Below, piece by piece: positions 1 through 64,000 of a DNA stretch of 64,000 nt. Source of the DNA: a virus (taxonomy: Duplodnaviria > Caudoviricetes); IMG/VR virus record IMGVR_UViG_3300035491_000281; one strand, written 5' to 3'. The notes beneath the pieces were generated by a model, which had not been told where the DNA came from, ran no database searches, and saw only the letters and a program-made list of their open reading frames with translations. Every line of letters starts with the position of its first letter. The first letter of the stretch is position 1. Both the position numbers and the translations under genes were made by a program.

Positions 1-83
1 TGGTGAGGTATACTTAAAAGCCGTGAGTGTTTCGCCGGGCATCACGGCCATGTTTGACAAGATCAATTCCTGAGGGTTTCCCC

Positions 84-428
84 ATGCCTGTCCTACAGCT
101 GGAACCGGTAGGTGGTCACTACGATCACGTCGCCAAGCGCTGTTTCGAGCACGCACCGGACACTCGCGTCTCCTGGTTTCTCACCGCCTGTTTCTGCTAC
201 TATATCGAAAATGAGTCGATCCTAACCGATGAGCTATTCGATGACTGCTGTCGGTGGTTGCTGGAACATTACGACCAGATCACTCATCCACACAAGAACC
301 TGATCACCCGCGATATGTTGGCTGCCGGGACGGGCTACAACCTCACCCGAGATGACTACCCGTTACTGGTTCAGGTGTCGGGGTTGAGTTTCATCAAAGA
401 AGTCGCAGTACACCGCAACGGACTATAA
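84..428 (+). CDS. Stand-alone Nlig-Ia-like domain protein (NAD+-dependent DNA ligase subdomain Ia)
   Basis: YYIENESILTDELFD resembles the ligase Ia motif YY-x4/5-P/S-x-(I/L)(S/T)D-x-E-(Y/F)D; no adenylation domain follows; ATG 84 follows a TGAGGG SD-like sequence. Confidence 0.55.
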   Translation: MPVLQLEPVGGHYDHVAKRCFEHAPDTRVSWFLTACFCYYIENESILTDELFDDCCRWLLEHYDQITHPHKNLITRDMLAAGTGYNLTRDDYPLLVQVSGLSFIKEVAVHRNGL

Positions 429-483
429 CGGACGGAGGGGTTTCCCTCCGTCTATGCCGTTTAATCGAAGAAAAGGAGTCTGT

Positions 484-1602
484 ATGAATCTACAAATCAA
501 ACCGCGCAGCGAGCGCCTGTTGAAAAACCTGCGAGAGTACACTCAGCATTATGAGAAATTCGCAGAGGTTGCGGGGCGGGAAAAAATCGCCTTCGATCTG
601 TATAGTTTCATACGGGGTATCAACACACGGCAGAAGTCATTCAATGTTTACGTACCGGCCACGGAAAAGATCGACACATATCGGCGCGATGTGATTACCC
701 AACTGATAGAGAACATCTTACCTGCGAACAGCATGGAATTACTCCGCATCAGTCGGGGTGTTTTCGTGATCTTGTTTGCTGAGGAGATCGTGGGTTTGTT
801 TCACACTTCATCTAGCGCGGGTACACACTTCGAAGTGATTGTCTCTGGGCCAAACGTCCTGTTGGATAGGATAGAAGAATTACTCGCTGAACACTTCCCA
901 GCTACTAAACCGCCGGCTGTAAATCGACTGGGACTGACCCACCAAGGAAACATCGTAACCCATCAGGAACTCCTACAGGTACGCAGACCCCTGACCAACC
1001 CAGAGCTGTTCTATCCCGGTGTTGGCGAAACGCCGGAAGAGCTGTGGGCTGGTTTTTCTGCATCGTCCAGCAATGTAATGTTGTTACTGGGTGAGCCTGG
1101 AACCGGTAAGTCTTCCTTTATCATGGAGCTTCTTCGGGCGCGTGGTTGGGATGACAACGTCTATCTCGTGGACCAAGACTCGGTACTCGATAGTCCGAAG
1201 CTCAATGATTTTATTCGTACTTTACCGCGGGGGTCGGTAATCATTACCGAAGATGCCGATCGCCTGGTTGGAAAACGTCAGGAGGGTAACAAATCCATGA
1301 CTGGTTTGCTGAATACCACCGCTGGTTTGGTTGGTACCGATACCAAAGTGATTGTCACCACTAACCTACCAACGCTACGGGACGTCGATGAAGCACTGCT
1401 GCGCCCAGGTCGCGCCTTTCGGGTACTGCACTTTAAGCCGTTGACCACGGCACAGGGTTACCAGCTACGTGAATACCTGGGGCTGCCGCCCGTTGTGTTT
1501 AACTCATCACTGAAGGCGGTAACATTGGCCGAAGCCATCAATTACGAAGAACAGGTAGAAACAACCCTCAAGGCGAGCGGGATCGGTTTTACCACCCGCT
1601 GA
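484..1602 (+). CDS. AAA+ ATPase
   Basis: Walker A GEPGTGKS, Walker B IITED, sensor TTN, arginine finger ALLRPGR; AAGGAG upstream of ATG 484. Confidence 0.9.
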   Translation: MNLQIKPRSERLLKNLREYTQHYEKFAEVAGREKIAFDLYSFIRGINTRQKSFNVYVPATEKIDTYRRDVITQLIENILPANSMELLRISRGVFVILFAEEIVGLFHTSSSAGTHFEVIVSGPNVLLDRIEELLAEHFPATKPPAVNRLGLTHQGNIVTHQELLQVRRPLTNPELFYPGVGETPEELWAGFSASSSNVMLLLGEPGTGKSSFIMELLRARGWDDNVYLVDQDSVLDSPKLNDFIRTLPRGSVIITEDADRLVGKRQEGNKSMTGLLNTTAGLVGTDTKVIVTTNLPTLRDVDEALLRPGRAFRVLHFKPLTTAQGYQLREYLGLPPVVFNSSLKAVTLAEAINYEEQVETTLKASGIGFTTR

Positions 1603-1657
1603 CCAAAACTTCGAGTTCGCCACCCACTGCACTAATTCACCAAGAAGGAAGCAACCC

Positions 1658-2233
1658 ATGAGTATCCTCGATATAAACAGCGCTCAGAAACCCCAGGCAA
1701 CACAACCCGGGAAACCACACACCGCTGAGATCCCACCGCAGTGTTTCGGTACCGGGCTGAGTCCCGACGCTGGGGCGCGGGCGGCCGAGCGCATGCGGGA
1801 GCGCAATGCGGCGATGACCATCAAGCGTTTCGTGCGACGCCTGATGTTGGGCTTTAGCCTGTTGTTGATTCTGAGCCTGGGTGGGTTGGGCTACTATGCT
1901 CACGCCACAAAGGTCACCGGTTACGTGACTGACACCCGTAGCTGCTCATTGGAGATCGACGGGAAAGAGCTGACCGGTACCCGTGAATACTCCTACCCCT
2001 TCACCGAAATCCTCGGCTTTCGTCTGATCGACACCAAGCACATCGAGGAAACCACCAAGGTCGATATCCGTGGTGAATCACTGCGGGTGGTTGGTCTCAA
2101 CAATACCGAGTGGTGGACAGTTAAAGTCGGTGTGGGCGAGAAGGGCATTCAACAACTCAAGCCGGCACACACATACACCTTCGTGTTAGGTGACAAGGTC
2201 GGCGTAGTGCCCTATCGCGCCTTTTGTAAGTAA
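1658..2233 (+). CDS. Hypothetical membrane-anchored protein
   Basis: Single hydrophobic helix LMLGFSLLLILSLGGLGYYA; AAGGAAG SD. Confidence 0.65.
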   Translation: MSILDINSAQKPQATQPGKPHTAEIPPQCFGTGLSPDAGARAAERMRERNAAMTIKRFVRRLMLGFSLLLILSLGGLGYYAHATKVTGYVTDTRSCSLEIDGKELTGTREYSYPFTEILGFRLIDTKHIEETTKVDIRGESLRVVGLNNTEWWTVKVGVGEKGIQQLKPAHTYTFVLGDKVGVVPYRAFCK

Positions 2234-2272
2234 ACCTGGGCGCAGGCAGCCCACAACTACGGAGTAACACCC

Positions 2273-2845
2273 ATGCTCTTTCTCGATGACGCTCGATTCA
2301 CCTTCGACGAAAAAATCAGTTATCTCAAAATACAGGTCGACTGGATCGCCGATCGCGGTTATTTCTGCCCACTGGTCTTTGGTAACGCCATGGCGTATTA
2401 CGCCGCTTATGTTGTATCGGCATCTCGTAATGGTCAGCGTTACGAGGAAATGGAGGACGCACTGAGCAAGTTCGCCCCTTATGCCCTGGCGCGGTTCAAA
2501 GAGATCTATGCCGGTGAAGCGTTTATTCTGCGACGTGCTGAGTTTGCGGGGTTGATATTCTCGCAACACCTGACGCACTGTGAGCGGCTCTATCAGCTCC
2601 TGTGTGCGATCGTCAACAGACGCGCCCCTTCAATTACACCGCACAGCATCGTGGTAGCGGCGCACACCTGCGTGACGACTTTTGAAACCCTAACGGTTCC
2701 TGAAACCATCAGTGGCCCGCAGGACATCAACCGTCACATCCGCGAGATCACGGCGCACTACAGCAACCAACTCAAAGAAGTCGAAGAGCTGTGGGAAGCT
2801 GGGCGGTTGTGTAACCCGGCTGAAGTTAAAATCAATCAACCCTAA
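2273..2845 (+). CDS. Hypothetical protein
   Basis: 190-aa ORF with GGAG SD, co-directional with neighbours. Confidence 0.65.
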   Translation: MLFLDDARFTFDEKISYLKIQVDWIADRGYFCPLVFGNAMAYYAAYVVSASRNGQRYEEMEDALSKFAPYALARFKEIYAGEAFILRRAEFAGLIFSQHLTHCERLYQLLCAIVNRRAPSITPHSIVVAAHTCVTTFETLTVPETISGPQDINRHIREITAHYSNQLKEVEELWEAGRLCNPAEVKINQP

Positions 2846-2938
2846 GGAAAAATACACCGTTTCCTTATCTACATGACGCAGTCAGTTTGACTGTGTTTTA
2901 ACCTCCCTCCACCGAGGGTCTACAAAGGAGCCACTACC

Positions 2939-3346
2939 ATGGCCGAGCAAAACGAAGCAATCCACGTTCAATGGACCCCTCCTCCGTCCGATACCCGCGA
3001 GGACGTGTTCGTTAAAATCCTCTTTGTTCATTTGGTGAACCGCGCCATTCAGCGACGCACCATCACCTATGCGGAACTGGCAAGCCTCATTGGCCTACCC
3101 CCGTCGGGAAACCACATGGCCAGTACCTTGGGGCGTTACCTGGGGCGCATCCTCGAATGGTGCTCTAACACCGGACACCCCCATCTGACCTCGTTGGTTG
3201 TGAAGGGTGAAGGGAGTCCGCAAGGCGGTATCCCCGGCAAGGGGTTCTGGGCGTTACTGAACCTTCAGGATACCACCACCAAAGAACGTCGGTTACTAAC
3301 CAAGACGTATCAGGACGCCGTATTCAACTACTACGGTCAACTGTAA
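2939..3346 (+). CDS. Putative winged-helix DNA-binding protein
   Basis: TITYAELASLIG...LGRILEWC...LTSLVV...PGKGFW pattern; AAGGAG SD. Confidence 0.5.
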   Translation: MAEQNEAIHVQWTPPPSDTREDVFVKILFVHLVNRAIQRRTITYAELASLIGLPPSGNHMASTLGRYLGRILEWCSNTGHPHLTSLVVKGEGSPQGGIPGKGFWALLNLQDTTTKERRLLTKTYQDAVFNYYGQL

Positions 3347-3392
3347 GCTGCACGCCGGGGTGGTCACCACCCCGGCCCTTAAGGGGAGTAAC

Positions 3393-3737
3393 ATGTTTCA
3401 TACAGACGCCCGCGGTAGTACCTGGTCGCACACGATCCATGGGCGCGGTAAGCGACTCGACGAAGTTAAAACCGGCTGCTATCTGGTTGAGCACATCGCT
3501 ACCGGGAAGCTCATCACCGGCACCAGCAACCAAGTCAGCCGGGATGTGGATCGCATCATTCAAGCCGTGCACGCCGGCACTTACCCCTGCCCCGCGTTGT
3601 TGAAACTCTGCGCCCACGATCCGGATCTGAAGCTGTACGAATACCCGACCGGGTCACTGAAAGAAGCCAAAGCAATTGAGCGGCAGGTGCGCGCTACACT
3701 GTATCCGGCGTATCTTTTGCTGACCCCAAAACTCTAA
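3393..3737 (+). CDS. Degenerate GIY-YIG nuclease-like protein
   Basis: GCYLVEHIATGKLITGTS resembles the GIY-x10-YIG hairpin; GGGGAG SD before ATG 3393. Confidence 0.5.
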   Translation: MFHTDARGSTWSHTIHGRGKRLDEVKTGCYLVEHIATGKLITGTSNQVSRDVDRIIQAVHAGTYPCPALLKLCAHDPDLKLYEYPTGSLKEAKAIERQVRATLYPAYLLLTPKL

Positions 3738-3766
3738 TACCACTGCCTAACACAACGAGAATCGAC

Positions 3767-4168
3767 ATGGAAATGCCAAAACTCACTCGCATCCAGCCAC
3801 ATCTGTTCCAGGCGTACTATGCCTGGATGGTTGAGAACGCGGCCAAGATCATGATCTACGTTGACGCGGTCCGACTCACCGACGAGTTTCTGAAGAGTAA
3901 GGCCGGTCCCGACGGGACTCTGGCGTTGGATGTTACGCCCCAGGCGGTTCGTTTCCTGTCAACCTCCCAAGAAGGAATTTCTTTCCACACCCGCTTTAAG
4001 GGTGTCGATACGCCGGTGGTGATTCCCTTCGAAGCCTTCAGCACCCTGGCCGGCTGGATCACCGGTTACGAAGAGCCGGTGGTGCTGGTCTTCCCAATGG
4101 TAGAAGATGTGGAGACGCTCCCGACCCCGCCGCAGGACAACCGCCCGAAGCTGACGGTGGTGAAGTAA
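3767..4168 (+). CDS. sspB: SspB-like ClpXP specificity-enhancing adaptor
   Basis: AYYAWMVEN, LDVTPQAV and ISFHTRFKGV match the SspB core; the C-terminal RPKLTVVK matches the ClpX-binding tail (E. coli RPALRVVK). Confidence 0.85.
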   Translation: MEMPKLTRIQPHLFQAYYAWMVENAAKIMIYVDAVRLTDEFLKSKAGPDGTLALDVTPQAVRFLSTSQEGISFHTRFKGVDTPVVIPFEAFSTLAGWITGYEEPVVLVFPMVEDVETLPTPPQDNRPKLTVVK

Positions 4169-4229
4169 AGAAGACGTCAGGTGTCCGAGGACACCTGCGT
4201 TATACCGCTTTCGGCTCGGGGAGGGGCTG

Positions 4230-4469
4230 ATGACTGTTTCAAATCTACTGTGGCTAGCGCTAATATCAGTACTACTGACGTTGGTAGGTGGTAAGCTGTT
4301 TCATCTACTGCTTAGCCGTAACATGCTGGTATTCACGTTCGCCGTGGTCGAAACTACCGAGGTTGAAACCTACCGTTGCCACCTACAGCGGTTAGCCTGG
4401 CTATATCTGACCGCTATGGCAGACCTGTTTTTACTGGGGGTTATTGTTCTGATGCTGGAGAGTACTTAA
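4230..4469 (+). CDS. Small hypothetical membrane protein
   Basis: Two hydrophobic stretches; GGAGGG SD. Confidence 0.5.
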   Translation: MTVSNLLWLALISVLLTLVGGKLFHLLLSRNMLVFTFAVVETTEVETYRCHLQRLAWLYLTAMADLFLLGVIVLMLEST

Positions 4470-4620
4470 CCATGCGCGATATACTCAGCGAGCGGATCGA
4501 GTATCGGAGGCGTGCTCGCCAACGTGACTTTATCTTCTACACCGGACACCTGACCTTCATTGCACTAAACCTTGGTTATGCCGTGAGTCAGTTAGTGTCG
4601 TAACTTAGCGAGGGTCTAAC

Positions 4621-5061
4621 ATGGATCGGTTCTCCACGCAAACTGAAACCGCGCGGGCGGTATGGCAATACGCCCTAAAGTCAATGATTGCAGAACTGGT
4701 CGTAGGGGGTGAATTCATGTCAGTGAGTTACCCCGACACGGACAGCAACCCAGCATTGCCCGAAATCGTGGTGCGGTTACCGCTGGGGGAGGATCACATG
4801 CTCAAAATGGCGTTGTTCGTCCACCCTTCACTGGCCGCCAGAGAGCTACTGGTCCTTTTACCGACTGAACGCGAGTTGATGGAGGCCTTCCCGCTACTGC
4901 GGGAAGAGCCACGTCTTTATGCCGGCCTGATCCGCTTCATCAACCGCACTCAACAGTACGGTCTGCGGATGCGCATTACCGAACCCCACGAGGGGTTCAA
5001 ACGGCTGGAGTTCACGTACATCAACGACCGTTCCTTTACTGTAAAGATGGTATTCCAATGA
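4621..5061 (+). CDS. Hypothetical protein
   Basis: 146-aa ORF with GAGGG SD; stop overlaps the next ATG (ATGA). Confidence 0.6.
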   Translation: MDRFSTQTETARAVWQYALKSMIAELVVGGEFMSVSYPDTDSNPALPEIVVRLPLGEDHMLKMALFVHPSLAARELLVLLPTERELMEAFPLLREEPRLYAGLIRFINRTQQYGLRMRITEPHEGFKRLEFTYINDRSFTVKMVFQ

Positions 5062-5252
5062 GCAATCCCAACAACTGCGATACCTGCCGCTACAAAGAAA
5101 TCAACCGGTCGGCTGGGTATTGTTACATGTTCGCCGAAAAGCCCACCGAGATCTGCATGCAACACAGCCACCGCGAGCAGGGGGAGTTATCCTTTCTCTC
5201 ATCAGTGTTGCGGAACCTGGCAGGTCGCCCGAAGGAGCATATTGGTGAATAA
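5058..5252 (+). CDS. Small Cys-rich protein (possible metal-binding)
   Basis: CxxC...C...C...H pattern; translationally coupled to the upstream ORF. Confidence 0.55.
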   Translation: MSNPNNCDTCRYKEINRSAGYCYMFAEKPTEICMQHSHREQGELSFLSSVLRNLAGRPKEHIGE

Positions 5253-5348
5253 AACCCTCAACCCGGTAGTCCGCAACCAAACGCTGGTGATGGCGCGGGC
5301 CGGGGGCCAGACTTTACCGCCGAAACTCTGCACCTGATCGTAACGGGC

Positions 5349-6866
5349 ATGCAAGCCTATTACGAGGAGCAGTGGCTCGCCGAGAAGGGTAGTTTGAGCG
5401 AAGACGAGAAGTCTACCATCGCCGCTCGGGTCAAGCGGGAAGTGCGCGAAAACCGCTGGGACGAGGCCAGCAACACCATCATGGTGAATGCTGCGCAACA
5501 GGCCGCCTTTGAGGATGTGGTTCACCACTATACTCGGGTTTTCACCGACCCGAACTACACGCAGGCATTCCGTCCGACCAACTACATCAACGACCCGAAG
5601 GATTTGCGTGATCTCTCGGCTTTCACCTTCTGGGGGGCGTGGGTCACCGTGGCGGAGCGCCCAGGGCAAAGCTACAGCTATACCCATAACTGGCCGTACG
5701 ATCCGGAAGCGGGTAACTACCCGACCAAGGACACCTACGTCTGGAGTTTCCTGTCGATTGCTGCACTGTTCATCGGTATCATGGCCGTGCTCTACATGTA
5801 CGGTCAAATGAAAGCCACCGGCGATGATCCGTTCAAGGAAAGTCTGCGAGCTGGTATTCTGATGTCGACCCCAGATCTGGAAAAGGGTGTGGTGCGTCCA
5901 ACGCAGCGCAAAACCTACCGTTTCTACATGCTGGCCGCAGTGGCGTTTGGACTGCAGGTGTTGGCCGGGTTCCTCTCGGTCATGGACTTCGCCGATCCAT
6001 TCCATGAAACCATCGCCGGGATTCTACCCTACACAGTGCTGCGCAGCTACCACACCCTGTTGCAGATTTACTGGATGTTCATGTGCTGGGTGGGCTACAC
6101 CATCTTCTTCCTGCCGCGGTTGGCGCCAGTGCCGAAGTATCAGGACAAGTTGATTGACCTGCTTTTCTGGCTGTGTGTGATCGTGGGTGTCGGTGGTGTT
6201 GCAGGCGTCTACTCCGGATACAACGGACTGATCACCGGCATGATGGCCTACTGGTTTGGCAGCCAGGGCTGGGAGTTCATGGCGCAGGGACATCAGAAGT
6301 ACGTCATGGAAGGGGTTTGGCTGTTCGTCCTGGCGGTGAACTTCTGGAACATCTTCGCTGCTGGTGTCTTGGGTTCGCTGCTGAACCTACCCATCATCAA
6401 CTACTTCGAGCACGCCACCTACATCACGGGCAACCACGCTCATGGCGCCATGTTCGGGGTGAAGGGTAACATCGCCCTCGCTGGGGTGTTGTTCTGCTGC
6501 CAGCACCTGATCAAACCGGAACACTGGAATGCCCGACTGATTAAGGTGTCCTTCTGGGCACTCAACATCGGCCTGGCGCTGATGATGTTCCTGGCCCTGT
6601 TCCCGGCCGGGATGTATCAACTGCTGATCATCCTCGAATCGGGATACTGGGCGGCACGGGTGCAGGAAGTCACCGGTGGGGAAATGTTCCGCATGTTCAT
6701 CAACCTGCGCGGGATCGGTATCACGATCTTCTCCATTGGCATGCTGATGATGGTGTGGTTCTTGCTCTCGCGGGTACGCCACCTGCGGGCGGAAACCCAA
6801 CCTGAGGGTGACAACTGGGCCAACCATGAAAATGATTGGCGCAAGCAGCGGGACGAAGCCCTGTAA
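5349..6866 (+). CDS. nod: NOD (nitric oxide dismutase)/qNor-family heme-copper superfamily protein, N-truncated with an internal in-frame deletion; possibly a pseudogene
   Basis: YTHNWPYDP, RSYHTLLQIYW..CWVGYTIFFLPRL, WFGSQGWEFM, YVMEGVWLF, NYFEHATYITGNHAHGAMFGVKGN; homology extends upstream of the ATG (GDGAGRGPDFTAETLH from ~5286); no H(M/L)WVE or HH/HN FeB motifs present. qNor superfamily is secure; the NOD subfamily call is from recalled sequences. Confidence 0.8.
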   Translation: MQAYYEEQWLAEKGSLSEDEKSTIAARVKREVRENRWDEASNTIMVNAAQQAAFEDVVHHYTRVFTDPNYTQAFRPTNYINDPKDLRDLSAFTFWGAWVTVAERPGQSYSYTHNWPYDPEAGNYPTKDTYVWSFLSIAALFIGIMAVLYMYGQMKATGDDPFKESLRAGILMSTPDLEKGVVRPTQRKTYRFYMLAAVAFGLQVLAGFLSVMDFADPFHETIAGILPYTVLRSYHTLLQIYWMFMCWVGYTIFFLPRLAPVPKYQDKLIDLLFWLCVIVGVGGVAGVYSGYNGLITGMMAYWFGSQGWEFMAQGHQKYVMEGVWLFVLAVNFWNIFAAGVLGSLLNLPIINYFEHATYITGNHAHGAMFGVKGNIALAGVLFCCQHLIKPEHWNARLIKVSFWALNIGLALMMFLALFPAGMYQLLIILESGYWAARVQEVTGGEMFRMFINLRGIGITIFSIGMLMMVWFLLSRVRHLRAETQPEGDNWANHENDWRKQRDEAL

Positions 6867-6883
6867 CAAAATCGACTAACGTC

Positions 6884-6920
6884 GGGCATAGGCCTCTCCC
6901 GCGGGAGAGGCTTTATGTCG
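6884..6920 (+). terminator. CATA-hairpin-TTATGTCG intergenic element
   Basis: GCCTCTCCC-gc-GGGAGAGGC stem flanked by GGCATA and TTTATGTCG. Confidence 0.65.
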
Positions 6921-7098
6921 TCAGATGTCGGTCCTACCCCCAAGCGCGCCAAAAGCCGCTGAGACTACTCCAAACGGACTCGGGTACCCTACGGCGGTCG
7001 TGCTGTCGATCGCGCTGTGACGGCGCCGACAGGGGCTCTGAATAGCACTGCAGATAATAACCGATGGCGGACACGGCGGTACCTCAATTGAATCGGAT

Positions 7099-7114
7099 TT
7101 CAGGTCTATATAAC
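7099..7114 (+). promoter_or_regulatory. Candidate early promoter (variant TATATAAC)
   Basis: TTCAGGTCTATATAAC resembles the recurring TTGRRNNYATATCAC motif; lies upstream of a new transcription unit. Confidence 0.4.
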
Positions 7115-7173
7115 GTTGATGTACCAAGTCCAGCAAGGCTTCGGTCCCACCCCTAATCTGAAGGAAGATTATC

Positions 7174-7341
7174 ATGCGTATCAAAGTCGGTCCCGTCTCG
7201 ATCAACACCAACAACCTGAACATCACCCTCGACCGCCGCACCATCAAAGGCGCCCCGGTTTGGAAACACGCAGCCTATGTCGCCGGTGGTGTTATTGCCA
7301 CCGCCGCAGCCGGTGCCGTCGTCAGTAACTTTCGTCGTTAA
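7174..7341 (+). CDS. 55-aa small protein with a C-terminal hydrophobic helix (not in the ORF track)
   Basis: MRIKVGPVSINTNNLNITLDRRTIKGAPVWKHAAYVAGGVIATAAAGAVVSNFRR; AAGGAAG SD; mostly C-ending codons. Confidence 0.65.
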   Translation: MRIKVGPVSINTNNLNITLDRRTIKGAPVWKHAAYVAGGVIATAAAGAVVSNFRR

Positions 7342-7364
7342 CCCGCCCAAGGAAACCTCTCAAA

Positions 7365-7670
7365 ATGCCGCACAATACCGCCAGCAACAAAATTGTCGAT
7401 CTCATCGAACGCCGCGTCCGCCTCAACCAAAAGCGTGGCAACAGCAACCCCGTCACGCTGACCGCCACCATCGACGAACTCAAGGCCCTGATGAGCCTGG
7501 ACCGTCTGAAGACCATCACCCGCAACCGCCTGATTAGCAAGCTGGAATCGCATGGTTACGAGGTGACCTTCACCGGTGGTGAGTTGGTGATCACGGTCGA
7601 TCCGGCGGAGCGCGATTGTCTGTTCACCAGCATCGAGGATCTCGAAGATTCGCTGGAAGAAGACGAGTAA
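7365..7670 (+). CDS. Hypothetical protein with acidic C-terminus
   Basis: AAGGAA SD, strong codon bias, followed by a hairpin element. Confidence 0.7.
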   Translation: MPHNTASNKIVDLIERRVRLNQKRGNSNPVTLTATIDELKALMSLDRLKTITRNRLISKLESHGYEVTFTGGELVITVDPAERDCLFTSIEDLEDSLEEDE

Positions 7671-7810
7671 CCGACATAAGCGAGGTCCCGAAAGGGCCTC
7701 GCTGTCGCGTGTTCTTTTTTTTTCTTCGTCCGATCTTTACCACAACAGCCGCGTAGGGAGGTTGACGGAAAAAAGGGAGACCCACAGGTCTCCCGGGTTT
7801 GTAACATCAA

Positions 7811-8917
7811 TCAGAAGTCAACCGCGAACTGTACTTCCTCGTCGTCGCGCGACAGCACGTTGACCTTGTATTGGCCATTGGCTTCTTCCTGAGGGGAAGG
7901 TTGGGTGTCGGAGATGTCGATCCAGCTCTTCATGTAGTGCAGAGGATTGGTTTCGACCTGCGGGAAGTTCATTTCCAGACGCAGGGGGCGGGCGACGTTG
8001 GTCGCCGAGAACAACACCCAGCGGTTGAGGCCGTCCATGGTCAGCTTCTTCAGGTCCTCCCCCTCGGCAAACACGAACTTGTTCCACTCAAGCTCGGTGG
8101 CAACGATCTCATTGAGTACCGCCTCCATCCGGGGTTTGAGTTGTTGGTAGGCAATCTGCCCGCGTTCGGTCTTGAGTTCATGGGTGAGCACCGCCCGATC
8201 GAGGTCAACATGGACTTCGTATTCGTCCTGGCAGATTTTCTGCACCGCCTTGCAGATTGGCATGAACAAGCCTTCTTCCCCAAGCGCAAAGGTCACGGCA
8301 AAAGAGGCCATGAACTGAACTCGCTCCAGGCAGAGCATAACGAAGGCGAACATGAAGACCGCATTGTAGGTCTCCTGATCGTTCGGTACCATCCCCAAGG
8401 CGTACTTCAGACCCCGCTCCCGAATCCAACTCAGCTCGCGCGCGACCGCGTTCAGGCGTTGCATGGCTTCGGTGATCGACAGGATCTCGGCCAGCACGCT
8501 GCGCGGGTCGTCGAAGCTGGAGCGGACGATTTCCGAGTAGGTGGCGGCGTGCACCACTTCGTTGTCGGAAATGCGCTGCCAGGCGGCCCAGAGTTCCGGA
8601 CAGGGGTCGAACAGACTGATCACGTGGGCGATGGTGCGGGAGGCCACCGTATCGGCTTCCCACTGCCAGGCCAGCGACTTGATCATCTTCTGCGACTTAG
8701 ACCGTGGCGCCTGCTTGAACTGGGCGTTGCAGGGATGGTAGTCGAATTCGATTTCATCCCAATCCAGTTCTTTCATCGCCTTGTACAGCGACCAGACCAC
8801 CGGGTGATTGCGGTTGACGGTGTCGAACAACCCCAATGGTTGACCGAGGAACAGACTCTGCTCTTTATAGTCGGTTTTCTCGGCATTGAAAATCTTTGGA
8901 TCAAACGTAACAGTCAT
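7811..8917 (-). CDS. nrdB: Class Ia ribonucleotide reductase beta subunit
   Basis: Di-iron ligands WQWEAD, NEVVHAATY (radical Tyr), LERVQFMASF, QDEYEVH; C-terminal QYK tail. Confidence 0.95.
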   Translation of the reverse strand: MTVTFDPKIFNAEKTDYKEQSLFLGQPLGLFDTVNRNHPVVWSLYKAMKELDWDEIEFDYHPCNAQFKQAPRSKSQKMIKSLAWQWEADTVASRTIAHVISLFDPCPELWAAWQRISDNEVVHAATYSEIVRSSFDDPRSVLAEILSITEAMQRLNAVARELSWIRERGLKYALGMVPNDQETYNAVFMFAFVMLCLERVQFMASFAVTFALGEEGLFMPICKAVQKICQDEYEVHVDLDRAVLTHELKTERGQIAYQQLKPRMEAVLNEIVATELEWNKFVFAEGEDLKKLTMDGLNRWVLFSATNVARPLRLEMNFPQVETNPLHYMKSWIDISDTQPSPQEEANGQYKVNVLSRDDEEVQFAVDF

Positions 8918-8973
8918 GTGTTAAACCTGTAAAGAAAGGAAGGGGTGAAGTGCTCGGCTCCACCCCCTGGTAG

Positions 8974-11442
8974 TTACATCTTGCAGCCGCCCGCACCGCA
9001 GTCAGCCGCTTCCTGGCCGTCGGTGTTGAGGGAAACCACCTCTACCATGGTGCCGTCATCCAGAGCTTTCTGCTTGGACGTCATGCTGTTCTGGTAGTAA
9101 CGCGACTTCAGGCCCATCTTCGTCATGTAGAAGAAGCCGTTGAGCATTTCCGTCGAGGTGATCTTCTCCCCTTGCGAGATCCGCCGCCAGAGGTCGGCCG
9201 AGATGCCCTGATCGGTCCACTTCTGCGCAATGGCGTACATGTCGACCTGATCGATGTGGCTGAGATCCCAGGCAGTCTGGTAATGGTCGCCCAGAGTATC
9301 GCCTTCCGGGGCAGCCCAACGCGACTTGATGTTGTTGTCGGTCTTGGTCAGTACCAGCTCCCGCACCGGGTACAGGGAGTTCGGCTGACCAGAGGCCTTG
9401 GAGCTGGACTCGCCCGGCATGTGGCTGGCTACACAGCTGAAACGCATCCCGCGGTTGGCAATGAGTGCGGCACGAACCGCATCCCAGTCACGGGTCAGTT
9501 CTTGTGTATGGATACTGTCAACGTTGCGGTTGTAGGTATCCAGCGGCAAGTAACCTTCCGGCCAACGCGTGCGGTGCATCCACGGTGCATTCCCCCGCTC
9601 CTGACCCAGCTTGATCGACTGAGTGATCAGGTGGTACATGTGGGTCTCGTGCAGGCGGTGCATGGCGTTCTTGCCTTCAATATCGTCGTAACGATAGTGA
9701 TTCTTCGCCATCCAGTAGGCCAGGCCCATGATACCGATACCGGCGTTCATGCGGGCTTTGCTGGTGTAACCGATATGCGGTAGTTCGTAGTGCGCCTTGT
9801 GAATGCAGATATCCACCATCAGTAGGGCGTAGTAGATGACCTCGGCGTACTCTTCGTCCGACTCGATCATCGCCGGCACTACCGCGGCAATGTTACACAT
9901 GGCCACTTCCGGCTCAGCCTTGGTTTCGAGGATCTTCCAGACCTTACCGACTTTTCCATCCTGCGTGGCGTAGGACTGACCCACCTGCAGGTCAATGGCC
10001 GGAATTACCGTGCGTTTCGTACCCACCACGGTTACCGGTTCCACAGCCGACAACTTCAGCTCTACGCCGCCGTCGTTGATGAAACGGATGAAGCCCACCG
10101 ATTCCGCCTGGTACAGATCCATCATGTGCTGGTAGCCACGCTGTGGCAGCATGATTTCCTGACACAGATTGGAGGCGTAGATGGTGTCGTAGAACGGGGT
10201 GTGACGATTCATCTCGTCAACCCAGGTCAGGTAGTAGCGACCGGTCTCGTATGCTTCGTTCAGCGCCAGCAGGATCTGCTCACGGGCGTTGAAGTAGTCC
10301 TTGACAAACAGTGGGTCCTGTTCGTACTTGGTGTAGAGCTCCTCGAAGCGCTTCTCGTCGCCCGAGTACAGAGCGTCGTAGAGATCTGGCGCGGTGAAGC
10401 TGTTGAAGCGGAACAGCTTTTCCTTGCGGGCAGCGAAACGGGCCAGCCATTTGTTGACCGACATGCTGTAGTCGATCCCGCGGATCTTTTTGCTGTCTAC
10501 CGACATCGGGTTAGCCAGCGAGACCAGGGTTTCGCCTTCGGGGTCGTACGCCTGCCAGGTCAGCGTGTCAGCGCCACCGCGACCATTCTGCAGATTCGCG
10601 CCGACCATCTCTTTGGTGGCACGGATGTACGGTAGTTTACCCTGGTGTTCGATCATACCGCCGCGCACCGGATCACCGATGGAGCGGGTATTGAGGTGCG
10701 TACCACAACCGGCCGACATGTAGGTCATGGTGTAAGCAATATGCAGACCCACCCCGATGGACGCGGCATCGTCGTTGTTGCTGTAGATGCAGCAGGAGGC
10801 GTAGCCATTCAGTGGCGTGCCCAGGTTAACGAAATTCGGGGTCGGGGCATTCAGACGACCACCGGAGAGGTGGTAGTAGAGGCGCTCGACGTCGCGCATG
10901 CGGCGCGCTTTGGGTTGGTCTTCGGCCAATGCCATGGCCATGCGCATGTAAGTGTATTGCGGGGTCTCGTAGTTGACGCGCTTGACGCGGTCCTGCAACC
11001 CGTACTTCTTGAAAATGTAGTCCAGACGGAAGTGTGGGTAGGTCTTGTCGAGGTTGTGGTTGATGATCTGCTCGACCTGCGCATATTCAGCGTCGCTGTA
11101 GCGCAGTTTGACCATGTAGCCAATTCCAGCCAGTTTCTGATGCAGTTCTTGCACCGTCGGCATCTGGCGACCAAAGGTGCGCTTGTGCAGCAACGGGGCG
11201 AGCAGGCGTCCAGCCATGAGGTAGTGCGACCAGGTTTCGCCCTGCAGGGTACGCTCAATCAGGCGGTCCTGCAACTCCAGAGAGCTGAGTACGGTCGGGG
11301 CTTCGTTGACGACATCAAGTAAAATACTCTGCCAGTCAATCTGGACCGGTAGGTTCTCCGCAGCATACTCTCCCCAACGCTTAAGCTTGGGGGCAATGAA
11401 GGGTTCACTGTAGCCGTCGAATTTGATAACTTCTTTGATCAT
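8974..11442 (-). CDS. nrdA: Class Ia ribonucleotide reductase alpha subunit
   Basis: ATP-cone-like N-terminus, PTP, ASCC, SNLCQEI, MCN, HMPGESSS, KSRYY, C-terminal CGAGGC. Confidence 0.95.
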   Translation of the reverse strand: MIKEVIKFDGYSEPFIAPKLKRWGEYAAENLPVQIDWQSILLDVVNEAPTVLSSLELQDRLIERTLQGETWSHYLMAGRLLAPLLHKRTFGRQMPTVQELHQKLAGIGYMVKLRYSDAEYAQVEQIINHNLDKTYPHFRLDYIFKKYGLQDRVKRVNYETPQYTYMRMAMALAEDQPKARRMRDVERLYYHLSGGRLNAPTPNFVNLGTPLNGYASCCIYSNNDDAASIGVGLHIAYTMTYMSAGCGTHLNTRSIGDPVRGGMIEHQGKLPYIRATKEMVGANLQNGRGGADTLTWQAYDPEGETLVSLANPMSVDSKKIRGIDYSMSVNKWLARFAARKEKLFRFNSFTAPDLYDALYSGDEKRFEELYTKYEQDPLFVKDYFNAREQILLALNEAYETGRYYLTWVDEMNRHTPFYDTIYASNLCQEIMLPQRGYQHMMDLYQAESVGFIRFINDGGVELKLSAVEPVTVVGTKRTVIPAIDLQVGQSYATQDGKVGKVWKILETKAEPEVAMCNIAAVVPAMIESDEEYAEVIYYALLMVDICIHKAHYELPHIGYTSKARMNAGIGIMGLAYWMAKNHYRYDDIEGKNAMHRLHETHMYHLITQSIKLGQERGNAPWMHRTRWPEGYLPLDTYNRNVDSIHTQELTRDWDAVRAALIANRGMRFSCVASHMPGESSSKASGQPNSLYPVRELVLTKTDNNIKSRWAAPEGDTLGDHYQTAWDLSHIDQVDMYAIAQKWTDQGISADLWRRISQGEKITSTEMLNGFFYMTKMGLKSRYYQNSMTSKQKALDDGTMVEVVSLNTDGQEAADCGAGGCKM

Positions 11443-11731
11443 GGTTGGTATGCCTTAACCGTACAGCGTAGGGAATAAAAAAACAGCCGTGACGGCTGCT
11501 GTGTCAAGTGCGGAGTTCTTAGGCAATGACTCCGTCGGAATTCGTTGGGTCGGATGGGTTACCTTAGCCTCCCCAGCTATAGGATAACCCCAAAACCGTT
11601 TAGCATACTTTTATCCGTCGGGGTATCTTTTCCCAACCCCGCATCAACACTGGACTTGTCGAAAACCACGGCTAAAAAATACACTAGAGTACCCTATCAG
11701 ACACTAGACAATAACCCCTTCGGACATTGCC

Positions 11732-11983
11732 ATGTTCCCTACACTCGCCTTTGCCGTCTGCCTTGCGCTGATCCTGTTCGTGGTCAGTTCATTGGCGGTC
11801 AACCCCTTCCGTTATGACTTCATGACCTTGGATGAGCGTATCGCTCAACTAAAGGATGACATCCAGCAGAACCCTAAGGGGTACGCGGCCGTGTACTTCC
11901 TGTGGTTGATTCCATCCATGATCATCGCCTGCCTGTTCGACTTCACCAGTCGGATTTTTGCACACGCCCTTTTAGGAGTCTGA
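11732..11983 (+). CDS. Small two-TM membrane protein
   Basis: Two hydrophobic segments. Confidence 0.55.
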   Translation: MFPTLAFAVCLALILFVVSSLAVNPFRYDFMTLDERIAQLKDDIQQNPKGYAAVYFLWLIPSMIIACLFDFTSRIFAHALLGV

Positions 11984-11986
11984 TCG

Positions 11987-12874
11987 ATGAACGATCTGAA
12001 TGTTCACTGTGTGTACCACGCCGACTGCCTTGACGGCTTCACAGCAGCGTGGGTGGTAAAGCAGTTCTATCCGAACGCTACATTCGAGGCAGCCGAATAC
12101 GGCGCATCCCTCCCGGATGTGCCGGCCGACACCCACGTCCTGATCGTGGACTTCTCCTACCCCGCGGATAAGTTGGCAGAACTTGCTCAGCGTGTACGTT
12201 GGGTGACGGTGATCGATCACCACGCCTCAGCGATCAATGCGCTGACGCCGTACCGACACAGCCTACCGAGTAATGTCGATCTCATTCTGGACCTCGAACG
12301 CTCGGGCGCGGGTTTGACTTGGGACTTCCTTTATAAGCCAGAGGAACACAACTACCCCAAAAGCTTGAAGGAGAGAAATGGACGGGGATTCACGCCCAGC
12401 ATTGTAACTTATGTCCAAGACCGAGACCTGTGGCGCTTCGTTCATGGTGACGTCACTCGACAGTATTGTCGTTACCTGATTGCCTGCGAGTTCACCTTCG
12501 AGGAATGGGATCGGGCGCATTTCATGGACCCGCTTGCCGTCTGCGCCAAAGGGCAGGTGCTAATGCAAAGCGATGATCGATTCATCGACTGGCATCTGAA
12601 GAACACCAAGCGCTCGATTCAGCTCGGGCCGTATCGCGCCCCGCTGGTGAACGTGCCGCGTTACCTGATGTCGGAAACCCTCAACCGACTGACCGAGGAT
12701 AACGACCTGGTTGTAGGTTACTACGACACCAAGAAAGGGCGCCGATTCCGCCTGAATGCTCCGAAGGGTAGTCCGGTCGATTGCGCGGCGTTAGCTGAGC
12801 AGTTCGGTGGAGGTGGACATCGCACCTCAGCAGGATTTACTGTTCCACGTGACCACCGCCTCGCCAAAGTCTAA
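11987..12874 (+). CDS. DHH/DHHA1 phosphoesterase (NrnB/oligoribonuclease-like)
   Basis: YHADCLDG, IVDFS, IDHH, QDRDLW, GGGGHRTSAGF. Confidence 0.9.
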   Translation: MNDLNVHCVYHADCLDGFTAAWVVKQFYPNATFEAAEYGASLPDVPADTHVLIVDFSYPADKLAELAQRVRWVTVIDHHASAINALTPYRHSLPSNVDLILDLERSGAGLTWDFLYKPEEHNYPKSLKERNGRGFTPSIVTYVQDRDLWRFVHGDVTRQYCRYLIACEFTFEEWDRAHFMDPLAVCAKGQVLMQSDDRFIDWHLKNTKRSIQLGPYRAPLVNVPRYLMSETLNRLTEDNDLVVGYYDTKKGRRFRLNAPKGSPVDCAALAEQFGGGGHRTSAGFTVPRDHRLAKV

Positions 12875-12878
12875 TCGA

Positions 12879-12940
12879 CGGCATACACCCCCAACCTACC
12901 CGTGTCGAAACACCGGTGGGCTGGGGGTGGGCTTATGCCG
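12879..12940. terminator. Bidirectional CGGCATA-hairpin-TTATGCCG element at a convergent junction
   Basis: CGGCATA 12879-12885 and TTATGCCG 12933-12940 enclose a nested stem. Confidence 0.65.
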
Positions 12941-12948
12941 CTAGTGGG

Positions 12949-14673
12949 TTACAGGGGGCCGTAGGCGTTACAGGTTTTACCGATACGCTTAAGCAAGGGA
13001 TTAGCATTCTCCTTGATCGTACCGTCGGCTTTGTTCATGCCGTTGGCATAGTTGTCGCCGAACCCCGGGCCACTGAGCCATTGTGTGGATGGGATATTGT
13101 GTTGATCAAACAGGTCGTAAAGCGCGTCCAGAGCTTCGATCAGGTAGCCGGCAGTGGCTGGACCACCGAACTCACCCGCGAAGCCACGCTTCTTATTGGT
13201 CTTGAGCCAGTTGATCCAGATGCTCCAGTCTTTGACGCCCTGATCAGCAGTTACCGGATCGGTCAGCGATTTCCACTGACCACCCCCGTTGCCCTGTTTG
13301 TCCATGTACTGATGGGCTTCGTAGAGCAGGCGATCGGATGGGTCGTGAAGGTCTTTGAGGTTGTCGCTCTGCGACGGCCATAGTTTGGCGGAGCTATAGG
13401 CGTTACCTCCAATCAGAATAAAGGTATTTCGATCTACCTTCCGAATAGTGTCGATACACATCTGCGCGGCGATAGGCCATTTACTGTTAACGTCTACCTT
13501 GTCATCGTTGCGGTAGTGGGGCTCGTTCATCAACCCGTACCCCAACAGCGCTGGATGATCCTTGAACACGGTGGCTAGCCGTTGCCAGAAATCAGCCAAG
13601 CCTTCGTATGAGATTGGGCAATCGGGCTCACCGATCACCGTCCACATGGCAATGCCGTCGGCTAGATGGTTGTGGTACTCAGCATAATGCCGGCCCGATT
13701 GGGCGCGGCTACTTACCTTCGCCCACCAACGGAAATAGTTGTGGAGGTCGATCACCACCTTCCCCTGATACTTGTGGATCAGATCCATTGCCTCGATGAT
13801 TTCATCCAGATAGGGTCGGTACAAGGCTTCGCCATTAACGCTGATCAGACGTTCGCCGGCAATCGGTAGGCGGGCAATCCAACTCTCGCCTGGTTTGAGT
13901 TTCTTGACGAAGCCTACCAGTAGCTTCTCTTCCGGTTTACGGTAGTGGGTACCGGCCTTGGTTACGCCAATCCCGTTGATCGCATCTAACGCGGGGTTAT
14001 TACCCAATCCGGCGACGTTCATGCCACGCAATGGTAACTCCCCTTCAGGCTTTGGGGTCGGGGTCGGTTGGACTACCTCCTCGTCAGTCGGCGGTACATG
14101 ATCAGTGGGTTGGTCATCGTCGGGTTGGTAATCACTCAATACCGCGTTGATCTCGTGGGGATACCCGACTTGTTCGGGGTCTAAGCGGTCGCCGTCCATG
14201 AAGATGCTGATGTTATTGCCGACCAGCTGTTGGTACGTGATCTTGCGCACGTCGCCGTTAGCCAAGCGTACCGTAGCCCCCTCGATAAAGTTGGTTTGGT
14301 TGGCTGAGGTGAGTGGGATCGATACACCGGCCCGGTCGCGGAGCCAAACACCCCGGTTCCAGTCGTTGTTGCTGAAGTTATTGATCGGAGCAGGATATCC
14401 CACCTCGTGAGGTGGATTGGGGATCTCGGGTTCGGTAACGGTCGAATCCGGAATAGACGGAGCAGGCTGCTCCGGAGTTGGGGTGGGTTGCACCGGAAGC
14501 GTTCCGGCCGTCAGTTCTGAAATCACAGCGGACAAGCGAGTCAGCGACGTATTGAGTTCGCTGACATGCCTTGATAAAGTCTGGTTCTGTTCAACCAGCC
14601 CCTGTATCTGCTGGCCGAACTCAGCTTTGAGTTTATCGACCGTGGCTTGGGCAATGATGTCTTCTGCTGACAT
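12949..14673 (-). CDS. GH5 endoglucanase (cellulase family) with N-terminal coiled coil, Pro/Thr linkers and an accessory domain
   Basis: IDLHNY, GYGLMNEP (acid/base Glu), YEAHQYMD, AGEFG (nucleophile Glu), QWLSGP. Confidence 0.9.
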   Translation of the reverse strand: MSAEDIIAQATVDKLKAEFGQQIQGLVEQNQTLSRHVSELNTSLTRLSAVISELTAGTLPVQPTPTPEQPAPSIPDSTVTEPEIPNPPHEVGYPAPINNFSNNDWNRGVWLRDRAGVSIPLTSANQTNFIEGATVRLANGDVRKITYQQLVGNNISIFMDGDRLDPEQVGYPHEINAVLSDYQPDDDQPTDHVPPTDEEVVQPTPTPKPEGELPLRGMNVAGLGNNPALDAINGIGVTKAGTHYRKPEEKLLVGFVKKLKPGESWIARLPIAGERLISVNGEALYRPYLDEIIEAMDLIHKYQGKVVIDLHNYFRWWAKVSSRAQSGRHYAEYHNHLADGIAMWTVIGEPDCPISYEGLADFWQRLATVFKDHPALLGYGLMNEPHYRNDDKVDVNSKWPIAAQMCIDTIRKVDRNTFILIGGNAYSSAKLWPSQSDNLKDLHDPSDRLLYEAHQYMDKQGNGGGQWKSLTDPVTADQGVKDWSIWINWLKTNKKRGFAGEFGGPATAGYLIEALDALYDLFDQHNIPSTQWLSGPGFGDNYANGMNKADGTIKENANPLLKRIGKTCNAYGPL

Positions 14674-14895
14674 GGGTATACCTCATTCATTAAAGGACTT
14701 ACGGCCTTGTTGTGAATAAGTGTGCGGCATAAACACGTCCTCGACGTTAAAGGTATCCGTACCTGTGTCGAGTTTTATAGTGATCCACATCCTTGCGGAC
14801 ATACGTCAATAGAATAATAACCTCCAGTAAAAGTTGTTTTCTTAAGGTCTGGGCGCACCCTAATATGCTATGCCCACCCCTTAGGAGTCCACATC

Positions 14896-15240
14896 ATGCC
14901 TCTGTTCCGCAAAAAGCCCATAGCCATCGTCGCCGACCGTTGGTTCAAAAACGGTGACCACCCTGAAGACCATTCGGAGAAGGTCATGCATAACGGCGAG
15001 ATCTTTCTCACCGAAGGTAAGGTGGTGGGCTTCTACATCCGTAACATGCCGAGTGGGACCAATCCACACCGGGCCTGCGAGCATTGCTGTAAGATCATGG
15101 AGGCTCACGGTTGGATCGAGACCCTCGAAGGCGGTCACATCGTCTGTCCGGGCGACTGGGTCATCACCGGCGTTAAAGGCGAGCGGTACCCCTGCAAGCC
15201 GGACGTCTTCGATTCCAGCTATGAGCCGGTGGAGCAATAA
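14896..15240 (+). CDS. Conserved phage protein (PGDW/PGDY-motif family)
   Basis: FRKKP...GWIETLEGGHIVCPGDWVITGVKGERYPCKPDVF; AGGAG SD. Confidence 0.75.
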   Translation: MPLFRKKPIAIVADRWFKNGDHPEDHSEKVMHNGEIFLTEGKVVGFYIRNMPSGTNPHRACEHCCKIMEAHGWIETLEGGHIVCPGDWVITGVKGERYPCKPDVFDSSYEPVEQ

Positions 15241-15289
15241 CCTCACGACGAGACCCTTCGGGGTCTCGTTTATGTTGATTGAACCAGAT

Positions 15290-15305
15290 TTGAAACCCAT
15301 ATCAC
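15290..15305 (+). promoter_or_regulatory. Candidate early promoter
   Basis: TTGAAACCCATATCAC, directly after a hairpin and upstream of ORF 15361. Confidence 0.5.
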
Positions 15306-15360
15306 CCGCATGAACCAACTGGCGCTATCGCCATTAACCCCGTCTTGTAGGAGAGACACC

Positions 15361-15594
15361 ATGACCACTAACAACCTTGAAACCCTCGTTACCGACATCA
15401 CCCTGGAAGATCTGGCTCTTACGCTCGGCGCGCGGCGTGTGAACAAACTGCTGGAGGAAGGCAAGTCCCGTGAAGCTCAGATCCTGGGTAACCAACTGAA
15501 AGAACAGCGCAATGCAATGCTGCGTAAAGTTCACCAGGTGATGGCCAGCAACGATCGGGCGGCCATCGAAAGCATTCTCGGCAAGTGCGCTTAA
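15361..15594 (+). CDS. Hypothetical protein
   Basis: AGGAGA SD before ATG 15361. Confidence 0.65.
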   Translation: MTTNNLETLVTDITLEDLALTLGARRVNKLLEEGKSREAQILGNQLKEQRNAMLRKVHQVMASNDRAAIESILGKCA

Positions 15595-15604
15595 GGAGGA
15601 AGGT

Positions 15605-16036
15605 ATGCAATTCACCGCGCAACAGCGAATTGCCTTTAATAGCTGTCTGGATAAGCTTCGCCGAACCATCAGCTATATCAGCCACCCCACTTTGGAACAG
15701 GCCATTAAGCTGGCACGGTTCTGGGCCGGCTGTGCCGAAGAGCAGATCGGACAGGTGGTGAAGTATCCGATCCACGGTAACCCGCACGTGGTAATCGCCG
15801 GCGCACACGGTGCCGTGACCATTAACCAGCACGGGACGGTGGAACTCTACGGCCGTTACAGCGATGAGGATTCGCTCTTCAAAAAGAATCCGAAACTACT
15901 CACAACGATTGCGTTACACGTAATCAATAATGAGTCAGTGGTACATTACTTTAAAGTCGCCGATGAATTCGCCGAGTTGGACGAACTTCTGGCTGGAGCA
16001 TCGCAACCACTTCAAGTGGCGGCAAAAGAAGGGTAA
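15605..16036 (+). CDS. Hypothetical protein
   Basis: GGAGGAAGG SD; followed by a hairpin plus T-tract. Confidence 0.65.
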   Translation: MQFTAQQRIAFNSCLDKLRRTISYISHPTLEQAIKLARFWAGCAEEQIGQVVKYPIHGNPHVVIAGAHGAVTINQHGTVELYGRYSDEDSLFKKNPKLLTTIALHVINNESVVHYFKVADEFAELDELLAGASQPLQVAAKEG

Positions 16037-16124
16037 CCCCCTTCTTTTTTTGTATAGTCGAGTAAAAAAATATACAGATAGGGCATGCTATGCCAACAAC
16101 TTATCACCACAAGAGTGAACAATA

Positions 16125-16631
16125 ATGTCTGAAATCTGCATGATTGCAGCCGCCTCCCTCAACAACGTCATCGGTATTAACGGGCAGATCCCGTGGCACC
16201 TCCCGCAGGATCTCAAACACTTCATGCGCACCACCATGGGTCTTCCCTGCATCATGGGGCGTAAGACGTATGCGTCCATCGGACGAGCCCTGCCGGGCCG
16301 GCGTTGCTATGTGGTGTCGCGGACACTGAAAAGTCTGCCTGACGCGGTCGTCGTACCTACGCTGGAAATTGCCATCGCTCGTGCCAAGGCGCACGAGAAA
16401 GAAAAGGTGTTCATCATCGGTGGGGGTGAACTCTATCGCGATGGGGAGGTTCACGCCGACACGATCTATCTAACCCGAGTACTGCGTCGGTTCGAGGGTG
16501 ATGCGTTTTTCCCGGAACTCGATGACCGATTCTGGAGACGCGATAACTTCTGCGGTCACGAAGGACTCGATACCGACGACCAACCACTCCGATTCAACAT
16601 CGAACTCTGGAAGCGGGTTCGCGACCTCTAA
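16125..16631 (+). CDS. folA: Dihydrofolate reductase
   Basis: IGINGQIPWHLPQDLKHF, IMGRKTY.SI, LPGR, FIIGGGELY, GDAFFP. Confidence 0.95.
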   Translation: MSEICMIAAASLNNVIGINGQIPWHLPQDLKHFMRTTMGLPCIMGRKTYASIGRALPGRRCYVVSRTLKSLPDAVVVPTLEIAIARAKAHEKEKVFIIGGGELYRDGEVHADTIYLTRVLRRFEGDAFFPELDDRFWRRDNFCGHEGLDTDDQPLRFNIELWKRVRDL

Positions 16632-16645
16632 CGCGTGGAGGCATT

Positions 16646-16861
16646 ATGGCTGGGTTTAGCATTAGTCATCAGGATTGGATCAAATGGCGCGATGGATTTT
16701 ATCAAACCCGGAAGGCCCCGTGCCACCTTGGGGTGGCGTTTCTGGAATGTCATAAGCTGTTAAACCCAGTCGTCTACTTCGCTACCGATAACGCGGAAGC
16801 GGAGCGACTGATTCAAGAAATCTACGTCGTATATACGGCGAGGAAACCCAAAGCGGCCTGA
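16646..16861 (+). CDS. Hypothetical protein
   Basis: GGAGG SD. Confidence 0.55.
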   Translation: MAGFSISHQDWIKWRDGFYQTRKAPCHLGVAFLECHKLLNPVVYFATDNAEAERLIQEIYVVYTARKPKAA

Positions 16862-16956
16862 GGCATTTGCCTCAGGCTTTACCTTTGTACTTTTTTCTTT
16901 GGTAGTTGTAGTGATGCCAGAATGCTATGGCTTTACTACATCAGGACTAAATTACA

Positions 16957-17328
16957 ATGAACCAGGCAGTTCAGTCAGAGACGGTCACAACAGTACTTAA
17001 GTTTCGCCCTAATATTCACATACACCTTCTTGCCAGTAAGCCTGAGGGTATTTCCGACGATGTCCTTGGTAACTACGGGTATTATCTCGAAGATCACTAC
17101 AACGACGAACGTCAATACTTTTACATGACGGTCAACGGGGTGGTCGCCCATCCGCGTCTGCATAAAGAAATCGACATGATCGCCAGTCTGGGTCGCTACC
17201 TGGAACGGAAGTTCCGCGCCAAGCGCCTGAAGGTGACCGGATTCAAGTTACCTCAGTCGCACGGCTTCAGCGGTAATCGTTACGATTATTTTCAGGTTGT
17301 TCAGCTTTTCGAGCACGCCGGTATCTGA
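16957..17328 (+). CDS. Hypothetical protein
   Basis: AGGA SD; followed by a hairpin-TTATGCCG element. Confidence 0.6.
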   Translation: MNQAVQSETVTTVLKFRPNIHIHLLASKPEGISDDVLGNYGYYLEDHYNDERQYFYMTVNGVVAHPRLHKEIDMIASLGRYLERKFRAKRLKVTGFKLPQSHGFSGNRYDYFQVVQLFEHAGI

Positions 17329-17477
17329 AGGTATCCCACCTGGCTTGCCGGGTGGGCGTTTATGCCGTTAGAGCCCGACGGCATAGTAGCACTCCAGCCA
17401 GAAGACCCAGTTCCTTAGGTCTCCCAGCCAGAGTCTTTACCGACCACGATTAAGGGGCCGTACTACATAAGATACAA

Positions 17478-19658
17478 CTACATCCGCTGACCGCCGAACT
17501 GTCGCCCGTAGCTACCGCCGGGACGGTTGAAGCGCTTCAGTTTGCTACGTCGATTGCGCTCTTCCTGAGCCTGACGGATCATGGCATCGATACCCACCCC
17601 ACCGGCATCCTGCAAGTCGACCTTGCTGGACATCTGACGGATCTTGATCTCCAACTTGTTGATGATCATCGGATCTTGCGCATCCTTTAGTTGGGCAATC
17701 AGATCGTTGAACACCTCTAAGTTCTGCTGCTTGATGCCCTGCTGGTACCGCTCCTTGGTAGTCATCTCTTCGACGTTGACTACAGCTGCACTGAACACCT
17801 TGAGCTGATCAATGCCGTAGTAGTCGAGGTTGCGTGCCTTGGTACAGAACCAGTGGGTCAGCAGATACGCAATGACCATGTCATCGTGGTTGCCTGCTGA
17901 GTGGTCAATCCGTCCGTTGCGGATGGTCAACGACAGTAGTTCCCCAATCAGGGTCTTGTCATGGACCCGCTTACCGCCCAAGCGCAGGGCACCCTTAAGT
18001 GCATCACCATACAGGTTATCCCGAGCATGCTTACCCGAACCACTGGTGTTGTAACCGAAGTAGCGCATGTACTTGTCGTAGAAATACACAGGGCGGCTAT
18101 TGACGGGGCGTTGGATCTCCTTGAACTCGGTCTTGTAGGTTTCGGGTTCGTCGACGATCCGGTTGTAAATCCGTTTGAATGGGTCGATCCCATGCAACGG
18201 CAACTGAATCATCAAGGTGTCCAGAATCCCCTTACCGGACGACTTGCGCTCTGGGATAAACACCGTGTTTGGGAACCGCACCAAGAGCTTCACCAGCCAC
18301 ATGGCAAACGTGGTCAGGTTGGTCTCGTTGTATCGACCAGTACAGACGACATCGTGGGTGTAGGCATCGGTGATCACCAGGGTGGTGGCGTCGTTATCAG
18401 CACCCAACGCCTCACTGGGGTCGGAACCGATAATGTAGAAGCCACTGGCCATTCGTGCTTCGATCTGGTGGTGGGGCACATACCAGCGCAAGGCATAACC
18501 CTCGCCGGAAATCTCCATATGTTCCACTTCCCGCTCGGAACTTTTCAGGGCAGCTTTTTCCTCGGCATTCAGCGGTGTCCCTTCGGTACCGGTGGTCCAG
18601 ATGTTGAAGTAGTCGCGATCCGCCAGCTCGCCTTCAGACGCCGACTCACGCAGCTTACCGTAGAGCCACTCATCGGTCCGGCCCAACTGACGGTGATTGA
18701 AAGCCCCGTAGATCAGCGGTTTCAAACCGGTGGAGTTCTTGTCGACCACTTTCGCCAGGGTGGGCTGATCGGGCAGGTCGAAGTAGTGCTCGTCCCAGAC
18801 CGCACCCCCCGTCATGAACTTGTAAGCGAATGCTCCGTCGCGGGAGTTGATGTTACCGGCCGTTGTGGTGTAGATGTTACCGTACGGTTGGTTGGCTTCT
18901 TTGGCTTCATCGCGGGCCGCCGAACCCGAGGACAGCGCAACTGGCAGGGAGATCTCCACCAGGTTGATGTACGCCAATTCGTCGAAGTGCATGATCGGAA
19001 CAGTCAGACCACGACCCAGTTTGTCCGCAGCAATCTTGTCGTTACGCCCCACCGAGGTCTTGTAGCGGTTACCGCGTTTGAGGTTGGTGATCAACTCGCT
19101 GTTATCGGCATCCAACCTGTTCGGGTAGTAGATGTAGTCCGGCAGTAGGTTACGGATTTCCTTCAAACGCTCAACGTTGTTGTTACGCAGCGCCAAGTCT
19201 TTTGTAATCAGGTTGATCGTGGTGTTCGACGCCCAGAGGTTGACGATCCCGGTCATCAAGACGTCGGTCGAGACCGACTTACCAGTCTGACGTGGTTGGA
19301 GCAAGCCGAAGTCAATGTGGTTAAAGAACGACCAGTAGGCGGCGATGTTACCACGGTTGGCCTTGAACTTGACGGGTACGGTACCGGCGTTCGGAGGAAC
19401 GCGGGCCACTTCCCGGAAGTAGTACCAAGGGTTGTATTGGCATTCCAGCGCCACGCGCATCTTCATGTCGCGTGAGAGGTTCGGGTCAAACGGGTCTACG
19501 CCAACCAGTTCCGGTTGATACAGGGCGAGAATGAACTCGGCGTTGTCAATGCCCATCTGCTTGTACAGATAGACCAGGCGCTTAAACGATTCGTTGCTAG
19601 TCTGGTAGTCAACAATCGCCGTCGGGAAGCGTTCCCAATCAGACTTGAAAAGGATCAT
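17478..19658 (-). CDS. terL: Terminase large subunit (phiKZ gp25-like)
   Basis: Walker A QPRQTGKS, Walker B MHFDE, TTTAG motif III, RNase H-like GSDPS, HDDMVIA. Confidence 0.9.
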   Translation of the reverse strand: MILFKSDWERFPTAIVDYQTSNESFKRLVYLYKQMGIDNAEFILALYQPELVGVDPFDPNLSRDMKMRVALECQYNPWYYFREVARVPPNAGTVPVKFKANRGNIAAYWSFFNHIDFGLLQPRQTGKSVSTDVLMTGIVNLWASNTTINLITKDLALRNNNVERLKEIRNLLPDYIYYPNRLDADNSELITNLKRGNRYKTSVGRNDKIAADKLGRGLTVPIMHFDELAYINLVEISLPVALSSGSAARDEAKEANQPYGNIYTTTAGNINSRDGAFAYKFMTGGAVWDEHYFDLPDQPTLAKVVDKNSTGLKPLIYGAFNHRQLGRTDEWLYGKLRESASEGELADRDYFNIWTTGTEGTPLNAEEKAALKSSEREVEHMEISGEGYALRWYVPHHQIEARMASGFYIIGSDPSEALGADNDATTLVITDAYTHDVVCTGRYNETNLTTFAMWLVKLLVRFPNTVFIPERKSSGKGILDTLMIQLPLHGIDPFKRIYNRIVDEPETYKTEFKEIQRPVNSRPVYFYDKYMRYFGYNTSGSGKHARDNLYGDALKGALRLGGKRVHDKTLIGELLSLTIRNGRIDHSAGNHDDMVIAYLLTHWFCTKARNLDYYGIDQLKVFSAAVVNVEEMTTKERYQQGIKQQNLEVFNDLIAQLKDAQDPMIINKLEIKIRQMSSKVDLQDAGGVGIDAMIRQAQEERNRRSKLKRFNRPGGSYGRQFGGQRM

Positions 19659-19754
19659 AGGGGCTACCTTACCCAGTGGGTTTGGTGGTGTATAGGGTCT
19701 ATATGATCCGCGTGTTCACGGGACTCGCGCAGTGTTTTATTCAGTCGACTGTTA

Positions 19755-19770
19755 TATAGACCTATATCAC
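19755..19770 (+). promoter_or_regulatory. Candidate early promoter
   Basis: ATAGACCTATATCAC upstream of the HD gene at the head of an accessory block. Confidence 0.5.
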
Positions 19771-19802
19771 CCGTGTGAATCTCACCAAACCGAGGAACCT
19801 AC

Positions 19803-20396
19803 ATGACCCTGGATAACCTCAGAGCAGCAATCGTTAAAGAGTTTGCCGACAAATGGGAACTCAATGACCTTGCGCATCGCCAAACCCACTTTGAAGGGGT
19901 GTTCCGAACAGGCATGTTGATCAACGAACGGTTGGGGTTGGGTTTTGACCCAAAGCTGATTTTGTTCGCGGCGTACTTTCACGACATGTTCGCCTGGAGT
20001 CGGGTGAACCACCACGAACTCAGCTTCCACTGGATGATGAGTACCGACCATCCGTTGATCCTAGAACACTTCGATCCCTCCGAAACACAACAGGTTGCCT
20101 GGGCCTGTATGCAGCACCGGGCATCGTTCACAGGTCAGTTCAAATCACAGTTTGCGGAGCTGATCAATGCCGCCGACCGTGAGTTGCCAGGTAACGTCGA
20201 TGTCATGTTACTGCGGGCCATGCAGTTCCGTCAGAAGAAGGCGCCGCACGAATCGGCCGTGCAGATCATGGAGGCGTCTATCGCCCACCTCAAAGAGAAA
20301 TTCGGCTTCGGCGGCTATGCCCGCTACCCAGCGTTGTACATCGAATGCTTCGACCGCGAGCTAGATAAACAGCGGCGTGAAATCGCGCAACTCTAA
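19803..20396 (+). CDS. HD-domain phosphohydrolase
   Basis: H (AHRQTH), AYFHD, NHH, QHR and ADRE metal ligands. Confidence 0.8.
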   Translation: MTLDNLRAAIVKEFADKWELNDLAHRQTHFEGVFRTGMLINERLGLGFDPKLILFAAYFHDMFAWSRVNHHELSFHWMMSTDHPLILEHFDPSETQQVAWACMQHRASFTGQFKSQFAELINAADRELPGNVDVMLLRAMQFRQKKAPHESAVQIMEASIAHLKEKFGFGGYARYPALYIECFDRELDKQRREIAQL

Positions 20397-20431
20397 TCCA
20401 ATCTAAACCCCCGTGATCTAGGGAGATCCAC

Positions 20432-20728
20432 ATGCAGCACGCTAAAATCATCACTACCGTCACGCCGCTAGTCAACGCCATGTTGGCCGATGCCCTGGAA
20501 CATCAGGACTGGCCGGACGACGCGGTATTCAAGATCAGCTACCGGACCAAAAGCTGGCCCGAGCACACCATGGGGTCGACTCACCATAAGTACTTCCAAA
20601 CCCAGGCTGAGGTAGAGGCTTGGGAAGAGGATTACGCCAGCTGGTGCCGCTTAGGGGGTAACAGCATGGAGTATACCGTGTACGAATGGAACCTAGGGCC
20701 CAACTTCGTCAAGCACGGCTGGCACTGA
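20432..20728 (+). CDS. Hypothetical protein
   Basis: GGGAG SD. Confidence 0.6.
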   Translation: MQHAKIITTVTPLVNAMLADALEHQDWPDDAVFKISYRTKSWPEHTMGSTHHKYFQTQAEVEAWEEDYASWCRLGGNSMEYTVYEWNLGPNFVKHGWH

Positions 20729-20807
20729 GCACAAGTGCCTACCCCCAAGGGTAGGCACTATTCGGTTTAGGATATTTCGGAAGGCTTCTTAATTCAGTAG
20801 GTGTGTT

Positions 20808-21149
20808 ATGTCCAGTATGTCCAAAAAAGCACTTTACTACAGAGAACCAGGTGAAGGCGGGAAACTCCTTTCGAATGAATTTGGTTTCAGAAAGGTTCTG
20901 ATTCTTCAGAAAGGTCTTAGGTTCACCGATGACCGAGTGAACAACCGTCGGCGACTGAACAATGCGTCACTCCGTACTAAGCTTACCTATAACCGCAATT
21001 TGCGTTTGCTTAAAGATCAAGTACATAAGTACGCGAACCTACGTACTGAGATCGATAAGAAGATAAGTCAACTTAAGCATGAAATACCGGTGGATAGAGA
21101 GTATCACTCGATCTGGATCGCACCTTCCTTCGGTGAGCTAACGGTGTAG
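20808..21149 (+). CDS. Basic hypothetical protein
   Basis: AGGTG SD; Lys/Arg-rich; lower GC than the core genes. Confidence 0.55.
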   Translation: MSSMSKKALYYREPGEGGKLLSNEFGFRKVLILQKGLRFTDDRVNNRRRLNNASLRTKLTYNRNLRLLKDQVHKYANLRTEIDKKISQLKHEIPVDREYHSIWIAPSFGELTV

Positions 21150-21154
21150 TAACA

Positions 21155-21616
21155 ATGTCTAACAAAACAAAACGTGGTATCCAAGCTTCTTCTGTTGTTG
21201 TAAACACCAACAGCGTCATCAAAACCATCATGGTGCGCTACCGTCGTGACCCGGAGACCCATCATGTCACCTACATGTCGCGGCGGCAAGCTGAGTTATT
21301 CCTGACTGGTAAAACGCTGCGCATCATCTCGATCGTCGATAAGGGTGAAGCATTTCCAGACTTTGGCAAACACGCCAAGGTACTGCAGCTAGAACACGAC
21401 GGTTGGGTGGGTTTCACCGGTGAGCAGGTTAATCAGATCCATGAATTCGCTAAAGCCGCAGACGGTGCGAACATCCACGTTCATTGCGAAATGGGTCTGA
21501 TTCGATCGAAGTGGGTGGCGGAGCGGATCGGTCAATGGTTGGGCTATCGCGTTATGACGTATCGTGATTTACACGAGCGCCGGACTGACCACGCTATCAT
21601 TTATCACGAACTGTAA
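21155..21616 (+). CDS. Cys-dependent phosphatase (PTP/DSP superfamily)
   Basis: VHCEMGLIRS = HCX5RS P-loop; upstream ISIVD strand. Confidence 0.75.
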   Translation: MSNKTKRGIQASSVVVNTNSVIKTIMVRYRRDPETHHVTYMSRRQAELFLTGKTLRIISIVDKGEAFPDFGKHAKVLQLEHDGWVGFTGEQVNQIHEFAKAADGANIHVHCEMGLIRSKWVAERIGQWLGYRVMTYRDLHERRTDHAIIYHEL

Positions 21617-21630
21617 CGAGGGCTCTGTTA

Positions 21631-21993
21631 ATGAAACTGAATAACGCAGCATTAAAAACCCTGGCTGGGGCATACGTCGATAACTTCGTCAGCGGGGAGT
21701 GCACCCCAGATTATGTCGAGGTGGCCATACTCCAGTTGCTGATCGATGACCTGCTGAGGCATCAGATCGGCACCGTGCGGGCCGACGGTAATAGTCAACA
21801 ACTCAATCTCAGTATGATCAACGTTACGGTGAACATGGAACGGGATGGGACGATCAAGGACTGGTACTACGGCAGTGAACAGCCAATACGACCAAGCGCT
21901 TACGAGGCGGCGCACATTGCGGTTCTGCTGGCCGACCTGTTCCGCCTGTATCGCGGCTGCTTCAATGTTGATTTGACTGACGGAAAGCTTTAA
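21631..21993 (+). CDS. Hypothetical protein
   Basis: GAGGG SD. Confidence 0.6.
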   Translation: MKLNNAALKTLAGAYVDNFVSGECTPDYVEVAILQLLIDDLLRHQIGTVRADGNSQQLNLSMINVTVNMERDGTIKDWYYGSEQPIRPSAYEAAHIAVLLADLFRLYRGCFNVDLTDGKL

Positions 21994-22135
21994 TATTGAG
22001 CGCGAGACCTCTCTATTTGCTTGGTTTGAGAAACTAAAGCAGAAGGGCGTGGAGCTCGTGATCGTAGCTTTTGACTAAAGCGGGATATAAACACCGCGAC
22101 CACCCTAAGGGGTGGCTTTTATCAGCATAGGGGGT

Positions 22136-22705
22136 ATGCACATGTCGCACAAAGATTCTAGTGTGGTTGTTAACAACACTAACCTGCTGTTAGATGAAGA
22201 CGGTACGCTCGGTTTGTATTTCTCAAGCTCCCTGGCGGAGCCGGATTATCACGATCAGGTGGCCATGTATACTTGGGCCGAACTGGCGGTCGACCCGACG
22301 CGGGTCGATGAGGCAAGTGTCTCAATTGTCCTGGATCTACCAGAGATGGTTAAGGAGCTGCTGGGTAATGACTTCGGGCATGAAAACGTGATTGGCGGGT
22401 TTACGGTAGACCCGGCGCATGAACCGGCACTCGGTAAAGTCAAAGAACAACTGGAAGAGGCGCTTGCCTTATTCAAGCGCGTTACATACAGCGCCGGTGA
22501 AGTAACCGCTGAGATCAACCCCGACGACTGCCACGTTGCGGTGTATGAACACGGTGAAAGCATCGGTTTATTCGACTACAATAAAGAACAAGCCACAGCG
22601 TTCTGCGCCGAGCAAACGCGACTGACGGGTCGACTGCACGACTACCATTTCGTAGGGGGTCGGGCGCACGTCAAAGCGCTCCCACGCAGTTGGAAGCACG
22701 ACTGA
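22136..22705 (+). CDS. Hypothetical protein
   Basis: AGGGGG SD; start 22136 or 22142. Confidence 0.6.
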   Translation: MHMSHKDSSVVVNNTNLLLDEDGTLGLYFSSSLAEPDYHDQVAMYTWAELAVDPTRVDEASVSIVLDLPEMVKELLGNDFGHENVIGGFTVDPAHEPALGKVKEQLEEALALFKRVTYSAGEVTAEINPDDCHVAVYEHGESIGLFDYNKEQATAFCAEQTRLTGRLHDYHFVGGRAHVKALPRSWKHD

Positions 22706-22716
22706 GGATTTTTAAA

Positions 22717-23088
22717 ATGTCCGAGCAAAATAAAGACGTCCGTCGGCTGGTATCCGAGCGGGGTTTCGAATTGGTCGAGCAGGGTGTCTATGACACCCCT
22801 GTGATTACCGTTGAAAACTACCAGAAGTGGTACAACCTCTACGTGATCCAACCTACCGGGGAAGTGGAGATACTGGACCCGGGTCTGATTACCGAGGTGA
22901 TCGGCGAGATCAACGAGATTCTGGTTATTGATCACACTTTCCATCCTAAGCTGCTGTTGCTGCTAGCAAAGAAGCTGGGGGCCGAAGTGCCGTCCACCAC
23001 CATGGAGATGGTAGCCGGCCGGTGGGTGTTGGATAACGAGATCGTGAAAGGGATCGACTACCACCTCCCTGAGTATTACGAGAGCTAG
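22717..23088 (+). CDS. Hypothetical protein
   Basis: GAGGA SD before ATG 22717. Confidence 0.6.
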   Translation: MSEQNKDVRRLVSERGFELVEQGVYDTPVITVENYQKWYNLYVIQPTGEVEILDPGLITEVIGEINEILVIDHTFHPKLLLLLAKKLGAEVPSTTMEMVAGRWVLDNEIVKGIDYHLPEYYES

Positions 23089-23090
23089 CC

Positions 23091-23372
23091 ATGGATACAG
23101 TCAAACCTACAACGGAAGTCATCGAGGTGGAAACCTGTCTTCAGTTTCTCTATCTCAGACGGGGTAAGGACGAAGTCTACATTGGCTATGACCTCGATGG
23201 ATTCCGTGGATTACTCGCTGATGCCGGTGACCACGGACACCTGGAGATTGATCCGAAAGGCGACAAGCATCTACTCATCATCAGCCCGCAATTGGTGGGG
23301 CTGTCCGATACCAAAGCGCGCCTTGCTTTGGGGTATGACCTGGTACGCGCTTATGCGCGAACTTGTGCGTGA
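23091..23372 (+). CDS. Hypothetical protein
   Basis: Tightly packed behind the upstream ORF. Confidence 0.55.
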   Translation: MDTVKPTTEVIEVETCLQFLYLRRGKDEVYIGYDLDGFRGLLADAGDHGHLEIDPKGDKHLLIISPQLVGLSDTKARLALGYDLVRAYARTCA

Positions 23373-23402
23373 AAATAAACAGCAACGTAAAGGGGTACGA
23401 AA

Positions 23403-23615
23403 ATGAGCAATGACCGTTATTACGATTTCATCACCAACGCTTCGCTGGACGAGATCGATATCGAAACGCTGCCGAACTTCGACGAGCGCAACGGCGCTGG
23501 CGAGTTCAAGAACATGACCGATGACGAGATCAAGCAGCGCTACATTCAAGAAGCCATCGACCAGAAACAAGCCGATGACTTCCAGGATCACCTCGATTCG
23601 CTGGATGACGACTGA
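23403..23615 (+). CDS. Small, highly acidic protein
   Basis: 70 aa, very Asp/Glu-rich, strong codon bias. Confidence 0.65.
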   Translation: MSNDRYYDFITNASLDEIDIETLPNFDERNGAGEFKNMTDDEIKQRYIQEAIDQKQADDFQDHLDSLDDD

Positions 23616-23691
23616 TCCTGTTGTTTAGTAGCATCGGAGGACCTACGGGTCCTCCTTCCCTCTTCTTCTTTTTTCACGTGACGAGTACCAC

Positions 23692-24327
23692 ATGAGCGAG
23701 TACGATACCCTAGAGCAGGAATCGGCCATCCTGGCCCACTTCGAGACACTCAAGAATCCCAACGCCAAGAAGGTCAAGAAATTGGCCGCCAAGCTCTACG
23801 CTGAAGTTCCGCACGAAATCCAAAAGCGTCTGTGTCGCGATGTCTACCGCGCCCACGACCCGCTGACCTATGTCCGCTCCTGTATCGAGAAGATCCGCGA
23901 TTGCTCGATCTTAATTGAGCAGTTTATTGAAGACGGTTGCCACGGCATGATCTTCACCGGTAAGGACGGCACCACCGTGTATCCCGTGACGCTGAAAACC
24001 CTCCCGCACTGGTTGTCGGAAACCGAGCGTTGGGACCCGGAGCAGGAAGCACTGATCCAGCACGACGCAGTCAACGCCTGGATGAAGGAGCACGACAAGG
24101 GCTATTTCTACGGTAAGGTGGTGTTGTTTCCCAAGTTCGGTTTCAGCGGCGAGCCCCGTATCATCGAAATGCAGTGCAGTGACGATACCGCCGGGCTGCA
24201 CCGCTATCCGGGCACCAACTATTTCACTCGGGATAAACCCAAAGACATCCAAGAGGTGTTTGACCGCACGATGGCGAGTCTGGAGCGTGTGGTTCGCGAA
24301 GGTGAAGCCAAACGTAAACAAGCTTAA
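23692..24327 (+). CDS. Hypothetical protein
   Basis: 211-aa ORF with phage-like codon bias. Confidence 0.65.
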   Translation: MSEYDTLEQESAILAHFETLKNPNAKKVKKLAAKLYAEVPHEIQKRLCRDVYRAHDPLTYVRSCIEKIRDCSILIEQFIEDGCHGMIFTGKDGTTVYPVTLKTLPHWLSETERWDPEQEALIQHDAVNAWMKEHDKGYFYGKVVLFPKFGFSGEPRIIEMQCSDDTAGLHRYPGTNYFTRDKPKDIQEVFDRTMASLERVVREGEAKRKQA

Positions 24328-24337
24328 CGGAGCAGAG

Positions 24338-25030
24338 ATGAGCAATATTATCGACCTGACCCAGTATCTGGACAAACCCCCCACTCGGAACTTCCGGGAG
24401 TACGCCGGTAAGATGGTGGATCTCGCCATGGGTACTGCCGGTGAACTCCCTCAGTTCGCGGCGGGCCTCACCAGCGTGGCCGACGGCTATGCTAAGTACC
24501 TGAACAACGAACGCCTGTTCGGAGAGCGGGACGTACCCAGCTATTGGGACGTCGCCTGCGGACTCAGCTTCAGCGCGGTGCAGGCGCCTAACGGTGAGGT
24601 GACCTCAATCACTTTCAGCGTATTCAACGGGCGGGCGGTGGAGAACTTCGATCCGACTCAACGCGATGCCGTCAGGCAGGGGGTGATTACGCTGATCCCT
24701 CAGCGTGAAGTGGTGGGGTTTGGCGAGTTTCATAATGAGAAACCCGATCTGGTCTATTTGGAATGGCTTCAACTAAAGTGTCGAGAACACGGCATTCGCG
24801 CTTTACTCTCACCGAACCTGGCCTTCTTTGCCGATCTACTTCGGGCGGCTTACGCTAACGGTTTCCGGTTACACGGATTGAACTCGGTAAATGACAAACT
24901 CTCCCTAGAACTGCTCGGTAAGAACGAGCAGATGGAAGTGATGGTCAATTTCGCCCTGTTCAAAAGTACGCACGACATCATTACTCGGATGGCCGCAGCA
25001 GAGGAAGCTGCTAACCCACCTACCGCGTAA
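24338..25030 (+). CDS. Hypothetical protein
   Basis: GGAG SD before ATG 24338. Confidence 0.65.
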   Translation: MSNIIDLTQYLDKPPTRNFREYAGKMVDLAMGTAGELPQFAAGLTSVADGYAKYLNNERLFGERDVPSYWDVACGLSFSAVQAPNGEVTSITFSVFNGRAVENFDPTQRDAVRQGVITLIPQREVVGFGEFHNEKPDLVYLEWLQLKCREHGIRALLSPNLAFFADLLRAAYANGFRLHGLNSVNDKLSLELLGKNEQMEVMVNFALFKSTHDIITRMAAAEEAANPPTA

Positions 25031-25034
25031 CGAA

Positions 25035-25073
25035 CGACATAAGCCCTCCCCGTTTGGGGAGGGCGTTATGCCG
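25035..25073. terminator. Bidirectional CGACATA-hairpin-TTATGCCG element
   Basis: GCCCTCCCC-gttt-GGGGAGGGC stem between convergent genes. Confidence 0.7.
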
Positions 25074-25091
25074 CCTATTTTTTTGTTCGGG

Positions 25092-26765
25092 TTAGACGCC
25101 CGAATCGCGGATAACCACCGGCAATGCCGAGATACCCAACTGCAGATCCGTGTCGTAGTTACGCGAGATCCACTGGATGTATACCAGTTCGCCGTGCTTC
25201 AGGTCGTTGTTGACAATCAGCTCATCGTTCCACTGATCCACCGTGTACTCGTAGGTGTTGTGCATGAACACCACCCGGAAGTGCGTCGGTGTCGGTGCGT
25301 AGGCTTCGACTTCCTCATTAACCAGCGGTTCGATCCGCTCGTAGAGTTTTTGCAGCCACAGCTCCTTACTCGGGAACTCATTACCGATTCGCAGACGCCA
25401 ATAGTTGGTGTTGACGTATTCGAGGTCGGCAAACGGACCGCGGCCGTAGCCTTCGACCTGGTCGGGTCGGAAGTAGATGATCCAGCTGGGGCGGGCATCA
25501 TCACCGCGGGTCATGAGCGCGATCTGGAAGGTCTGCACATGACGGTACGGAGCGAAACGACCGTCTACCCGGTTCAGGTCCAGCGCCACAGTCAGGGTCT
25601 GGGTGACCCCGTACTGGGTAGGATTGAACGGGTTGGAGTTGACTCCCATCTCGATGTACGGCGTGACGTTGTAGAACGCCTGCCGGTCGAGGTTGTACAG
25701 CCAGTACTCCAGACGGTACCCCGCCGTCGGGCTAATCCACACCGGGTAGATGTAGAGTTTGACCTCGTAGGCGCCGTCGGCGGTGGTGGTCTTGGCGGTG
25801 TAGTCCATGGTCAGGCGGCGATTGGCGGTCGGAGTAAGGTTATACGACACCTCATCCTCGGCCAGGTTGTACGCCAGCACCATCGGGAACTGTTGCCCCA
25901 CAATCGTGGCGATGTAGTTGCGCAGGCCGTACAGGCTGAACTTCCCACCGTCGATCGGCAAACGATGCTTGCTGCCATCGCTGTAATGCACCAACGCCGT
26001 CATGGGTAGAGACTCCACCGTGACGTTGATCGGGAACTCGATCGTTTGTGGATCGGCCGAGCTGACAAACGGTGAATCGATGGAGATGCTCTTGACGTAC
26101 TTACGCGAGGTGTCGGCTTGCCTGATCGCTTGGCTGTTCTTGACCAACAGCTGGGCAGTACTGACCACCCCACCCTCACTGTCATAGGCCACCAACGTCA
26201 CCAGTTCTCCGTCAGCGAGCTTTTCGCTGGTATAGGCGGCTACCGGTGCCTTGATGGTGTTCTGCACCACAGGCAGCCCCTGCGGGTCTGTCACGACGAC
26301 CGTCTCCACCGGCACTGAGGTGCCGAGGAAGTTCCCCGAGGGGTCGAAGAAGCTGGAGATCACACGGCCGAACTCTTCGCTGATATCCGAGCCCAGGAAC
26401 ACCTTGTAGCTATGCACCATGGAACCGTAGAACCGCAACCGCCGGTCCGGCGTGAAGGTGTGCGGGGTGACACTCTGATCGAGGAAGATCCGGTAGGACT
26501 CGGAGGAATATCCCGGACCTGTGCCGAGCAGCACATCCAGCTCCTCGTTTTCGTCATCTTGCTTTGGTGGTTGCCAGCGACTCAGTACTGAGAAGCCAGT
26601 GGTGTAATCCACCTCGTCGACGATCCAGAAGCCTTGCGCGGGATCGAACACCAGATCGCCAGGATTGGGGACCCATTTACCGGTACTCCCCACCGCCACG
26701 ATCTCACTGCGCTGCCACATCCGGAACCCCCGATCGGGGTCCCGGTAATTGGTAAGCGTACCCAT
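25092..26765 (-). CDS. Virion structural protein (phiKZ gp26-like)
   Basis: Size and position in the terL-gp26-27-28-sheath-tube block of phiKZ-like phages. Confidence 0.65.
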   Translation of the reverse strand: MGTLTNYRDPDRGFRMWQRSEIVAVGSTGKWVPNPGDLVFDPAQGFWIVDEVDYTTGFSVLSRWQPPKQDDENEELDVLLGTGPGYSSESYRIFLDQSVTPHTFTPDRRLRFYGSMVHSYKVFLGSDISEEFGRVISSFFDPSGNFLGTSVPVETVVVTDPQGLPVVQNTIKAPVAAYTSEKLADGELVTLVAYDSEGGVVSTAQLLVKNSQAIRQADTSRKYVKSISIDSPFVSSADPQTIEFPINVTVESLPMTALVHYSDGSKHRLPIDGGKFSLYGLRNYIATIVGQQFPMVLAYNLAEDEVSYNLTPTANRRLTMDYTAKTTTADGAYEVKLYIYPVWISPTAGYRLEYWLYNLDRQAFYNVTPYIEMGVNSNPFNPTQYGVTQTLTVALDLNRVDGRFAPYRHVQTFQIALMTRGDDARPSWIIYFRPDQVEGYGRGPFADLEYVNTNYWRLRIGNEFPSKELWLQKLYERIEPLVNEEVEAYAPTPTHFRVVFMHNTYEYTVDQWNDELIVNNDLKHGELVYIQWISRNYDTDLQLGISALPVVIRDSGV

Positions 26766-26771
26766 TGTTAA

Positions 26772-29444
26772 TTACCTCTGCGAAACAACTTGAATGAAGG
26801 GAGCCAGGTCTGGCCGCTTGCGCAGGTAGACCGCCAATGCCCGAGCGAAGAAGGTGTACTGATACAGATCCAGTTCCACCGGTGTCCCAAACCAATGCGG
26901 CCACACCTGCACATGCACGTCATCGTAATCCTGATTGCAGATGTCGTACGGTAGCAACCACTCGTACGGCTTACACCACTGTCGGATCTCCACCTCGCCG
27001 TACTGATCTTCGATCCCCTCCGGATAGAAATGCCCTTCCCTGAGATCGTGTAGCAGTTTGTTGGCGAACACCGAGAACACATGGTACTGGGTCTCGATGA
27101 AGTTACCCTCGGTCCGCACACGCGGGGGGAAGTACTCGGTCATGTAGTCACTGACCTTACGGTCCCGTTCGTCATCCAGCTGGCGGGCTGCCCGATCCAC
27201 CGGATAGACTTCGCGGAACACCACCGGAGGCGTCTGAATGCAGTACGGGGCACCGTTGCGTTCGTCGGCAATGCGCAGGTCGTTGCGCTGCTCGTCAAAC
27301 ACCAGATCCGCCGGATCGCGGTAATGACCATCAACCACCACCCGCCGCACCTTGTGGGTGTGGATGTCGTAACGATGGTCGTTGGACAGGACGCCGTACT
27401 CAACAAACCCGAACTCACTCACCGGCAGCCGGCTGAAGTCGCTTTGACAGAAACCATAACCACGGTAAAGCACTTTCTGGGTACCTTCCACCAGATACTC
27501 CAGGTTGCTGATCACCACCTCCGGCCACTGCACCTGGTAATCCAGTCCCTCGATCAACGGTCGGCCGTTGAGGTAAAGGTCGAGTTGACCGAAGGGGATA
27601 TCCAGGCGCTTCTCGTACTCACCGTCCGGGTGCTGCTCGATCGACGTAATGTTAAACCGTAGATGGCCGGCAGTGCGCGCCAGGTTGAGTTCCCGACACA
27701 GGAAAGTGTCATCGATACGGACAGCACCATACTGCGTTTGCGGATCGAGGGTCCACACCCAACGATGGGTTTCCCCCAGGTCGTCGATATACCCGAATTG
27801 ACTGCGGTCGACCGCCTCGGTGACGTCACGCCAGTTGCCGGTAACTTCTCCGCGCCAGACTTCACTGACGTACAGGCGGTAGTTGTAACCCGCCGGCAGC
27901 GTCACCGCCGTCGTACCGAAGACCGTGTTGAGGCGCTCGCCTCCGGTACCGGTTAGGGTCTCGACTTTTGCCGTCAGGGTATTACGCACCTGGTAATGCC
28001 GACCATGGTCGTGTAAATGCCACTCCAACAACACCCCGCGCGCATCGTACTCGAAGCAGGTGGCGTTTTGCCAATGCTCGTAGGCCAGATCGGCATACCG
28101 CAACCCATCTTTGCTGTATGCAGTCGATGGGGTGTCGGCCATCACTTTGGCCGCGGCGTGGTAGCCGAAGACGTCCCCCACAAACTCCTGGGCGGTTTGC
28201 TTGGCGGGGCTGTTCGCATCCGGTCGGTTGAACGTGATCGGGTGGACAAACGCCGGGTCGGCCGACATGAAGCGTACGTACGGACAGCGTTCCAAGTTCT
28301 CCGCCCGCCACAGATCCATACTCGAATCGATACCAGTCATAGCCCGCACAATACGGTCACTACTTAACCGGTACAACTCTTGAATCCGGTGTGAGTCTGC
28401 CACCAACGGCCGGCGGTAGCCGGACTCGCGAATGAACACCCGCAACTGCAACCCACTGAGGCTGGTCCAGTCGTCCTTCGGCCACCGACGCGGATCGATC
28501 TTGTGTCGATAGTCAGGCTGGTGTGTGCGAACAAACCCAGTCAGGCGTTCGACTGGGATGCTGTAGTCCTTGTGGGTCAACATCCGCAACCAGTCGCCCT
28601 CGTTGTGGTGGTAGTAGACCCCCATGAACCGTCCCGATACCCCCGGATGAATCAGATACACATCGACATCGTCCAGATACTCGATGGTGTCCACACTGGG
28701 GTCGTCGTAGTGCAGGATATACTTGCGTCCTGCATCCAGGGTGGAGATGAAGCTCGGCAGCTCGTCAATATTGAAATCCACCACCCGCTTGATCGAACCA
28801 TCGAGTACATACTCGACGACGTCCCCCACCATGGCGGTGGCAAGCGAGATGTTGCTGACGAAACGTCCGTTCACGTAGTAGTACGGAAACCCTCCTTCCT
28901 GTTCGACCAAGGCCACCAGGTCGCGTTGGAAAGTCAGCAGTTGATTTTCATCGACCACGGTGATACCACCCACCTGAATAAACCGCCGCCCTTCAGAGCG
29001 CGCACTCTGATAGAAGGCGTTGCTGTAGACCCGCAGGTACAGATCGGTGTCTTCCAGATCGTGAATCCGCTCGTTGATCTTCACCGCCACCACCAGGTTC
29101 TTACCGGGGGTAATCCAGATGTAGCTGGCATGGCGGGGGAACTGCACGCCGTTGGTGACGTACAGGTCGCTGAACAGCTGGTGGTCGTTGGCCAGCTCTG
29201 CCAGACTCAGCCAGCGGCGCAGTTGCTGTGGTAACCCCAACCGCTTGGGAATGACCTGACCAATTTGGTAGACGTGGTAATAGTCGGTGGTGCTGGGGAG
29301 CACCACCTTTTCGTAGAACAGATTGATGGTGCGGCGCACGCCATAACGCGGCGTGAGGCGGGCCAGGCGATAGACGAACTGGCGGTCCTGAGCCGGATTA
29401 CACCAAACATTCGCGATCGCATGCCGCAGCAGGTACTCGTTCAT
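26772..29444 (-). CDS. Virion structural protein (phiKZ gp27-like)
   Basis: 890 aa, N-terminal NVWCNP.QD; synteny. Confidence 0.7.
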   Translation of the reverse strand: MNEYLLRHAIANVWCNPAQDRQFVYRLARLTPRYGVRRTINLFYEKVVLPSTTDYYHVYQIGQVIPKRLGLPQQLRRWLSLAELANDHQLFSDLYVTNGVQFPRHASYIWITPGKNLVVAVKINERIHDLEDTDLYLRVYSNAFYQSARSEGRRFIQVGGITVVDENQLLTFQRDLVALVEQEGGFPYYYVNGRFVSNISLATAMVGDVVEYVLDGSIKRVVDFNIDELPSFISTLDAGRKYILHYDDPSVDTIEYLDDVDVYLIHPGVSGRFMGVYYHHNEGDWLRMLTHKDYSIPVERLTGFVRTHQPDYRHKIDPRRWPKDDWTSLSGLQLRVFIRESGYRRPLVADSHRIQELYRLSSDRIVRAMTGIDSSMDLWRAENLERCPYVRFMSADPAFVHPITFNRPDANSPAKQTAQEFVGDVFGYHAAAKVMADTPSTAYSKDGLRYADLAYEHWQNATCFEYDARGVLLEWHLHDHGRHYQVRNTLTAKVETLTGTGGERLNTVFGTTAVTLPAGYNYRLYVSEVWRGEVTGNWRDVTEAVDRSQFGYIDDLGETHRWVWTLDPQTQYGAVRIDDTFLCRELNLARTAGHLRFNITSIEQHPDGEYEKRLDIPFGQLDLYLNGRPLIEGLDYQVQWPEVVISNLEYLVEGTQKVLYRGYGFCQSDFSRLPVSEFGFVEYGVLSNDHRYDIHTHKVRRVVVDGHYRDPADLVFDEQRNDLRIADERNGAPYCIQTPPVVFREVYPVDRAARQLDDERDRKVSDYMTEYFPPRVRTEGNFIETQYHVFSVFANKLLHDLREGHFYPEGIEDQYGEVEIRQWCKPYEWLLPYDICNQDYDDVHVQVWPHWFGTPVELDLYQYTFFARALAVYLRKRPDLAPFIQVVSQR

Positions 29445-29456
29445 AAAGCGCCTCGT

Positions 29457-30380
29457 TTAAACAAAGCGGCTGCTGACGTGGCGAAATACCAGATCAACGA
29501 ACTGCTTAAGCTCCTGTTGACGACCCGTGGTCTCCGCCCGCCGTGACAACACCGCCTTACGGTAGGACTTCTCGCCGAGTGCGGCATAGGTCATGGCGAT
29601 GAATGTGGGTAGGTGTTCCAGGGCCACCCCGCAGTTTTCGCGGGCGTTAACGCCGACCCAGCTGGGGGCGATGATGGTGAACAGATCCGCAAACTTCAGT
29701 TCACTCAACCGGATTGTTCCGGCATGTTGACTGATCTGGCTGGCCAGGGCTTTGGCATCAGTCAAGTCGCCCAACTGGTCGGCCAGTTCCAGTACGGTCG
29801 GTACGGGTACGGCCGTCACCCGTCCAACCTGTTGTGCCAGACGCTGGCGGTCATCGGTACTGAGGGTGCGGTCCGACTGCAGCTGGGTGTAATAGTAGTA
29901 GGCGACCACAATCGACACCCGCAACTGAGCATCCAAATGCAGGTTGAAACGCTGTGCCAGGGCCAGGGTAATCCAGCGCACAAAGGTTTTCGCCGGAATA
30001 TCCCCGAGGCGATAGAACGCCTCTGGTTGTTCAGCGGCGAGGGCAGTCAGCGCCAGACGCGTGCATTGAAAACTGAAATCGTTTTCGGCTGTCAGACGGT
30101 ATGAGTCTGTACGGTATTCCCACCGCATGTACGGACGGCCGTCCAACACCCATTTGGAGGCATTGGGCTTTCCGATATTCACCAGTTGAGTAAAGCCGGG
30201 GACGTCGGTGTATTCGTCTTTCGGGGGAATATAGAAGGCTTGCTGGATCGTGTTGCCCATGGGTGTGGTCAGCACAGGCAGTGGCGCCTCGATGTCCGCA
30301 CGGAGCAACGCGTTAGTCAGCCGCTCTGTTTGGTTTTGGTAAGTCTGGCAAATGGTAGTAGCGTAAGGCGAAACAAGCAT
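29457..30380 (-). CDS. Conserved protein (phiKZ gp28-like)
   Basis: SPY.TT N-terminus; divergent from the sheath gene. Confidence 0.6.
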   Translation of the reverse strand: MLVSPYATTICQTYQNQTERLTNALLRADIEAPLPVLTTPMGNTIQQAFYIPPKDEYTDVPGFTQLVNIGKPNASKWVLDGRPYMRWEYRTDSYRLTAENDFSFQCTRLALTALAAEQPEAFYRLGDIPAKTFVRWITLALAQRFNLHLDAQLRVSIVVAYYYYTQLQSDRTLSTDDRQRLAQQVGRVTAVPVPTVLELADQLGDLTDAKALASQISQHAGTIRLSELKFADLFTIIAPSWVGVNARENCGVALEHLPTFIAMTYAALGEKSYRKAVLSRRAETTGRQQELKQFVDLVFRHVSSRFV

Positions 30381-30522
30381 GGCTGGACTCCACTATCGAT
30401 GTGTAAAAATAACTGAGTTCACTTCTATGGTCCAGATATTGGCTTAATATCTATGGATTGACTCAAGTTAATGCTCATAACATCGGTCGTAACGCTCCCA
30501 CCTCATATACGGAGAGAGAATC

Positions 30523-32607
30523 ATGTCAACCTTTAACAATGCCGCCCCGAAGTTCGTCTTCGGCGGCATCAACGACCAGTCTCGTCGTGCATTGGTGCGC
30601 GAGCCTGAAACGTACCCGCAACACATGCCGCTGGTGCGCCTGTTCACCGAGACCGGGCCGGAAGAAACCACCCTGGTCGATGGTTCCACGTTCAACAGCA
30701 TCTTCGGTCAGCAGACCCTGGCCCGCCGTGGTAAGTTCTTCAACCTGCAGTCGCTGCTCACCGAAACCGTGCTGCTCGCGGAAGGTAACAGCTTTTTCGT
30801 CAAGCGCCTGCGTCCCGAAGATGCGCCCGATCCGGCCCGCATCATCGTTGCGATCGATATCGTTGCTGACAGCATTCCGAAAGTCACCTCGACCCTGTCG
30901 GGCTTCGACTACCCGGAACTGGTCGACGAAACAGTTGTGGTTGCCGCCGACGGCACCGTTGAGACCGTCTCTGGTCTGCGCGGTAAGATCGTCCTGATCA
31001 AGGACAACACCACCCAGATCGGCCAGCAGAAAGTTATGCCCGGTAGCTTCGTTGCTGAAAGCGACGGCACGCAGTCGGTGATCTATCCGCTGTTCGAACT
31101 GCCGGCCAGCTTCTTCGGTGAAGGCGGCAACCTGCTCGGTATGCGTCTGTGGGCGCCGGTGGTGCAGGACAACGTTCCGTTCGACGAGAAGACCGCCGAC
31201 GCCTTCAAGACCCGCATGTACCGCGCACAGTTTATGCGCCGCGATTCGGTGGGTTCGACCCCGGTAGTAGTGCGCACCTCGCAGGGTGAGGACTACGTGG
31301 ACCTCTGCTTCACGCCGGGCGCTTACAGCGAGTCGACCGACAAGGAATACTACGCCGGTCAGGTACTGGTGCAGGCGTACGAAGACGATGGCATCGACAG
31401 CGGTAGTGCACCGCTCTACTCGCCGTTCTCTGAGATCCACATCTACCAAGAGAACATCGACACCGTTCAGCAGATGATCTACGACGCTGAACTGGCGGTC
31501 AATCCGTCGGCCGTCACCCATCTGCAGGGTCCGGGTCAGGTTGACCTGTTCACCGGTATCGACATCGACGGCGATCGCCTGCAGGCTCTGGTTCTGGAAG
31601 GTCCGCTTAAGGGTGGTATCCAGCTCGGAAAAGAAACCACCATCTATGCCTCCGGTGGCGGTGATGGTACCACCAGCCTGGAAATGTACGAGACGCTGGT
31701 CAACCGCGAGAACCGTAACTTCGGCGAACTGGGTGACGAGTACGACAACGTTCCGGTCTACCCGTTCTCGGTCGTCTACGACACCGGCCTGTCGATGGAA
31801 GGTAAGTACACCATGATGAACATTCTGGCCAAGCGTCAGGATATGCGTTGTGTGTTCACCACCTACGTCGAAGCCGAAGGTCGCATGCCGACCCGTTCCG
31901 AAGAACTGTCCCGTGCCCAGGCACTGATGGCCCGTCTGCGCGCCTACCCGGAATCGACCCTGTCCTCGACGCCGGTGTGTCGTGCCGAGATCATCCAGCA
32001 GACCGGTTACCTGGCGGGTGGTGGTTACACCAAGCCGGTACCGCTGGTGCTCGACTACGCTCAGCGTTGGGCGCGCTTCGCTGGTGCTGGTAACGGCATG
32101 ATGAAGGAAGGCTTCGATCCGGACACCAGCCCGAACAACCGGGTAAGTCTGGTCAAGGACCTGAACGTCAAGTTCTTCAACGAGCGCGTCCAGTCCGATC
32201 TGTGGGCGTCGGGTGCCACCTACACGCTGTCCTACGATCGACGCAGTCAGTACTACCCGGCACTGCATTCGGTCTACAGCGACGACACCTCGGTACTGAT
32301 CTCGCCGATCACTGTGGCTATCTGCTGTGACATCTTGCGTCTGGTGCGCAAGGTACATGCGGACTTCTCTGGCAACGCCAAGCTGACCAAGGAACAGCTG
32401 ATCGAGCAGTGCGATAACCGCATTCTTGAACTGGCCGATGGTCGCTACGTCGGTCGGGTACAGATCGTACCGCAGACCTACTTCACCGACGCCGACGATC
32501 AGCGCGGTTTCAGCTGGCACTGCAAAGTGACCGTTTACGCCAACAACCCGCGCACGGTGATGATCTTCGATCTCGAAACCCGCCGCATGGAGGACCTGGG
32601 CCAATAA
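30523..32607 (+). CDS. Tail sheath protein (phiKZ gp29-like)
   Basis: 694 aa; NAAP...GINDQS, PQHMPL, YDTG and the sheath C-terminal domain; followed by the tube gene. Confidence 0.9.
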   Translation: MSTFNNAAPKFVFGGINDQSRRALVREPETYPQHMPLVRLFTETGPEETTLVDGSTFNSIFGQQTLARRGKFFNLQSLLTETVLLAEGNSFFVKRLRPEDAPDPARIIVAIDIVADSIPKVTSTLSGFDYPELVDETVVVAADGTVETVSGLRGKIVLIKDNTTQIGQQKVMPGSFVAESDGTQSVIYPLFELPASFFGEGGNLLGMRLWAPVVQDNVPFDEKTADAFKTRMYRAQFMRRDSVGSTPVVVRTSQGEDYVDLCFTPGAYSESTDKEYYAGQVLVQAYEDDGIDSGSAPLYSPFSEIHIYQENIDTVQQMIYDAELAVNPSAVTHLQGPGQVDLFTGIDIDGDRLQALVLEGPLKGGIQLGKETTIYASGGGDGTTSLEMYETLVNRENRNFGELGDEYDNVPVYPFSVVYDTGLSMEGKYTMMNILAKRQDMRCVFTTYVEAEGRMPTRSEELSRAQALMARLRAYPESTLSSTPVCRAEIIQQTGYLAGGGYTKPVPLVLDYAQRWARFAGAGNGMMKEGFDPDTSPNNRVSLVKDLNVKFFNERVQSDLWASGATYTLSYDRRSQYYPALHSVYSDDTSVLISPITVAICCDILRLVRKVHADFSGNAKLTKEQLIEQCDNRILELADGRYVGRVQIVPQTYFTDADDQRGFSWHCKVTVYANNPRTVMIFDLETRRMEDLGQ

Positions 32608-32639
32608 GGCCCGGGTTCGCCCCTTAAGAGGACGCTGTA

Positions 32640-33503
32640 ATGGCAAGGTACACCAACCCCTTTATCGGTAACCGCGCCTACGGGCAAGGTCAAGCCGTGA
32701 ACACCATCGACCTGTCGCAGGCCGGTAGCGTTCAGTTCGCTCCCAATCTGGCCAATCTGGCCGGTAACACCCCGTACGTACGTCGTAACGTCGTACCGTT
32801 TCTGATCGAAGCACCGCGCTTCTTCCAGTACGCTCCAGACCCGGATCTGATGGTGCGTTGCCTGAAAGCGATGATCGAGAACCACACTCGTACCATCGAC
32901 GGTCTGAACCAGCAGCTGACAGTCGACACGGCCGAAGCGCCGGTCGGTGGTTCGGGTGAGCGCATTCAGACTGCCACCAACGTTACTCGTGCGGTGTCCA
33001 ACCCCTCGCACGGCATGTGGGAACTGCAGGGTCGTGCGATCTCCAAGTTCGTCAAGTGGTGGATTCAGTACGGCATCGGTGACGAGAACACCAAGGTTCC
33101 GCTGGTGGTCTCCAACGGTCAGGTTCGCGCTGAGGATTACGACGCTACCTTCTACGGAGCGACTATCCTCTACGTCGAGCCCGATCCGACCTTCACCGAC
33201 GTGGTCAGTGCCTGGCTCTGCACCAACATGTTCCCGACCGGCACGCCGCCGTGGGAAGGTTCCAAGGACGCCGGCCAGCTTGGCCAGAACCTCGACATCA
33301 ACATCGAGTTCACGGCGACCACGGACGTCTCGGTGGGCACCATGCTGTTTGCCAAGCAGATCATGCAGAGCCTGAACCTGGCGGGCATGAACCCGAACGA
33401 GAATCCGCTGTGGCTGGAAAACATCAGTGCCGATGTTCGCAAAGCCAACAACGGTATCGAGACGCAGCTGGAAGAAGGCGCAAGCCAGCGGATCAGCTAC
33501 TGA
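32640..33503 (+). CDS. Tail tube protein (phiKZ gp30-like)
   Basis: 287 aa directly after the sheath; YVRRN...[19 protein letters not shown]. Confidence 0.85.
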
Positions 33504-33554
33504 TCCACAGCCCTCCCTTCGGGGAGGGCTACCTATAACGTCCTGAGGTGACTT

Positions 33555-33704
33555 ATGGCAACCACACTGCAAAGCAAAGCGACCCCTCAACCGGCCAAAC
33601 GGCAGGTGACCTATCCGGATGCGGTCTCGTCACTGGTGGCTAAACAGCCTGTAGGGCTGGCCCACCAGCTCAACGAAGGCGCTCGCAAGCGTCTGACCTT
33701 CTGA
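33555..33704 (+). CDS. 49-aa small ORF (not in the ORF track)
   Basis: GAGGTG SD; MATTLQSK...KRLTF; stop overlaps the SD of the nuclease gene. Confidence 0.45.
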   Translation: MATTLQSKATPQPAKRQVTYPDAVSSLVAKQPVGLAHQLNEGARKRLTF

Positions 33705-33714
33705 GGTGGGTCCG

Positions 33715-34176
33715 ATGAAAATGTGGTTGGGGTTTCTTGTTCTCTTGATCGGCTTGTTTGGGTTTGCCGACCGTAGTTGGAGTCACGACCAGACGCTCTG
33801 GTTGACCCCAAAACACATCACCCGTGTGTATGACGGGGATACGCTTTTCATCACGCTTCCGGAGCAGCTGGATGTCTTTGGAAAAGACTTGGGAGTGCGC
33901 GTTCTGGGAATCAACACTCCAGAGGTGCGCAGCAGCTGTACCACCGAAGAGCTTCGAGCGCGGGAACGGACCAAAGCCTATGCGGCTCGGGACTACTTGG
34001 CCACGCTACTGACACAAGCCCGCACGATCGAGTTGACGCAGTTGGATCGTGACAAGTATTTTCGACTGCTGGCCAATGTCACCCTGGACGGCTGGCCGGT
34101 GAGTAAGCTGATGATAGATGCCGGTTACGCCCTCCCGTACAGCGGTGGGACCAAAGAGAGTTGGTGCGGTAAGTAA
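33715..34176 (+). CDS. Thermonuclease (SNase-like) with N-terminal signal peptide
   Basis: VYDGDT, VRVLGINTPE, DRDKYFRLLA, GYA..Y; hydrophobic N-terminus WLGFLVLLIGLFGFA. Confidence 0.85.
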   Translation: MKMWLGFLVLLIGLFGFADRSWSHDQTLWLTPKHITRVYDGDTLFITLPEQLDVFGKDLGVRVLGINTPEVRSSCTTEELRARERTKAYAARDYLATLLTQARTIELTQLDRDKYFRLLANVTLDGWPVSKLMIDAGYALPYSGGTKESWCGK

Positions 34177-34228
34177 CCTTCAGCCCTCTCCAGTCAGGAG
34201 AGGGTTTATGTCGTTAAAGCCACGAAGC

Positions 34229-34244
34229 TTGGGATCTATATCAC
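34229..34244 (+). promoter_or_regulatory. Candidate early promoter
   Basis: TTGGGATCTATATCAC after a terminator and before ORF 34284. Confidence 0.5.
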
Positions 34245-34283
34245 CGACTGGATAACCCCCTATCTGTCTTGGAGTATCTCTCG

Positions 34284-34583
34284 ATGAAAGCCCTTTTGAC
34301 TGGTTTGTTTAATCTTGCATTCCTGATGCCTGTGGTGACTGCATCTGCCGTGTCCGGTGAACTTACCCCGCAGGAGATCTACCGCGACGCTCAGGTCGTG
34401 CTCTGTCAGCTGGATGCTGGCTGTTATGACCTGGAAACCGGGGAATCGGTAATCGAACCTGATGGGGAGTATGCCGAAGGTTATTCGGTGATATTGCCGC
34501 TGGATAAGTACAGCCCTGCACAGATTGAGGCCGCCCGGCAGATTCTGGAGCAAAAGTATCGGGACATGGTGTTGGGTGATTGA
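34284..34583 (+). CDS. Small exported protein
   Basis: Signal-peptide-like MKALLTGLFNLAFLMPVVTASA; a Cys pair. Confidence 0.6.
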   Translation: MKALLTGLFNLAFLMPVVTASAVSGELTPQEIYRDAQVVLCQLDAGCYDLETGESVIEPDGEYAEGYSVILPLDKYSPAQIEAARQILEQKYRDMVLGD

Positions 34584-34636
34584 CGACATACACGGAGGCC
34601 CGCTGGGGCCTCCGCATAAGGTTTCTTTTTTTTGTT

Positions 34637-35863
34637 TCAGTTGGTGTAATACTGCTTGGTCATGGCGCGCAGAATCACGTACAACAACAGTCCGGTACGC
34701 ACCGACGCGATCACGGCCCCATTGCGGGTCTTAACTGCGTTCATCACCAGCTTCTCTGCTTGTTCCCTCATCTTCAACACCGATGGGTCGGACGAGCGCG
34801 AGGCCATCAGCAACGAACGGACGTTGGCCACCAATGCTGCCAAGTCATTACTACGCCCCACCAAACTGCGGTTGGACTGCAGGTAGTCAAAGGTGTAGAG
34901 CAGGGTTTCCTTGACCAGCTCCTCCAGGTAGGCCTGGCCCCGTTGTTGGTAGTTACGGGTCAGGTACACCAAGGTTTCCTTCAACAACTGCGGGGGCATG
35001 GTCGGCATAGCCGAGGCAATAACGTTGATCAACTCATCTTTGATCAGGTTTCGTTCAGTCTGTGCCACCTCGTTCATATAGCGCAGGTAATCCGCGTAGC
35101 CGTTCTTGCGATCGCGCAGCACCATCTCACCGTCGGTGGTCATCATGGTGTCGCTAGTTGAAGTTACCCGCACGCCCGACTGTAGGGTTTCCAGGTAGAC
35201 GGCGTAGATCTTCTTTACTACTTCACGAATCCGACCCTGGGTGTCGGTCACCACCCGAATCAGTGAGGGATCGGGTTTGAAGTCTTGGATCGCTCGGCGG
35301 TAAATGCTGTTGGGGGACACCAGGTCTTCAGACCGCGCTTCCAACAGGGCCCGCCATGAACCATACCGGCGAATGTCGTAGCGTCCCGACAGCATGCTGT
35401 AGGTGGCCTGCGCCACTTCCCGGTCGGCTGGATAACGGAAACGGGTCACCAGCAGACTCGTTAGGAAGCGGTAGTGCAACACCATGAAGCCATGGACTTG
35501 GGCATCGCGCTTGAGCTTCTGGGGTAGGTTGGCCTGCTCCAACCGATGAGCCAGGTAAATCGGTGTGTAATTGAACACATCCGACATCACCTTAAATTCG
35601 TGGTTGATCGACTTGACCTTACGGAAGGCGTTGGTGAGCAGGGCTTCGTCGACGTCCAGAACGTCTTCGTACCAGGCTTCACGGTCGGACTCCAGGAAGC
35701 GGATCGGGTTGACCCCCAACAGTACACCGCCGAAGAAAGCGCTGTGGTCATCGTTACGGGTCATGAAACGTTGCGAGTATTGAATCACGCGCTGGCACAA
35801 GTCGCGGTCGAACTTGACTTGGTCAAACTGCTGATCAAAAACCTCTTTCAAGGTTGGGTTCAT
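34637..35863 (-). CDS. Conserved virion protein (phiKZ gp32-like)
   Basis: FFGGVLLGV...F and GTQGR-like (DTQGRIR) motifs; synteny. Confidence 0.65.
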   Translation of the reverse strand: MNPTLKEVFDQQFDQVKFDRDLCQRVIQYSQRFMTRNDDHSAFFGGVLLGVNPIRFLESDREAWYEDVLDVDEALLTNAFRKVKSINHEFKVMSDVFNYTPIYLAHRLEQANLPQKLKRDAQVHGFMVLHYRFLTSLLVTRFRYPADREVAQATYSMLSGRYDIRRYGSWRALLEARSEDLVSPNSIYRRAIQDFKPDPSLIRVVTDTQGRIREVVKKIYAVYLETLQSGVRVTSTSDTMMTTDGEMVLRDRKNGYADYLRYMNEVAQTERNLIKDELINVIASAMPTMPPQLLKETLVYLTRNYQQRGQAYLEELVKETLLYTFDYLQSNRSLVGRSNDLAALVANVRSLLMASRSSDPSVLKMREQAEKLVMNAVKTRNGAVIASVRTGLLLYVILRAMTKQYYTN

Positions 35864-35989
35864 GGGGGACTCCACTGGGTCGAGAAAACACAGCAGTAAA
35901 ACACTCTGCCGTCTAAATCTTTGGATCTAAATCATTAAGCAGGTTAGGTCCGTCGCATCCAATGATTATAACGATAGAGGTAACCGTCA

Positions 35990-36304
35990 ATGAGTACTGT
36001 CTTGCCAATGCAGTTCGAGGGTCTGGAGCAGGAAATCCAATCCTTGGTCAGCCAACTGGACACCGTCCACGGCTTCCTACAGGTCGATGCCCAGATGGGT
36101 CATTACCCCCCGCAGGAGAATGCCGATGAGTACCTGCAGTTCCACACCCCTCAGTTGATCCAGCGCCTGCGTGAGCTCCTCAACGACCCCGTACAGGGTG
36201 TTGTCGCCGAAGAGCGCCTCAGTGCCCAGGGGTACGCGGTAACGGTGGTAGAGGAGCAGAGCCGGCGGTTGTACTTGAAGGGTACGACCTACATCACCCT
36301 CTAG
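35990..36304 (+). CDS. Hypothetical protein
   Basis: GAGGT SD; followed by a hairpin element. Confidence 0.6.
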   Translation: MSTVLPMQFEGLEQEIQSLVSQLDTVHGFLQVDAQMGHYPPQENADEYLQFHTPQLIQRLRELLNDPVQGVVAEERLSAQGYAVTVVEEQSRRLYLKGTTYITL

Positions 36305-36509
36305 GTCATACATCGGGACCCTTCGGGGTCCCTGTTTATGCCGTACTGTCTATCACCCCTACCAGCCCGCAGGGCTTTTAAAATTTTCGCGACGCCGCGG
36401 CGCGCGCAGTACGTCTTGTGGGTTCCTAAGGAGTCCATGGGTAGCGTATGCTAAACCCATGTCAAGCTTAAAGTAGCGGTCGCTAGATACCCGTTAGGGA
36501 ATCCGGATA

Positions 36510-36557
36510 GCTCTAGTTTGTTATCGTCCCATCGGACGTATGATAACAAACTAGAGC
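36510..36557. repeat. Perfect 16-bp inverted repeat
   Basis: GCTCTAGTTTGTTATC (36510-36525) and GATAACAAACTAGAGC (36542-36557). Confidence 0.9.
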
Positions 36558-37117
36558 GTACAGGAGTCTGAGGAAAGCTTTTGCTCTTATAAACCGGAGA
36601 GCGACAAGCGCTCTCCTCCTTATTTTCTTCTACGAAGTATAACCTAAACCAGCCAGACCCTGAGGGGGGTCTGGCTGACCTTATTCTTCTTCTTTCCTTC
36701 GCCAGAAGAAAATACTGTTTTTTTGTTTATTATATAGAGGGGGACCGACACCGACAACGGAGGGGGCGGGACCCCCTCCTTATTCTTTCGCTCTTGGAAG
36801 AAAGCGCCCTAATCATCGTACCATAGTAGTTTTTAGTTTTTCTTTCCGCAAATCCCAAAGAGTGCCGTCAAGCACTCGTTTATACCGACTCGTCCCGACG
36901 CAGAAAAAACTTACCCCCAAGCTGAAGCTATGTGGAGGAGTGTCACCTCCAGGCATGTGTTCTCTTGATCCTACCTGACCAGTCGCCGGGCCTGGTTGGT
37001 TTAGCTGTAAAGCGTAGGCTCGCTCTCTCCGTACAGCCCGGCCTCGAATTCTTAAGCGCTCTGTCAGACGACAGGGCGGCTATACCGAAGCTAACCAAAC
37101 CAAAAGGAGCAACACCC

Positions 37118-38059
37118 GTGTCGATCAAGACTCGTATCTACTGCTGTGGCGGAGCTGGCACCAACCTGGGCCAACAACTGAACCCGCACTACGCCACCCA
37201 CTGCTACATCGATACCAGCCAATCCAACCGCACGGCTGGTCTGGATCTGGATCTGTGCCATTTCATCGAGGGACTGGACGGCTCGGGTAAGAACCGCCGT
37301 GAAAACTACGCCCCGATCGCCAAGGAAGTCCAAACCGTCCTGAATCGCTTCCCGGCCGGTGACTTCAATATCGTGCTGTTCTCCGCAGCCGGTGGTTCGG
37401 GGTCGGTGATCGGCCCGCTGGTACTCAAGGGTCTGCTCGAAGCAGGTTTCCCGGCGGTAGCGGTAGTCATTGGCTCGGATGACAGCGCCATCGCGGTAAC
37501 CAACACCATCAATACCCTGAAGTCGCTCGAATCCATCTCGGTGATGGCCAAGCAGCCGGTGGTGATGGCGTACCTGGAAAACACTGTTGGCGTCAGCCGT
37601 GGTCAAATCGACCAGGACGTGCTGTTCATGCTCGAAAGCCTGGGCGTGTTGACCAGCCAGGAAAACCGCGAACTGGACACCAAGGACCTGACCAACTGGG
37701 TGCAGTATCAGAAGGTCTGTGCGGCGGCTCCGCAACTCTCGGCCCTGTCGGTCTACGACAACCGCACCGATGCCTCCAGCAGCATCGAACCGATCTCGAT
37801 CGCCTCGCTCTACGCCGATCCGAGCAAGGACACCCCGTTCGGCAATCCGCACTACGCCACCGTCGGTTACCCTGAGCTCGAAGCCATGCACCTGGCCGAC
37901 CAGCTGCACTTCGTGATCAACCACGCCGACATCGAAGAAACCTTCAAGCACCTGACCGAGCGTCAGACGCAGCTCAACCGTGCGTTCAGCAGCTACCGTC
38001 AGCGCAAGGCGGTGGTGGACGTCGACGACAGCGTCACCCCGGACGGTCTGGTAATCTAA
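37118..38059 (+). CDS. phuZ: Phage tubulin PhuZ
   Basis: CCGGAGTN, IDTS, GSGKNR, GGSGS signature, ELDTKD, acidic tail VVDVDD...DGLVI; AAGGAG SD before GTG 37118. Confidence 0.92.
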   Translation: MSIKTRIYCCGGAGTNLGQQLNPHYATHCYIDTSQSNRTAGLDLDLCHFIEGLDGSGKNRRENYAPIAKEVQTVLNRFPAGDFNIVLFSAAGGSGSVIGPLVLKGLLEAGFPAVAVVIGSDDSAIAVTNTINTLKSLESISVMAKQPVVMAYLENTVGVSRGQIDQDVLFMLESLGVLTSQENRELDTKDLTNWVQYQKVCAAAPQLSALSVYDNRTDASSSIEPISIASLYADPSKDTPFGNPHYATVGYPELEAMHLADQLHFVINHADIEETFKHLTERQTQLNRAFSSYRQRKAVVDVDDSVTPDGLVI

Positions 38060-38072
38060 CCGTAGCCACTGA

Positions 38073-38100
38073 GGCCAGGGTTCGCCCTGGCCTTTTTCTT
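38073..38100 (+). terminator. Rho-independent terminator
   Basis: GGCCAGGG-TTCG-CCCTGGCC plus T-tract. Confidence 0.8.
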
Positions 38101-38119
38101 TGTCAAAGAGACTGCCAAC

Positions 38120-38548
38120 ATGTTTACCGGTATCAAACAACTTCCGCCTGGGGAGGCGCGTTGGCTTGACCAGACGGTCATGAACAACGATGAGGAAGGA
38201 CTCCGGGGTAACTGTGCCCAAGCGGCCATCGCCAGCATTCTGGCGGTACCGCTGGAGCAGGTACCGAACTTCATTGAGCTGACCGAAACTGCGACTGAGT
38301 TTTGGGACGCCATCGAAGCCTTTTTGAAAAGTCATGGTTATCTTGTGGAGTATGGCTCTGAATCCTACCGTCCCCCGATTGTCTACCTAGCCAGCGGTAC
38401 GTCCCCGCGCGGCTTGGCTCACATGGTGGTGATGTACGGCGAGGAACTGCTGCACGACCCCCACCCCTCGCGGGCGGGGCTGGTGGAGATTACCAACACT
38501 TTCATTTTAACGCCGATCGATCCGGCAGTGCGGGGAACCAGGATATGA
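38120..38548 (+). CDS. Papain-fold (C39-like) peptidase-like protein
   Basis: GNCAQAAIASIL (Cys), HMVV (His), HDPHP (Asp). Confidence 0.5.
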   Translation: MFTGIKQLPPGEARWLDQTVMNNDEEGLRGNCAQAAIASILAVPLEQVPNFIELTETATEFWDAIEAFLKSHGYLVEYGSESYRPPIVYLASGTSPRGLAHMVVMYGEELLHDPHPSRAGLVEITNTFILTPIDPAVRGTRI

Positions 38549-38811
38549 GTCAGTCAGACCACAGCAGTGAGGCATACCAGGCTGCCGTAGCTCAGGGTTT
38601 TGTGGGGACCGAATCGGAATTCAACGACTTGGTCATCAATTCGGAATACGTTGAATTTCCTATCGCTGCCGAAGCCGATAGCGCGACCGTTTACTTCAGC
38701 CAACCGACTGACACCATCCCCCTGATTTGGGCGGTGGGAACGCTGGGTATAGCAACCCTACTGGCCCACGCACTGTTCTTTGCCTGGAATCGCTGGATCG
38801 GGTTCGACTAA
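38545..38811 (+). CDS. Small C-terminally anchored membrane protein
   Basis: C-terminal hydrophobic helix. Confidence 0.5.
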   Translation: MSQSDHSSEAYQAAVAQGFVGTESEFNDLVINSEYVEFPIAAEADSATVYFSQPTDTIPLIWAVGTLGIATLLAHALFFAWNRWIGFD

Positions 38812-38820
38812 CCATAAGGG

Positions 38821-39330
38821 GTGCGCCAGATGGCCAAGTCCAAGCGTCACGAGATGGACCGCCAGCTGGCGGAGGAGCTAGGGTTGACCCTGGCGCCCTT
38901 CGTGTTGACGGTCAAACACGTCACCAAACTCCAAGGGGTGGGGAAGGGCTTCTTCTTTGCCTTCGAACACAAAGGCCAACTCTGGTATGACCGCGCCCCG
39001 GTGTGGAATGAATCGCTCGGCTGCCGGATCAAACCCGAACGCTTCTTTTTGCCCGACCTGGTTGCCAAACGACTACGTGAACACCACTACCAGAGATGGT
39101 ACTTCCACGACCACAGCTATCTCTACCCTGTACAGATGGCTAAGTTGGACAAACTCCATCAGTTGTTCTGGTTTGTACCGGACCCCGATCCCCTCTACCG
39201 CAGTGAGGTAATCTTCGAGGTGGACAAGTTTCAGCTGCGCCGTAAAGCCCTGCGTAGTGCCCAAGCCCCCCAGCCGGGGTGGGACGATTGCGCCCCGTAC
39301 GTGGTTCGCCGCCAGCGCCAAACCGCATAG
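38821..39330 (+). CDS. Hypothetical protein
   Basis: AAGGGG SD. Confidence 0.55.
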   Translation: MRQMAKSKRHEMDRQLAEELGLTLAPFVLTVKHVTKLQGVGKGFFFAFEHKGQLWYDRAPVWNESLGCRIKPERFFLPDLVAKRLREHHYQRWYFHDHSYLYPVQMAKLDKLHQLFWFVPDPDPLYRSEVIFEVDKFQLRRKALRSAQAPQPGWDDCAPYVVRRQRQTA

Positions 39331-39366
39331 ACCCCTCCCACACGCGGGAGGGGTTTTTATGCCGTA

Positions 39367-39987
39367 CTACGGCACTAATTCCAACACGGGACGCCAGACG
39401 TAGCTGCTGCTTGAAAGGGTGGGTTGTGCACTTCCGTAATAGTTCACGTCATAGAAACCACGTATTACTACGGAAGACGTGCTACCGTGGTATTCCTGAC
39501 AAGTGGTGCCCTTAAACACCGTGGGGTTGTCTTGACCCACCCCTAGATCGGCCGCAGTGTAGTCAGCCCAAAGATCAGCCCCTAACCCAAGAGGATCTTC
39601 AGCGCTTACTCGAAAGAGTAGGTCATTCCACTCACCACCGGCGGCTGTAGAGGGGTTAGTATTACCGCCCGTTATTAACCGAACTTTGTAGGTGTGTTCT
39701 CCAATCTGTACGGTCGTGGTGCCGAATACGATCCCGAGAGAATTAAGCGTATTCCAATCAATCGAATGACGCAAGCCCCTCTTTGCCACGAAAAGGCGTC
39801 GACCCTGGTGATTGAATCCCAACCAGGGTGTAGTGTCGTCCCCAATCGGGTAGCCGGCCGACAAACCAACCGCCATGGCCAAGGCCGACCCAGTAATAAA
39901 GTCGGCAGCCTCTACCTCGCCATACCAGCCCAGTTGGTCATCGCCGGCAATTAATGTTTCTCCCGGCTTAAAAGCCTGTACACCCAC
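39367..39987 (-). CDS. Member of the phiKZ-like paralogous virion protein family
   Basis: GWYGEV...FITG..LA..VGLS, WL.F..., W..L...G.VFG, YKVRL..GG, EWN.L, W.PVLEL. Confidence 0.7.
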   Translation of the reverse strand: MGVQAFKPGETLIAGDDQLGWYGEVEAADFITGSALAMAVGLSAGYPIGDDTTPWLGFNHQGRRLFVAKRGLRHSIDWNTLNSLGIVFGTTTVQIGEHTYKVRLITGGNTNPSTAAGGEWNDLLFRVSAEDPLGLGADLWADYTAADLGVGQDNPTVFKGTTCQEYHGSTSSVVIRGFYDVNYYGSAQPTLSSSSYVWRPVLELVP

Positions 39988-40132
39988 TGCCTCAAACCCC
40001 CGGGGGTGATGCCATCATGAATCCGCAGGGCTTTTTTCTCGATGTCAATCGAGAGCTCGCCTGCTAACAAAACCAAACTGTTGTTCTCTTGGGTGTTACC
40101 CCGTTTAAATCGAGTACGCATTATTACTTACC

Positions 40133-40930
40133 TCAAGGGGCACCAACGATGGTGCGGATGTGACGACGCCGAGCTTCGGGGTCATTAAGAACAGAGATCT
40201 TCTTCCAACGACGCAGGCCGTCACGATACATCTGATCGCTGTCAGCATAGTTCATGATGGTCTCACGGAACACCCCGAGCATTTGACCACCCGAGAGCTG
40301 CCCCTGGTCCATGATCACGAGCATGCGATTATAGATGTAGGCTTTGGTGGCCATCACGCATAGCTGCGCGAAGTCCGGAATAGCTGTGGCGCGAATGTGC
40401 GACAAGGCGTTGTCATTCCCCAGTCGTACCCGCATGAAGGCGCTGGTGTAGGGGAGGTAGACAAAACGAGCCATGATGGTGTTGTGCGCTACCAGGTTCA
40501 GGTAACTGGTCACCGCTGGCGGAATACGAGTGGCGGCATCGAGTACCTTGCGCGTCTCCGCCGACAACGGCGACTCGGTGTAATTCATGGCCATACCCAT
40601 GTTCTGGTAACCGAGGATACCGAAGTGGATCGAATAGACCTGCACGATCGGACGGTTCTGCACCACCTCATCCGGAATCTGGTAAACCACACTGTACGGG
40701 TCGACATACTCCGACCGCACCGGGTGGTCCAGCGAGATATAGGCTTCCGTCCCCCCATGTAGATCAATGTCGGTAAACACCCGGGGTTCGAGGACCATTT
40801 CTCGGATGCGGGTCTCCAGGGACACATGTCCGGGGTAGTTGGCCAGTTCCTGGGTGATGAACGTTTGGTTCAGAATTTCTAACGGGATCTGGAACCGGAT
40901 TTCATCCAGTGCCTTCGTAATAGGGTTCAT
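40133..40930 (-). CDS. Conserved core protein (phiKZ gp42-like)
   Basis: MNPITKALDEI...IP.EIL; AGGAGG SD. Confidence 0.65.
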   Translation of the reverse strand: MNPITKALDEIRFQIPLEILNQTFITQELANYPGHVSLETRIREMVLEPRVFTDIDLHGGTEAYISLDHPVRSEYVDPYSVVYQIPDEVVQNRPIVQVYSIHFGILGYQNMGMAMNYTESPLSAETRKVLDAATRIPPAVTSYLNLVAHNTIMARFVYLPYTSAFMRVRLGNDNALSHIRATAIPDFAQLCVMATKAYIYNRMLVIMDQGQLSGGQMLGVFRETIMNYADSDQMYRDGLRRWKKISVLNDPEARRRHIRTIVGAP

Positions 40931-41080
40931 AAAACCTCCTGTGAGCGCTTCTGTGAGGCGATTGGGCATCAGGGAATACTGGGCCCCCAGATACTATGAG
41001 AACGGCCCTTAGCGGGCTTAATAGAACGAGAATGAAACCTACATTATTCAGACGAGTACCATCGATTATAAGGTCGTCTT

Positions 41081-41467
41081 ATGACCCAGACCCTCACAGC
41101 CCCAGCCCAGATCTTCGTCTACGACGTCGGTCAGGTGCTCGCTCTGCTCGAACCTCAGTTGGAGATCATCGAGACGGACTACCAGGGGCGGCGCTATAAC
41201 CAAGAACACCTCATCGATCTCTTTCTCACGCTGGCCGTAGACAGTTTCGAGATCGTTACTGTGCGGGAGTTTGATGAAGCCAGCCACCCGACCGCTTTGA
41301 CCAATACCCTCCGTCAACTGGGACGGGCGATCAGCCAGCTCTGGGACCTGCTCTGGTTCCCCCCGGATTGCTCCGGATGTGAGGTGCTGCTCAAACGGGT
41401 TCGGTCGACACTCTGGGTAGTGGTGTTTGATCCTCACCGCCTGCAACCTTTCACTCGACTTTATTAA
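41081..41467 (+). CDS. Hypothetical protein
   Basis: First ORF of a tandem array upstream of the DNA polymerase. Confidence 0.5.
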   Translation: MTQTLTAPAQIFVYDVGQVLALLEPQLEIIETDYQGRRYNQEHLIDLFLTLAVDSFEIVTVREFDEASHPTALTNTLRQLGRAISQLWDLLWFPPDCSGCEVLLKRVRSTLWVVVFDPHRLQPFTRLY

Positions 41468-41474
41468 GGTGTCA

Positions 41475-42470
41475 ATGTCCATGGAACAGAGTTTTATCGT
41501 GCTGGAGACCACAGGGTATCTCAATACCCTGATCGAGGCGTCACATGATTGCGCACGCGAAACGGTCACAGCCCTGAAACCGATTACCCGGCAAGTCTTT
41601 GTCGACGGCAAAGTCGAAATCACCTACGACGATGAGGAGATTCCGCTGGAGCCGATCAAACCGCTGAGCCGACCCCGGGCCATGAAGTTGCTGGCAGCGC
41701 TGGTGGAAGAATGCGTGAGTCAGTACGTGCGTTACCGCATGGCGCGGTCACCGCTACCGGCGATCGCTGCAGCCCTGCGCGACACCGTCACCCCTAGCGG
41801 TTACGACTACGTGGTGGCGGAGCATTTCCTCTGCATGCCGGAAGTCGACAGCATGGTCATTGAGATGACCCGGCAGATCGGGTTCCACGTTGCCGAAGAC
41901 ACCTGGCGGCAGTGGGACATTGCGGCCACCCCGTACATGATCGGCCTGATTGGCGGGCAGGACTACCGCATTGCTGAATGGGAGCGGGCACACGGAGTCG
42001 ATCCGGATGAGAACATGAAGCTCACCGTGGATATCAGTGCTGTGGTCAACTACCTGCATACTCAGCTCACCGGTCATTACGGCGAAGTCGCGCGGAAGAT
42101 TCCGCTGCGGGCGGTGGTGATGGACGCAATCCATCGCCGCTTCCCAAAGGTGGAGTTCCAGCCGTTCGAAGCCGTGCCGTTTGATCTGTTCGCCAGTCTG
42201 GGGATTGAGAGTTACGAGCTCTTCTACGAGAAATTCATCCATGAAGTCATGGATGCGTTTGGCGTGACCTTCCTCCTGACCCGAATCGATCGGACCATTC
42301 ATTACCGCGCCGAGATCACGGGTAATTTTACGCTGGTGTTCTATGCTTCAGAACGCCCGAAGAACGAAGAGGCCCTGTACTTTCATGAACTCAAACAGTC
42401 CATTGAACGTGGCGACTGGGTTCCTGAGCGCGAACGCCGCCGACTCGACGACTACGAACGCACCCACTAG
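41475..42470 (+). CDS. Hypothetical protein
   Basis: AAGGTG SD; long ORF. Confidence 0.65.
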   Translation: MSMEQSFIVLETTGYLNTLIEASHDCARETVTALKPITRQVFVDGKVEITYDDEEIPLEPIKPLSRPRAMKLLAALVEECVSQYVRYRMARSPLPAIAAALRDTVTPSGYDYVVAEHFLCMPEVDSMVIEMTRQIGFHVAEDTWRQWDIAATPYMIGLIGGQDYRIAEWERAHGVDPDENMKLTVDISAVVNYLHTQLTGHYGEVARKIPLRAVVMDAIHRRFPKVEFQPFEAVPFDLFASLGIESYELFYEKFIHEVMDAFGVTFLLTRIDRTIHYRAEITGNFTLVFYASERPKNEEALYFHELKQSIERGDWVPERERRRLDDYERTH

Positions 42471-42537
42471 GGCGCTGTTCGTATTGGAGACGTGGCGCAT
42501 TCTGCAACGACACCCCGGTCTACTAGACCGGGGGTCT

Positions 42538-42888
42538 ATGCTCGGTGTACCCGAAACAGCTACCTGGGAACTACTGGCGACTTTGGCCGATATCCTGTCG
42601 GTCATGTCACCGCAGTCCGATGTTCCGGCCGATGCCCTGGACTGCATGCTCGACACCATCGGCTATCAGCAGGAACGTTATAAACAACCAGCGGACAATG
42701 TGGCCGAGGCTATGTGGCAGGTCCACACGGACGCCCTGTTGGAAACAGCACACTGCCTGCGTTTGCTGTTACCGCCGACGGCCTGTCGGTTGTACTACCA
42801 TCCCAGTCGCATCCCTGGAGTGATTCACCTTGAAGCCGATCTCTACCAATGGCGGTTACCTGACTTTGATACCGAAGCCTACGCTTAA
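42538..42888 (+). CDS. Hypothetical protein
   Basis: GGGGG SD-like sequence; start uncertain. Confidence 0.45.
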   Translation: MLGVPETATWELLATLADILSVMSPQSDVPADALDCMLDTIGYQQERYKQPADNVAEAMWQVHTDALLETAHCLRLLLPPTACRLYYHPSRIPGVIHLEADLYQWRLPDFDTEAYA

Positions 42889-43336
42889 CGGTCTGTGGGT
42901 TGTGCTACTCCCGGAGATCTTGACTCCGGAGCTTCTGGAGTTGGGGCGTTGTTTGGGCATTCCGCGCACGGAAACCCTGCGCCTGGTGGTGGATGCCGCG
43001 GATTTCCTCCTGAGCGGTGGGCCACAGCATCCTCTGACACCACCACCCATTGATTCGGTGCTGGCCCCGTTAAAAGGGGTTAGTCCTGATCCTGTTCTAC
43101 TCCATCTAAACCGCGCCCGTCTTGACTGGCAGCACTTCTGCCAGGTCGGGGAGCCTGACCTATCGCGCTGTTGGCGACTACTTTACGATGGAGTAATTAC
43201 CACCGCCTGGCGTTTGGCACAAACCGCACCGCCGGGGTGCAAGGAAATCAGTTATGTCCAAACCTCCAAAGGACGTGACCTCTTCTTACGTATCCGACAA
43301 GAAGGAACAAGTCGTGAAAGCGTTGTTGGTTTTTAA
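42830..43336 (+). CDS. Hypothetical protein
   Basis: Overlapping ORF; start uncertain. Confidence 0.4.
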   Translation: MKPISTNGGYLTLIPKPTLNGLWVVLLPEILTPELLELGRCLGIPRTETLRLVVDAADFLLSGGPQHPLTPPPIDSVLAPLKGVSPDPVLLHLNRARLDWQHFCQVGEPDLSRCWRLLYDGVITTAWRLAQTAPPGCKEISYVQTSKGRDLFLRIRQEGTSRESVVGF

Positions 43337-43766
43337 CGCCCGCCCATTGCGGGACTATTACGAACCGGCGTTTGGCTATAATGCGATCAAGGCGGCGATT
43401 GAAGTCTTTCTAAGCTATCTGCTGTTTGCGGGGTTGAGGAAAAACACCGGCATGTGTGATAGCTTGACAGACTTCGCTTATCAGCATTACCTGGATCTGG
43501 TCGAGAACGGGCAGACCGGAAGCATCTTAGATGGCACCACCGGTGAGGTAATCGGCGGTGGGTGGTTTGAGCACTACATGGAAGTGCTGGATGTGCTGGA
43601 ACGCTTTTACCGGGAAGACATGCTAAGCGCGCTGCATGCCCTGCAGCAAGATTATTCCGTTGCGCACTTACGGCTGCATCGGATCACCCACTTTCTACTT
43701 GTAGTCGAGGCGACAGGGTTCTACCTGTTACCACCACCTCAGGGGGTTAGCGACCATGCGTGGTAG
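43254..43766 (+). CDS. Hypothetical protein
   Basis: AAGGA SD. Confidence 0.55.
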   Translation: MSKPPKDVTSSYVSDKKEQVVKALLVFNARPLRDYYEPAFGYNAIKAAIEVFLSYLLFAGLRKNTGMCDSLTDFAYQHYLDLVENGQTGSILDGTTGEVIGGGWFEHYMEVLDVLERFYREDMLSALHALQQDYSVAHLRLHRITHFLLVVEATGFYLLPPPQGVSDHAW

Positions 43767-44214
43767 CTTGTTTGTTGAACGCCGCTTGTTTGAACCAGCC
43801 CTGCATCGGGTGGTCGATTGCCTGTTGGCCAACCTGGACCTGGTGGGCGTGCCGCCACCTAAGTGCCAGAGCTTCGACGAAGGCGGCATGCCGGGGTTTT
43901 TGATGACCCGCTGTTGGGAGGCATTCGCCTACTACCTGGAACAGGTCCACACCCGAGTGATGGGCGGGCCGAGCTTTGATTACCTCCTGCGTGAATACCT
44001 CATGGGTAACCATGTGGTGCCGCACCGCTACAGTGAGGTGTTGAATTTCATCGCCACCACGTTCGACCATGCCGCCCGCGAACTGAGTCCCAACCTTGCG
44101 AAGGTGGTGGACACCCTAGAGGAATACTGCGAAGAGATCTACGAGGTAACGCTCGAACCGATCGCTTCACGTAACCTCGCGTTGGTCGTGGTGGATTCAC
44201 AGCCTTATGGGTAA
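43756..44214 (+). CDS. Hypothetical protein
   Basis: Translationally coupled to its neighbours. Confidence 0.55.
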   Translation: MRGSLFVERRLFEPALHRVVDCLLANLDLVGVPPPKCQSFDEGGMPGFLMTRCWEAFAYYLEQVHTRVMGGPSFDYLLREYLMGNHVVPHRYSEVLNFIATTFDHAARELSPNLAKVVDTLEEYCEEIYEVTLEPIASRNLALVVVDSQPYG

Positions 44215-44668
44215 CGCCAGCTACCGAAGCATCGTCGCCTTTGAACGGGACGTGGTGTACCATTACCTCGGAGGGATCTTTGATCGCGCCATCGCCGCCG
44301 ACTACAACCTCGACATGGTGTGGTTCACCTACGCTGAATACCTGCAGTTGGTTTACAGTGGGTATCAGATCACCGGTAAACCCAACGTGGTCGATCAGGA
44401 TGTGGCGGCGGAGTTGGCGTACATCTATCTCTACACGCTGGTCTCTCCCGGGGTTATGTGCCGACAGTTCCAGGCACTGACTAAACACTACGAGTTTGCA
44501 ATTTTGCAGGCGATGCGGGACATGCACCAACACCAGGCGTATCTGAGTCAGGTCTTTAACCATTGGGTCAATCCACCCGCCGACGGCAAACCTCTGATCG
44601 TGTTTGAGGGGGTGAGCATGATGTCTGGTGGTGAAAACCCAACCTACTCGATTCCACTGGCCCACTAA
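44207..44668 (+). CDS. Hypothetical protein
   Basis: Translationally coupled to its neighbours. Confidence 0.55.
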   Translation: MGNASYRSIVAFERDVVYHYLGGIFDRAIAADYNLDMVWFTYAEYLQLVYSGYQITGKPNVVDQDVAAELAYIYLYTLVSPGVMCRQFQALTKHYEFAILQAMRDMHQHQAYLSQVFNHWVNPPADGKPLIVFEGVSMMSGGENPTYSIPLAH

Positions 44669-44680
44669 CTTTGACCGGGA

Positions 44681-45052
44681 GTGGTTATGGCACACGCGTT
44701 GTATGTGCACGACATCCGGGACTTCGGCTACCTTGAGGTTCCCGGCCACCCCCTGTTTGGCATCGCGCTGTCACAAGCGTTGATTCACAATTACGTGGTA
44801 TACCACTGCAAATGGGGGCAGGGTAACTTTGACACTATGGAGGACACTGAAGCATACGTCGCCTCGATCATCGAAGGTATCGACGGGTTTGACCGGTTAT
44901 CAGAGCCGTACTGTGACCGACTTTTAAACGAGGCCATCGTTTACCTGTACCGCTTCATCGACCATGCCAATTCGATTCGAGGAGCGGTCACCCACTACCT
45001 GGATGTCTACCCGCCGCGTGAAAAACAACGTCGGGTTGCCTTGATAGTGTGA
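44681..45052 (+). CDS. Hypothetical protein
   Basis: GGGAG SD. Confidence 0.55.
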   Translation: MVMAHALYVHDIRDFGYLEVPGHPLFGIALSQALIHNYVVYHCKWGQGNFDTMEDTEAYVASIIEGIDGFDRLSEPYCDRLLNEAIVYLYRFIDHANSIRGAVTHYLDVYPPREKQRRVALIV

Positions 45053-45101
45053 ACTATAATTACACCGCCTGCACTAACACCACCAAGGAAAACCCAAGCA
45101 A

Positions 45102-45461
45102 ATGCTGATCTCTCTTACGGCGGAGTTACCAACATTAGCGCAACTCATCCAGATGCTGCTGCATCACGAAACGTTGGATGTACCCTGTAGTCATTCTCTC
45201 CGTCGCCTCCTGATCAACCGGGCCCGTCGTTGGGTAGAGTTGGCCGCCCTGCCGGAATACATCGGCAGTGAGGACAGTCTTGAACTCGACGAACTCGACC
45301 CCTCGATCCGGACGCAGCTGGACTTGGTGTGTGACGAATTGGTTACCCAAGCTCTTCGGGTTGTCGATCAAATGGAACTGATCGCCGTGGTTCCTATCGA
45401 TGAGCGTGGCACTACCGTGGTACTTCTGACTCAGAACGGACTTAAGGAGTCTCAATCATGA
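45102..45461 (+). CDS. Hypothetical protein
   Basis: AAGGA SD. Confidence 0.55.
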   Translation: MLISLTAELPTLAQLIQMLLHHETLDVPCSHSLRRLLINRARRWVELAALPEYIGSEDSLELDELDPSIRTQLDLVCDELVTQALRVVDQMELIAVVPIDERGTTVVLLTQNGLKESQS

Positions 45462-45874
45462 CCTCAATCTACGACATCCAAATCGGCCAGCGCTTCTCGT
45501 TCGAAGTCTACCCCAGCGCTATTCTGGGTAACAACTTCCAAGACGTTCGCCTGGAGGGTATTGTCAGTGCCCGGACAGCCGCCGCCTACGGCGTGGACAT
45601 CCAGGCGCTGCACGCCAATGTTTACCCAACTCTGCCGGCCGGCATGGCCCCCAACGATCCCTTCCAGTACCCCTACGTACGTATCCAATACCAGAATGGG
45701 GAATACGGTGTTATCGGTATCCCGTGGATTCGTCAGGAAAGCATCCAGATCTCCCAAGGGGGTCGCATCGTGCTGATGTTCAACGACAAGACCCAAACCG
45801 ACCTGGACCGCATGCTGTTGGCCCTGTCCTCGAACGGCTTCCGTCCCGACGATGTACAGATCCTGCAGAGCTGA
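45458..45874 (+). CDS. Conserved core protein preceding the DNA polymerase (phiKZ gp49-like)
   Basis: FEVYP..ILG.F, LH..VYP.LP, IG.PWI; AAGGAG SD; synteny. Confidence 0.65.
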   Translation: MTSIYDIQIGQRFSFEVYPSAILGNNFQDVRLEGIVSARTAAAYGVDIQALHANVYPTLPAGMAPNDPFQYPYVRIQYQNGEYGVIGIPWIRQESIQISQGGRIVLMFNDKTQTDLDRMLLALSSNGFRPDDVQILQS

Positions 45875-45932
45875 GTGAAAAATAACCAGCCTGCTCGATA
45901 ATGTAGTGTACTCGTTGACACTCGTCTCTTCG

Positions 45933-45960
45933 CCGCCCTTCGGGGCGGTTTCTTTTTTTG
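45933..45960 (+). terminator. Rho-independent terminator
   Basis: CCGCCC-TTCG-GGGCGG plus T-tract. Confidence 0.8.
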
Positions 45961-46053
45961 TCTAACCCCGTCCCACCCGGACGGGCGCTATGCCGCCAAC
46001 CCCGCGGGAAGGATTACCTAGGGGGGTAATGGGATAGAGAGCAAGGAGTACCC

Positions 46054-48219
46054 ATGGAAAATCCATTTATTCTGCCGAATGAGGCGTACGAACGCGACCT
46101 TAACGTGGTCGCGGCCTATCAGCACGACGCTGCCAAATACCTCGCCCTACGTACCGGACAGCCGATCGAGGTCTGTCTGGATTATGTCAGGCAGGTGACC
46201 CACCCCGGACAGCCCACCGGGTTCAAGGACCCCAAGGCACTGGTGCTAGTCAAGAACAAACAAGGCGACCGTGAAGCCACCACCATGTCCTTCATGCGGT
46301 TTTTGGGACGGGTCAACAAAGAAAAGTTACTCTTGTCGCCGAGCATGGCGGCATACCTGCCGGAGCAGTACCGACAGTCAACCCACGCCCAGTACATTGA
46401 AGAAGGGGTGAAAAACCGGAAGCGGGTGAAGGGGGAAATGTTCGACGCCGAACGCGATATGGCCGCGGCCATCGCCGCTGGCAACGACGCACTGGCGGCG
46501 CAGAAAAAAGAATTGGCGATGGTCAAGAAGGGTGAGCAGAACAACCTGAAGATCAACAACAACTCCTACTCTGGCGCCACGGTGTCGACTGCTACCATCC
46601 TTTATTACAAGTCGACCCACAGCTCGTTGACCTCGACCTGTCGTACTGCGACGTCCTATGCCAACGCCTCGAACGAGAAGTTCCTGGCCGGGAATCGGCA
46701 CTACTACGACCCAGAGATCACCAAGGCCAACCTGCTGGCGTTGATCAGTGCGGCCGATCTCGGTAAGGTCCAGCAGACCTGCGACACCTTCGGCCTGGTC
46801 TATCCCAGCGCAGACCAAGTCGTGGAAATGGTGCGCCACTCCAGCGATCTGTATTGGCAGGGCGAGACCCACCTGCAGGCGATTGCCCAGATGGCGGCGA
46901 ACATGACACCGGTTGAGCGGGCGGCGGTGGTCTACATCTCCGACCTCTACCACCTGCACAAGTTCAACCCGGAGTTCACTGTCAACTTCCTGATGGAACT
47001 GTCCCAACCAGGTGAGGCCTCGGCGGGGGTGTCCGAAGACGAGTTCAAAGCTTACGACGAGGATATCCGGCTGTTGGCCAACTTCATCAACTACGACGTG
47101 GTTGGTGGTCGCGACAAAAAGGCCTTGCTGGCCGAGGCGCCGGAGGTGTACGAACAGATCAAAGCCACCGCGCGCCGGGCGGTGGAAACGCTCAATCGCT
47201 ACCGTGGCTTGATCGAAGCCTTTTGGCTGACCCGCTCGGTGCCCAGTTCGGTGCATGCTTTCCCCAGCGCCTACCGGAAAGCGGCGGTGATCTCGGACAC
47301 TGACTCGACCATGTTCACCATGCAATACTGGGTGGAACAGTGCTTTGGCAATGTCAGCTTCTCGGCCCCGGCGAAACGAGTGGTGTTTGCGGTGGTGTTC
47401 CTGGTCAGTGAGATGGTGCTGCATATCCTCGCGATCCAGTCGGCCAACATGGGGGTGACCAAAAAGCTCCGTTTGCTGGCGATGAAGAACGAGTTCTACT
47501 TTGCGGTACTCTCGATGACCACCCGCTCCAAGCATTACTACGCGTCGCGAGATGCGCAGGAAGGCTTGATGAAGGCTCGCGCTGAGCTGGAAGTCAAAGG
47601 TGTGGGGCTGCGGGATTCAAAAGTTCCGAAGCGCATCAACGACACGGCCAAGGAAATGATGGAGGAGATCATCGCCACCATCAAAGCCGAGCAGGAATTG
47701 GATATGCGTGACATCCTCAAGCGTATCGCCGACATCGAACGCGAGATCATTGCCAGTATCAACAACGGTAGCTACGAGTACATGACCACCGGGCAGGTCA
47801 AGGCCAAGGAGTCGTACAAGAACGAAGATAACGCTACGTATCAACAGTACGAGATGTGGCGTGATGTCTTCGCTCCGTATCTGGGCATGACCAAAGAGCC
47901 GCCGTATTCGGTGGTGAAGGTCTCGTTGGCGGTGAATAACCGCACCGAGCTGGACGAGTGGTGTGTGCGGATGAACAACCCCTACCTGGCCAACAAACTC
48001 AAGGAGTGGATGCTGGCTAAGAAGCGTAAGGACCTCAGTACGTTGCTGATTCCTTACACGGTGGTGGAGACGTCGGGAATCCCGAAAGAAATCGTCGCCG
48101 GGGTGGATATCCGCAAAATTATCTTCAACACCATGGGGGTGTTCTACCTGATGCTGGAATCCTTGGGGATCTTCATGCAGGATAAGAAAATCACCCGCCT
48201 GATCTCGGACTACTACTAA
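46054..48219 (+). CDS. Family B DNA polymerase, catalytic subunit (phiKZ gp50-like)
   Basis: Motif B KINNNSYSG, motif C ISDTDS, KHY and KGV; AAGGAG SD. Confidence 0.88.
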   Translation: MENPFILPNEAYERDLNVVAAYQHDAAKYLALRTGQPIEVCLDYVRQVTHPGQPTGFKDPKALVLVKNKQGDREATTMSFMRFLGRVNKEKLLLSPSMAAYLPEQYRQSTHAQYIEEGVKNRKRVKGEMFDAERDMAAAIAAGNDALAAQKKELAMVKKGEQNNLKINNNSYSGATVSTATILYYKSTHSSLTSTCRTATSYANASNEKFLAGNRHYYDPEITKANLLALISAADLGKVQQTCDTFGLVYPSADQVVEMVRHSSDLYWQGETHLQAIAQMAANMTPVERAAVVYISDLYHLHKFNPEFTVNFLMELSQPGEASAGVSEDEFKAYDEDIRLLANFINYDVVGGRDKKALLAEAPEVYEQIKATARRAVETLNRYRGLIEAFWLTRSVPSSVHAFPSAYRKAAVISDTDSTMFTMQYWVEQCFGNVSFSAPAKRVVFAVVFLVSEMVLHILAIQSANMGVTKKLRLLAMKNEFYFAVLSMTTRSKHYYASRDAQEGLMKARAELEVKGVGLRDSKVPKRINDTAKEMMEEIIATIKAEQELDMRDILKRIADIEREIIASINNGSYEYMTTGQVKAKESYKNEDNATYQQYEMWRDVFAPYLGMTKEPPYSVVKVSLAVNNRTELDEWCVRMNNPYLANKLKEWMLAKKRKDLSTLLIPYTVVETSGIPKEIVAGVDIRKIIFNTMGVFYLMLESLGIFMQDKKITRLISDYY

Positions 48220-48394
48220 CCGTAAACGCCGGAGGGTAGCCTCCGGCGTATGGGGGTGTTATTAAACTACGCTTTCCCTTTGGTCCCACAACCTTAAAAC
48301 CGCAGGGTTGGACCGGCCAGTACCCGCTGTACCAGCGACTGCGGGCAGTCGGTAAGTCGACTGCGTTACGTTTACCTCAAGCACGAGAACAACA

Positions 48395-48769
48395 ATGACA
48401 GAGAAACTACCGAATCAACAAACCACCTGGGCGGGCCTGTCGACTCAGGTCACCGATTTTGCTGTTTGGCGCGACGCTCAAACCACCCAGTACGCCAGCC
48501 GCTCGGCGGAGCTACTGGGCTACCTGCTACACGAGATCAATGCCGAGAGCCAGGACTTGCTGTTGTCCGATACTCCAGCGGTATCGGTGCTGCAGGTTAC
48601 CGGTATCCGCCCTCGGTTGCTGGAGCTGTACTACGCCTACCTCAGTATCACCCTCACTGATGATACGGTCCCGGCCGAACGGCTGGTGCGCGGGTACCGA
48701 CTGAATCGCAACCTACATCCGGACTACATCAAACGCACGCGCTGTCTGCGTGACATCCCCGCTGTGTAA
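48395..48769 (+). CDS. Hypothetical protein
   Basis: GAGA SD; 124 aa. Confidence 0.5.
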   Translation: MTEKLPNQQTTWAGLSTQVTDFAVWRDAQTTQYASRSAELLGYLLHEINAESQDLLLSDTPAVSVLQVTGIRPRLLELYYAYLSITLTDDTVPAERLVRGYRLNRNLHPDYIKRTRCLRDIPAV

Positions 48770-48799
48770 CAGCGGGCTTTATGCGCCATGGAGGCACGT

Positions 48800-49168
48800 A
48801 TGTCTATTGTTCATCTCAAAGGGGCGATTTACGGATACCTCACGCGATCGCCCTGTAACCTCGATCCGAACAACACTCAGGCGGTGCGTAAAGTTTGCGT
48901 TGAGATTGAGGAAAGCAAGGTCAGCACCATTGTCCACGGGGCCGAGCACGACCAAACCTTCACCTGTGAGGGTGGCGAAGTCGAATACGAGGCGTGGGAC
49001 TACTTGGTGGCGATGCGGGTAAAGACCGAACAGGTCAAGCGCATTAAGGTCAACATCACACCGGATCTGTTTCAGGTGGTGACCGAAGACGCCACCGACC
49101 GACCCAGCAATGTCTTCAATTACGAACAGAACCCGACCTACGGGGTTTGTTTTCCAGACTACGCCTGA
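48800..49168 (+). CDS. Hypothetical protein
   Basis: GGAGG SD before ATG 48800. Confidence 0.6.
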   Translation: MSIVHLKGAIYGYLTRSPCNLDPNNTQAVRKVCVEIEESKVSTIVHGAEHDQTFTCEGGEVEYEAWDYLVAMRVKTEQVKRIKVNITPDLFQVVTEDATDRPSNVFNYEQNPTYGVCFPDYA

Positions 49169-49201
49169 CGGCATAACGGAGGCCCCACTGGGGCCTCCGG
49201 C

Positions 49202-50299
49202 TTATGTCCACCCTTGTTTTTTCTCTTCCAGCAGGGCCACTAGGCCCCGCAACTGCTGCCGGTAGTGCTTGACTATCTCTGGCGAACCTACGCCAGCAAA
49301 GACCTGATCATACCCGGCTTCCATCAGCGAGGTGTAGAGCTCGTTCAGGTACTGCCGATCGCCCCGCTCCCCACGTACGGCGGTTTCGATCAAGTAACGC
49401 ACGTAGGGCAGTCGGGCGAGTTGCAGTGCCCACTCGTTGGCCCGCGTCACTGGGTCCTTCGGTAGCCGGAGAACGTCCCAGAGCCGGTCTTGCACCAGCA
49501 TGGGGGTGGTGGCCACCACCTGTTCTAAATCATCGCTACGGCGCTCCTGGCTGGCCAGGATCTTCTGACAGAGCAGGTCTACCCGCCCAGAGAAATCCGT
49601 CAGGTAAAACGGATGCGGTGTGGGAAAGCGACTCATGCCGATACCCTGTGCTTGTCGCGCTAGCCGATTGAACATCGCGATGTCCAGATAGCTGTCAATG
49701 GTGTTGGGTAACACCACCCCGCCAATAAAGCGGTACACGCTTTCTTTCTGCTCGAAGCGTTCCTTCTGTTGCTGTAACCAGTAACGGTACTGCAGGGCGA
49801 GCATCGGAATGTCCAGCACCGCCACCCCATAACCTTTCCCGGGTGTGGTGTTGTTGGGGATCGGCATACCCAGATCGGTGCGGGTGTGGTACAGGTAACG
49901 ATAGGCCGCCCAGTTGCGCCAATCCCGTTTGGCATTGTTAACGTCCACCACCCCGTAGGAGACTAGCACCACCTCATCGGTTTTACTGCCTAGGGTCACC
50001 CCACCTTCGTGCACCTTCCCGCGGTAGGTACTGGAGGTGAGACCAAACGCCCGCGCCACCCCCTGTGCGGTGTCTTCTACGAAACGCAAATACCGGCGGT
50101 CGTCGAGATCAGTCCGTTGGGGTATATGGAGCAGCAGATTACCCAACAGGTTGTCCGCATCCACCCGCTTAGGAAAGCGGCGGTAGTACGCCTTCACGTC
50201 GTCCAGCTGTTGGGCAAACGACCGACGCAGGTACGGCAATTCTGGAAAGGTCAGTTCGCCGGTAAACCGTCGGGCCGGCTGACGAAACAGATCGTACAT
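49202..50299 (-). CDS. Conserved virion protein (phiKZ gp52-like)
   Basis: ~366 aa; IPMLALQYR.W; position two genes before chmA. Confidence 0.6.
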   Translation of the reverse strand: MYDLFRQPARRFTGELTFPELPYLRRSFAQQLDDVKAYYRRFPKRVDADNLLGNLLLHIPQRTDLDDRRYLRFVEDTAQGVARAFGLTSSTYRGKVHEGGVTLGSKTDEVVLVSYGVVDVNNAKRDWRNWAAYRYLYHTRTDLGMPIPNNTTPGKGYGVAVLDIPMLALQYRYWLQQQKERFEQKESVYRFIGGVVLPNTIDSYLDIAMFNRLARQAQGIGMSRFPTPHPFYLTDFSGRVDLLCQKILASQERRSDDLEQVVATTPMLVQDRLWDVLRLPKDPVTRANEWALQLARLPYVRYLIETAVRGERGDRQYLNELYTSLMEAGYDQVFAGVGSPEIVKHYRQQLRGLVALLEEKKQGWT

Positions 50300-50384
50300 G
50301 TGGGGTACCTGCAATACAAAGGGAATGAGATCTATATTATCGGTTTGGTATCTGTCCCCCACTACTCTATTAAAGGAGAGTCCC

Positions 50385-50951
50385 ATGGAGAATGTTACCT
50401 TAACGCAAGTGCGCGAAGCGATCCAGCATATGCAGGCGGTCGAGCGCGCCCTCATGTTGGGTGTCCATCAACCGGTGGCTGGCTTTAATGCCAACGACCT
50501 ACTCAAAGACCACCGTAAGGAAGACAAGCGCTGGGAGGTTACCCAGGAGCCGCCGCAGTTGGTGGCACAGCTGTCCTGGCGGGAAGACGGCGAGCCGGCC
50601 AGTATTGCCGGCATGCCCAAGCTGCCGCGCTTGAAGACACTCTTCCATGAGAAGGACGAAACCCTGTCGACCTTTGTTGGGCGGGTGGCTGACTTCATCC
50701 GCACGTTGGAAGACCAGCAGTCGGTGCTGTTGAACTTCGGTATCCACTACCAGCGGCGCAGCGCCCACCTCTCGGTGGTCGACGCCGAAGCCATTGTCAA
50801 TACCCGTCCCTTGACCCTGGACGAACGCAAAGAGATTTACGCAGCGACCGCTACCCAACCGGCCGACTTCAGTCAGCTGGACGACGAACAAGCTCACGCC
50901 GTGTTGGATGCCGCCGGCATTCCCACCCATGGGCCGAACACTGAGAAATAA
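50385..50951 (+). CDS. Hypothetical protein
   Basis: AAAGGAGAG SD before ATG 50385. Confidence 0.6.
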   Translation: MENVTLTQVREAIQHMQAVERALMLGVHQPVAGFNANDLLKDHRKEDKRWEVTQEPPQLVAQLSWREDGEPASIAGMPKLPRLKTLFHEKDETLSTFVGRVADFIRTLEDQQSVLLNFGIHYQRRSAHLSVVDAEAIVNTRPLTLDERKEIYAATATQPADFSQLDDEQAHAVLDAAGIPTHGPNTEK

Positions 50952-51081
50952 CTAAAACTTTTACTCAGTGTGTAATAGTATAGCGAGGGTATACATCCTC
51001 ACAACTCGATGCCGCGACATCGGGTCCGTCCCCTATGCCCGTATGTTCAAGCAGGTGGGTTTCCGGTTGATTGAAAAAAAC

Positions 51082-51097
51082 TTGAAAACCATATCAC
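51082..51097 (+). promoter_or_regulatory. Candidate early promoter of chmA
   Basis: TTGAAAACCATATCAC about 80 nt upstream of chmA. Confidence 0.55.
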
Positions 51098-51178
51098 TTG
51101 GGTGAGCATGCATCGAGCATTGCACCAATGAGATCGCGCGAATCTCACAACCACCATCACTGTAAAAGGTATTGAAAG

Positions 51179-53068
51179 ATGGCCGTTAACGACCGTAATG
51201 AGCAGAACCAATCCACCACCCAGCAGGCCGCTCCGCAAGCGCAGCCGCAACAGCCGTACGCTAGCCAGGCCGGTGTCGGCGCCGGCGTAGGTCAGCCGCA
51301 CGTCGGCATGGGTAACATCAACCAGGTCCTGCGTCGCAGCGGCACCTACGACAGCAGCGAGACCCACAGCGCCGAAGCCCTGCGTGGTCTGAAGGAAGCG
51401 GCCCGCCAGGCCCTCGAAGCCCAGCGTCTGACCGACGACTTCGAACTGATCCGCTTCGACCGCGACGCCAACCGCGTTGGTCTGAGTGCCATCCTGGTGA
51501 CCAAGTTCGTCAAGAGCTCGGGCACCGTTTACGCCGCCGTGCGTACCCTGCTGCTGGATTCCGAAGGCGTGCGCCTGAAGCCGAAGGTTGAGCAGTACGG
51601 CGCTCAGCGTATCGAACTGCCGACTCGCCCGCAGGACGTGTTCAACGACGTCTACTGGGGTCGCCTCACCGACTTCCTGCGTCGTCAGCGTGGCATGAAC
51701 GACCTGGTGGTCGTCGACGCCGGCCCGCTGGTCGTGCCGACCGACTTCGACTTCAAGGACGAGCTGGCCACCAGCCGCCTGCTGATCACCAGCGTCAACC
51801 GCTGCGATGACATCAAGGCCAAGGTGCAGGGCGAAGTACCGTTCAACGCCGCTCAAGTCAAGCGTGCCGATGAGCGCCTGACCGCGCGCATCGACCTGAC
51901 TGGCGAGCCGAGCTACAACGTCGTCGGTGAGCCGGTACGTTCCGACATCCTGATCAACATGAACCGCACCAGCGCCCAGGCGTCCCAGGAGGAGGACTAC
52001 TACGAGCGTGAAACGCAGTTCAACTCCGTGGCCGGTTTCGTCAACCTGGAATACACCCCGGCACCGGTGGTGCAGCAGGTTCCGGGCTGGGGTCAGCAGC
52101 CGCAGGGTCCGCAGCCTATCTTTACGCCCACTTTCGTCATCACTGACGTGAGCCAGGCGGACTGGATTCAGGCCCAGACTCCTGAGCTGTACTGGCTGGC
52201 ACTCTCCAACGCCTACCGCGTCACTGCCGGCACCCAGTGGGTGAAGGCGTTCCTGCCGCAAGTGGGCCGCAAGGGTGTTGACCCGCGCGACATCGGCGCT
52301 CTGGGCTACCTGACCCAGGCCGGTGCCAAGATCGAGACCAAGTCCGACTCCTTCACGGAGCAGGACTTCATCGAACTCATGGGCGCGCTGGTCAAGCCGC
52401 AGCCGAGCTTCCTGATCGACGTCAATCCGGTCGGCGACCATGCTGCTATCGAGAACTACCTGATCGATGCGGCGTTCGAAGGTCCCAACCAGGCCAAGGC
52501 GATCCAGAAGCTGATCCAGGCAGCCGACAACCTCACCGGTGGTCGTTTCAGCGCGCACTTCAATGCGCGTGAGAACGCCCTGGTCGTTCCGTACGGTCAG
52601 GAAATCCACCTGGGTCACTACATCGGCGAAGACGGCGAGAAGCGCGACATCCGCGACCTCGACGTGCTGGCAATGCTGAACCTGACTCAGGGTAACGTCG
52701 GTGACTTCATGGAGTGGTACCGCACCCTGTGCGACACCTCCATCCCGCATGCCCTGCGCCTGCAGCAGCGTGAGCGTTTCGAGCGTCAGTTCCTCAGCAA
52801 GTCGCTGAAGATCACTGGTCGCGCGGTGCGCCTGCTGTTCACTCCGCAGTGCATCGAGGCTCTGGATCTGGCCACTCGCGAAGCCGGCGTCACTGTCGAC
52901 TTCGAGAACATGACCAGCATCATGGGCGGTCAGCGCTTCACCGGCAACACCATGGTCGGTCAGTACACCGTCAGCCGCAGCGCCAACATGGGCTACGGTC
53001 AGCCGGCCGGTGCCAGCTACAACCCCGCTGCCTACGGTGGCGTGACTGGTAGCGGTCGCCTGTACTGA
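51179..53068 (+). CDS. chmA: Chimallin, major phage nuclear shell protein
   Basis: 629 aa with disordered N- and C-termini and strong codon bias; immediately upstream of the nvRNAP beta-prime gene; followed by a strong terminator. Confidence 0.85.
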   Translation: MAVNDRNEQNQSTTQQAAPQAQPQQPYASQAGVGAGVGQPHVGMGNINQVLRRSGTYDSSETHSAEALRGLKEAARQALEAQRLTDDFELIRFDRDANRVGLSAILVTKFVKSSGTVYAAVRTLLLDSEGVRLKPKVEQYGAQRIELPTRPQDVFNDVYWGRLTDFLRRQRGMNDLVVVDAGPLVVPTDFDFKDELATSRLLITSVNRCDDIKAKVQGEVPFNAAQVKRADERLTARIDLTGEPSYNVVGEPVRSDILINMNRTSAQASQEEDYYERETQFNSVAGFVNLEYTPAPVVQQVPGWGQQPQGPQPIFTPTFVITDVSQADWIQAQTPELYWLALSNAYRVTAGTQWVKAFLPQVGRKGVDPRDIGALGYLTQAGAKIETKSDSFTEQDFIELMGALVKPQPSFLIDVNPVGDHAAIENYLIDAAFEGPNQAKAIQKLIQAADNLTGGRFSAHFNARENALVVPYGQEIHLGHYIGEDGEKRDIRDLDVLAMLNLTQGNVGDFMEWYRTLCDTSIPHALRLQQRERFERQFLSKSLKITGRAVRLLFTPQCIEALDLATREAGVTVDFENMTSIMGGQRFTGNTMVGQYTVSRSANMGYGQPAGASYNPAAYGGVTGSGRLY

Positions 53069-53086
53069 GTGATCAGCCAGCGGTAG

Positions 53087-53118
53087 AGAGAGGAGCCTTC
53101 GGGCTCCTCTCTTTTTTT
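53087..53118 (+). terminator. Rho-independent terminator
   Basis: AGAGAGGAGCC-TTCG-GGCTCCTCTCT plus T-tract. Confidence 0.85.
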
Positions 53119-53151
53119 GTTCCGTTTACCCTTTCGAAGAGCGAGAAACAG

Positions 53152-54600
53152 ATGGGTATTTATGCAGAGCTCGTTGACTTCGACGATGAATTTGCGCAGT
53201 TGGATATCGAACCGATTGTGGTCAACGACTACAACACGAGTATCCCTGAGGAAAAAGCGGCCTTAGATCGCCACCTCTTCACCCATTACCAAGACACCGA
53301 CACCATCGAGCATTCCGCGTCCTGTGACTGCGGCACCCTGACTGGGGTGTACAGCATCGGGGTTAAGTGCACGGTCTGTAACAGCGTGGTGCAGGGTACC
53401 ACTGACAAACCAATCGAGTCGATTCTGTGGATCAGAGCTCCTGAGGGCGTGCGGGGATTGTTCAATCCCGAGGCCTGGATGATTCTGGAACCGGTGCTGA
53501 AGGTCAAGGACTTCAACTTCCTGGAATACATGACCAACACCGGCTACCGCTTCGAGCAGGACCGGATCGTCTCTAAGGAAACCCTTCGTAAGATCGACAA
53601 GTTGCAAGCACGCAATTTCCAGCGTGGCTACAACTACTTCATCGAGCACTTCGATGAGATTATGGAGTTCTTCTTCAACTCCGGGATTGTCGATTCTAAC
53701 AAGGCCAACAAAACCGAACTGTGGTTGTTCATTCAACAGAACAAACATAAGTTCTTCCCCAAACACCTACCGATCCCCTCGCGGATCTGCTTCGTGGTGG
53801 AATCCACCACCTCGGGCGTGTACATCGACAAGCCGTTGGGTCTGGCGATGGATGCGGTGCTAACCATGGCCAGCATTCGGTCCACGGCGTATCCGCTGAA
53901 GTCGATCGTGATCCAGAATCGAGTGGCCAAAACCATTCGCGAACTGGCCAGGTTCTACGACACCTACACCAAGCAACGTCTGTCGAAGAAACCCGGGATC
54001 TATCGTCGCCATGTGTTCGGCTCACGCTTGCATTTCAGTGGTCGTGCGGTGATCTCCAGTATCAGCGACCCGCACGACTACGATGAACTGCATATCCCTT
54101 GGGGGATGGCTGCCCAGTTGTTCAAGTACCATTTGATCAACAAGCTGCTCAAGCGTGGCTACACCGCCAACGCCGCGTTGGAATTTATCTACAGTCATGT
54201 ACTGCAGTACAATGCGCTGTTGGATGAATTGTTCCGAGAACTGATTGCGGAAGCACCGCAGGGTGGGATACCCTGTATGTTTCAGCGAAATCCCACACTC
54301 CAGCGTGGCTCCACTCAGCAGTTCCGGATCACCAAGGTCAACACCAACATTCACGAGAACACCGTGGCCATGTCGGTGATGTGCCTGCGTGCCCCTAACG
54401 CGGACTTCGACGGCGACCAGCTCAATCTCATCCTGATCCTGGACAATGAACTGCGGGCAGCGACCAGTCGCCTGGCGCCCCACCTCTGGGTGATGTCGCC
54501 GGACGACCCGCACGAGCTATCCGGTAACCTGGAGTTGCAGGGTCCGGTGGTGGATACGGTGGTCAGTTGGCTGCACGCAGATTACTTACCTGAAACTTAA
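53152..54600 (+). CDS. Non-virion RNA polymerase beta-prime N-terminal subunit (phiKZ gp55-like)
   Basis: Zn ribbon CDCG...CTVC, RLHFSGRAVI, RNPTL, catalytic NADFDGD. Confidence 0.92.
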   Translation: MGIYAELVDFDDEFAQLDIEPIVVNDYNTSIPEEKAALDRHLFTHYQDTDTIEHSASCDCGTLTGVYSIGVKCTVCNSVVQGTTDKPIESILWIRAPEGVRGLFNPEAWMILEPVLKVKDFNFLEYMTNTGYRFEQDRIVSKETLRKIDKLQARNFQRGYNYFIEHFDEIMEFFFNSGIVDSNKANKTELWLFIQQNKHKFFPKHLPIPSRICFVVESTTSGVYIDKPLGLAMDAVLTMASIRSTAYPLKSIVIQNRVAKTIRELARFYDTYTKQRLSKKPGIYRRHVFGSRLHFSGRAVISSISDPHDYDELHIPWGMAAQLFKYHLINKLLKRGYTANAALEFIYSHVLQYNALLDELFRELIAEAPQGGIPCMFQRNPTLQRGSTQQFRITKVNTNIHENTVAMSVMCLRAPNADFDGDQLNLILILDNELRAATSRLAPHLWVMSPDDPHELSGNLELQGPVVDTVVSWLHADYLPET

Positions 54601-54609
54601 GGAGGGCGT

Positions 54610-55233
54610 ATGGCCACCTATGTACAAGGCGGCGCCGACCTGATCGACGCATTGGGTGGCGGCCTGCCGGACGAGTCCACGAAACAGTGGTTTGCCCAGC
54701 ACACACAAGCGGTGACCCAAACCCTGAGTGCTACCGGTCAGGCCTTCTTCGAGCGGGCTCGGACGATGTACCAGACCATCTCCGAAAGCCAGGCATTGCA
54801 GATGCTGCGGAACCTGCGCAACAAGATGGACGATGTTTGGTCAGGTAACAAGATCCAACCGCTACAGACCCTGGCGGCACTGCAGACCGCCGGGCCAATC
54901 ATGCAGCGGTGGGTGATGGCCGAACCTACACTGCGGGCGCGTTACCTGAACCAGGAAGTGGAAGGTTATGGCGAGAACTATACCAACTACCACGGCGATG
55001 CGGTCGGTGAGAGTCATTTTGACTACCGTCGGGTGATGAACGGAGTGGTGGTCGTGCCGGAAGACGATTCCAAAGAATTTGTCCTGCGGCATTACTACGA
55101 TCCGCTCAGCGACGATGAGCGAGAGCTCACGCTGTACGAGAAGATCGATATCCTCAACACCTGGGATCTGGTCAAGAGCCTACTGGAGGAGGGAGGTGAA
55201 GACCCCACTAGCCAGTACGGCGCCATGTTGTAA
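54610..55233 (+). CDS. Conserved Chimalliviridae core-block hypothetical protein
   Basis: AAGGAGGG SD; MQRWVMAEP..R, GY...Y, YRRVMNG. Confidence 0.65.
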   Translation: MATYVQGGADLIDALGGGLPDESTKQWFAQHTQAVTQTLSATGQAFFERARTMYQTISESQALQMLRNLRNKMDDVWSGNKIQPLQTLAALQTAGPIMQRWVMAEPTLRARYLNQEVEGYGENYTNYHGDAVGESHFDYRRVMNGVVVVPEDDSKEFVLRHYYDPLSDDERELTLYEKIDILNTWDLVKSLLEEGGEDPTSQYGAML

Positions 55234-55292
55234 CCCGGCGGGGGTGGGCTCCGGCCCACCTCCCTTATGCCCGTGGGTGGAATGAAATCACT

Positions 55293-55308
55293 TTGAGATC
55301 TATATCAC
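55293..55308 (+). promoter_or_regulatory. Candidate early promoter
   Basis: TTGAGATCTATATCAC after a hairpin element. Confidence 0.5.
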
Positions 55309-55410
55309 GTACGTAGTAACTTGGGTTACATCGTCGCTTTCTTTTAGATCCCTCTACTTCGGTAGAGGGGCTCTTTACTTGACTTTGTTTTTTCGCCGCG
55401 AGGGGATGCC

Positions 55411-55875
55411 ATGAGTGGTATAAGAATACGGGGACCAGCCAGTATTGGCCTGGAAATGGCCGAGGCCTTGGAGTTGTTCTTTGACGAAACCCCACCTCCC
55501 TTCGAGCAGGTGATACGGGAACAAGACCAGATCGAGGCGATCTGGCTCTGCCGGATATACCGCGGTAAGGGTGATCGCATGAAGTATCTCATCGACAGTC
55601 TACAGCAGCGGCTAGTGCCGACCGCTGCGGGGTCGATCCCGCGCTACGACATGTGTAAGGTTCTCTTTGACCTGCTGCATCAAGGAGTCTTCCGCTTTTG
55701 GTACTTGCAGTACACCGATCGGTTGGTCCGGGGTCCGGCGGTAAAACCCAAAGACCTCATCGCCCAGCTGAACATTCGTCTAGTCAAACACTCGCGTCCC
55801 GATCATCGATACTTGGAGTTGGGGGAGCTTAAAGCTGGATTGGCCACCCCGTATCCGTCACTGGCGTGCCACTAA
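55411..55875 (+). CDS. Hypothetical protein
   Basis: GAGGGG SD. Confidence 0.55.
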   Translation: MSGIRIRGPASIGLEMAEALELFFDETPPPFEQVIREQDQIEAIWLCRIYRGKGDRMKYLIDSLQQRLVPTAAGSIPRYDMCKVLFDLLHQGVFRFWYLQYTDRLVRGPAVKPKDLIAQLNIRLVKHSRPDHRYLELGELKAGLATPYPSLACH

Positions 55876-55930
55876 TCGCAACAGAAAAGTCTAGGGTTGG
55901 CGATAGTATGCTAACCAAGAGGAGACACCC

Positions 55931-56335
55931 ATGGGTACGTCGATTCCAACCTTGTCCAGCAAGGGCTGGGTCAAGACCATCGAGGAAAAGGGCGACTTTG
56001 CCCTGTCGTATTTCATCACCACCGAACAGTCGCAGTCGGTGCTCTACCAGGGTAAGCTGATTTCACTGCAGTACCTGGTCCAGCGTTACGGCAACGACGA
56101 GGTCACTCTTCAGGCCGAAGTAGGTAAAGCCCTGGAGCAGTTGATGCGCGGGTACTTTGGCGAGTCGGTTGATGCCGTGGTTGATGTGGCCGAAGCTGAC
56201 CCCAACAAACCCGGGCAGCTGACCATCACGTTCCGCTGTATTGTCCGTGAAGACGGGCGCGAGCATTCATTAGGGCGTCGAGTGCAGTTCCTGAACTCGA
56301 AGCTGGTTGACATCATCAAGATCAATAATGGGTAA
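55931..56335 (+). CDS. Conserved core protein (phiKZ gp62-like)
   Basis: PTLS..GWV, SQS.LY.G; GAGGAG SD. Confidence 0.6.
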   Translation: MGTSIPTLSSKGWVKTIEEKGDFALSYFITTEQSQSVLYQGKLISLQYLVQRYGNDEVTLQAEVGKALEQLMRGYFGESVDAVVDVAEADPNKPGQLTITFRCIVREDGREHSLGRRVQFLNSKLVDIIKINNG

Positions 56336-56340
56336 CTGTC

Positions 56341-56814
56341 ATGAGCACTGAAAACACCGAGATTCTCACCCCCTCCGAAGAAACCCCGGAGCAGCGCCAA
56401 GAGCGCCGTATTGCCGCTTTGGAAAAGCAGGTAGCCCTGCTGGAAGAGACGGTCCTCAACATTGTCGGTGACCTCAAGGACCACGGCAGCCGCACCCTGG
56501 AAATGCTGGGGCTCTCCCTGGTGCAGACTGCCCGTCGGCAACGCCAGGTGGCAGTGCAGAAGGTAAAACCCGAGTTCAGCATTGCGGCGGTCCCGTCGGA
56601 GGAGGCCCAGACCGAGCACACGATGCTTATGCGCCAAGACGTCGAGGGTAATATCCAGCTGCTGGCTATGGTTGAGGGCGACTGGAAGGAAGTCCATTTC
56701 CCAGAGCTGAACCCAGCCCTGCTGCAACAGTACTATCACAGCCATGCCACGGCCGATGAACCGGTGGTCATGGTCAACATCTACAAGGTGGACAAGAAGG
56801 AGCCGACTGCGTGA
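56341..56814 (+). CDS. Hypothetical coiled-coil protein
   Basis: Coupled to its neighbours. Confidence 0.6.
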   Translation: MSTENTEILTPSEETPEQRQERRIAALEKQVALLEETVLNIVGDLKDHGSRTLEMLGLSLVQTARRQRQVAVQKVKPEFSIAAVPSEEAQTEHTMLMRQDVEGNIQLLAMVEGDWKEVHFPELNPALLQQYYHSHATADEPVVMVNIYKVDKKEPTA

Positions 56815-57362
56815 GCTCGAAAACCCACGAAGAGCTGCTGCTGGGTAATGCCCCGGAAATGATCCTGGCTGGCGAGCAGCGCCGCAACCCCACAATCACC
56901 GAGGCCTTGTTCGAGCAGGAGGTTCTTCCTATTCTGGAAAACCCTTTTGGCGAGGATGCCCTTGCCGCTTACGGACGTTACGTAGGTGAGCTGACGAAGC
57001 CCCTTAAGGTGTTGGATAACGAGGACCTGGACAAGGTCCTCTTTACCGTACCTGCGCTGGTGCAATCGCCGGTGACCACCATTCCCACCGGGCGCGGGAT
57101 GAGCGCAGAGATGTTCCTGCGCAGCCTGAGTCGCGACGTCGATCTGGGTGGACGCCATGTCAACGCCAAGATCCTCAACTTCATGACGCACATGACCAAG
57201 GTTCCGGATTACGTGGAGGTGGTGATCAAACCCATTCAGGAGATCCTGGCCCGTTACAACCGCCGTTTGACTGCAGTACCTGGGGTCGAGTCGACGGCAC
57301 CGACGGCACCGACCGTAGCCTCGTCCAGCGGGTCGAGCTTCACGGACGACTATGAAGACTGA
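56811..57362 (+). CDS. Conserved core hypothetical protein
   Basis: AAGGAG SD before GTG; synteny upstream of the Mre11-like nuclease. Confidence 0.6.
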   Translation: MSSKTHEELLLGNAPEMILAGEQRRNPTITEALFEQEVLPILENPFGEDALAAYGRYVGELTKPLKVLDNEDLDKVLFTVPALVQSPVTTIPTGRGMSAEMFLRSLSRDVDLGGRHVNAKILNFMTHMTKVPDYVEVVIKPIQEILARYNRRLTAVPGVESTAPTAPTVASSSGSSFTDDYED

Positions 57363-58497
57363 GGCCACTAAGACCCCGGGTGTGTTACGGATCAAGCAGG
57401 CGGGGGACATTCACCTGGGGCACCATCAGACCTCCACCGCTTCGATCATTGCCAACCTGGACCGGTACCTGACCAGCGACACCAGCTTGAAGGATGTGGA
57501 TATGCTGGTGCTGACCGGCGATATCTTCGACCGCCTGCTGCATAATGCCGATGACGCGGTCCACCAGATCAACCGGTGGGTCACTCGTCTGCTGTACCGC
57601 TGTGCCTATCTCGACGTGGTGCTCTGTGTGGTGGAGGGAACTCCTTCGCACGATCGGGGTCAGTCGCGGTTCTTTTGGGAACAGAAGCAAAACGCCAACA
57701 TCCCGGTGGAGCTACACTACGTCACGGAACTGGCGATTGTTCGTCTGGATCGGTTCGCCATCGACGTGTTGTTTGTTCCAGACAAATGGCGCCCGGATAC
57801 CACCGAGACCCTCGCCGAAGTGCGTCTGTTGATGAAACAGCGTGGGCTGGAGCAGGTGGATTTCGCCATCATGCACGGGGCCTTCGAGTACCAGTTACCG
57901 GCCATGGTACCCGAACCGACGCACGACAGCGCCGCATATCTGGAGTTGGTGCGCTACCTGATCATGATCGGTCATGTCCACCTCGCCAATCCCCGCGACC
58001 GCATTCTGCCGGCGGGGTCCTTCGATCGCCTCACGCACGGTGAGGAAGGCCCCAAAGGCTATTTCGATATTGAAGTGCGGGCCCCGGATGACTTTCGGGT
58101 GACCTTTGTCGAGAACAAAGGGGCGAAACGGTACGACACCCTGGCCCTGCACGGGCTCGACACCAAGGAGGCCAATGTCAAGATACGCAAACACCTCGAT
58201 GGCTTACCGAAGGGTAGTGCCATCCGGCTGCGCTGTGATGCCCATGACGCCGTCACCGGCGACCTGGACGGGCTGAAAAAGCTCTATCCGGATTACGAGT
58301 GGTCGCTCAAGATCGATGATAACAAAAAGAAAGAACGGGCGTCGGTGCTGGACACGTTCATGAAAATGGACATGTCGGAGTTTGTTCCCATCGACACCCA
58401 GTCCTTGGCGGGATTGGTCGGGCAGGAATTGGGTAAGTACAGTCCTGATACCGCAGTCACCGAGCGGTGTTTGCAGCGTTTAGCGGAGTTGATCTAA
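57352..58497 (+). CDS. Mre11/SbcD-like metallophosphoesterase nuclease
   Basis: GDIH, GDIFD, EGTPSHD, MHG, IGHVH, GSFDRL.HGEE. Confidence 0.9.
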   Translation: MKTEATKTPGVLRIKQAGDIHLGHHQTSTASIIANLDRYLTSDTSLKDVDMLVLTGDIFDRLLHNADDAVHQINRWVTRLLYRCAYLDVVLCVVEGTPSHDRGQSRFFWEQKQNANIPVELHYVTELAIVRLDRFAIDVLFVPDKWRPDTTETLAEVRLLMKQRGLEQVDFAIMHGAFEYQLPAMVPEPTHDSAAYLELVRYLIMIGHVHLANPRDRILPAGSFDRLTHGEEGPKGYFDIEVRAPDDFRVTFVENKGAKRYDTLALHGLDTKEANVKIRKHLDGLPKGSAIRLRCDAHDAVTGDLDGLKKLYPDYEWSLKIDDNKKKERASVLDTFMKMDMSEFVPIDTQSLAGLVGQELGKYSPDTAVTERCLQRLAELI

Positions 58498-59334
58498 ATG
58501 GAATACATCGAGCGTGAAACGGGGCAGTTCCCCCTGTCAATTGGGACCTCGTTGGCGCTGGAAGGTTTGTTTCAGATCCACCCCAACCAACCGCCGATCC
58601 CAACTGCTGGGCGGCGGGTGAACGCGCTGTGGGTGAACCTGCGGACCCTGATCCGTAACTTCTACGCGTCGATGAAGGCCGACCAGCAACGGTCGGCCCC
58701 AGTCAGTCAGGCAGTGGACCTTCTGGTAGAGGAGATTCGCAGTCTGCAGGACATCGTTCAACAACAGGGTAAGGGACGTTACCAGCTGGTGATTTATCAC
58801 AACGACCTGTCGGAGGTCCGCTGGCAATTTCCCCATGCCCATTACAAGGAGCCTAAAACCGAAAAACAAATTTACCAAGCCCACCTGGAAGCCACCGTGC
58901 TGAAACTGGTGCTGGATCAGGTGATTGAAGAGAAACTGCCAGTGGCTAATGTAGTAAAGCAACCGCCCACCACCCCGCAGGTGGCGGCGCTGCTGACGCA
59001 TTATCCGCATGAGTTGCTGTGGCGGTTTCAATTTGACAGCCTATTCCTGCTGGAATCACACACCGGTAAACTCAAGGGCTACAGCCAGTGGTGCAGTAAG
59101 CTAAACGGGTTGACCGTGGACCACCACATCCCCTTCAATGCGTTTACCCTGCAGCTGTTCGGTGAGGGCGTGCTGTTTAGTAGCTTCCCCAAGAAACTAC
59201 TTGATGAAGTAAAACAACTGGCCGGTAGCCGTAAATGGAGTGCGGTGACCACCATTGAGAAGATCCGGGACGACGTGAGTCGCTATGGCGGCGAGGTACT
59301 CCGCCAGACTTACGCCACCCTGATGTCACGCTGA
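58498..59334 (+). CDS. Conserved core protein (phiKZ gp66-like)
   Basis: ERETGQFPLSIGTSLALE, LLESHTG; synteny. Confidence 0.6.
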   Translation: MEYIERETGQFPLSIGTSLALEGLFQIHPNQPPIPTAGRRVNALWVNLRTLIRNFYASMKADQQRSAPVSQAVDLLVEEIRSLQDIVQQQGKGRYQLVIYHNDLSEVRWQFPHAHYKEPKTEKQIYQAHLEATVLKLVLDQVIEEKLPVANVVKQPPTTPQVAALLTHYPHELLWRFQFDSLFLLESHTGKLKGYSQWCSKLNGLTVDHHIPFNAFTLQLFGEGVLFSSFPKKLLDEVKQLAGSRKWSAVTTIEKIRDDVSRYGGEVLRQTYATLMSR

Positions 59335-59452
59335 GAAACTTTACGCCCCAGCTTAATAATACGAGAACACCTACTCCTTCCCCAACGGCATTGCCTCAAA
59401 GGACCTATGGCGCCTTGACCGTGCCGCTTTCACAGACCTGGAGTCTACCCCC

Positions 59453-60181
59453 ATGAACGATCGCAACAATAATCGTCCGCCCATCGCGCCGAACCCGCTC
59501 GACGTCATGTCGACCTGGTTGTACGCCGACCCGGTGGCGGGCAGCAACAAGCGTCCCAACTTCCGCGTCAAGGTATTTGGTAACGTCCCTCGCCTGACCG
59601 TCAAGACCAACGTCCAGGACGACAAGAACAACGGCAAGATCGACTTCAACACCGATCTGGCCACGTTCGCGGTAATCTTGCACAAGCTGCGTGAAATTGC
59701 CGAAGGGCGTGACGAAAAATCCTACGCCTTCGAGTACGTCGATGACTTCGTCGCCGGTAAGAAGTTCGACAAACCGGTGACCCTGGCCACCGTCAAGATC
59801 GGCAAGGATCGCGACAGCGGTAAGGTGTACATCGCAGTGCTCGGCTACAACCGCCCTAAGATCCAGTTCTTCTTCGGTCCGTCCAAGTACCATGCCATGA
59901 AGCATGGCGACGGTAGTGAGGTCAGTGAAGCCGAAGTGTCGGCGGCCTACGCCGTGGGCTTCGTGTTGTCGATTGGCCCGCTGGTCCAGCAGCTGCTGGT
60001 CACCGAGTTCAATCCCGACGCCAAGAACGTCGCCAAGGCGCCGGTCCCGGGTCAGGGTGGTGGCGGTGGTGGCTACAACCGCAATGGCGGTGGTGGTGGC
60101 GGTTACAACCGCAACAACGGCGGCGGCAACAGCGCCCCGCGTGTCGACGACAAGGTCGACGACTTCGACGAGTGGCTGTAA
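59453..60181 (+). CDS. chmC: Probable ChmC-like nucleus-associated RNA-binding protein
   Basis: Position directly upstream of the gp68-like nvRNAP subunit; Gly/Asn-rich disordered C-terminus with acidic end; strong codon bias. Confidence 0.6.
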   Translation: MNDRNNNRPPIAPNPLDVMSTWLYADPVAGSNKRPNFRVKVFGNVPRLTVKTNVQDDKNNGKIDFNTDLATFAVILHKLREIAEGRDEKSYAFEYVDDFVAGKKFDKPVTLATVKIGKDRDSGKVYIAVLGYNRPKIQFFFGPSKYHAMKHGDGSEVSEAEVSAAYAVGFVLSIGPLVQQLLVTEFNPDAKNVAKAPVPGQGGGGGGYNRNGGGGGGYNRNNGGGNSAPRVDDKVDDFDEWL

Positions 60182-60316
60182 GCAACTAAATAGACCCCAG
60201 GGCTGTCCCTGGGGTCTGTGCTCTTAAGTCCGATTGGAGTTGAAATAAGATCTACATTATCAAATCGAAGGTCCACAACGAAGGACACGTGTTTAATACA
60301 GACGAGGCCAACCGAA

Positions 60317-61885
60317 ATGCATCTTGAGGTTACGCAAATCCAGGGTAGTGGCTTTACCGAGGTCGCCGCAGTCCACAAAGGCGAACGCCTGGTGTGGTCG
60401 GTGGGCACCTACGGCAAGGTCAAGCTCAATGACCCGCTGCGGGTGTTCGATGAAATCAACGCCTACTGGGCATGGATGGGGGCGGACGTTCAGGAGAAAG
60501 TCTGGGAGCAGTACAAAGAGCTCAAGCATTACCTAGAGCAGGTCATGGACCCGTTCCACATCAGCAAGTACCTGCGCCGGCACATCGTACTGATGTATCA
60601 GGCCATGCCACTGGACAGCTTCTCCAAGTGGTTGCTGACCCGCGGTAACCTGTATATCCCCTCGGACATTCAGGACACCATCACCGCCGACGCTCATTAC
60701 AACAACGCTGAGCAGACCTACCTCAAAGCCGATTACATCAACCTGGCGGCATTGTCGCTGGCGTTACGTCCGATGTTGCCGGTGTGGGGGGAATACATCG
60801 ACCAGGGTGGTCAGGGTGTGGGTAACGACCTCTACAAGGAAATGGAGGCAGTCGGACTGATCAACGAAACGGAGATCACCAATTGGCCGGTTGATAACCC
60901 CGCGTTCGACAAGCTGCACAACTACATCCGTATCACCACCGAGGACACACCGATCACCCTGGGTCGGTTGTGGGAGGGGATGGGGAGTGCCGAGATCCCG
61001 ATCTGGCTACAGGCCAAGGTTTTGGTTCGGCGTCTGACCATTGTGCCGCTCTGCGACCACAGCGCCACCCACTCGATCATTGCCAACGTCTACCGTTACG
61101 TCAAGTCCAACCTCAAACCCACCGATCGCCGTACCACGGACCGGGTCAATGAGAAGCGCCCAGAGGGCGAAGGCCGCGACGAAGATGACAAGACCTCCCT
61201 GCTCGAAGGCTACAAGGTCAAGCAACGCATTGCCCATGGCGACGCTGTGCTGTTCACGGTGTTCAGTGAGAACATGGCAGGGCTCGCGCAACGAGTCGAT
61301 CCCACGGTCGACCTGAAGCTACTGGACCGGACTATCGAGGTTTTGCCGGATGTGGCCAAGGTCCAGATCCATGAACACCAGATTCGTCTGGCGCAATGGG
61401 TGTTGGCCAAAGCCTATTCGCCGCGGGCGTTCTATCATATTCCCAAGGCCGCAGTCAATCGCCTGCTGGCCACGGCACAAGCACTGCTTTGGCACTGGGG
61501 GTACATGGACATCGCTTGCCTGTTGCAGGTGGAGCGGATCAACACCACCGATCAGGAGATCCCTGGGATCACGCAACAACCGCGGTCGAGTACGAGGATT
61601 TCACGCAAGTACGTGGATGAATTGATGCTCCTGTATCCGCACGTCAAGCCACAGAAAGCCAAAGCGAACGATCCGGAAGGCTCGACCCGCAATGGCAATG
61701 TCGCCGCCCTTGGCATCAACAACCTCACTCGCCTGATCATGGCGGGTAACTGGTACTACCATGGCCCCCGGGAACTGCGTAAATTGGCAGGTCAACCGGA
61801 AGGTCGGGGATTGCTAGTGGTTGCTCCTACTATAAAAAGCAGAATCACCGAGCTGGTCATTGATCTGGCCAAACTCAACCGTTAA
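60317..61885 (+). CDS. nvRNAP promoter-specificity subunit (phiKZ gp68-like)
   Basis: ~520 aa; LRPMLPVWGEY; synteny between the chmC-like and picA-like genes. Confidence 0.7.
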   Translation: MHLEVTQIQGSGFTEVAAVHKGERLVWSVGTYGKVKLNDPLRVFDEINAYWAWMGADVQEKVWEQYKELKHYLEQVMDPFHISKYLRRHIVLMYQAMPLDSFSKWLLTRGNLYIPSDIQDTITADAHYNNAEQTYLKADYINLAALSLALRPMLPVWGEYIDQGGQGVGNDLYKEMEAVGLINETEITNWPVDNPAFDKLHNYIRITTEDTPITLGRLWEGMGSAEIPIWLQAKVLVRRLTIVPLCDHSATHSIIANVYRYVKSNLKPTDRRTTDRVNEKRPEGEGRDEDDKTSLLEGYKVKQRIAHGDAVLFTVFSENMAGLAQRVDPTVDLKLLDRTIEVLPDVAKVQIHEHQIRLAQWVLAKAYSPRAFYHIPKAAVNRLLATAQALLWHWGYMDIACLLQVERINTTDQEIPGITQQPRSSTRISRKYVDELMLLYPHVKPQKAKANDPEGSTRNGNVAALGINNLTRLIMAGNWYYHGPRELRKLAGQPEGRGLLVVAPTIKSRITELVIDLAKLNR

Positions 61886-61912
61886 CGATTGCAGTAAGAG
61901 ACGAGGTGTAAC

Positions 61913-63520
61913 ATGTTCGGTCACCAAAATGCCGAAGTCCATATCGTGGATTTTATCCTGACCCAGACCGGGACCTATCAGGAGCAAGGTCTGCGTCCAT
62001 TCGAGACTCACATCGAAGCTCACCACATCGATGAACTGGTTCGTAACACCCGGGGTGGGCAAAACCTCGGTGTGGCGGCGGTGGAGTCGGTAGCTGGCGA
62101 AATCATCCGCCCGCAGGCCACGGTGGAAGCGCCGGTCAACATCGCCCACGGCTGGCGTTCGCGCCGGTTCCGCTTCCTGATGCGTGTGGTTGAGCGCCAC
62201 CCCTTCGCCGGGACCGCCACCCAGCGTGTCTACTTCGGGTATACTGACCAGTGCGACGCATCCTTTAATCACCTTGATCCGAACATGCGGATCTACTTCA
62301 ACTCCGAGACCATCGTCAACGACTTCATCCGCCAGACCCCCAACGGCCCGGTGGTGGAGGCGCAAGTCATCGGCGCCAATCAGATCGTGTCCCCGCTGGA
62401 CATGTCGGGTGATGTTCCGGCTAATGGCTACTACCATAAGCCAACAGCGTTCCTGATCCGCCCTGAGGATGTTTTCGGGGTGGGACAGACCCAGCACATG
62501 GCACAGATGATGGCGGCCACGGGACAGTTCCCGGGCGGTTTCGATGTCACCTACGATGCCCGCAACATGGTAGGGCAGGGTGGGGCCTACAAGTATTCGC
62601 GCCGCCGTGACACTGCCCCGTCGCGGTATCTGTCCGATACCCTGCAGGCTTACAACCATGCCATCAGCGAAGCGCGGATGAGTGAGGACGAGAACCTGGT
62701 GAATGACCGGGACCTGATTTACGGTGAGGCCCAGAGCCATGCTGCGAACCAGGACATCCACAAGAACCTGTTCTTTGCCAAACTCAAGGACGGCGCCGGC
62801 TTCATGGAGCGCGGCTTTGTCACCCTGGCCGACCTGCAACGGATTTGTCCGGAGCTGAACAGACCCGGCGTGCTCAACTACTCGTTGGATGACGGCCGTT
62901 CTATCCGCCAGGTGAACTTTGCCGAGCAAAGCGAGCAGTGGATGGGTTCGGATCGCATGACCCTTGCGGCATCGACCCTGGCCCAGGTGGTACCCTCGAT
63001 CATGATGGATAACTTTATCCGTTCGATCAGCTTCGCTGTGACTAACGGTCGGGGTTTGGGGGACTACGCCATCCATCTGCACGAACACAGCACCCGTAGT
63101 GTGGTGGACAACCTCCCGATGATTCCGTATCTGACGGAGTTCCAGCGTCGCCTGGTAACCGACGCCTTGAACACCATTACCCACCACAACCAAATCGGTT
63201 TTCAGATCAGCATGGCCAGCGACTTGGCCGGAGACAGTGTGATCGACATCTCGCTTGATGGTGAACCCGTACGCCGGTACGTGGCACCCACCTTCAGCGA
63301 TTCGTTGTTCGCGCCGATTATCACCCACCGTCGTGACCTGCCGAACCTGATCTCCAACGACCTGATGTTCCTGGTCGAGAACGCCGTCCCGGCTCAGCGC
63401 CAGGCCCAGCCGATCATGACCCAGCCGCACCAGGCCTACCACCAGCAACCCAGCGCCTACCCGGGCGTGAGCATTCCCCAGCAAGGACCTTCTTATGACA
63501 ACGATTCAGGACTTCTATAA
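61913..63520 (+). CDS. picA: Probable PicA/Imp1 phage-nucleus protein-import factor (phiKZ gp69-like)
   Basis: 535 aa; TGTYQEQ.LRPF, GW...RFRFLM; Gln/Pro-rich tail; synteny. Confidence 0.55.
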   Translation: MFGHQNAEVHIVDFILTQTGTYQEQGLRPFETHIEAHHIDELVRNTRGGQNLGVAAVESVAGEIIRPQATVEAPVNIAHGWRSRRFRFLMRVVERHPFAGTATQRVYFGYTDQCDASFNHLDPNMRIYFNSETIVNDFIRQTPNGPVVEAQVIGANQIVSPLDMSGDVPANGYYHKPTAFLIRPEDVFGVGQTQHMAQMMAATGQFPGGFDVTYDARNMVGQGGAYKYSRRRDTAPSRYLSDTLQAYNHAISEARMSEDENLVNDRDLIYGEAQSHAANQDIHKNLFFAKLKDGAGFMERGFVTLADLQRICPELNRPGVLNYSLDDGRSIRQVNFAEQSEQWMGSDRMTLAASTLAQVVPSIMMDNFIRSISFAVTNGRGLGDYAIHLHEHSTRSVVDNLPMIPYLTEFQRRLVTDALNTITHHNQIGFQISMASDLAGDSVIDISLDGEPVRRYVAPTFSDSLFAPIITHRRDLPNLISNDLMFLVENAVPAQRQAQPIMTQPHQAYHQQPSAYPGVSIPQQGPSYDNDSGLL

Positions 63521-64000
63521 GCACGTACTCTCGGCGCTGCGCTACCGCGTGGATGACGAGGGGCTGATCAGCTTCATGGCGCCGGACGGCACCGTGATTC
63601 CGGCCAGCGTGGACAAGCGGCGGTTGGTCTTGCCGACGGATGCGTGGCTGCGTAAGGGCTTCACCGAGGACCTACAGCCGTTCCATCCGCTGTCGGAAAG
63701 CATTGCCCGCCGCGCCGCCTCGCCGGTGTTGGTGCACATGCAGCGTACTGCTCGGGCAGTATTGGCTCACAACTTCCTGGAGTTGGCCACCCGCTTGTTG
63801 GCGGTGGCAGCGGAGCCCAGCCTGCACAAGGACTTGCCGCCAGCGTGCGGCGAGTACCTGAAGAAGGTGCCGCATGCCGACAAGAAAACGCTGGCTGCCT
63901 TCGAACAGCTGACCGAAAAGGCCATGGCCAAGAATCAGCTGATCACCCTCTACCTGAAAAACGGCGGTAAGTATGACGGCAAGAAGGTCAATCGTCTCTG
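63495..64000 (+). CDS. Conserved core protein (phiKZ gp70-like), truncated by the window edge
   Basis: AAGGA SD, then ATG 63495 MTTIQDFYKHVLSAL...RLVLPT...FHPLSE; open to the end of the window. Confidence 0.65.
   Translation, partial: MTTIQDFYKHVLSALRYRVDDEGLISFMAPDGTVIPASVDKRRLVLPTDAWLRKGFTEDLQPFHPLSESIARRAASPVLVHMQRTARAVLAHNFLELATRLLAVAAEPSLHKDLPPACGEYLKKVPHADKKTLAAFEQLTEKAMAKNQLITLYLKNGGKYDGKKVNRL

Follow-up and report, generated by a model that had tools for sequence, protein, structure and literature searches.

NOD-like genes and their viral counterpart

Heme-copper oxidases (HCOs) share a 12-helix core, to which quinol-dependent nitric oxide reductases (qNOR) add two N-terminal helices for a total of 14. 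A clade of qNor-like HCOs regarded as putative nitric oxide dismutases (NOD), including DAMO_2434/2437 of Methylomirabilis oxyfera and a sequence of strain HdN1, has been described (Ettwig et al. 2012, PMC3413370). The dismutation of NO to N2 and O2 was presented there as "speculation" and is "postulated" in a later study (Gazitúa et al. 2021, PMC8115048). HCOs carry a histidine sextet, in which two residues serve the electron-transfer heme, one the catalytic heme, and three the non-heme metal (PMC3413370), and members of the NOD clade do not conserve the quinol-binding residues His328, Glu332, and Asp746 (Geobacillus numbering; PMC3413370, PMC10286720). A viral NOD-like norB auxiliary metabolic gene (AMG) has already been reported from oxygen-deficient ocean water; it is full length, apparently functional, and located beside nirK on a 52.9-kb scaffold with T4 core genes (Gazitúa et al. 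2021, ISME J, PMC8115048).

The gene described here, P0001, appears to belong to the same sequence lineage as the NOD clade and likewise has replaced quinol-site residues and a hydrocarbon-rich source habitat, with His560->Asn and Glu581->Gln present in its nearest full-length relatives. Unlike members of that clade, it lacks the catalytic block (His508, Glu512, His559, and positions 560 and 581) with 5 of the 14 helices, as well as the N-terminal helix, and it retains three of the six signature histidine positions; on sequence grounds, P0001 cannot be an active NOD. It resembles the published viral norB in being a phage-encoded NOD-like NorB related to Magnetovibrio/HdN1-type sequences, but differs from the published description of that gene in its phiKZ-like 231-kb phage genome, the absence of a nirK neighbor, and its double truncation. 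The Geobacillus stearothermophilus quinol-dependent NOR (PDB 3AYF/3AYG) is similar both in sequence and in predicted structure, but P0001 has no counterpart of its chain positions 431-599 or its N-terminal ~117 residues and does not conserve its quinol-site residues.

A doubly truncated gene in a phiKZ-like jumbo phage

The window, a 64,000-nucleotide stretch of DNA, is by its gene content part of a phiKZ-like jumbo phage from tar-pit metagenomes. The phage genome is 231,290 bp with ends that overlap by 127 bp, and it contains matches to PhiKZ_MCP (E 3e-220) and Peptidase_S80 (E 1e-89), in agreement with the jumbo phage assignment of a first-pass annotation made from the sequence. A megablast search of window positions 4000-9000 against INPHARED phages gave no match. 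The GC content of the NOD-like gene is like that of the phage itself, and an O2-dependent class I ribonucleotide reductase is encoded next door. The features of the locus are as follows.

5058..5252, + strand: upstream phage ORF of 64 aa, no Pfam family, TAA stop at 5250-5252
5286..5348, + strand: 21 vestigial NOD codons (GDGAGRGPDFTAE.LH...), with homology starting at 5286, equivalent to P0002 residue 83
5289..5296, + strand: putative 5' deletion/recombination joint with 8-nt microhomology GATGGCGC, placed from contigs of relatives in runs X3 and X4
5349..6866, + strand: truncated NOD-like (qNor family) remnant P0001, 505 codons, from Pfam, 3AYF, and homolog alignment
6051..6053, + strand: His235 codon (RSYH), aligned with 3AYF His355
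6266..6282, + strand: internal deletion joint, the sole surviving copy of the 17-nt direct repeat G GGC TGG GAG TTC ATG G (GWEFM)
6435..6443, + strand: His363-Ala-His365 codons (HAH), aligned with 3AYF His651/His653
6890..6914, + strand: GC-rich hairpin with an 8-9 bp stem and 4-nt loop followed by TTTAT (-32.3 kcal/mol, z -4.6)

Homology, retained ligands, and predicted structure

P0001 is by homology a member of the heme-copper oxidase superfamily and the qNor family. It matches the Pfam families NorB_cytochrome_c-like (PF22085, E 1e-27, profile positions 62-181 of 181) and COX1 (PF00115, E 1e-25, in two stretches), and its best match among solved structures is 3AYF (Geobacillus qNOR, E 1e-75), which aligns in two blocks (query 8-327 to chain 118-451, and query 306-501 to chain 594-788). 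Retained are residues 1-126, the remainder of the cytochrome-c-like domain, followed by the second qNOR helix, core helices I-III, the joint, and helices IX-XII. Relative to the nearest full-length homologs, P0001 lacks ~103 residues at the N terminus, among them the anchor helix, and a further 174 in an internal block. The first-pass annotation had proposed a 505-codon frame with qNor-superfamily motifs that had lost its N-terminal anchor helix, and both proposals hold, the alignment placing the loss at the anchor plus ~100 residues; it had begun the gene at 5286, which is where the homology begins, but the ORF itself starts at the ATG at 5349.

The heme ligands RSYH and HAH, which had been read as retained, are indeed present, with His235, His363, and His365 aligning with their 3AYF counterparts. 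By HCO convention, we take His235 to be an axial heme b ligand on helix II, and His363 and His365 to be the helix X positions that presumably bind heme b3 and heme b. These are the only members of the histidine sextet in P0001, as positions 508, 559, and 560 are deleted. In the 3AYF alignment, the quinol-site residues are replaced (His328->Met212, Glu332->Asp216, and Asp746->Ile458), so that by alignment P0001 has the non-conserved quinol site of NODs, as do its nearest relatives. The other NOD replacements, His560->Asn and Glu->Gln, fall at positions that are both deleted in P0001. The nearest full-length relatives carry the published signature (His560->Asn, Glu581->Gln, His328->Met, and Asp746->Ile; criteria from PMC3413370 and PMC10286720), which agrees with the earlier placement of the gene in the NOD branch.

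A clean gap of 174 residues separates ...GSQGWEFM from AQGHQKY... (nt 6281/6282) in the alignment with the nearest full-length homologs, confirming the in-frame jump at ~6281/6282 and the loss of an interval of ~170 aa with the FeB ligands and catalytic Glu that had been noted from the sequence. The missing codons correspond to P0002 residues 417-590, a block that carries HMWVE and HN in every close relative and that, mapped onto 3AYF through P0002, holds His508, Glu512, His559, His560->Asn, and Glu581->Gln. We assume the HCO numbering, with ligands on helices II, VI, VII, and X, which makes the lost block core helices IV-VIII, five in all. With an odd number of helices gone, the halves on either side of the joint cannot both be oriented in the membrane as in the native protein.

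An AlphaFold model was among the checks that the first-pass annotation had suggested. Instead of 12 + 2 helices, the AF2 model of P0001 has 8 long helices, the alignment showing loss of the first helix and of core helices IV-VIII; the eight that remain are placed roughly as in qNOR (Foldseek TM-score 0.76 against 3AYF), and the joint (residues 304-319) has pLDDT values of <50. Such a qNOR-like arrangement would be expected from co-variation within the family and says little about real folding. We regard the AF2 and Foldseek result as the predicted family fold with a hole in it and do not count it as evidence that the fragment folds.

Both joints lie at short repeats

Contigs of relatives indicate how each breakpoint is built. 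At the 5' end, backbone contigs of relatives match the window up to 5296 and then run into unrelated sequence (in run X4, contigs match window positions 4600-5296 at 99-100%), and this continuation beyond 5296, as found in X3 and X4, is absent from the present genome. In X3, a NOD contig that is intact here aligns with the window from 5289 on and continues upstream as GLMNYGSFWG. The 64-aa upstream ORF is backbone sequence common to the relatives in X3 and X4, and its TAA at 5250-5252 is in the frame of the NOD remnant; read-through from this ORF was considered and dismissed, since nothing points to it and the upstream protein lacks a membrane anchor.

The vestigial codons upstream of the first ATG correspond to P0002 residues 83-103 and are in frame with the gene, but contain no ATG, GTG, or TTG start. 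The start ATG at 5349 is itself an invariant internal Met of the NOD family, and no SD-like 4-mer was found upstream of it; SD-like motifs precede 57% of crude ORF starts genome-wide and 4 of 5 phage-clade NOD genes checked, a survey that is weak evidence given the crude starts on which it is based.

At the internal joint, the X3 contig reads ...AWRVRREGSL and then continues with the sequence from window position 6266 onward. The right-hand repeat in X3 reads GWEFM, like the left-hand one, which gives a 17-nt in-frame direct repeat, and a loss between two such repeats is in frame by mechanism. The missing parts were not found elsewhere in a search of the whole 231-kb genome. Exact degenerate-pattern scans of IMG/VR and JGI metagenome contigs detected neither another record of the deletion-specific junction nor an X3-type intact right-hand junction; the orthologs with a shared junction that the first-pass annotation proposed to look for were not found in either collection.

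Downstream, the hairpin begins 24 nt past the stop codon and is unique in the window. It lies outside the homology with the NOD genes of relatives, and homology to L001 stops near the stop codon. It is plausibly an intrinsic terminator, as had been supposed earlier; the stable stem and its position after the stop agree with that reading, but its U tract is short and a consensus terminator scan did not call it.

Full-length relatives on jumbo-phage contigs

The nearest full-length relatives of P0001 are 69-83% identical to it, and at least four of them (P0002, P0003, P0007, and P0009) are encoded on phage-like contigs, where the neighbors include a divergent DNA polymerase, ThyA, dCMP deaminase, S80 protease, and the phiKZ MCP. 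Two of these contigs encode proteins 40-60% identical to those of the present genome. The four form one supported clade with P0001 in a tree of 74 sequences, all NOD-like by the HN motif. The sister of this clade is P0005, the nearest sequence from a bacterial context (72% identity), which serves as an outgroup, and P0022 (Magnetovibrio) is 59% identical to P0001. A clade of intact relatives on phage contigs beside a bacterial sequence indicates that the gene is, by this phylogeny, an old phage-borne auxiliary gene and not a fresh host capture.

Run X3, a landfill metagenome, contains fragments of a phage 95-99% identical to this one across 20 kb. Its NOD contigs pass both breakpoints into the expected full-length sequence, and the gene is ~95% identical, although this closest intact relative is known only from short, low-depth Logan contigs. 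The intact form recurs on phage contigs, whereas the truncated architecture was found in no other record and does not combine the properties of a functional viral AMG, namely, an intact gene, purifying selection, and presence in several viral lineages. A scan of IMG/VR for relatives using alignment-derived peptide patterns produced nothing by tblastn.

Conservation of the remnant and fixation of the deleted form

What remains of the gene has hardly decayed. P0001 deviates at 3 of 164 columns with >=95% conservation, all by conservative changes, its tree branch (0.12) is not longer than those of its sisters, and conservation of the 21 untranslated vestigial codons matches that of the ORF. Against the X3 relative, 11 codons differ synonymously and 5 non-synonymously, a comparison of 16 differing codons drawn from roughly 3x contigs; against P0002, dN/dS is ~0.06, a value of limited use, as dS is saturated there and against every relative fetched. 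The undecayed residues fit a recent origin of the lesions, and continued purifying selection on the remnant may also be compatible with these data.

Two deep tar-pit runs (contigs at 234x and 589x) show the deleted form and no other; it is fixed there and is not a rare defective variant. Contigs of both runs cross both joints with zero differences, and there is no alternative contig or loose end at either.

Origin and fate of the truncated gene

We consider it probable that P0001 is a non-functional relic, degraded recently, of a NOD-like auxiliary gene that phiKZ-like jumbo phages have long carried in full length. The ancestor would have been a full-length NOD-type qNor-family gene resident for a long time in a group of these phages. 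In one event, a deletion or illegitimate recombination at the 8-nt microhomology would have fused backbone sequence to codon ~83, with loss of the promoter-proximal part and start codon, of the N-terminal anchor helix, and of the periplasmic domain's first third. In the other, recombination or slippage between the 17-nt in-frame direct repeats, both encoding GWEFM, would have excised 174 codons and with them helices IV-VIII, all non-heme metal ligands (His508, His559, and the Asn560 position), Glu512, and the Gln581 position. Both lesions appear spontaneous from their sequence context. If translation from the internal Met occurs at all, its product presumably cannot fold as an HCO-type protein: the number of missing helices is odd, and a normally periplasmic N terminus of 126 residues is left without its anchor. 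The product would therefore perform no NO chemistry. That the frame is still open probably reflects only the recency of the deletions and, at the internal joint, a mechanism that preserves frame. Gain and loss of "moron" genes, including decaying and fragmentary AMGs, is a general phenomenon in phages, and P0001 resembles such cases as a non-core gene at a variable locus that is intact in some relatives and appears broken here by short-homology deletions; it does not differ from them in principle but is unusually well resolved, with both breakpoints and the repeats still readable.

Several observations count against a relic, among them that the 505-codon frame is open with all conserved residues of the retained parts intact and that the hairpin after the ORF could complete a tidy transcription unit. 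They would favor a retooled protein, in which the 8-helix remnant is expressed in a new role, either as a heme/NO-binding membrane protein or as a dominant-negative partner of the host NOD/qNor that uses the retained dimer-interface region to modulate NO metabolism in the infected host. Such a protein would also accommodate the undecayed residues at the three heme-ligand positions, the mainly synonymous changes relative to relatives, the fixation at high depth in two runs, and the qNOR-like helix arrangement of the AF2 model. We nevertheless judge it unlikely. Simple mutations explain both lesions, and a repeat that is itself in frame accounts for the preserved frame; the loss of five helices prevents both halves from holding their native orientation, the periplasmic N-terminal domain has no anchor, and the predicted joint is of low confidence. 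The ORF has neither an SD-like motif nor a dedicated start, vestigial codons are left beyond its bounds, and no second lineage with this architecture was found in searches that included IMG/VR and JGI metagenomes. Recency explains the conservation equally well, since a close relative is still intact. The term "remodelled" used in the first-pass annotation is consequently unsupported, given the repeat and microhomology, the lost helices, the internal-Met start, and the unique junction. The most specific form of this proposal, in which the remnant is translated, inserted in the host membrane as a heme-binding fragment of eight helices, and pairs with the host NOD/qNor to poison or re-tune NO metabolism, is very unlikely in our estimation; the pairing would follow from retention of the second qNOR helix and helices I-III, and if true, this would be a phage-made dominant-negative respiratory subunit born from deletion of a catalytic core.

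A direct capture from a bacterial host of a NOD gene that was already partial, with truncations dating from that capture, is quite unlikely. The joint with backbone DNA does have the form of an illegitimate-recombination joint, and NOD genes occur in bacteria of hydrocarbon-rich habitats (PMC3413370), of which the tar pit is one; against this, the nearest relatives lie on phage contigs and form a clade with P0001 to which the bacterial-context sequence is an outgroup, the run with the closely similar phage also has NOD contigs intact at both breakpoints, and the GC content is phage-like. The earlier suggestion of a "decaying captured host gene" thus stands as to decay but not as to fresh capture, as the closest relatives are intact on jumbo-phage contigs. 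An assembly artefact, whether a mis-join across the 17-nt repeat or a host-phage chimera at either joint, is extremely unlikely. A short repeat is a classic spot for assembler collapse, and the two spanning runs may be source samples and hence not fully independent; however, the repeat is shorter than the 31-mers used for contigs, the two runs come from separate samples and studies and agree across both joints, the genome closes on its 127-bp terminal repeat, and the missing 522 nt occur nowhere else in the assembly.

Implications for jumbo-phage biology

The probable relic is of little weight in itself, but it offers a clear, base-resolved case of AMG loss via short-repeat deletions and a warning that a gene may be dead even when its frame stays open for 505 codons and its family motifs are perfect. 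Its context is weightier. At least four related jumbo-phage contigs carry intact NOD-type genes, set among genes for replication and nucleotide metabolism, and close relatives of this phage are present in tar-pit and landfill metagenomes. The only previous report of a viral NOD-like norB came from an ocean oxygen-deficient zone; the present finding adds another phage group and hydrocarbon-rich anoxic habitats. Natural pairs of intact and broken genes could be used to probe whether the phage derives any benefit from the gene, for example, a supply of oxygen or removal of NO for class I ribonucleotide reductase.

A truncated NOD-type gene in a jumbo phage genome

Judged from its gene content, the source virus is a phiKZ-like jumbo phage: the record comprises 231,290 bp with ends overlapping by 127 bp, and its products include a major capsid protein of the phiKZ type (E 3e-220) along with an S80 prohead protease (E 1e-89). 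The truncated NOD-like gene is preceded by small phage ORFs, an SspB-like one among them, and has the following neighborhood:

3767-4168, plus strand: 133-aa phage protein whose SspB (ClpXP adaptor) domain match, at E 3e-7, passes the Pfam cutoff
5058-5252, plus strand: 64-aa ORF upstream of the NOD remnant, with a TAA stop in the remnant's frame
5349-6866, plus strand: open frame of the 505-aa NOD-like remnant, P0001
7811-8917 and 8974-11442, minus strand: class I ribonucleotide reductase, small and large subunits, directly downstream of the remnant

The frame shared by the upstream stop and the remnant, whose ATG follows after 32 sense codons, is probably coincidental. Located 3′ of the remnant ORF is a stable hairpin that carries a short U tract; it is the single instance within the window and falls outside the homology common to the relatives' NOD genes.

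P0001 covers only profile positions 62-181 of 181 in the Pfam qNOR cytochrome-c-like domain, and its COX1 match is split into two stretches. Its best solved-structure match, Geobacillus qNOR (3AYF, E 1e-75), is also in two blocks, chain positions 118-451 and 594-788. Every motif quoted in the first-pass annotation is found in the protein. Putative NO dismutases are distinguished from canonical qNor by lacking His328, Glu332, Phe336, and Asp746 (Geobacillus numbering) at the quinol site and, at the catalytic site, by a His560-to-Asn change and a Glu-to-Gln change (PMC3413370, PMC10286720). Aligned with 3AYF, P0001 shows Met at position 328, Asp at 332, and Ile at 746, while P0002 (its nearest full-length relative) and other close relatives carry HMWVE, His559-Asn560, and Gln581. 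The quinol-site losses, together with Asn560 and Gln581 in the relatives, bear out the earlier assignment to the NOD branch as regards the ancestor; P0001 itself has none of the catalytic-site hallmarks, the positions themselves being deleted. With the active site gone from its NOD copy, this phage could not run an anoxic replication module that couples NOD to its O2-dependent RNR; such a module, if it exists, could operate only in relatives.

Extent of the two deletions

The first ∼103 residues are absent, including the N-terminal anchor helix that the first-pass annotation had reported missing. Homology at both the DNA and protein levels begins at 5286, corresponding to P0002 residue 83, so that 21 vestigial in-frame NOD codons (5286-5348) follow the upstream gene's TAA. 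These contain no ATG, GTG, or TTG, and the earliest start codon, at 5349, corresponds to a Met within the full-length protein, invariant across the family; no Shine-Dalgarno-like motif was found upstream of it, which is weak evidence. A search of the 231-kb genome for the missing NOD pieces found none.

The in-frame jump noticed at nucleotides 6281/6282 corresponds, in an alignment of P0001 with 12 close homologs (full-length proteins all 750 to 860 aa), to a single gap of 174 residues that separates ...GSQGWEFM from AQGHQKY.... Placed on 3AYF via P0002, the missing block spans His508, Glu512, His559, and positions 560 and 581, so that P0001 has lost the positions of all three ligands of the non-heme metal and of the catalytic glutamate, in agreement with the earlier claim that the non-heme metal site is absent. 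The ligand-bearing helices of heme-copper oxidases are II, VI, VII, and X, a numbering under which the lost block comprises five core helices, IV to VIII. The histidine sextet of these oxidases is described in PMC3413370. Helix III ends at the outer membrane face and helix IX begins at the inner face, so native orientation could not be retained by both remaining halves without the joint itself spanning the membrane.

An AlphaFold2 model of P0001, built with a 75-sequence alignment, has eight long helices (mean pLDDT 77, below 50 at joint residues 304-319) and superposes on qNOR structures with a TM-score of about 0.75. Such a qNOR-like model would be expected from family covariation even if the fragment cannot fold, and we give it no weight for function.

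Origin in the phage group

The proteins nearest to P0001 are P0002, P0003, P0007, and P0009 (83%, 78%, 71%, and 69% identical). Their contigs are phage-like, with many small ORFs lacking a Pfam family and, across the four, a divergent DNA polymerase, thymidylate synthase, dCMP deaminase, DNA ligase, S80 protease, and a weak PhiKZ_MCP match. Two of them, L001 and L003, encode several proteins 40 to 60% identical to those of this genome, including DNA polymerase, DUF7484, ThyA, and dCMP deaminase; the position of NOD relative to these shared genes varies between genomes. Full-length NOD-type genes (HMWVE, His-Asn, Gln581) occur on phage-like contigs related to this jumbo phage, as follows:

L001:2457-4796
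L003:6493-8862
L005:10001-12436
L008:10001-12523
L013:2192-4555

Their neighbors are mostly genes of replication and nucleotide metabolism (DNA polymerase, ThyA, dCMP deaminase, DNA ligase). One published report describes a viral NOD-like norB, from an oxygen-deficient ocean zone, beside nirK on a scaffold that also bears T4 core genes (PMC8115048). Another NOD-like protein, P0010 (63% identical), is encoded on L014:1-12560, a contig otherwise full of ankyrin-repeat genes; such surroundings would be unusual in a free-living bacterium and may point to a symbiont or a large virus.

In a maximum-likelihood tree, P0001 forms a supported clade with the phage-contig sequences and three of unknown or short context, and the sister of this clade, P0005, has a plainly bacterial context (Bat/VWA genes and GMP synthase adjoin). 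The phage-borne nearest relatives and the phage clade indicate that NOD is an old auxiliary gene carried by this phage group rather than a fresh capture, and the "captured host gene" of the first-pass annotation is better described as an inherited phage auxiliary gene.

Related phages and the formation of the lesions

The public runs containing this DNA are metagenomes: X1 and X2 from tar pits, X3 from a landfill, and an additional one, X4. X1 and X2 are possibly the samples from which the record came. Low-depth contigs in X3 and X4 represent fragments of a phage 95 to 99% identical over the window's first 20 kb. An X3 contig matching from 6266 rightwards has the left flank ...AWRVRREGSL, which in full-length genes leads up to the right-hand edge of the missing block (L001 position 4175), and another matching from 5289 rightwards has the left flank GLMNYGSFWG, the stretch found upstream of the 5′ breakpoint where the gene is intact (L001 position 2676). 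In the X3 relative, GWEFM at the block's right side is identical in nucleotides to the left side, which suggests, from one 180-nt contig at roughly 3x depth, that the intact gene had a 17-nt direct repeat (6266-6282) flanking a 522-nt block. Recombination or slippage between these in-frame repeats would excise the block and keep the frame automatically, so the open frame is no evidence of selection. The 5′ joint has an 8-nt microhomology, GATGGCGC (5289-5296).

Backbone contigs from X3 and X4 match to 5296 and then run on as TTCTTTAAGACC..., sequence not in this genome, and one X3 contig joins the window at 7082, its preceding sequence being unrelated; the locus between 5296 and 7082 thus appears to vary among phages that are otherwise nearly identical. 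NOD fragments from X3 (5289-6868) differ from the window by about 4 to 6%, compared with about 1% for flanking backbone fragments (within 1-20000), reflecting either two related phages in X3 or a history of the NOD locus (e.g., recombination) unlike that of the backbone.

Status of the remnant

P0001 deviates at 3 of 164 columns conserved at ≥95%, each change conservative; its terminal branch (0.12) is no longer than those of intact sisters, and comparison with P0002 gives a dN/dS of about 0.06, although dS is saturated. Codon differences from the X3 fragments (11 synonymous, 5 nonsynonymous) all fall at variable positions. Together these argue against neutral drift over any large part of the divergence from intact relatives. 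This undecayed state fits both very recent deletions and persisting selection, but recency is favored, since the untranslated vestigial codons are as conserved as the ORF and a close relative is intact. No other record with the deletion junction was found in IMG/VR and JGI metagenomes, and all 120 homologs among the matches listed are full length.

We therefore consider the NOD remnant likely to be a recent nonfunctional relic, the first-pass annotation's "decaying gene," as the deletions at a short repeat and a microhomology, intact close relative, and conserved vestigial codons suggest. Its other proposal, a retooled protein that still functions as a fragment, is unlikely: the low neutral drift would also be compatible with persisting selection, but the kept frame is an automatic outcome of deletion between in-frame repeats. 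A NOD fragment taken directly from a host is slightly less probable still, given relatives 69 to 83% identical on phage contigs that share its clade, and an assembly artifact is very improbable, because X1 and X2 contigs (234x and 589x) cross both joints with zero differences and no alternative form. The more valuable lead than the relic is the intact NOD genes of related jumbo phages.
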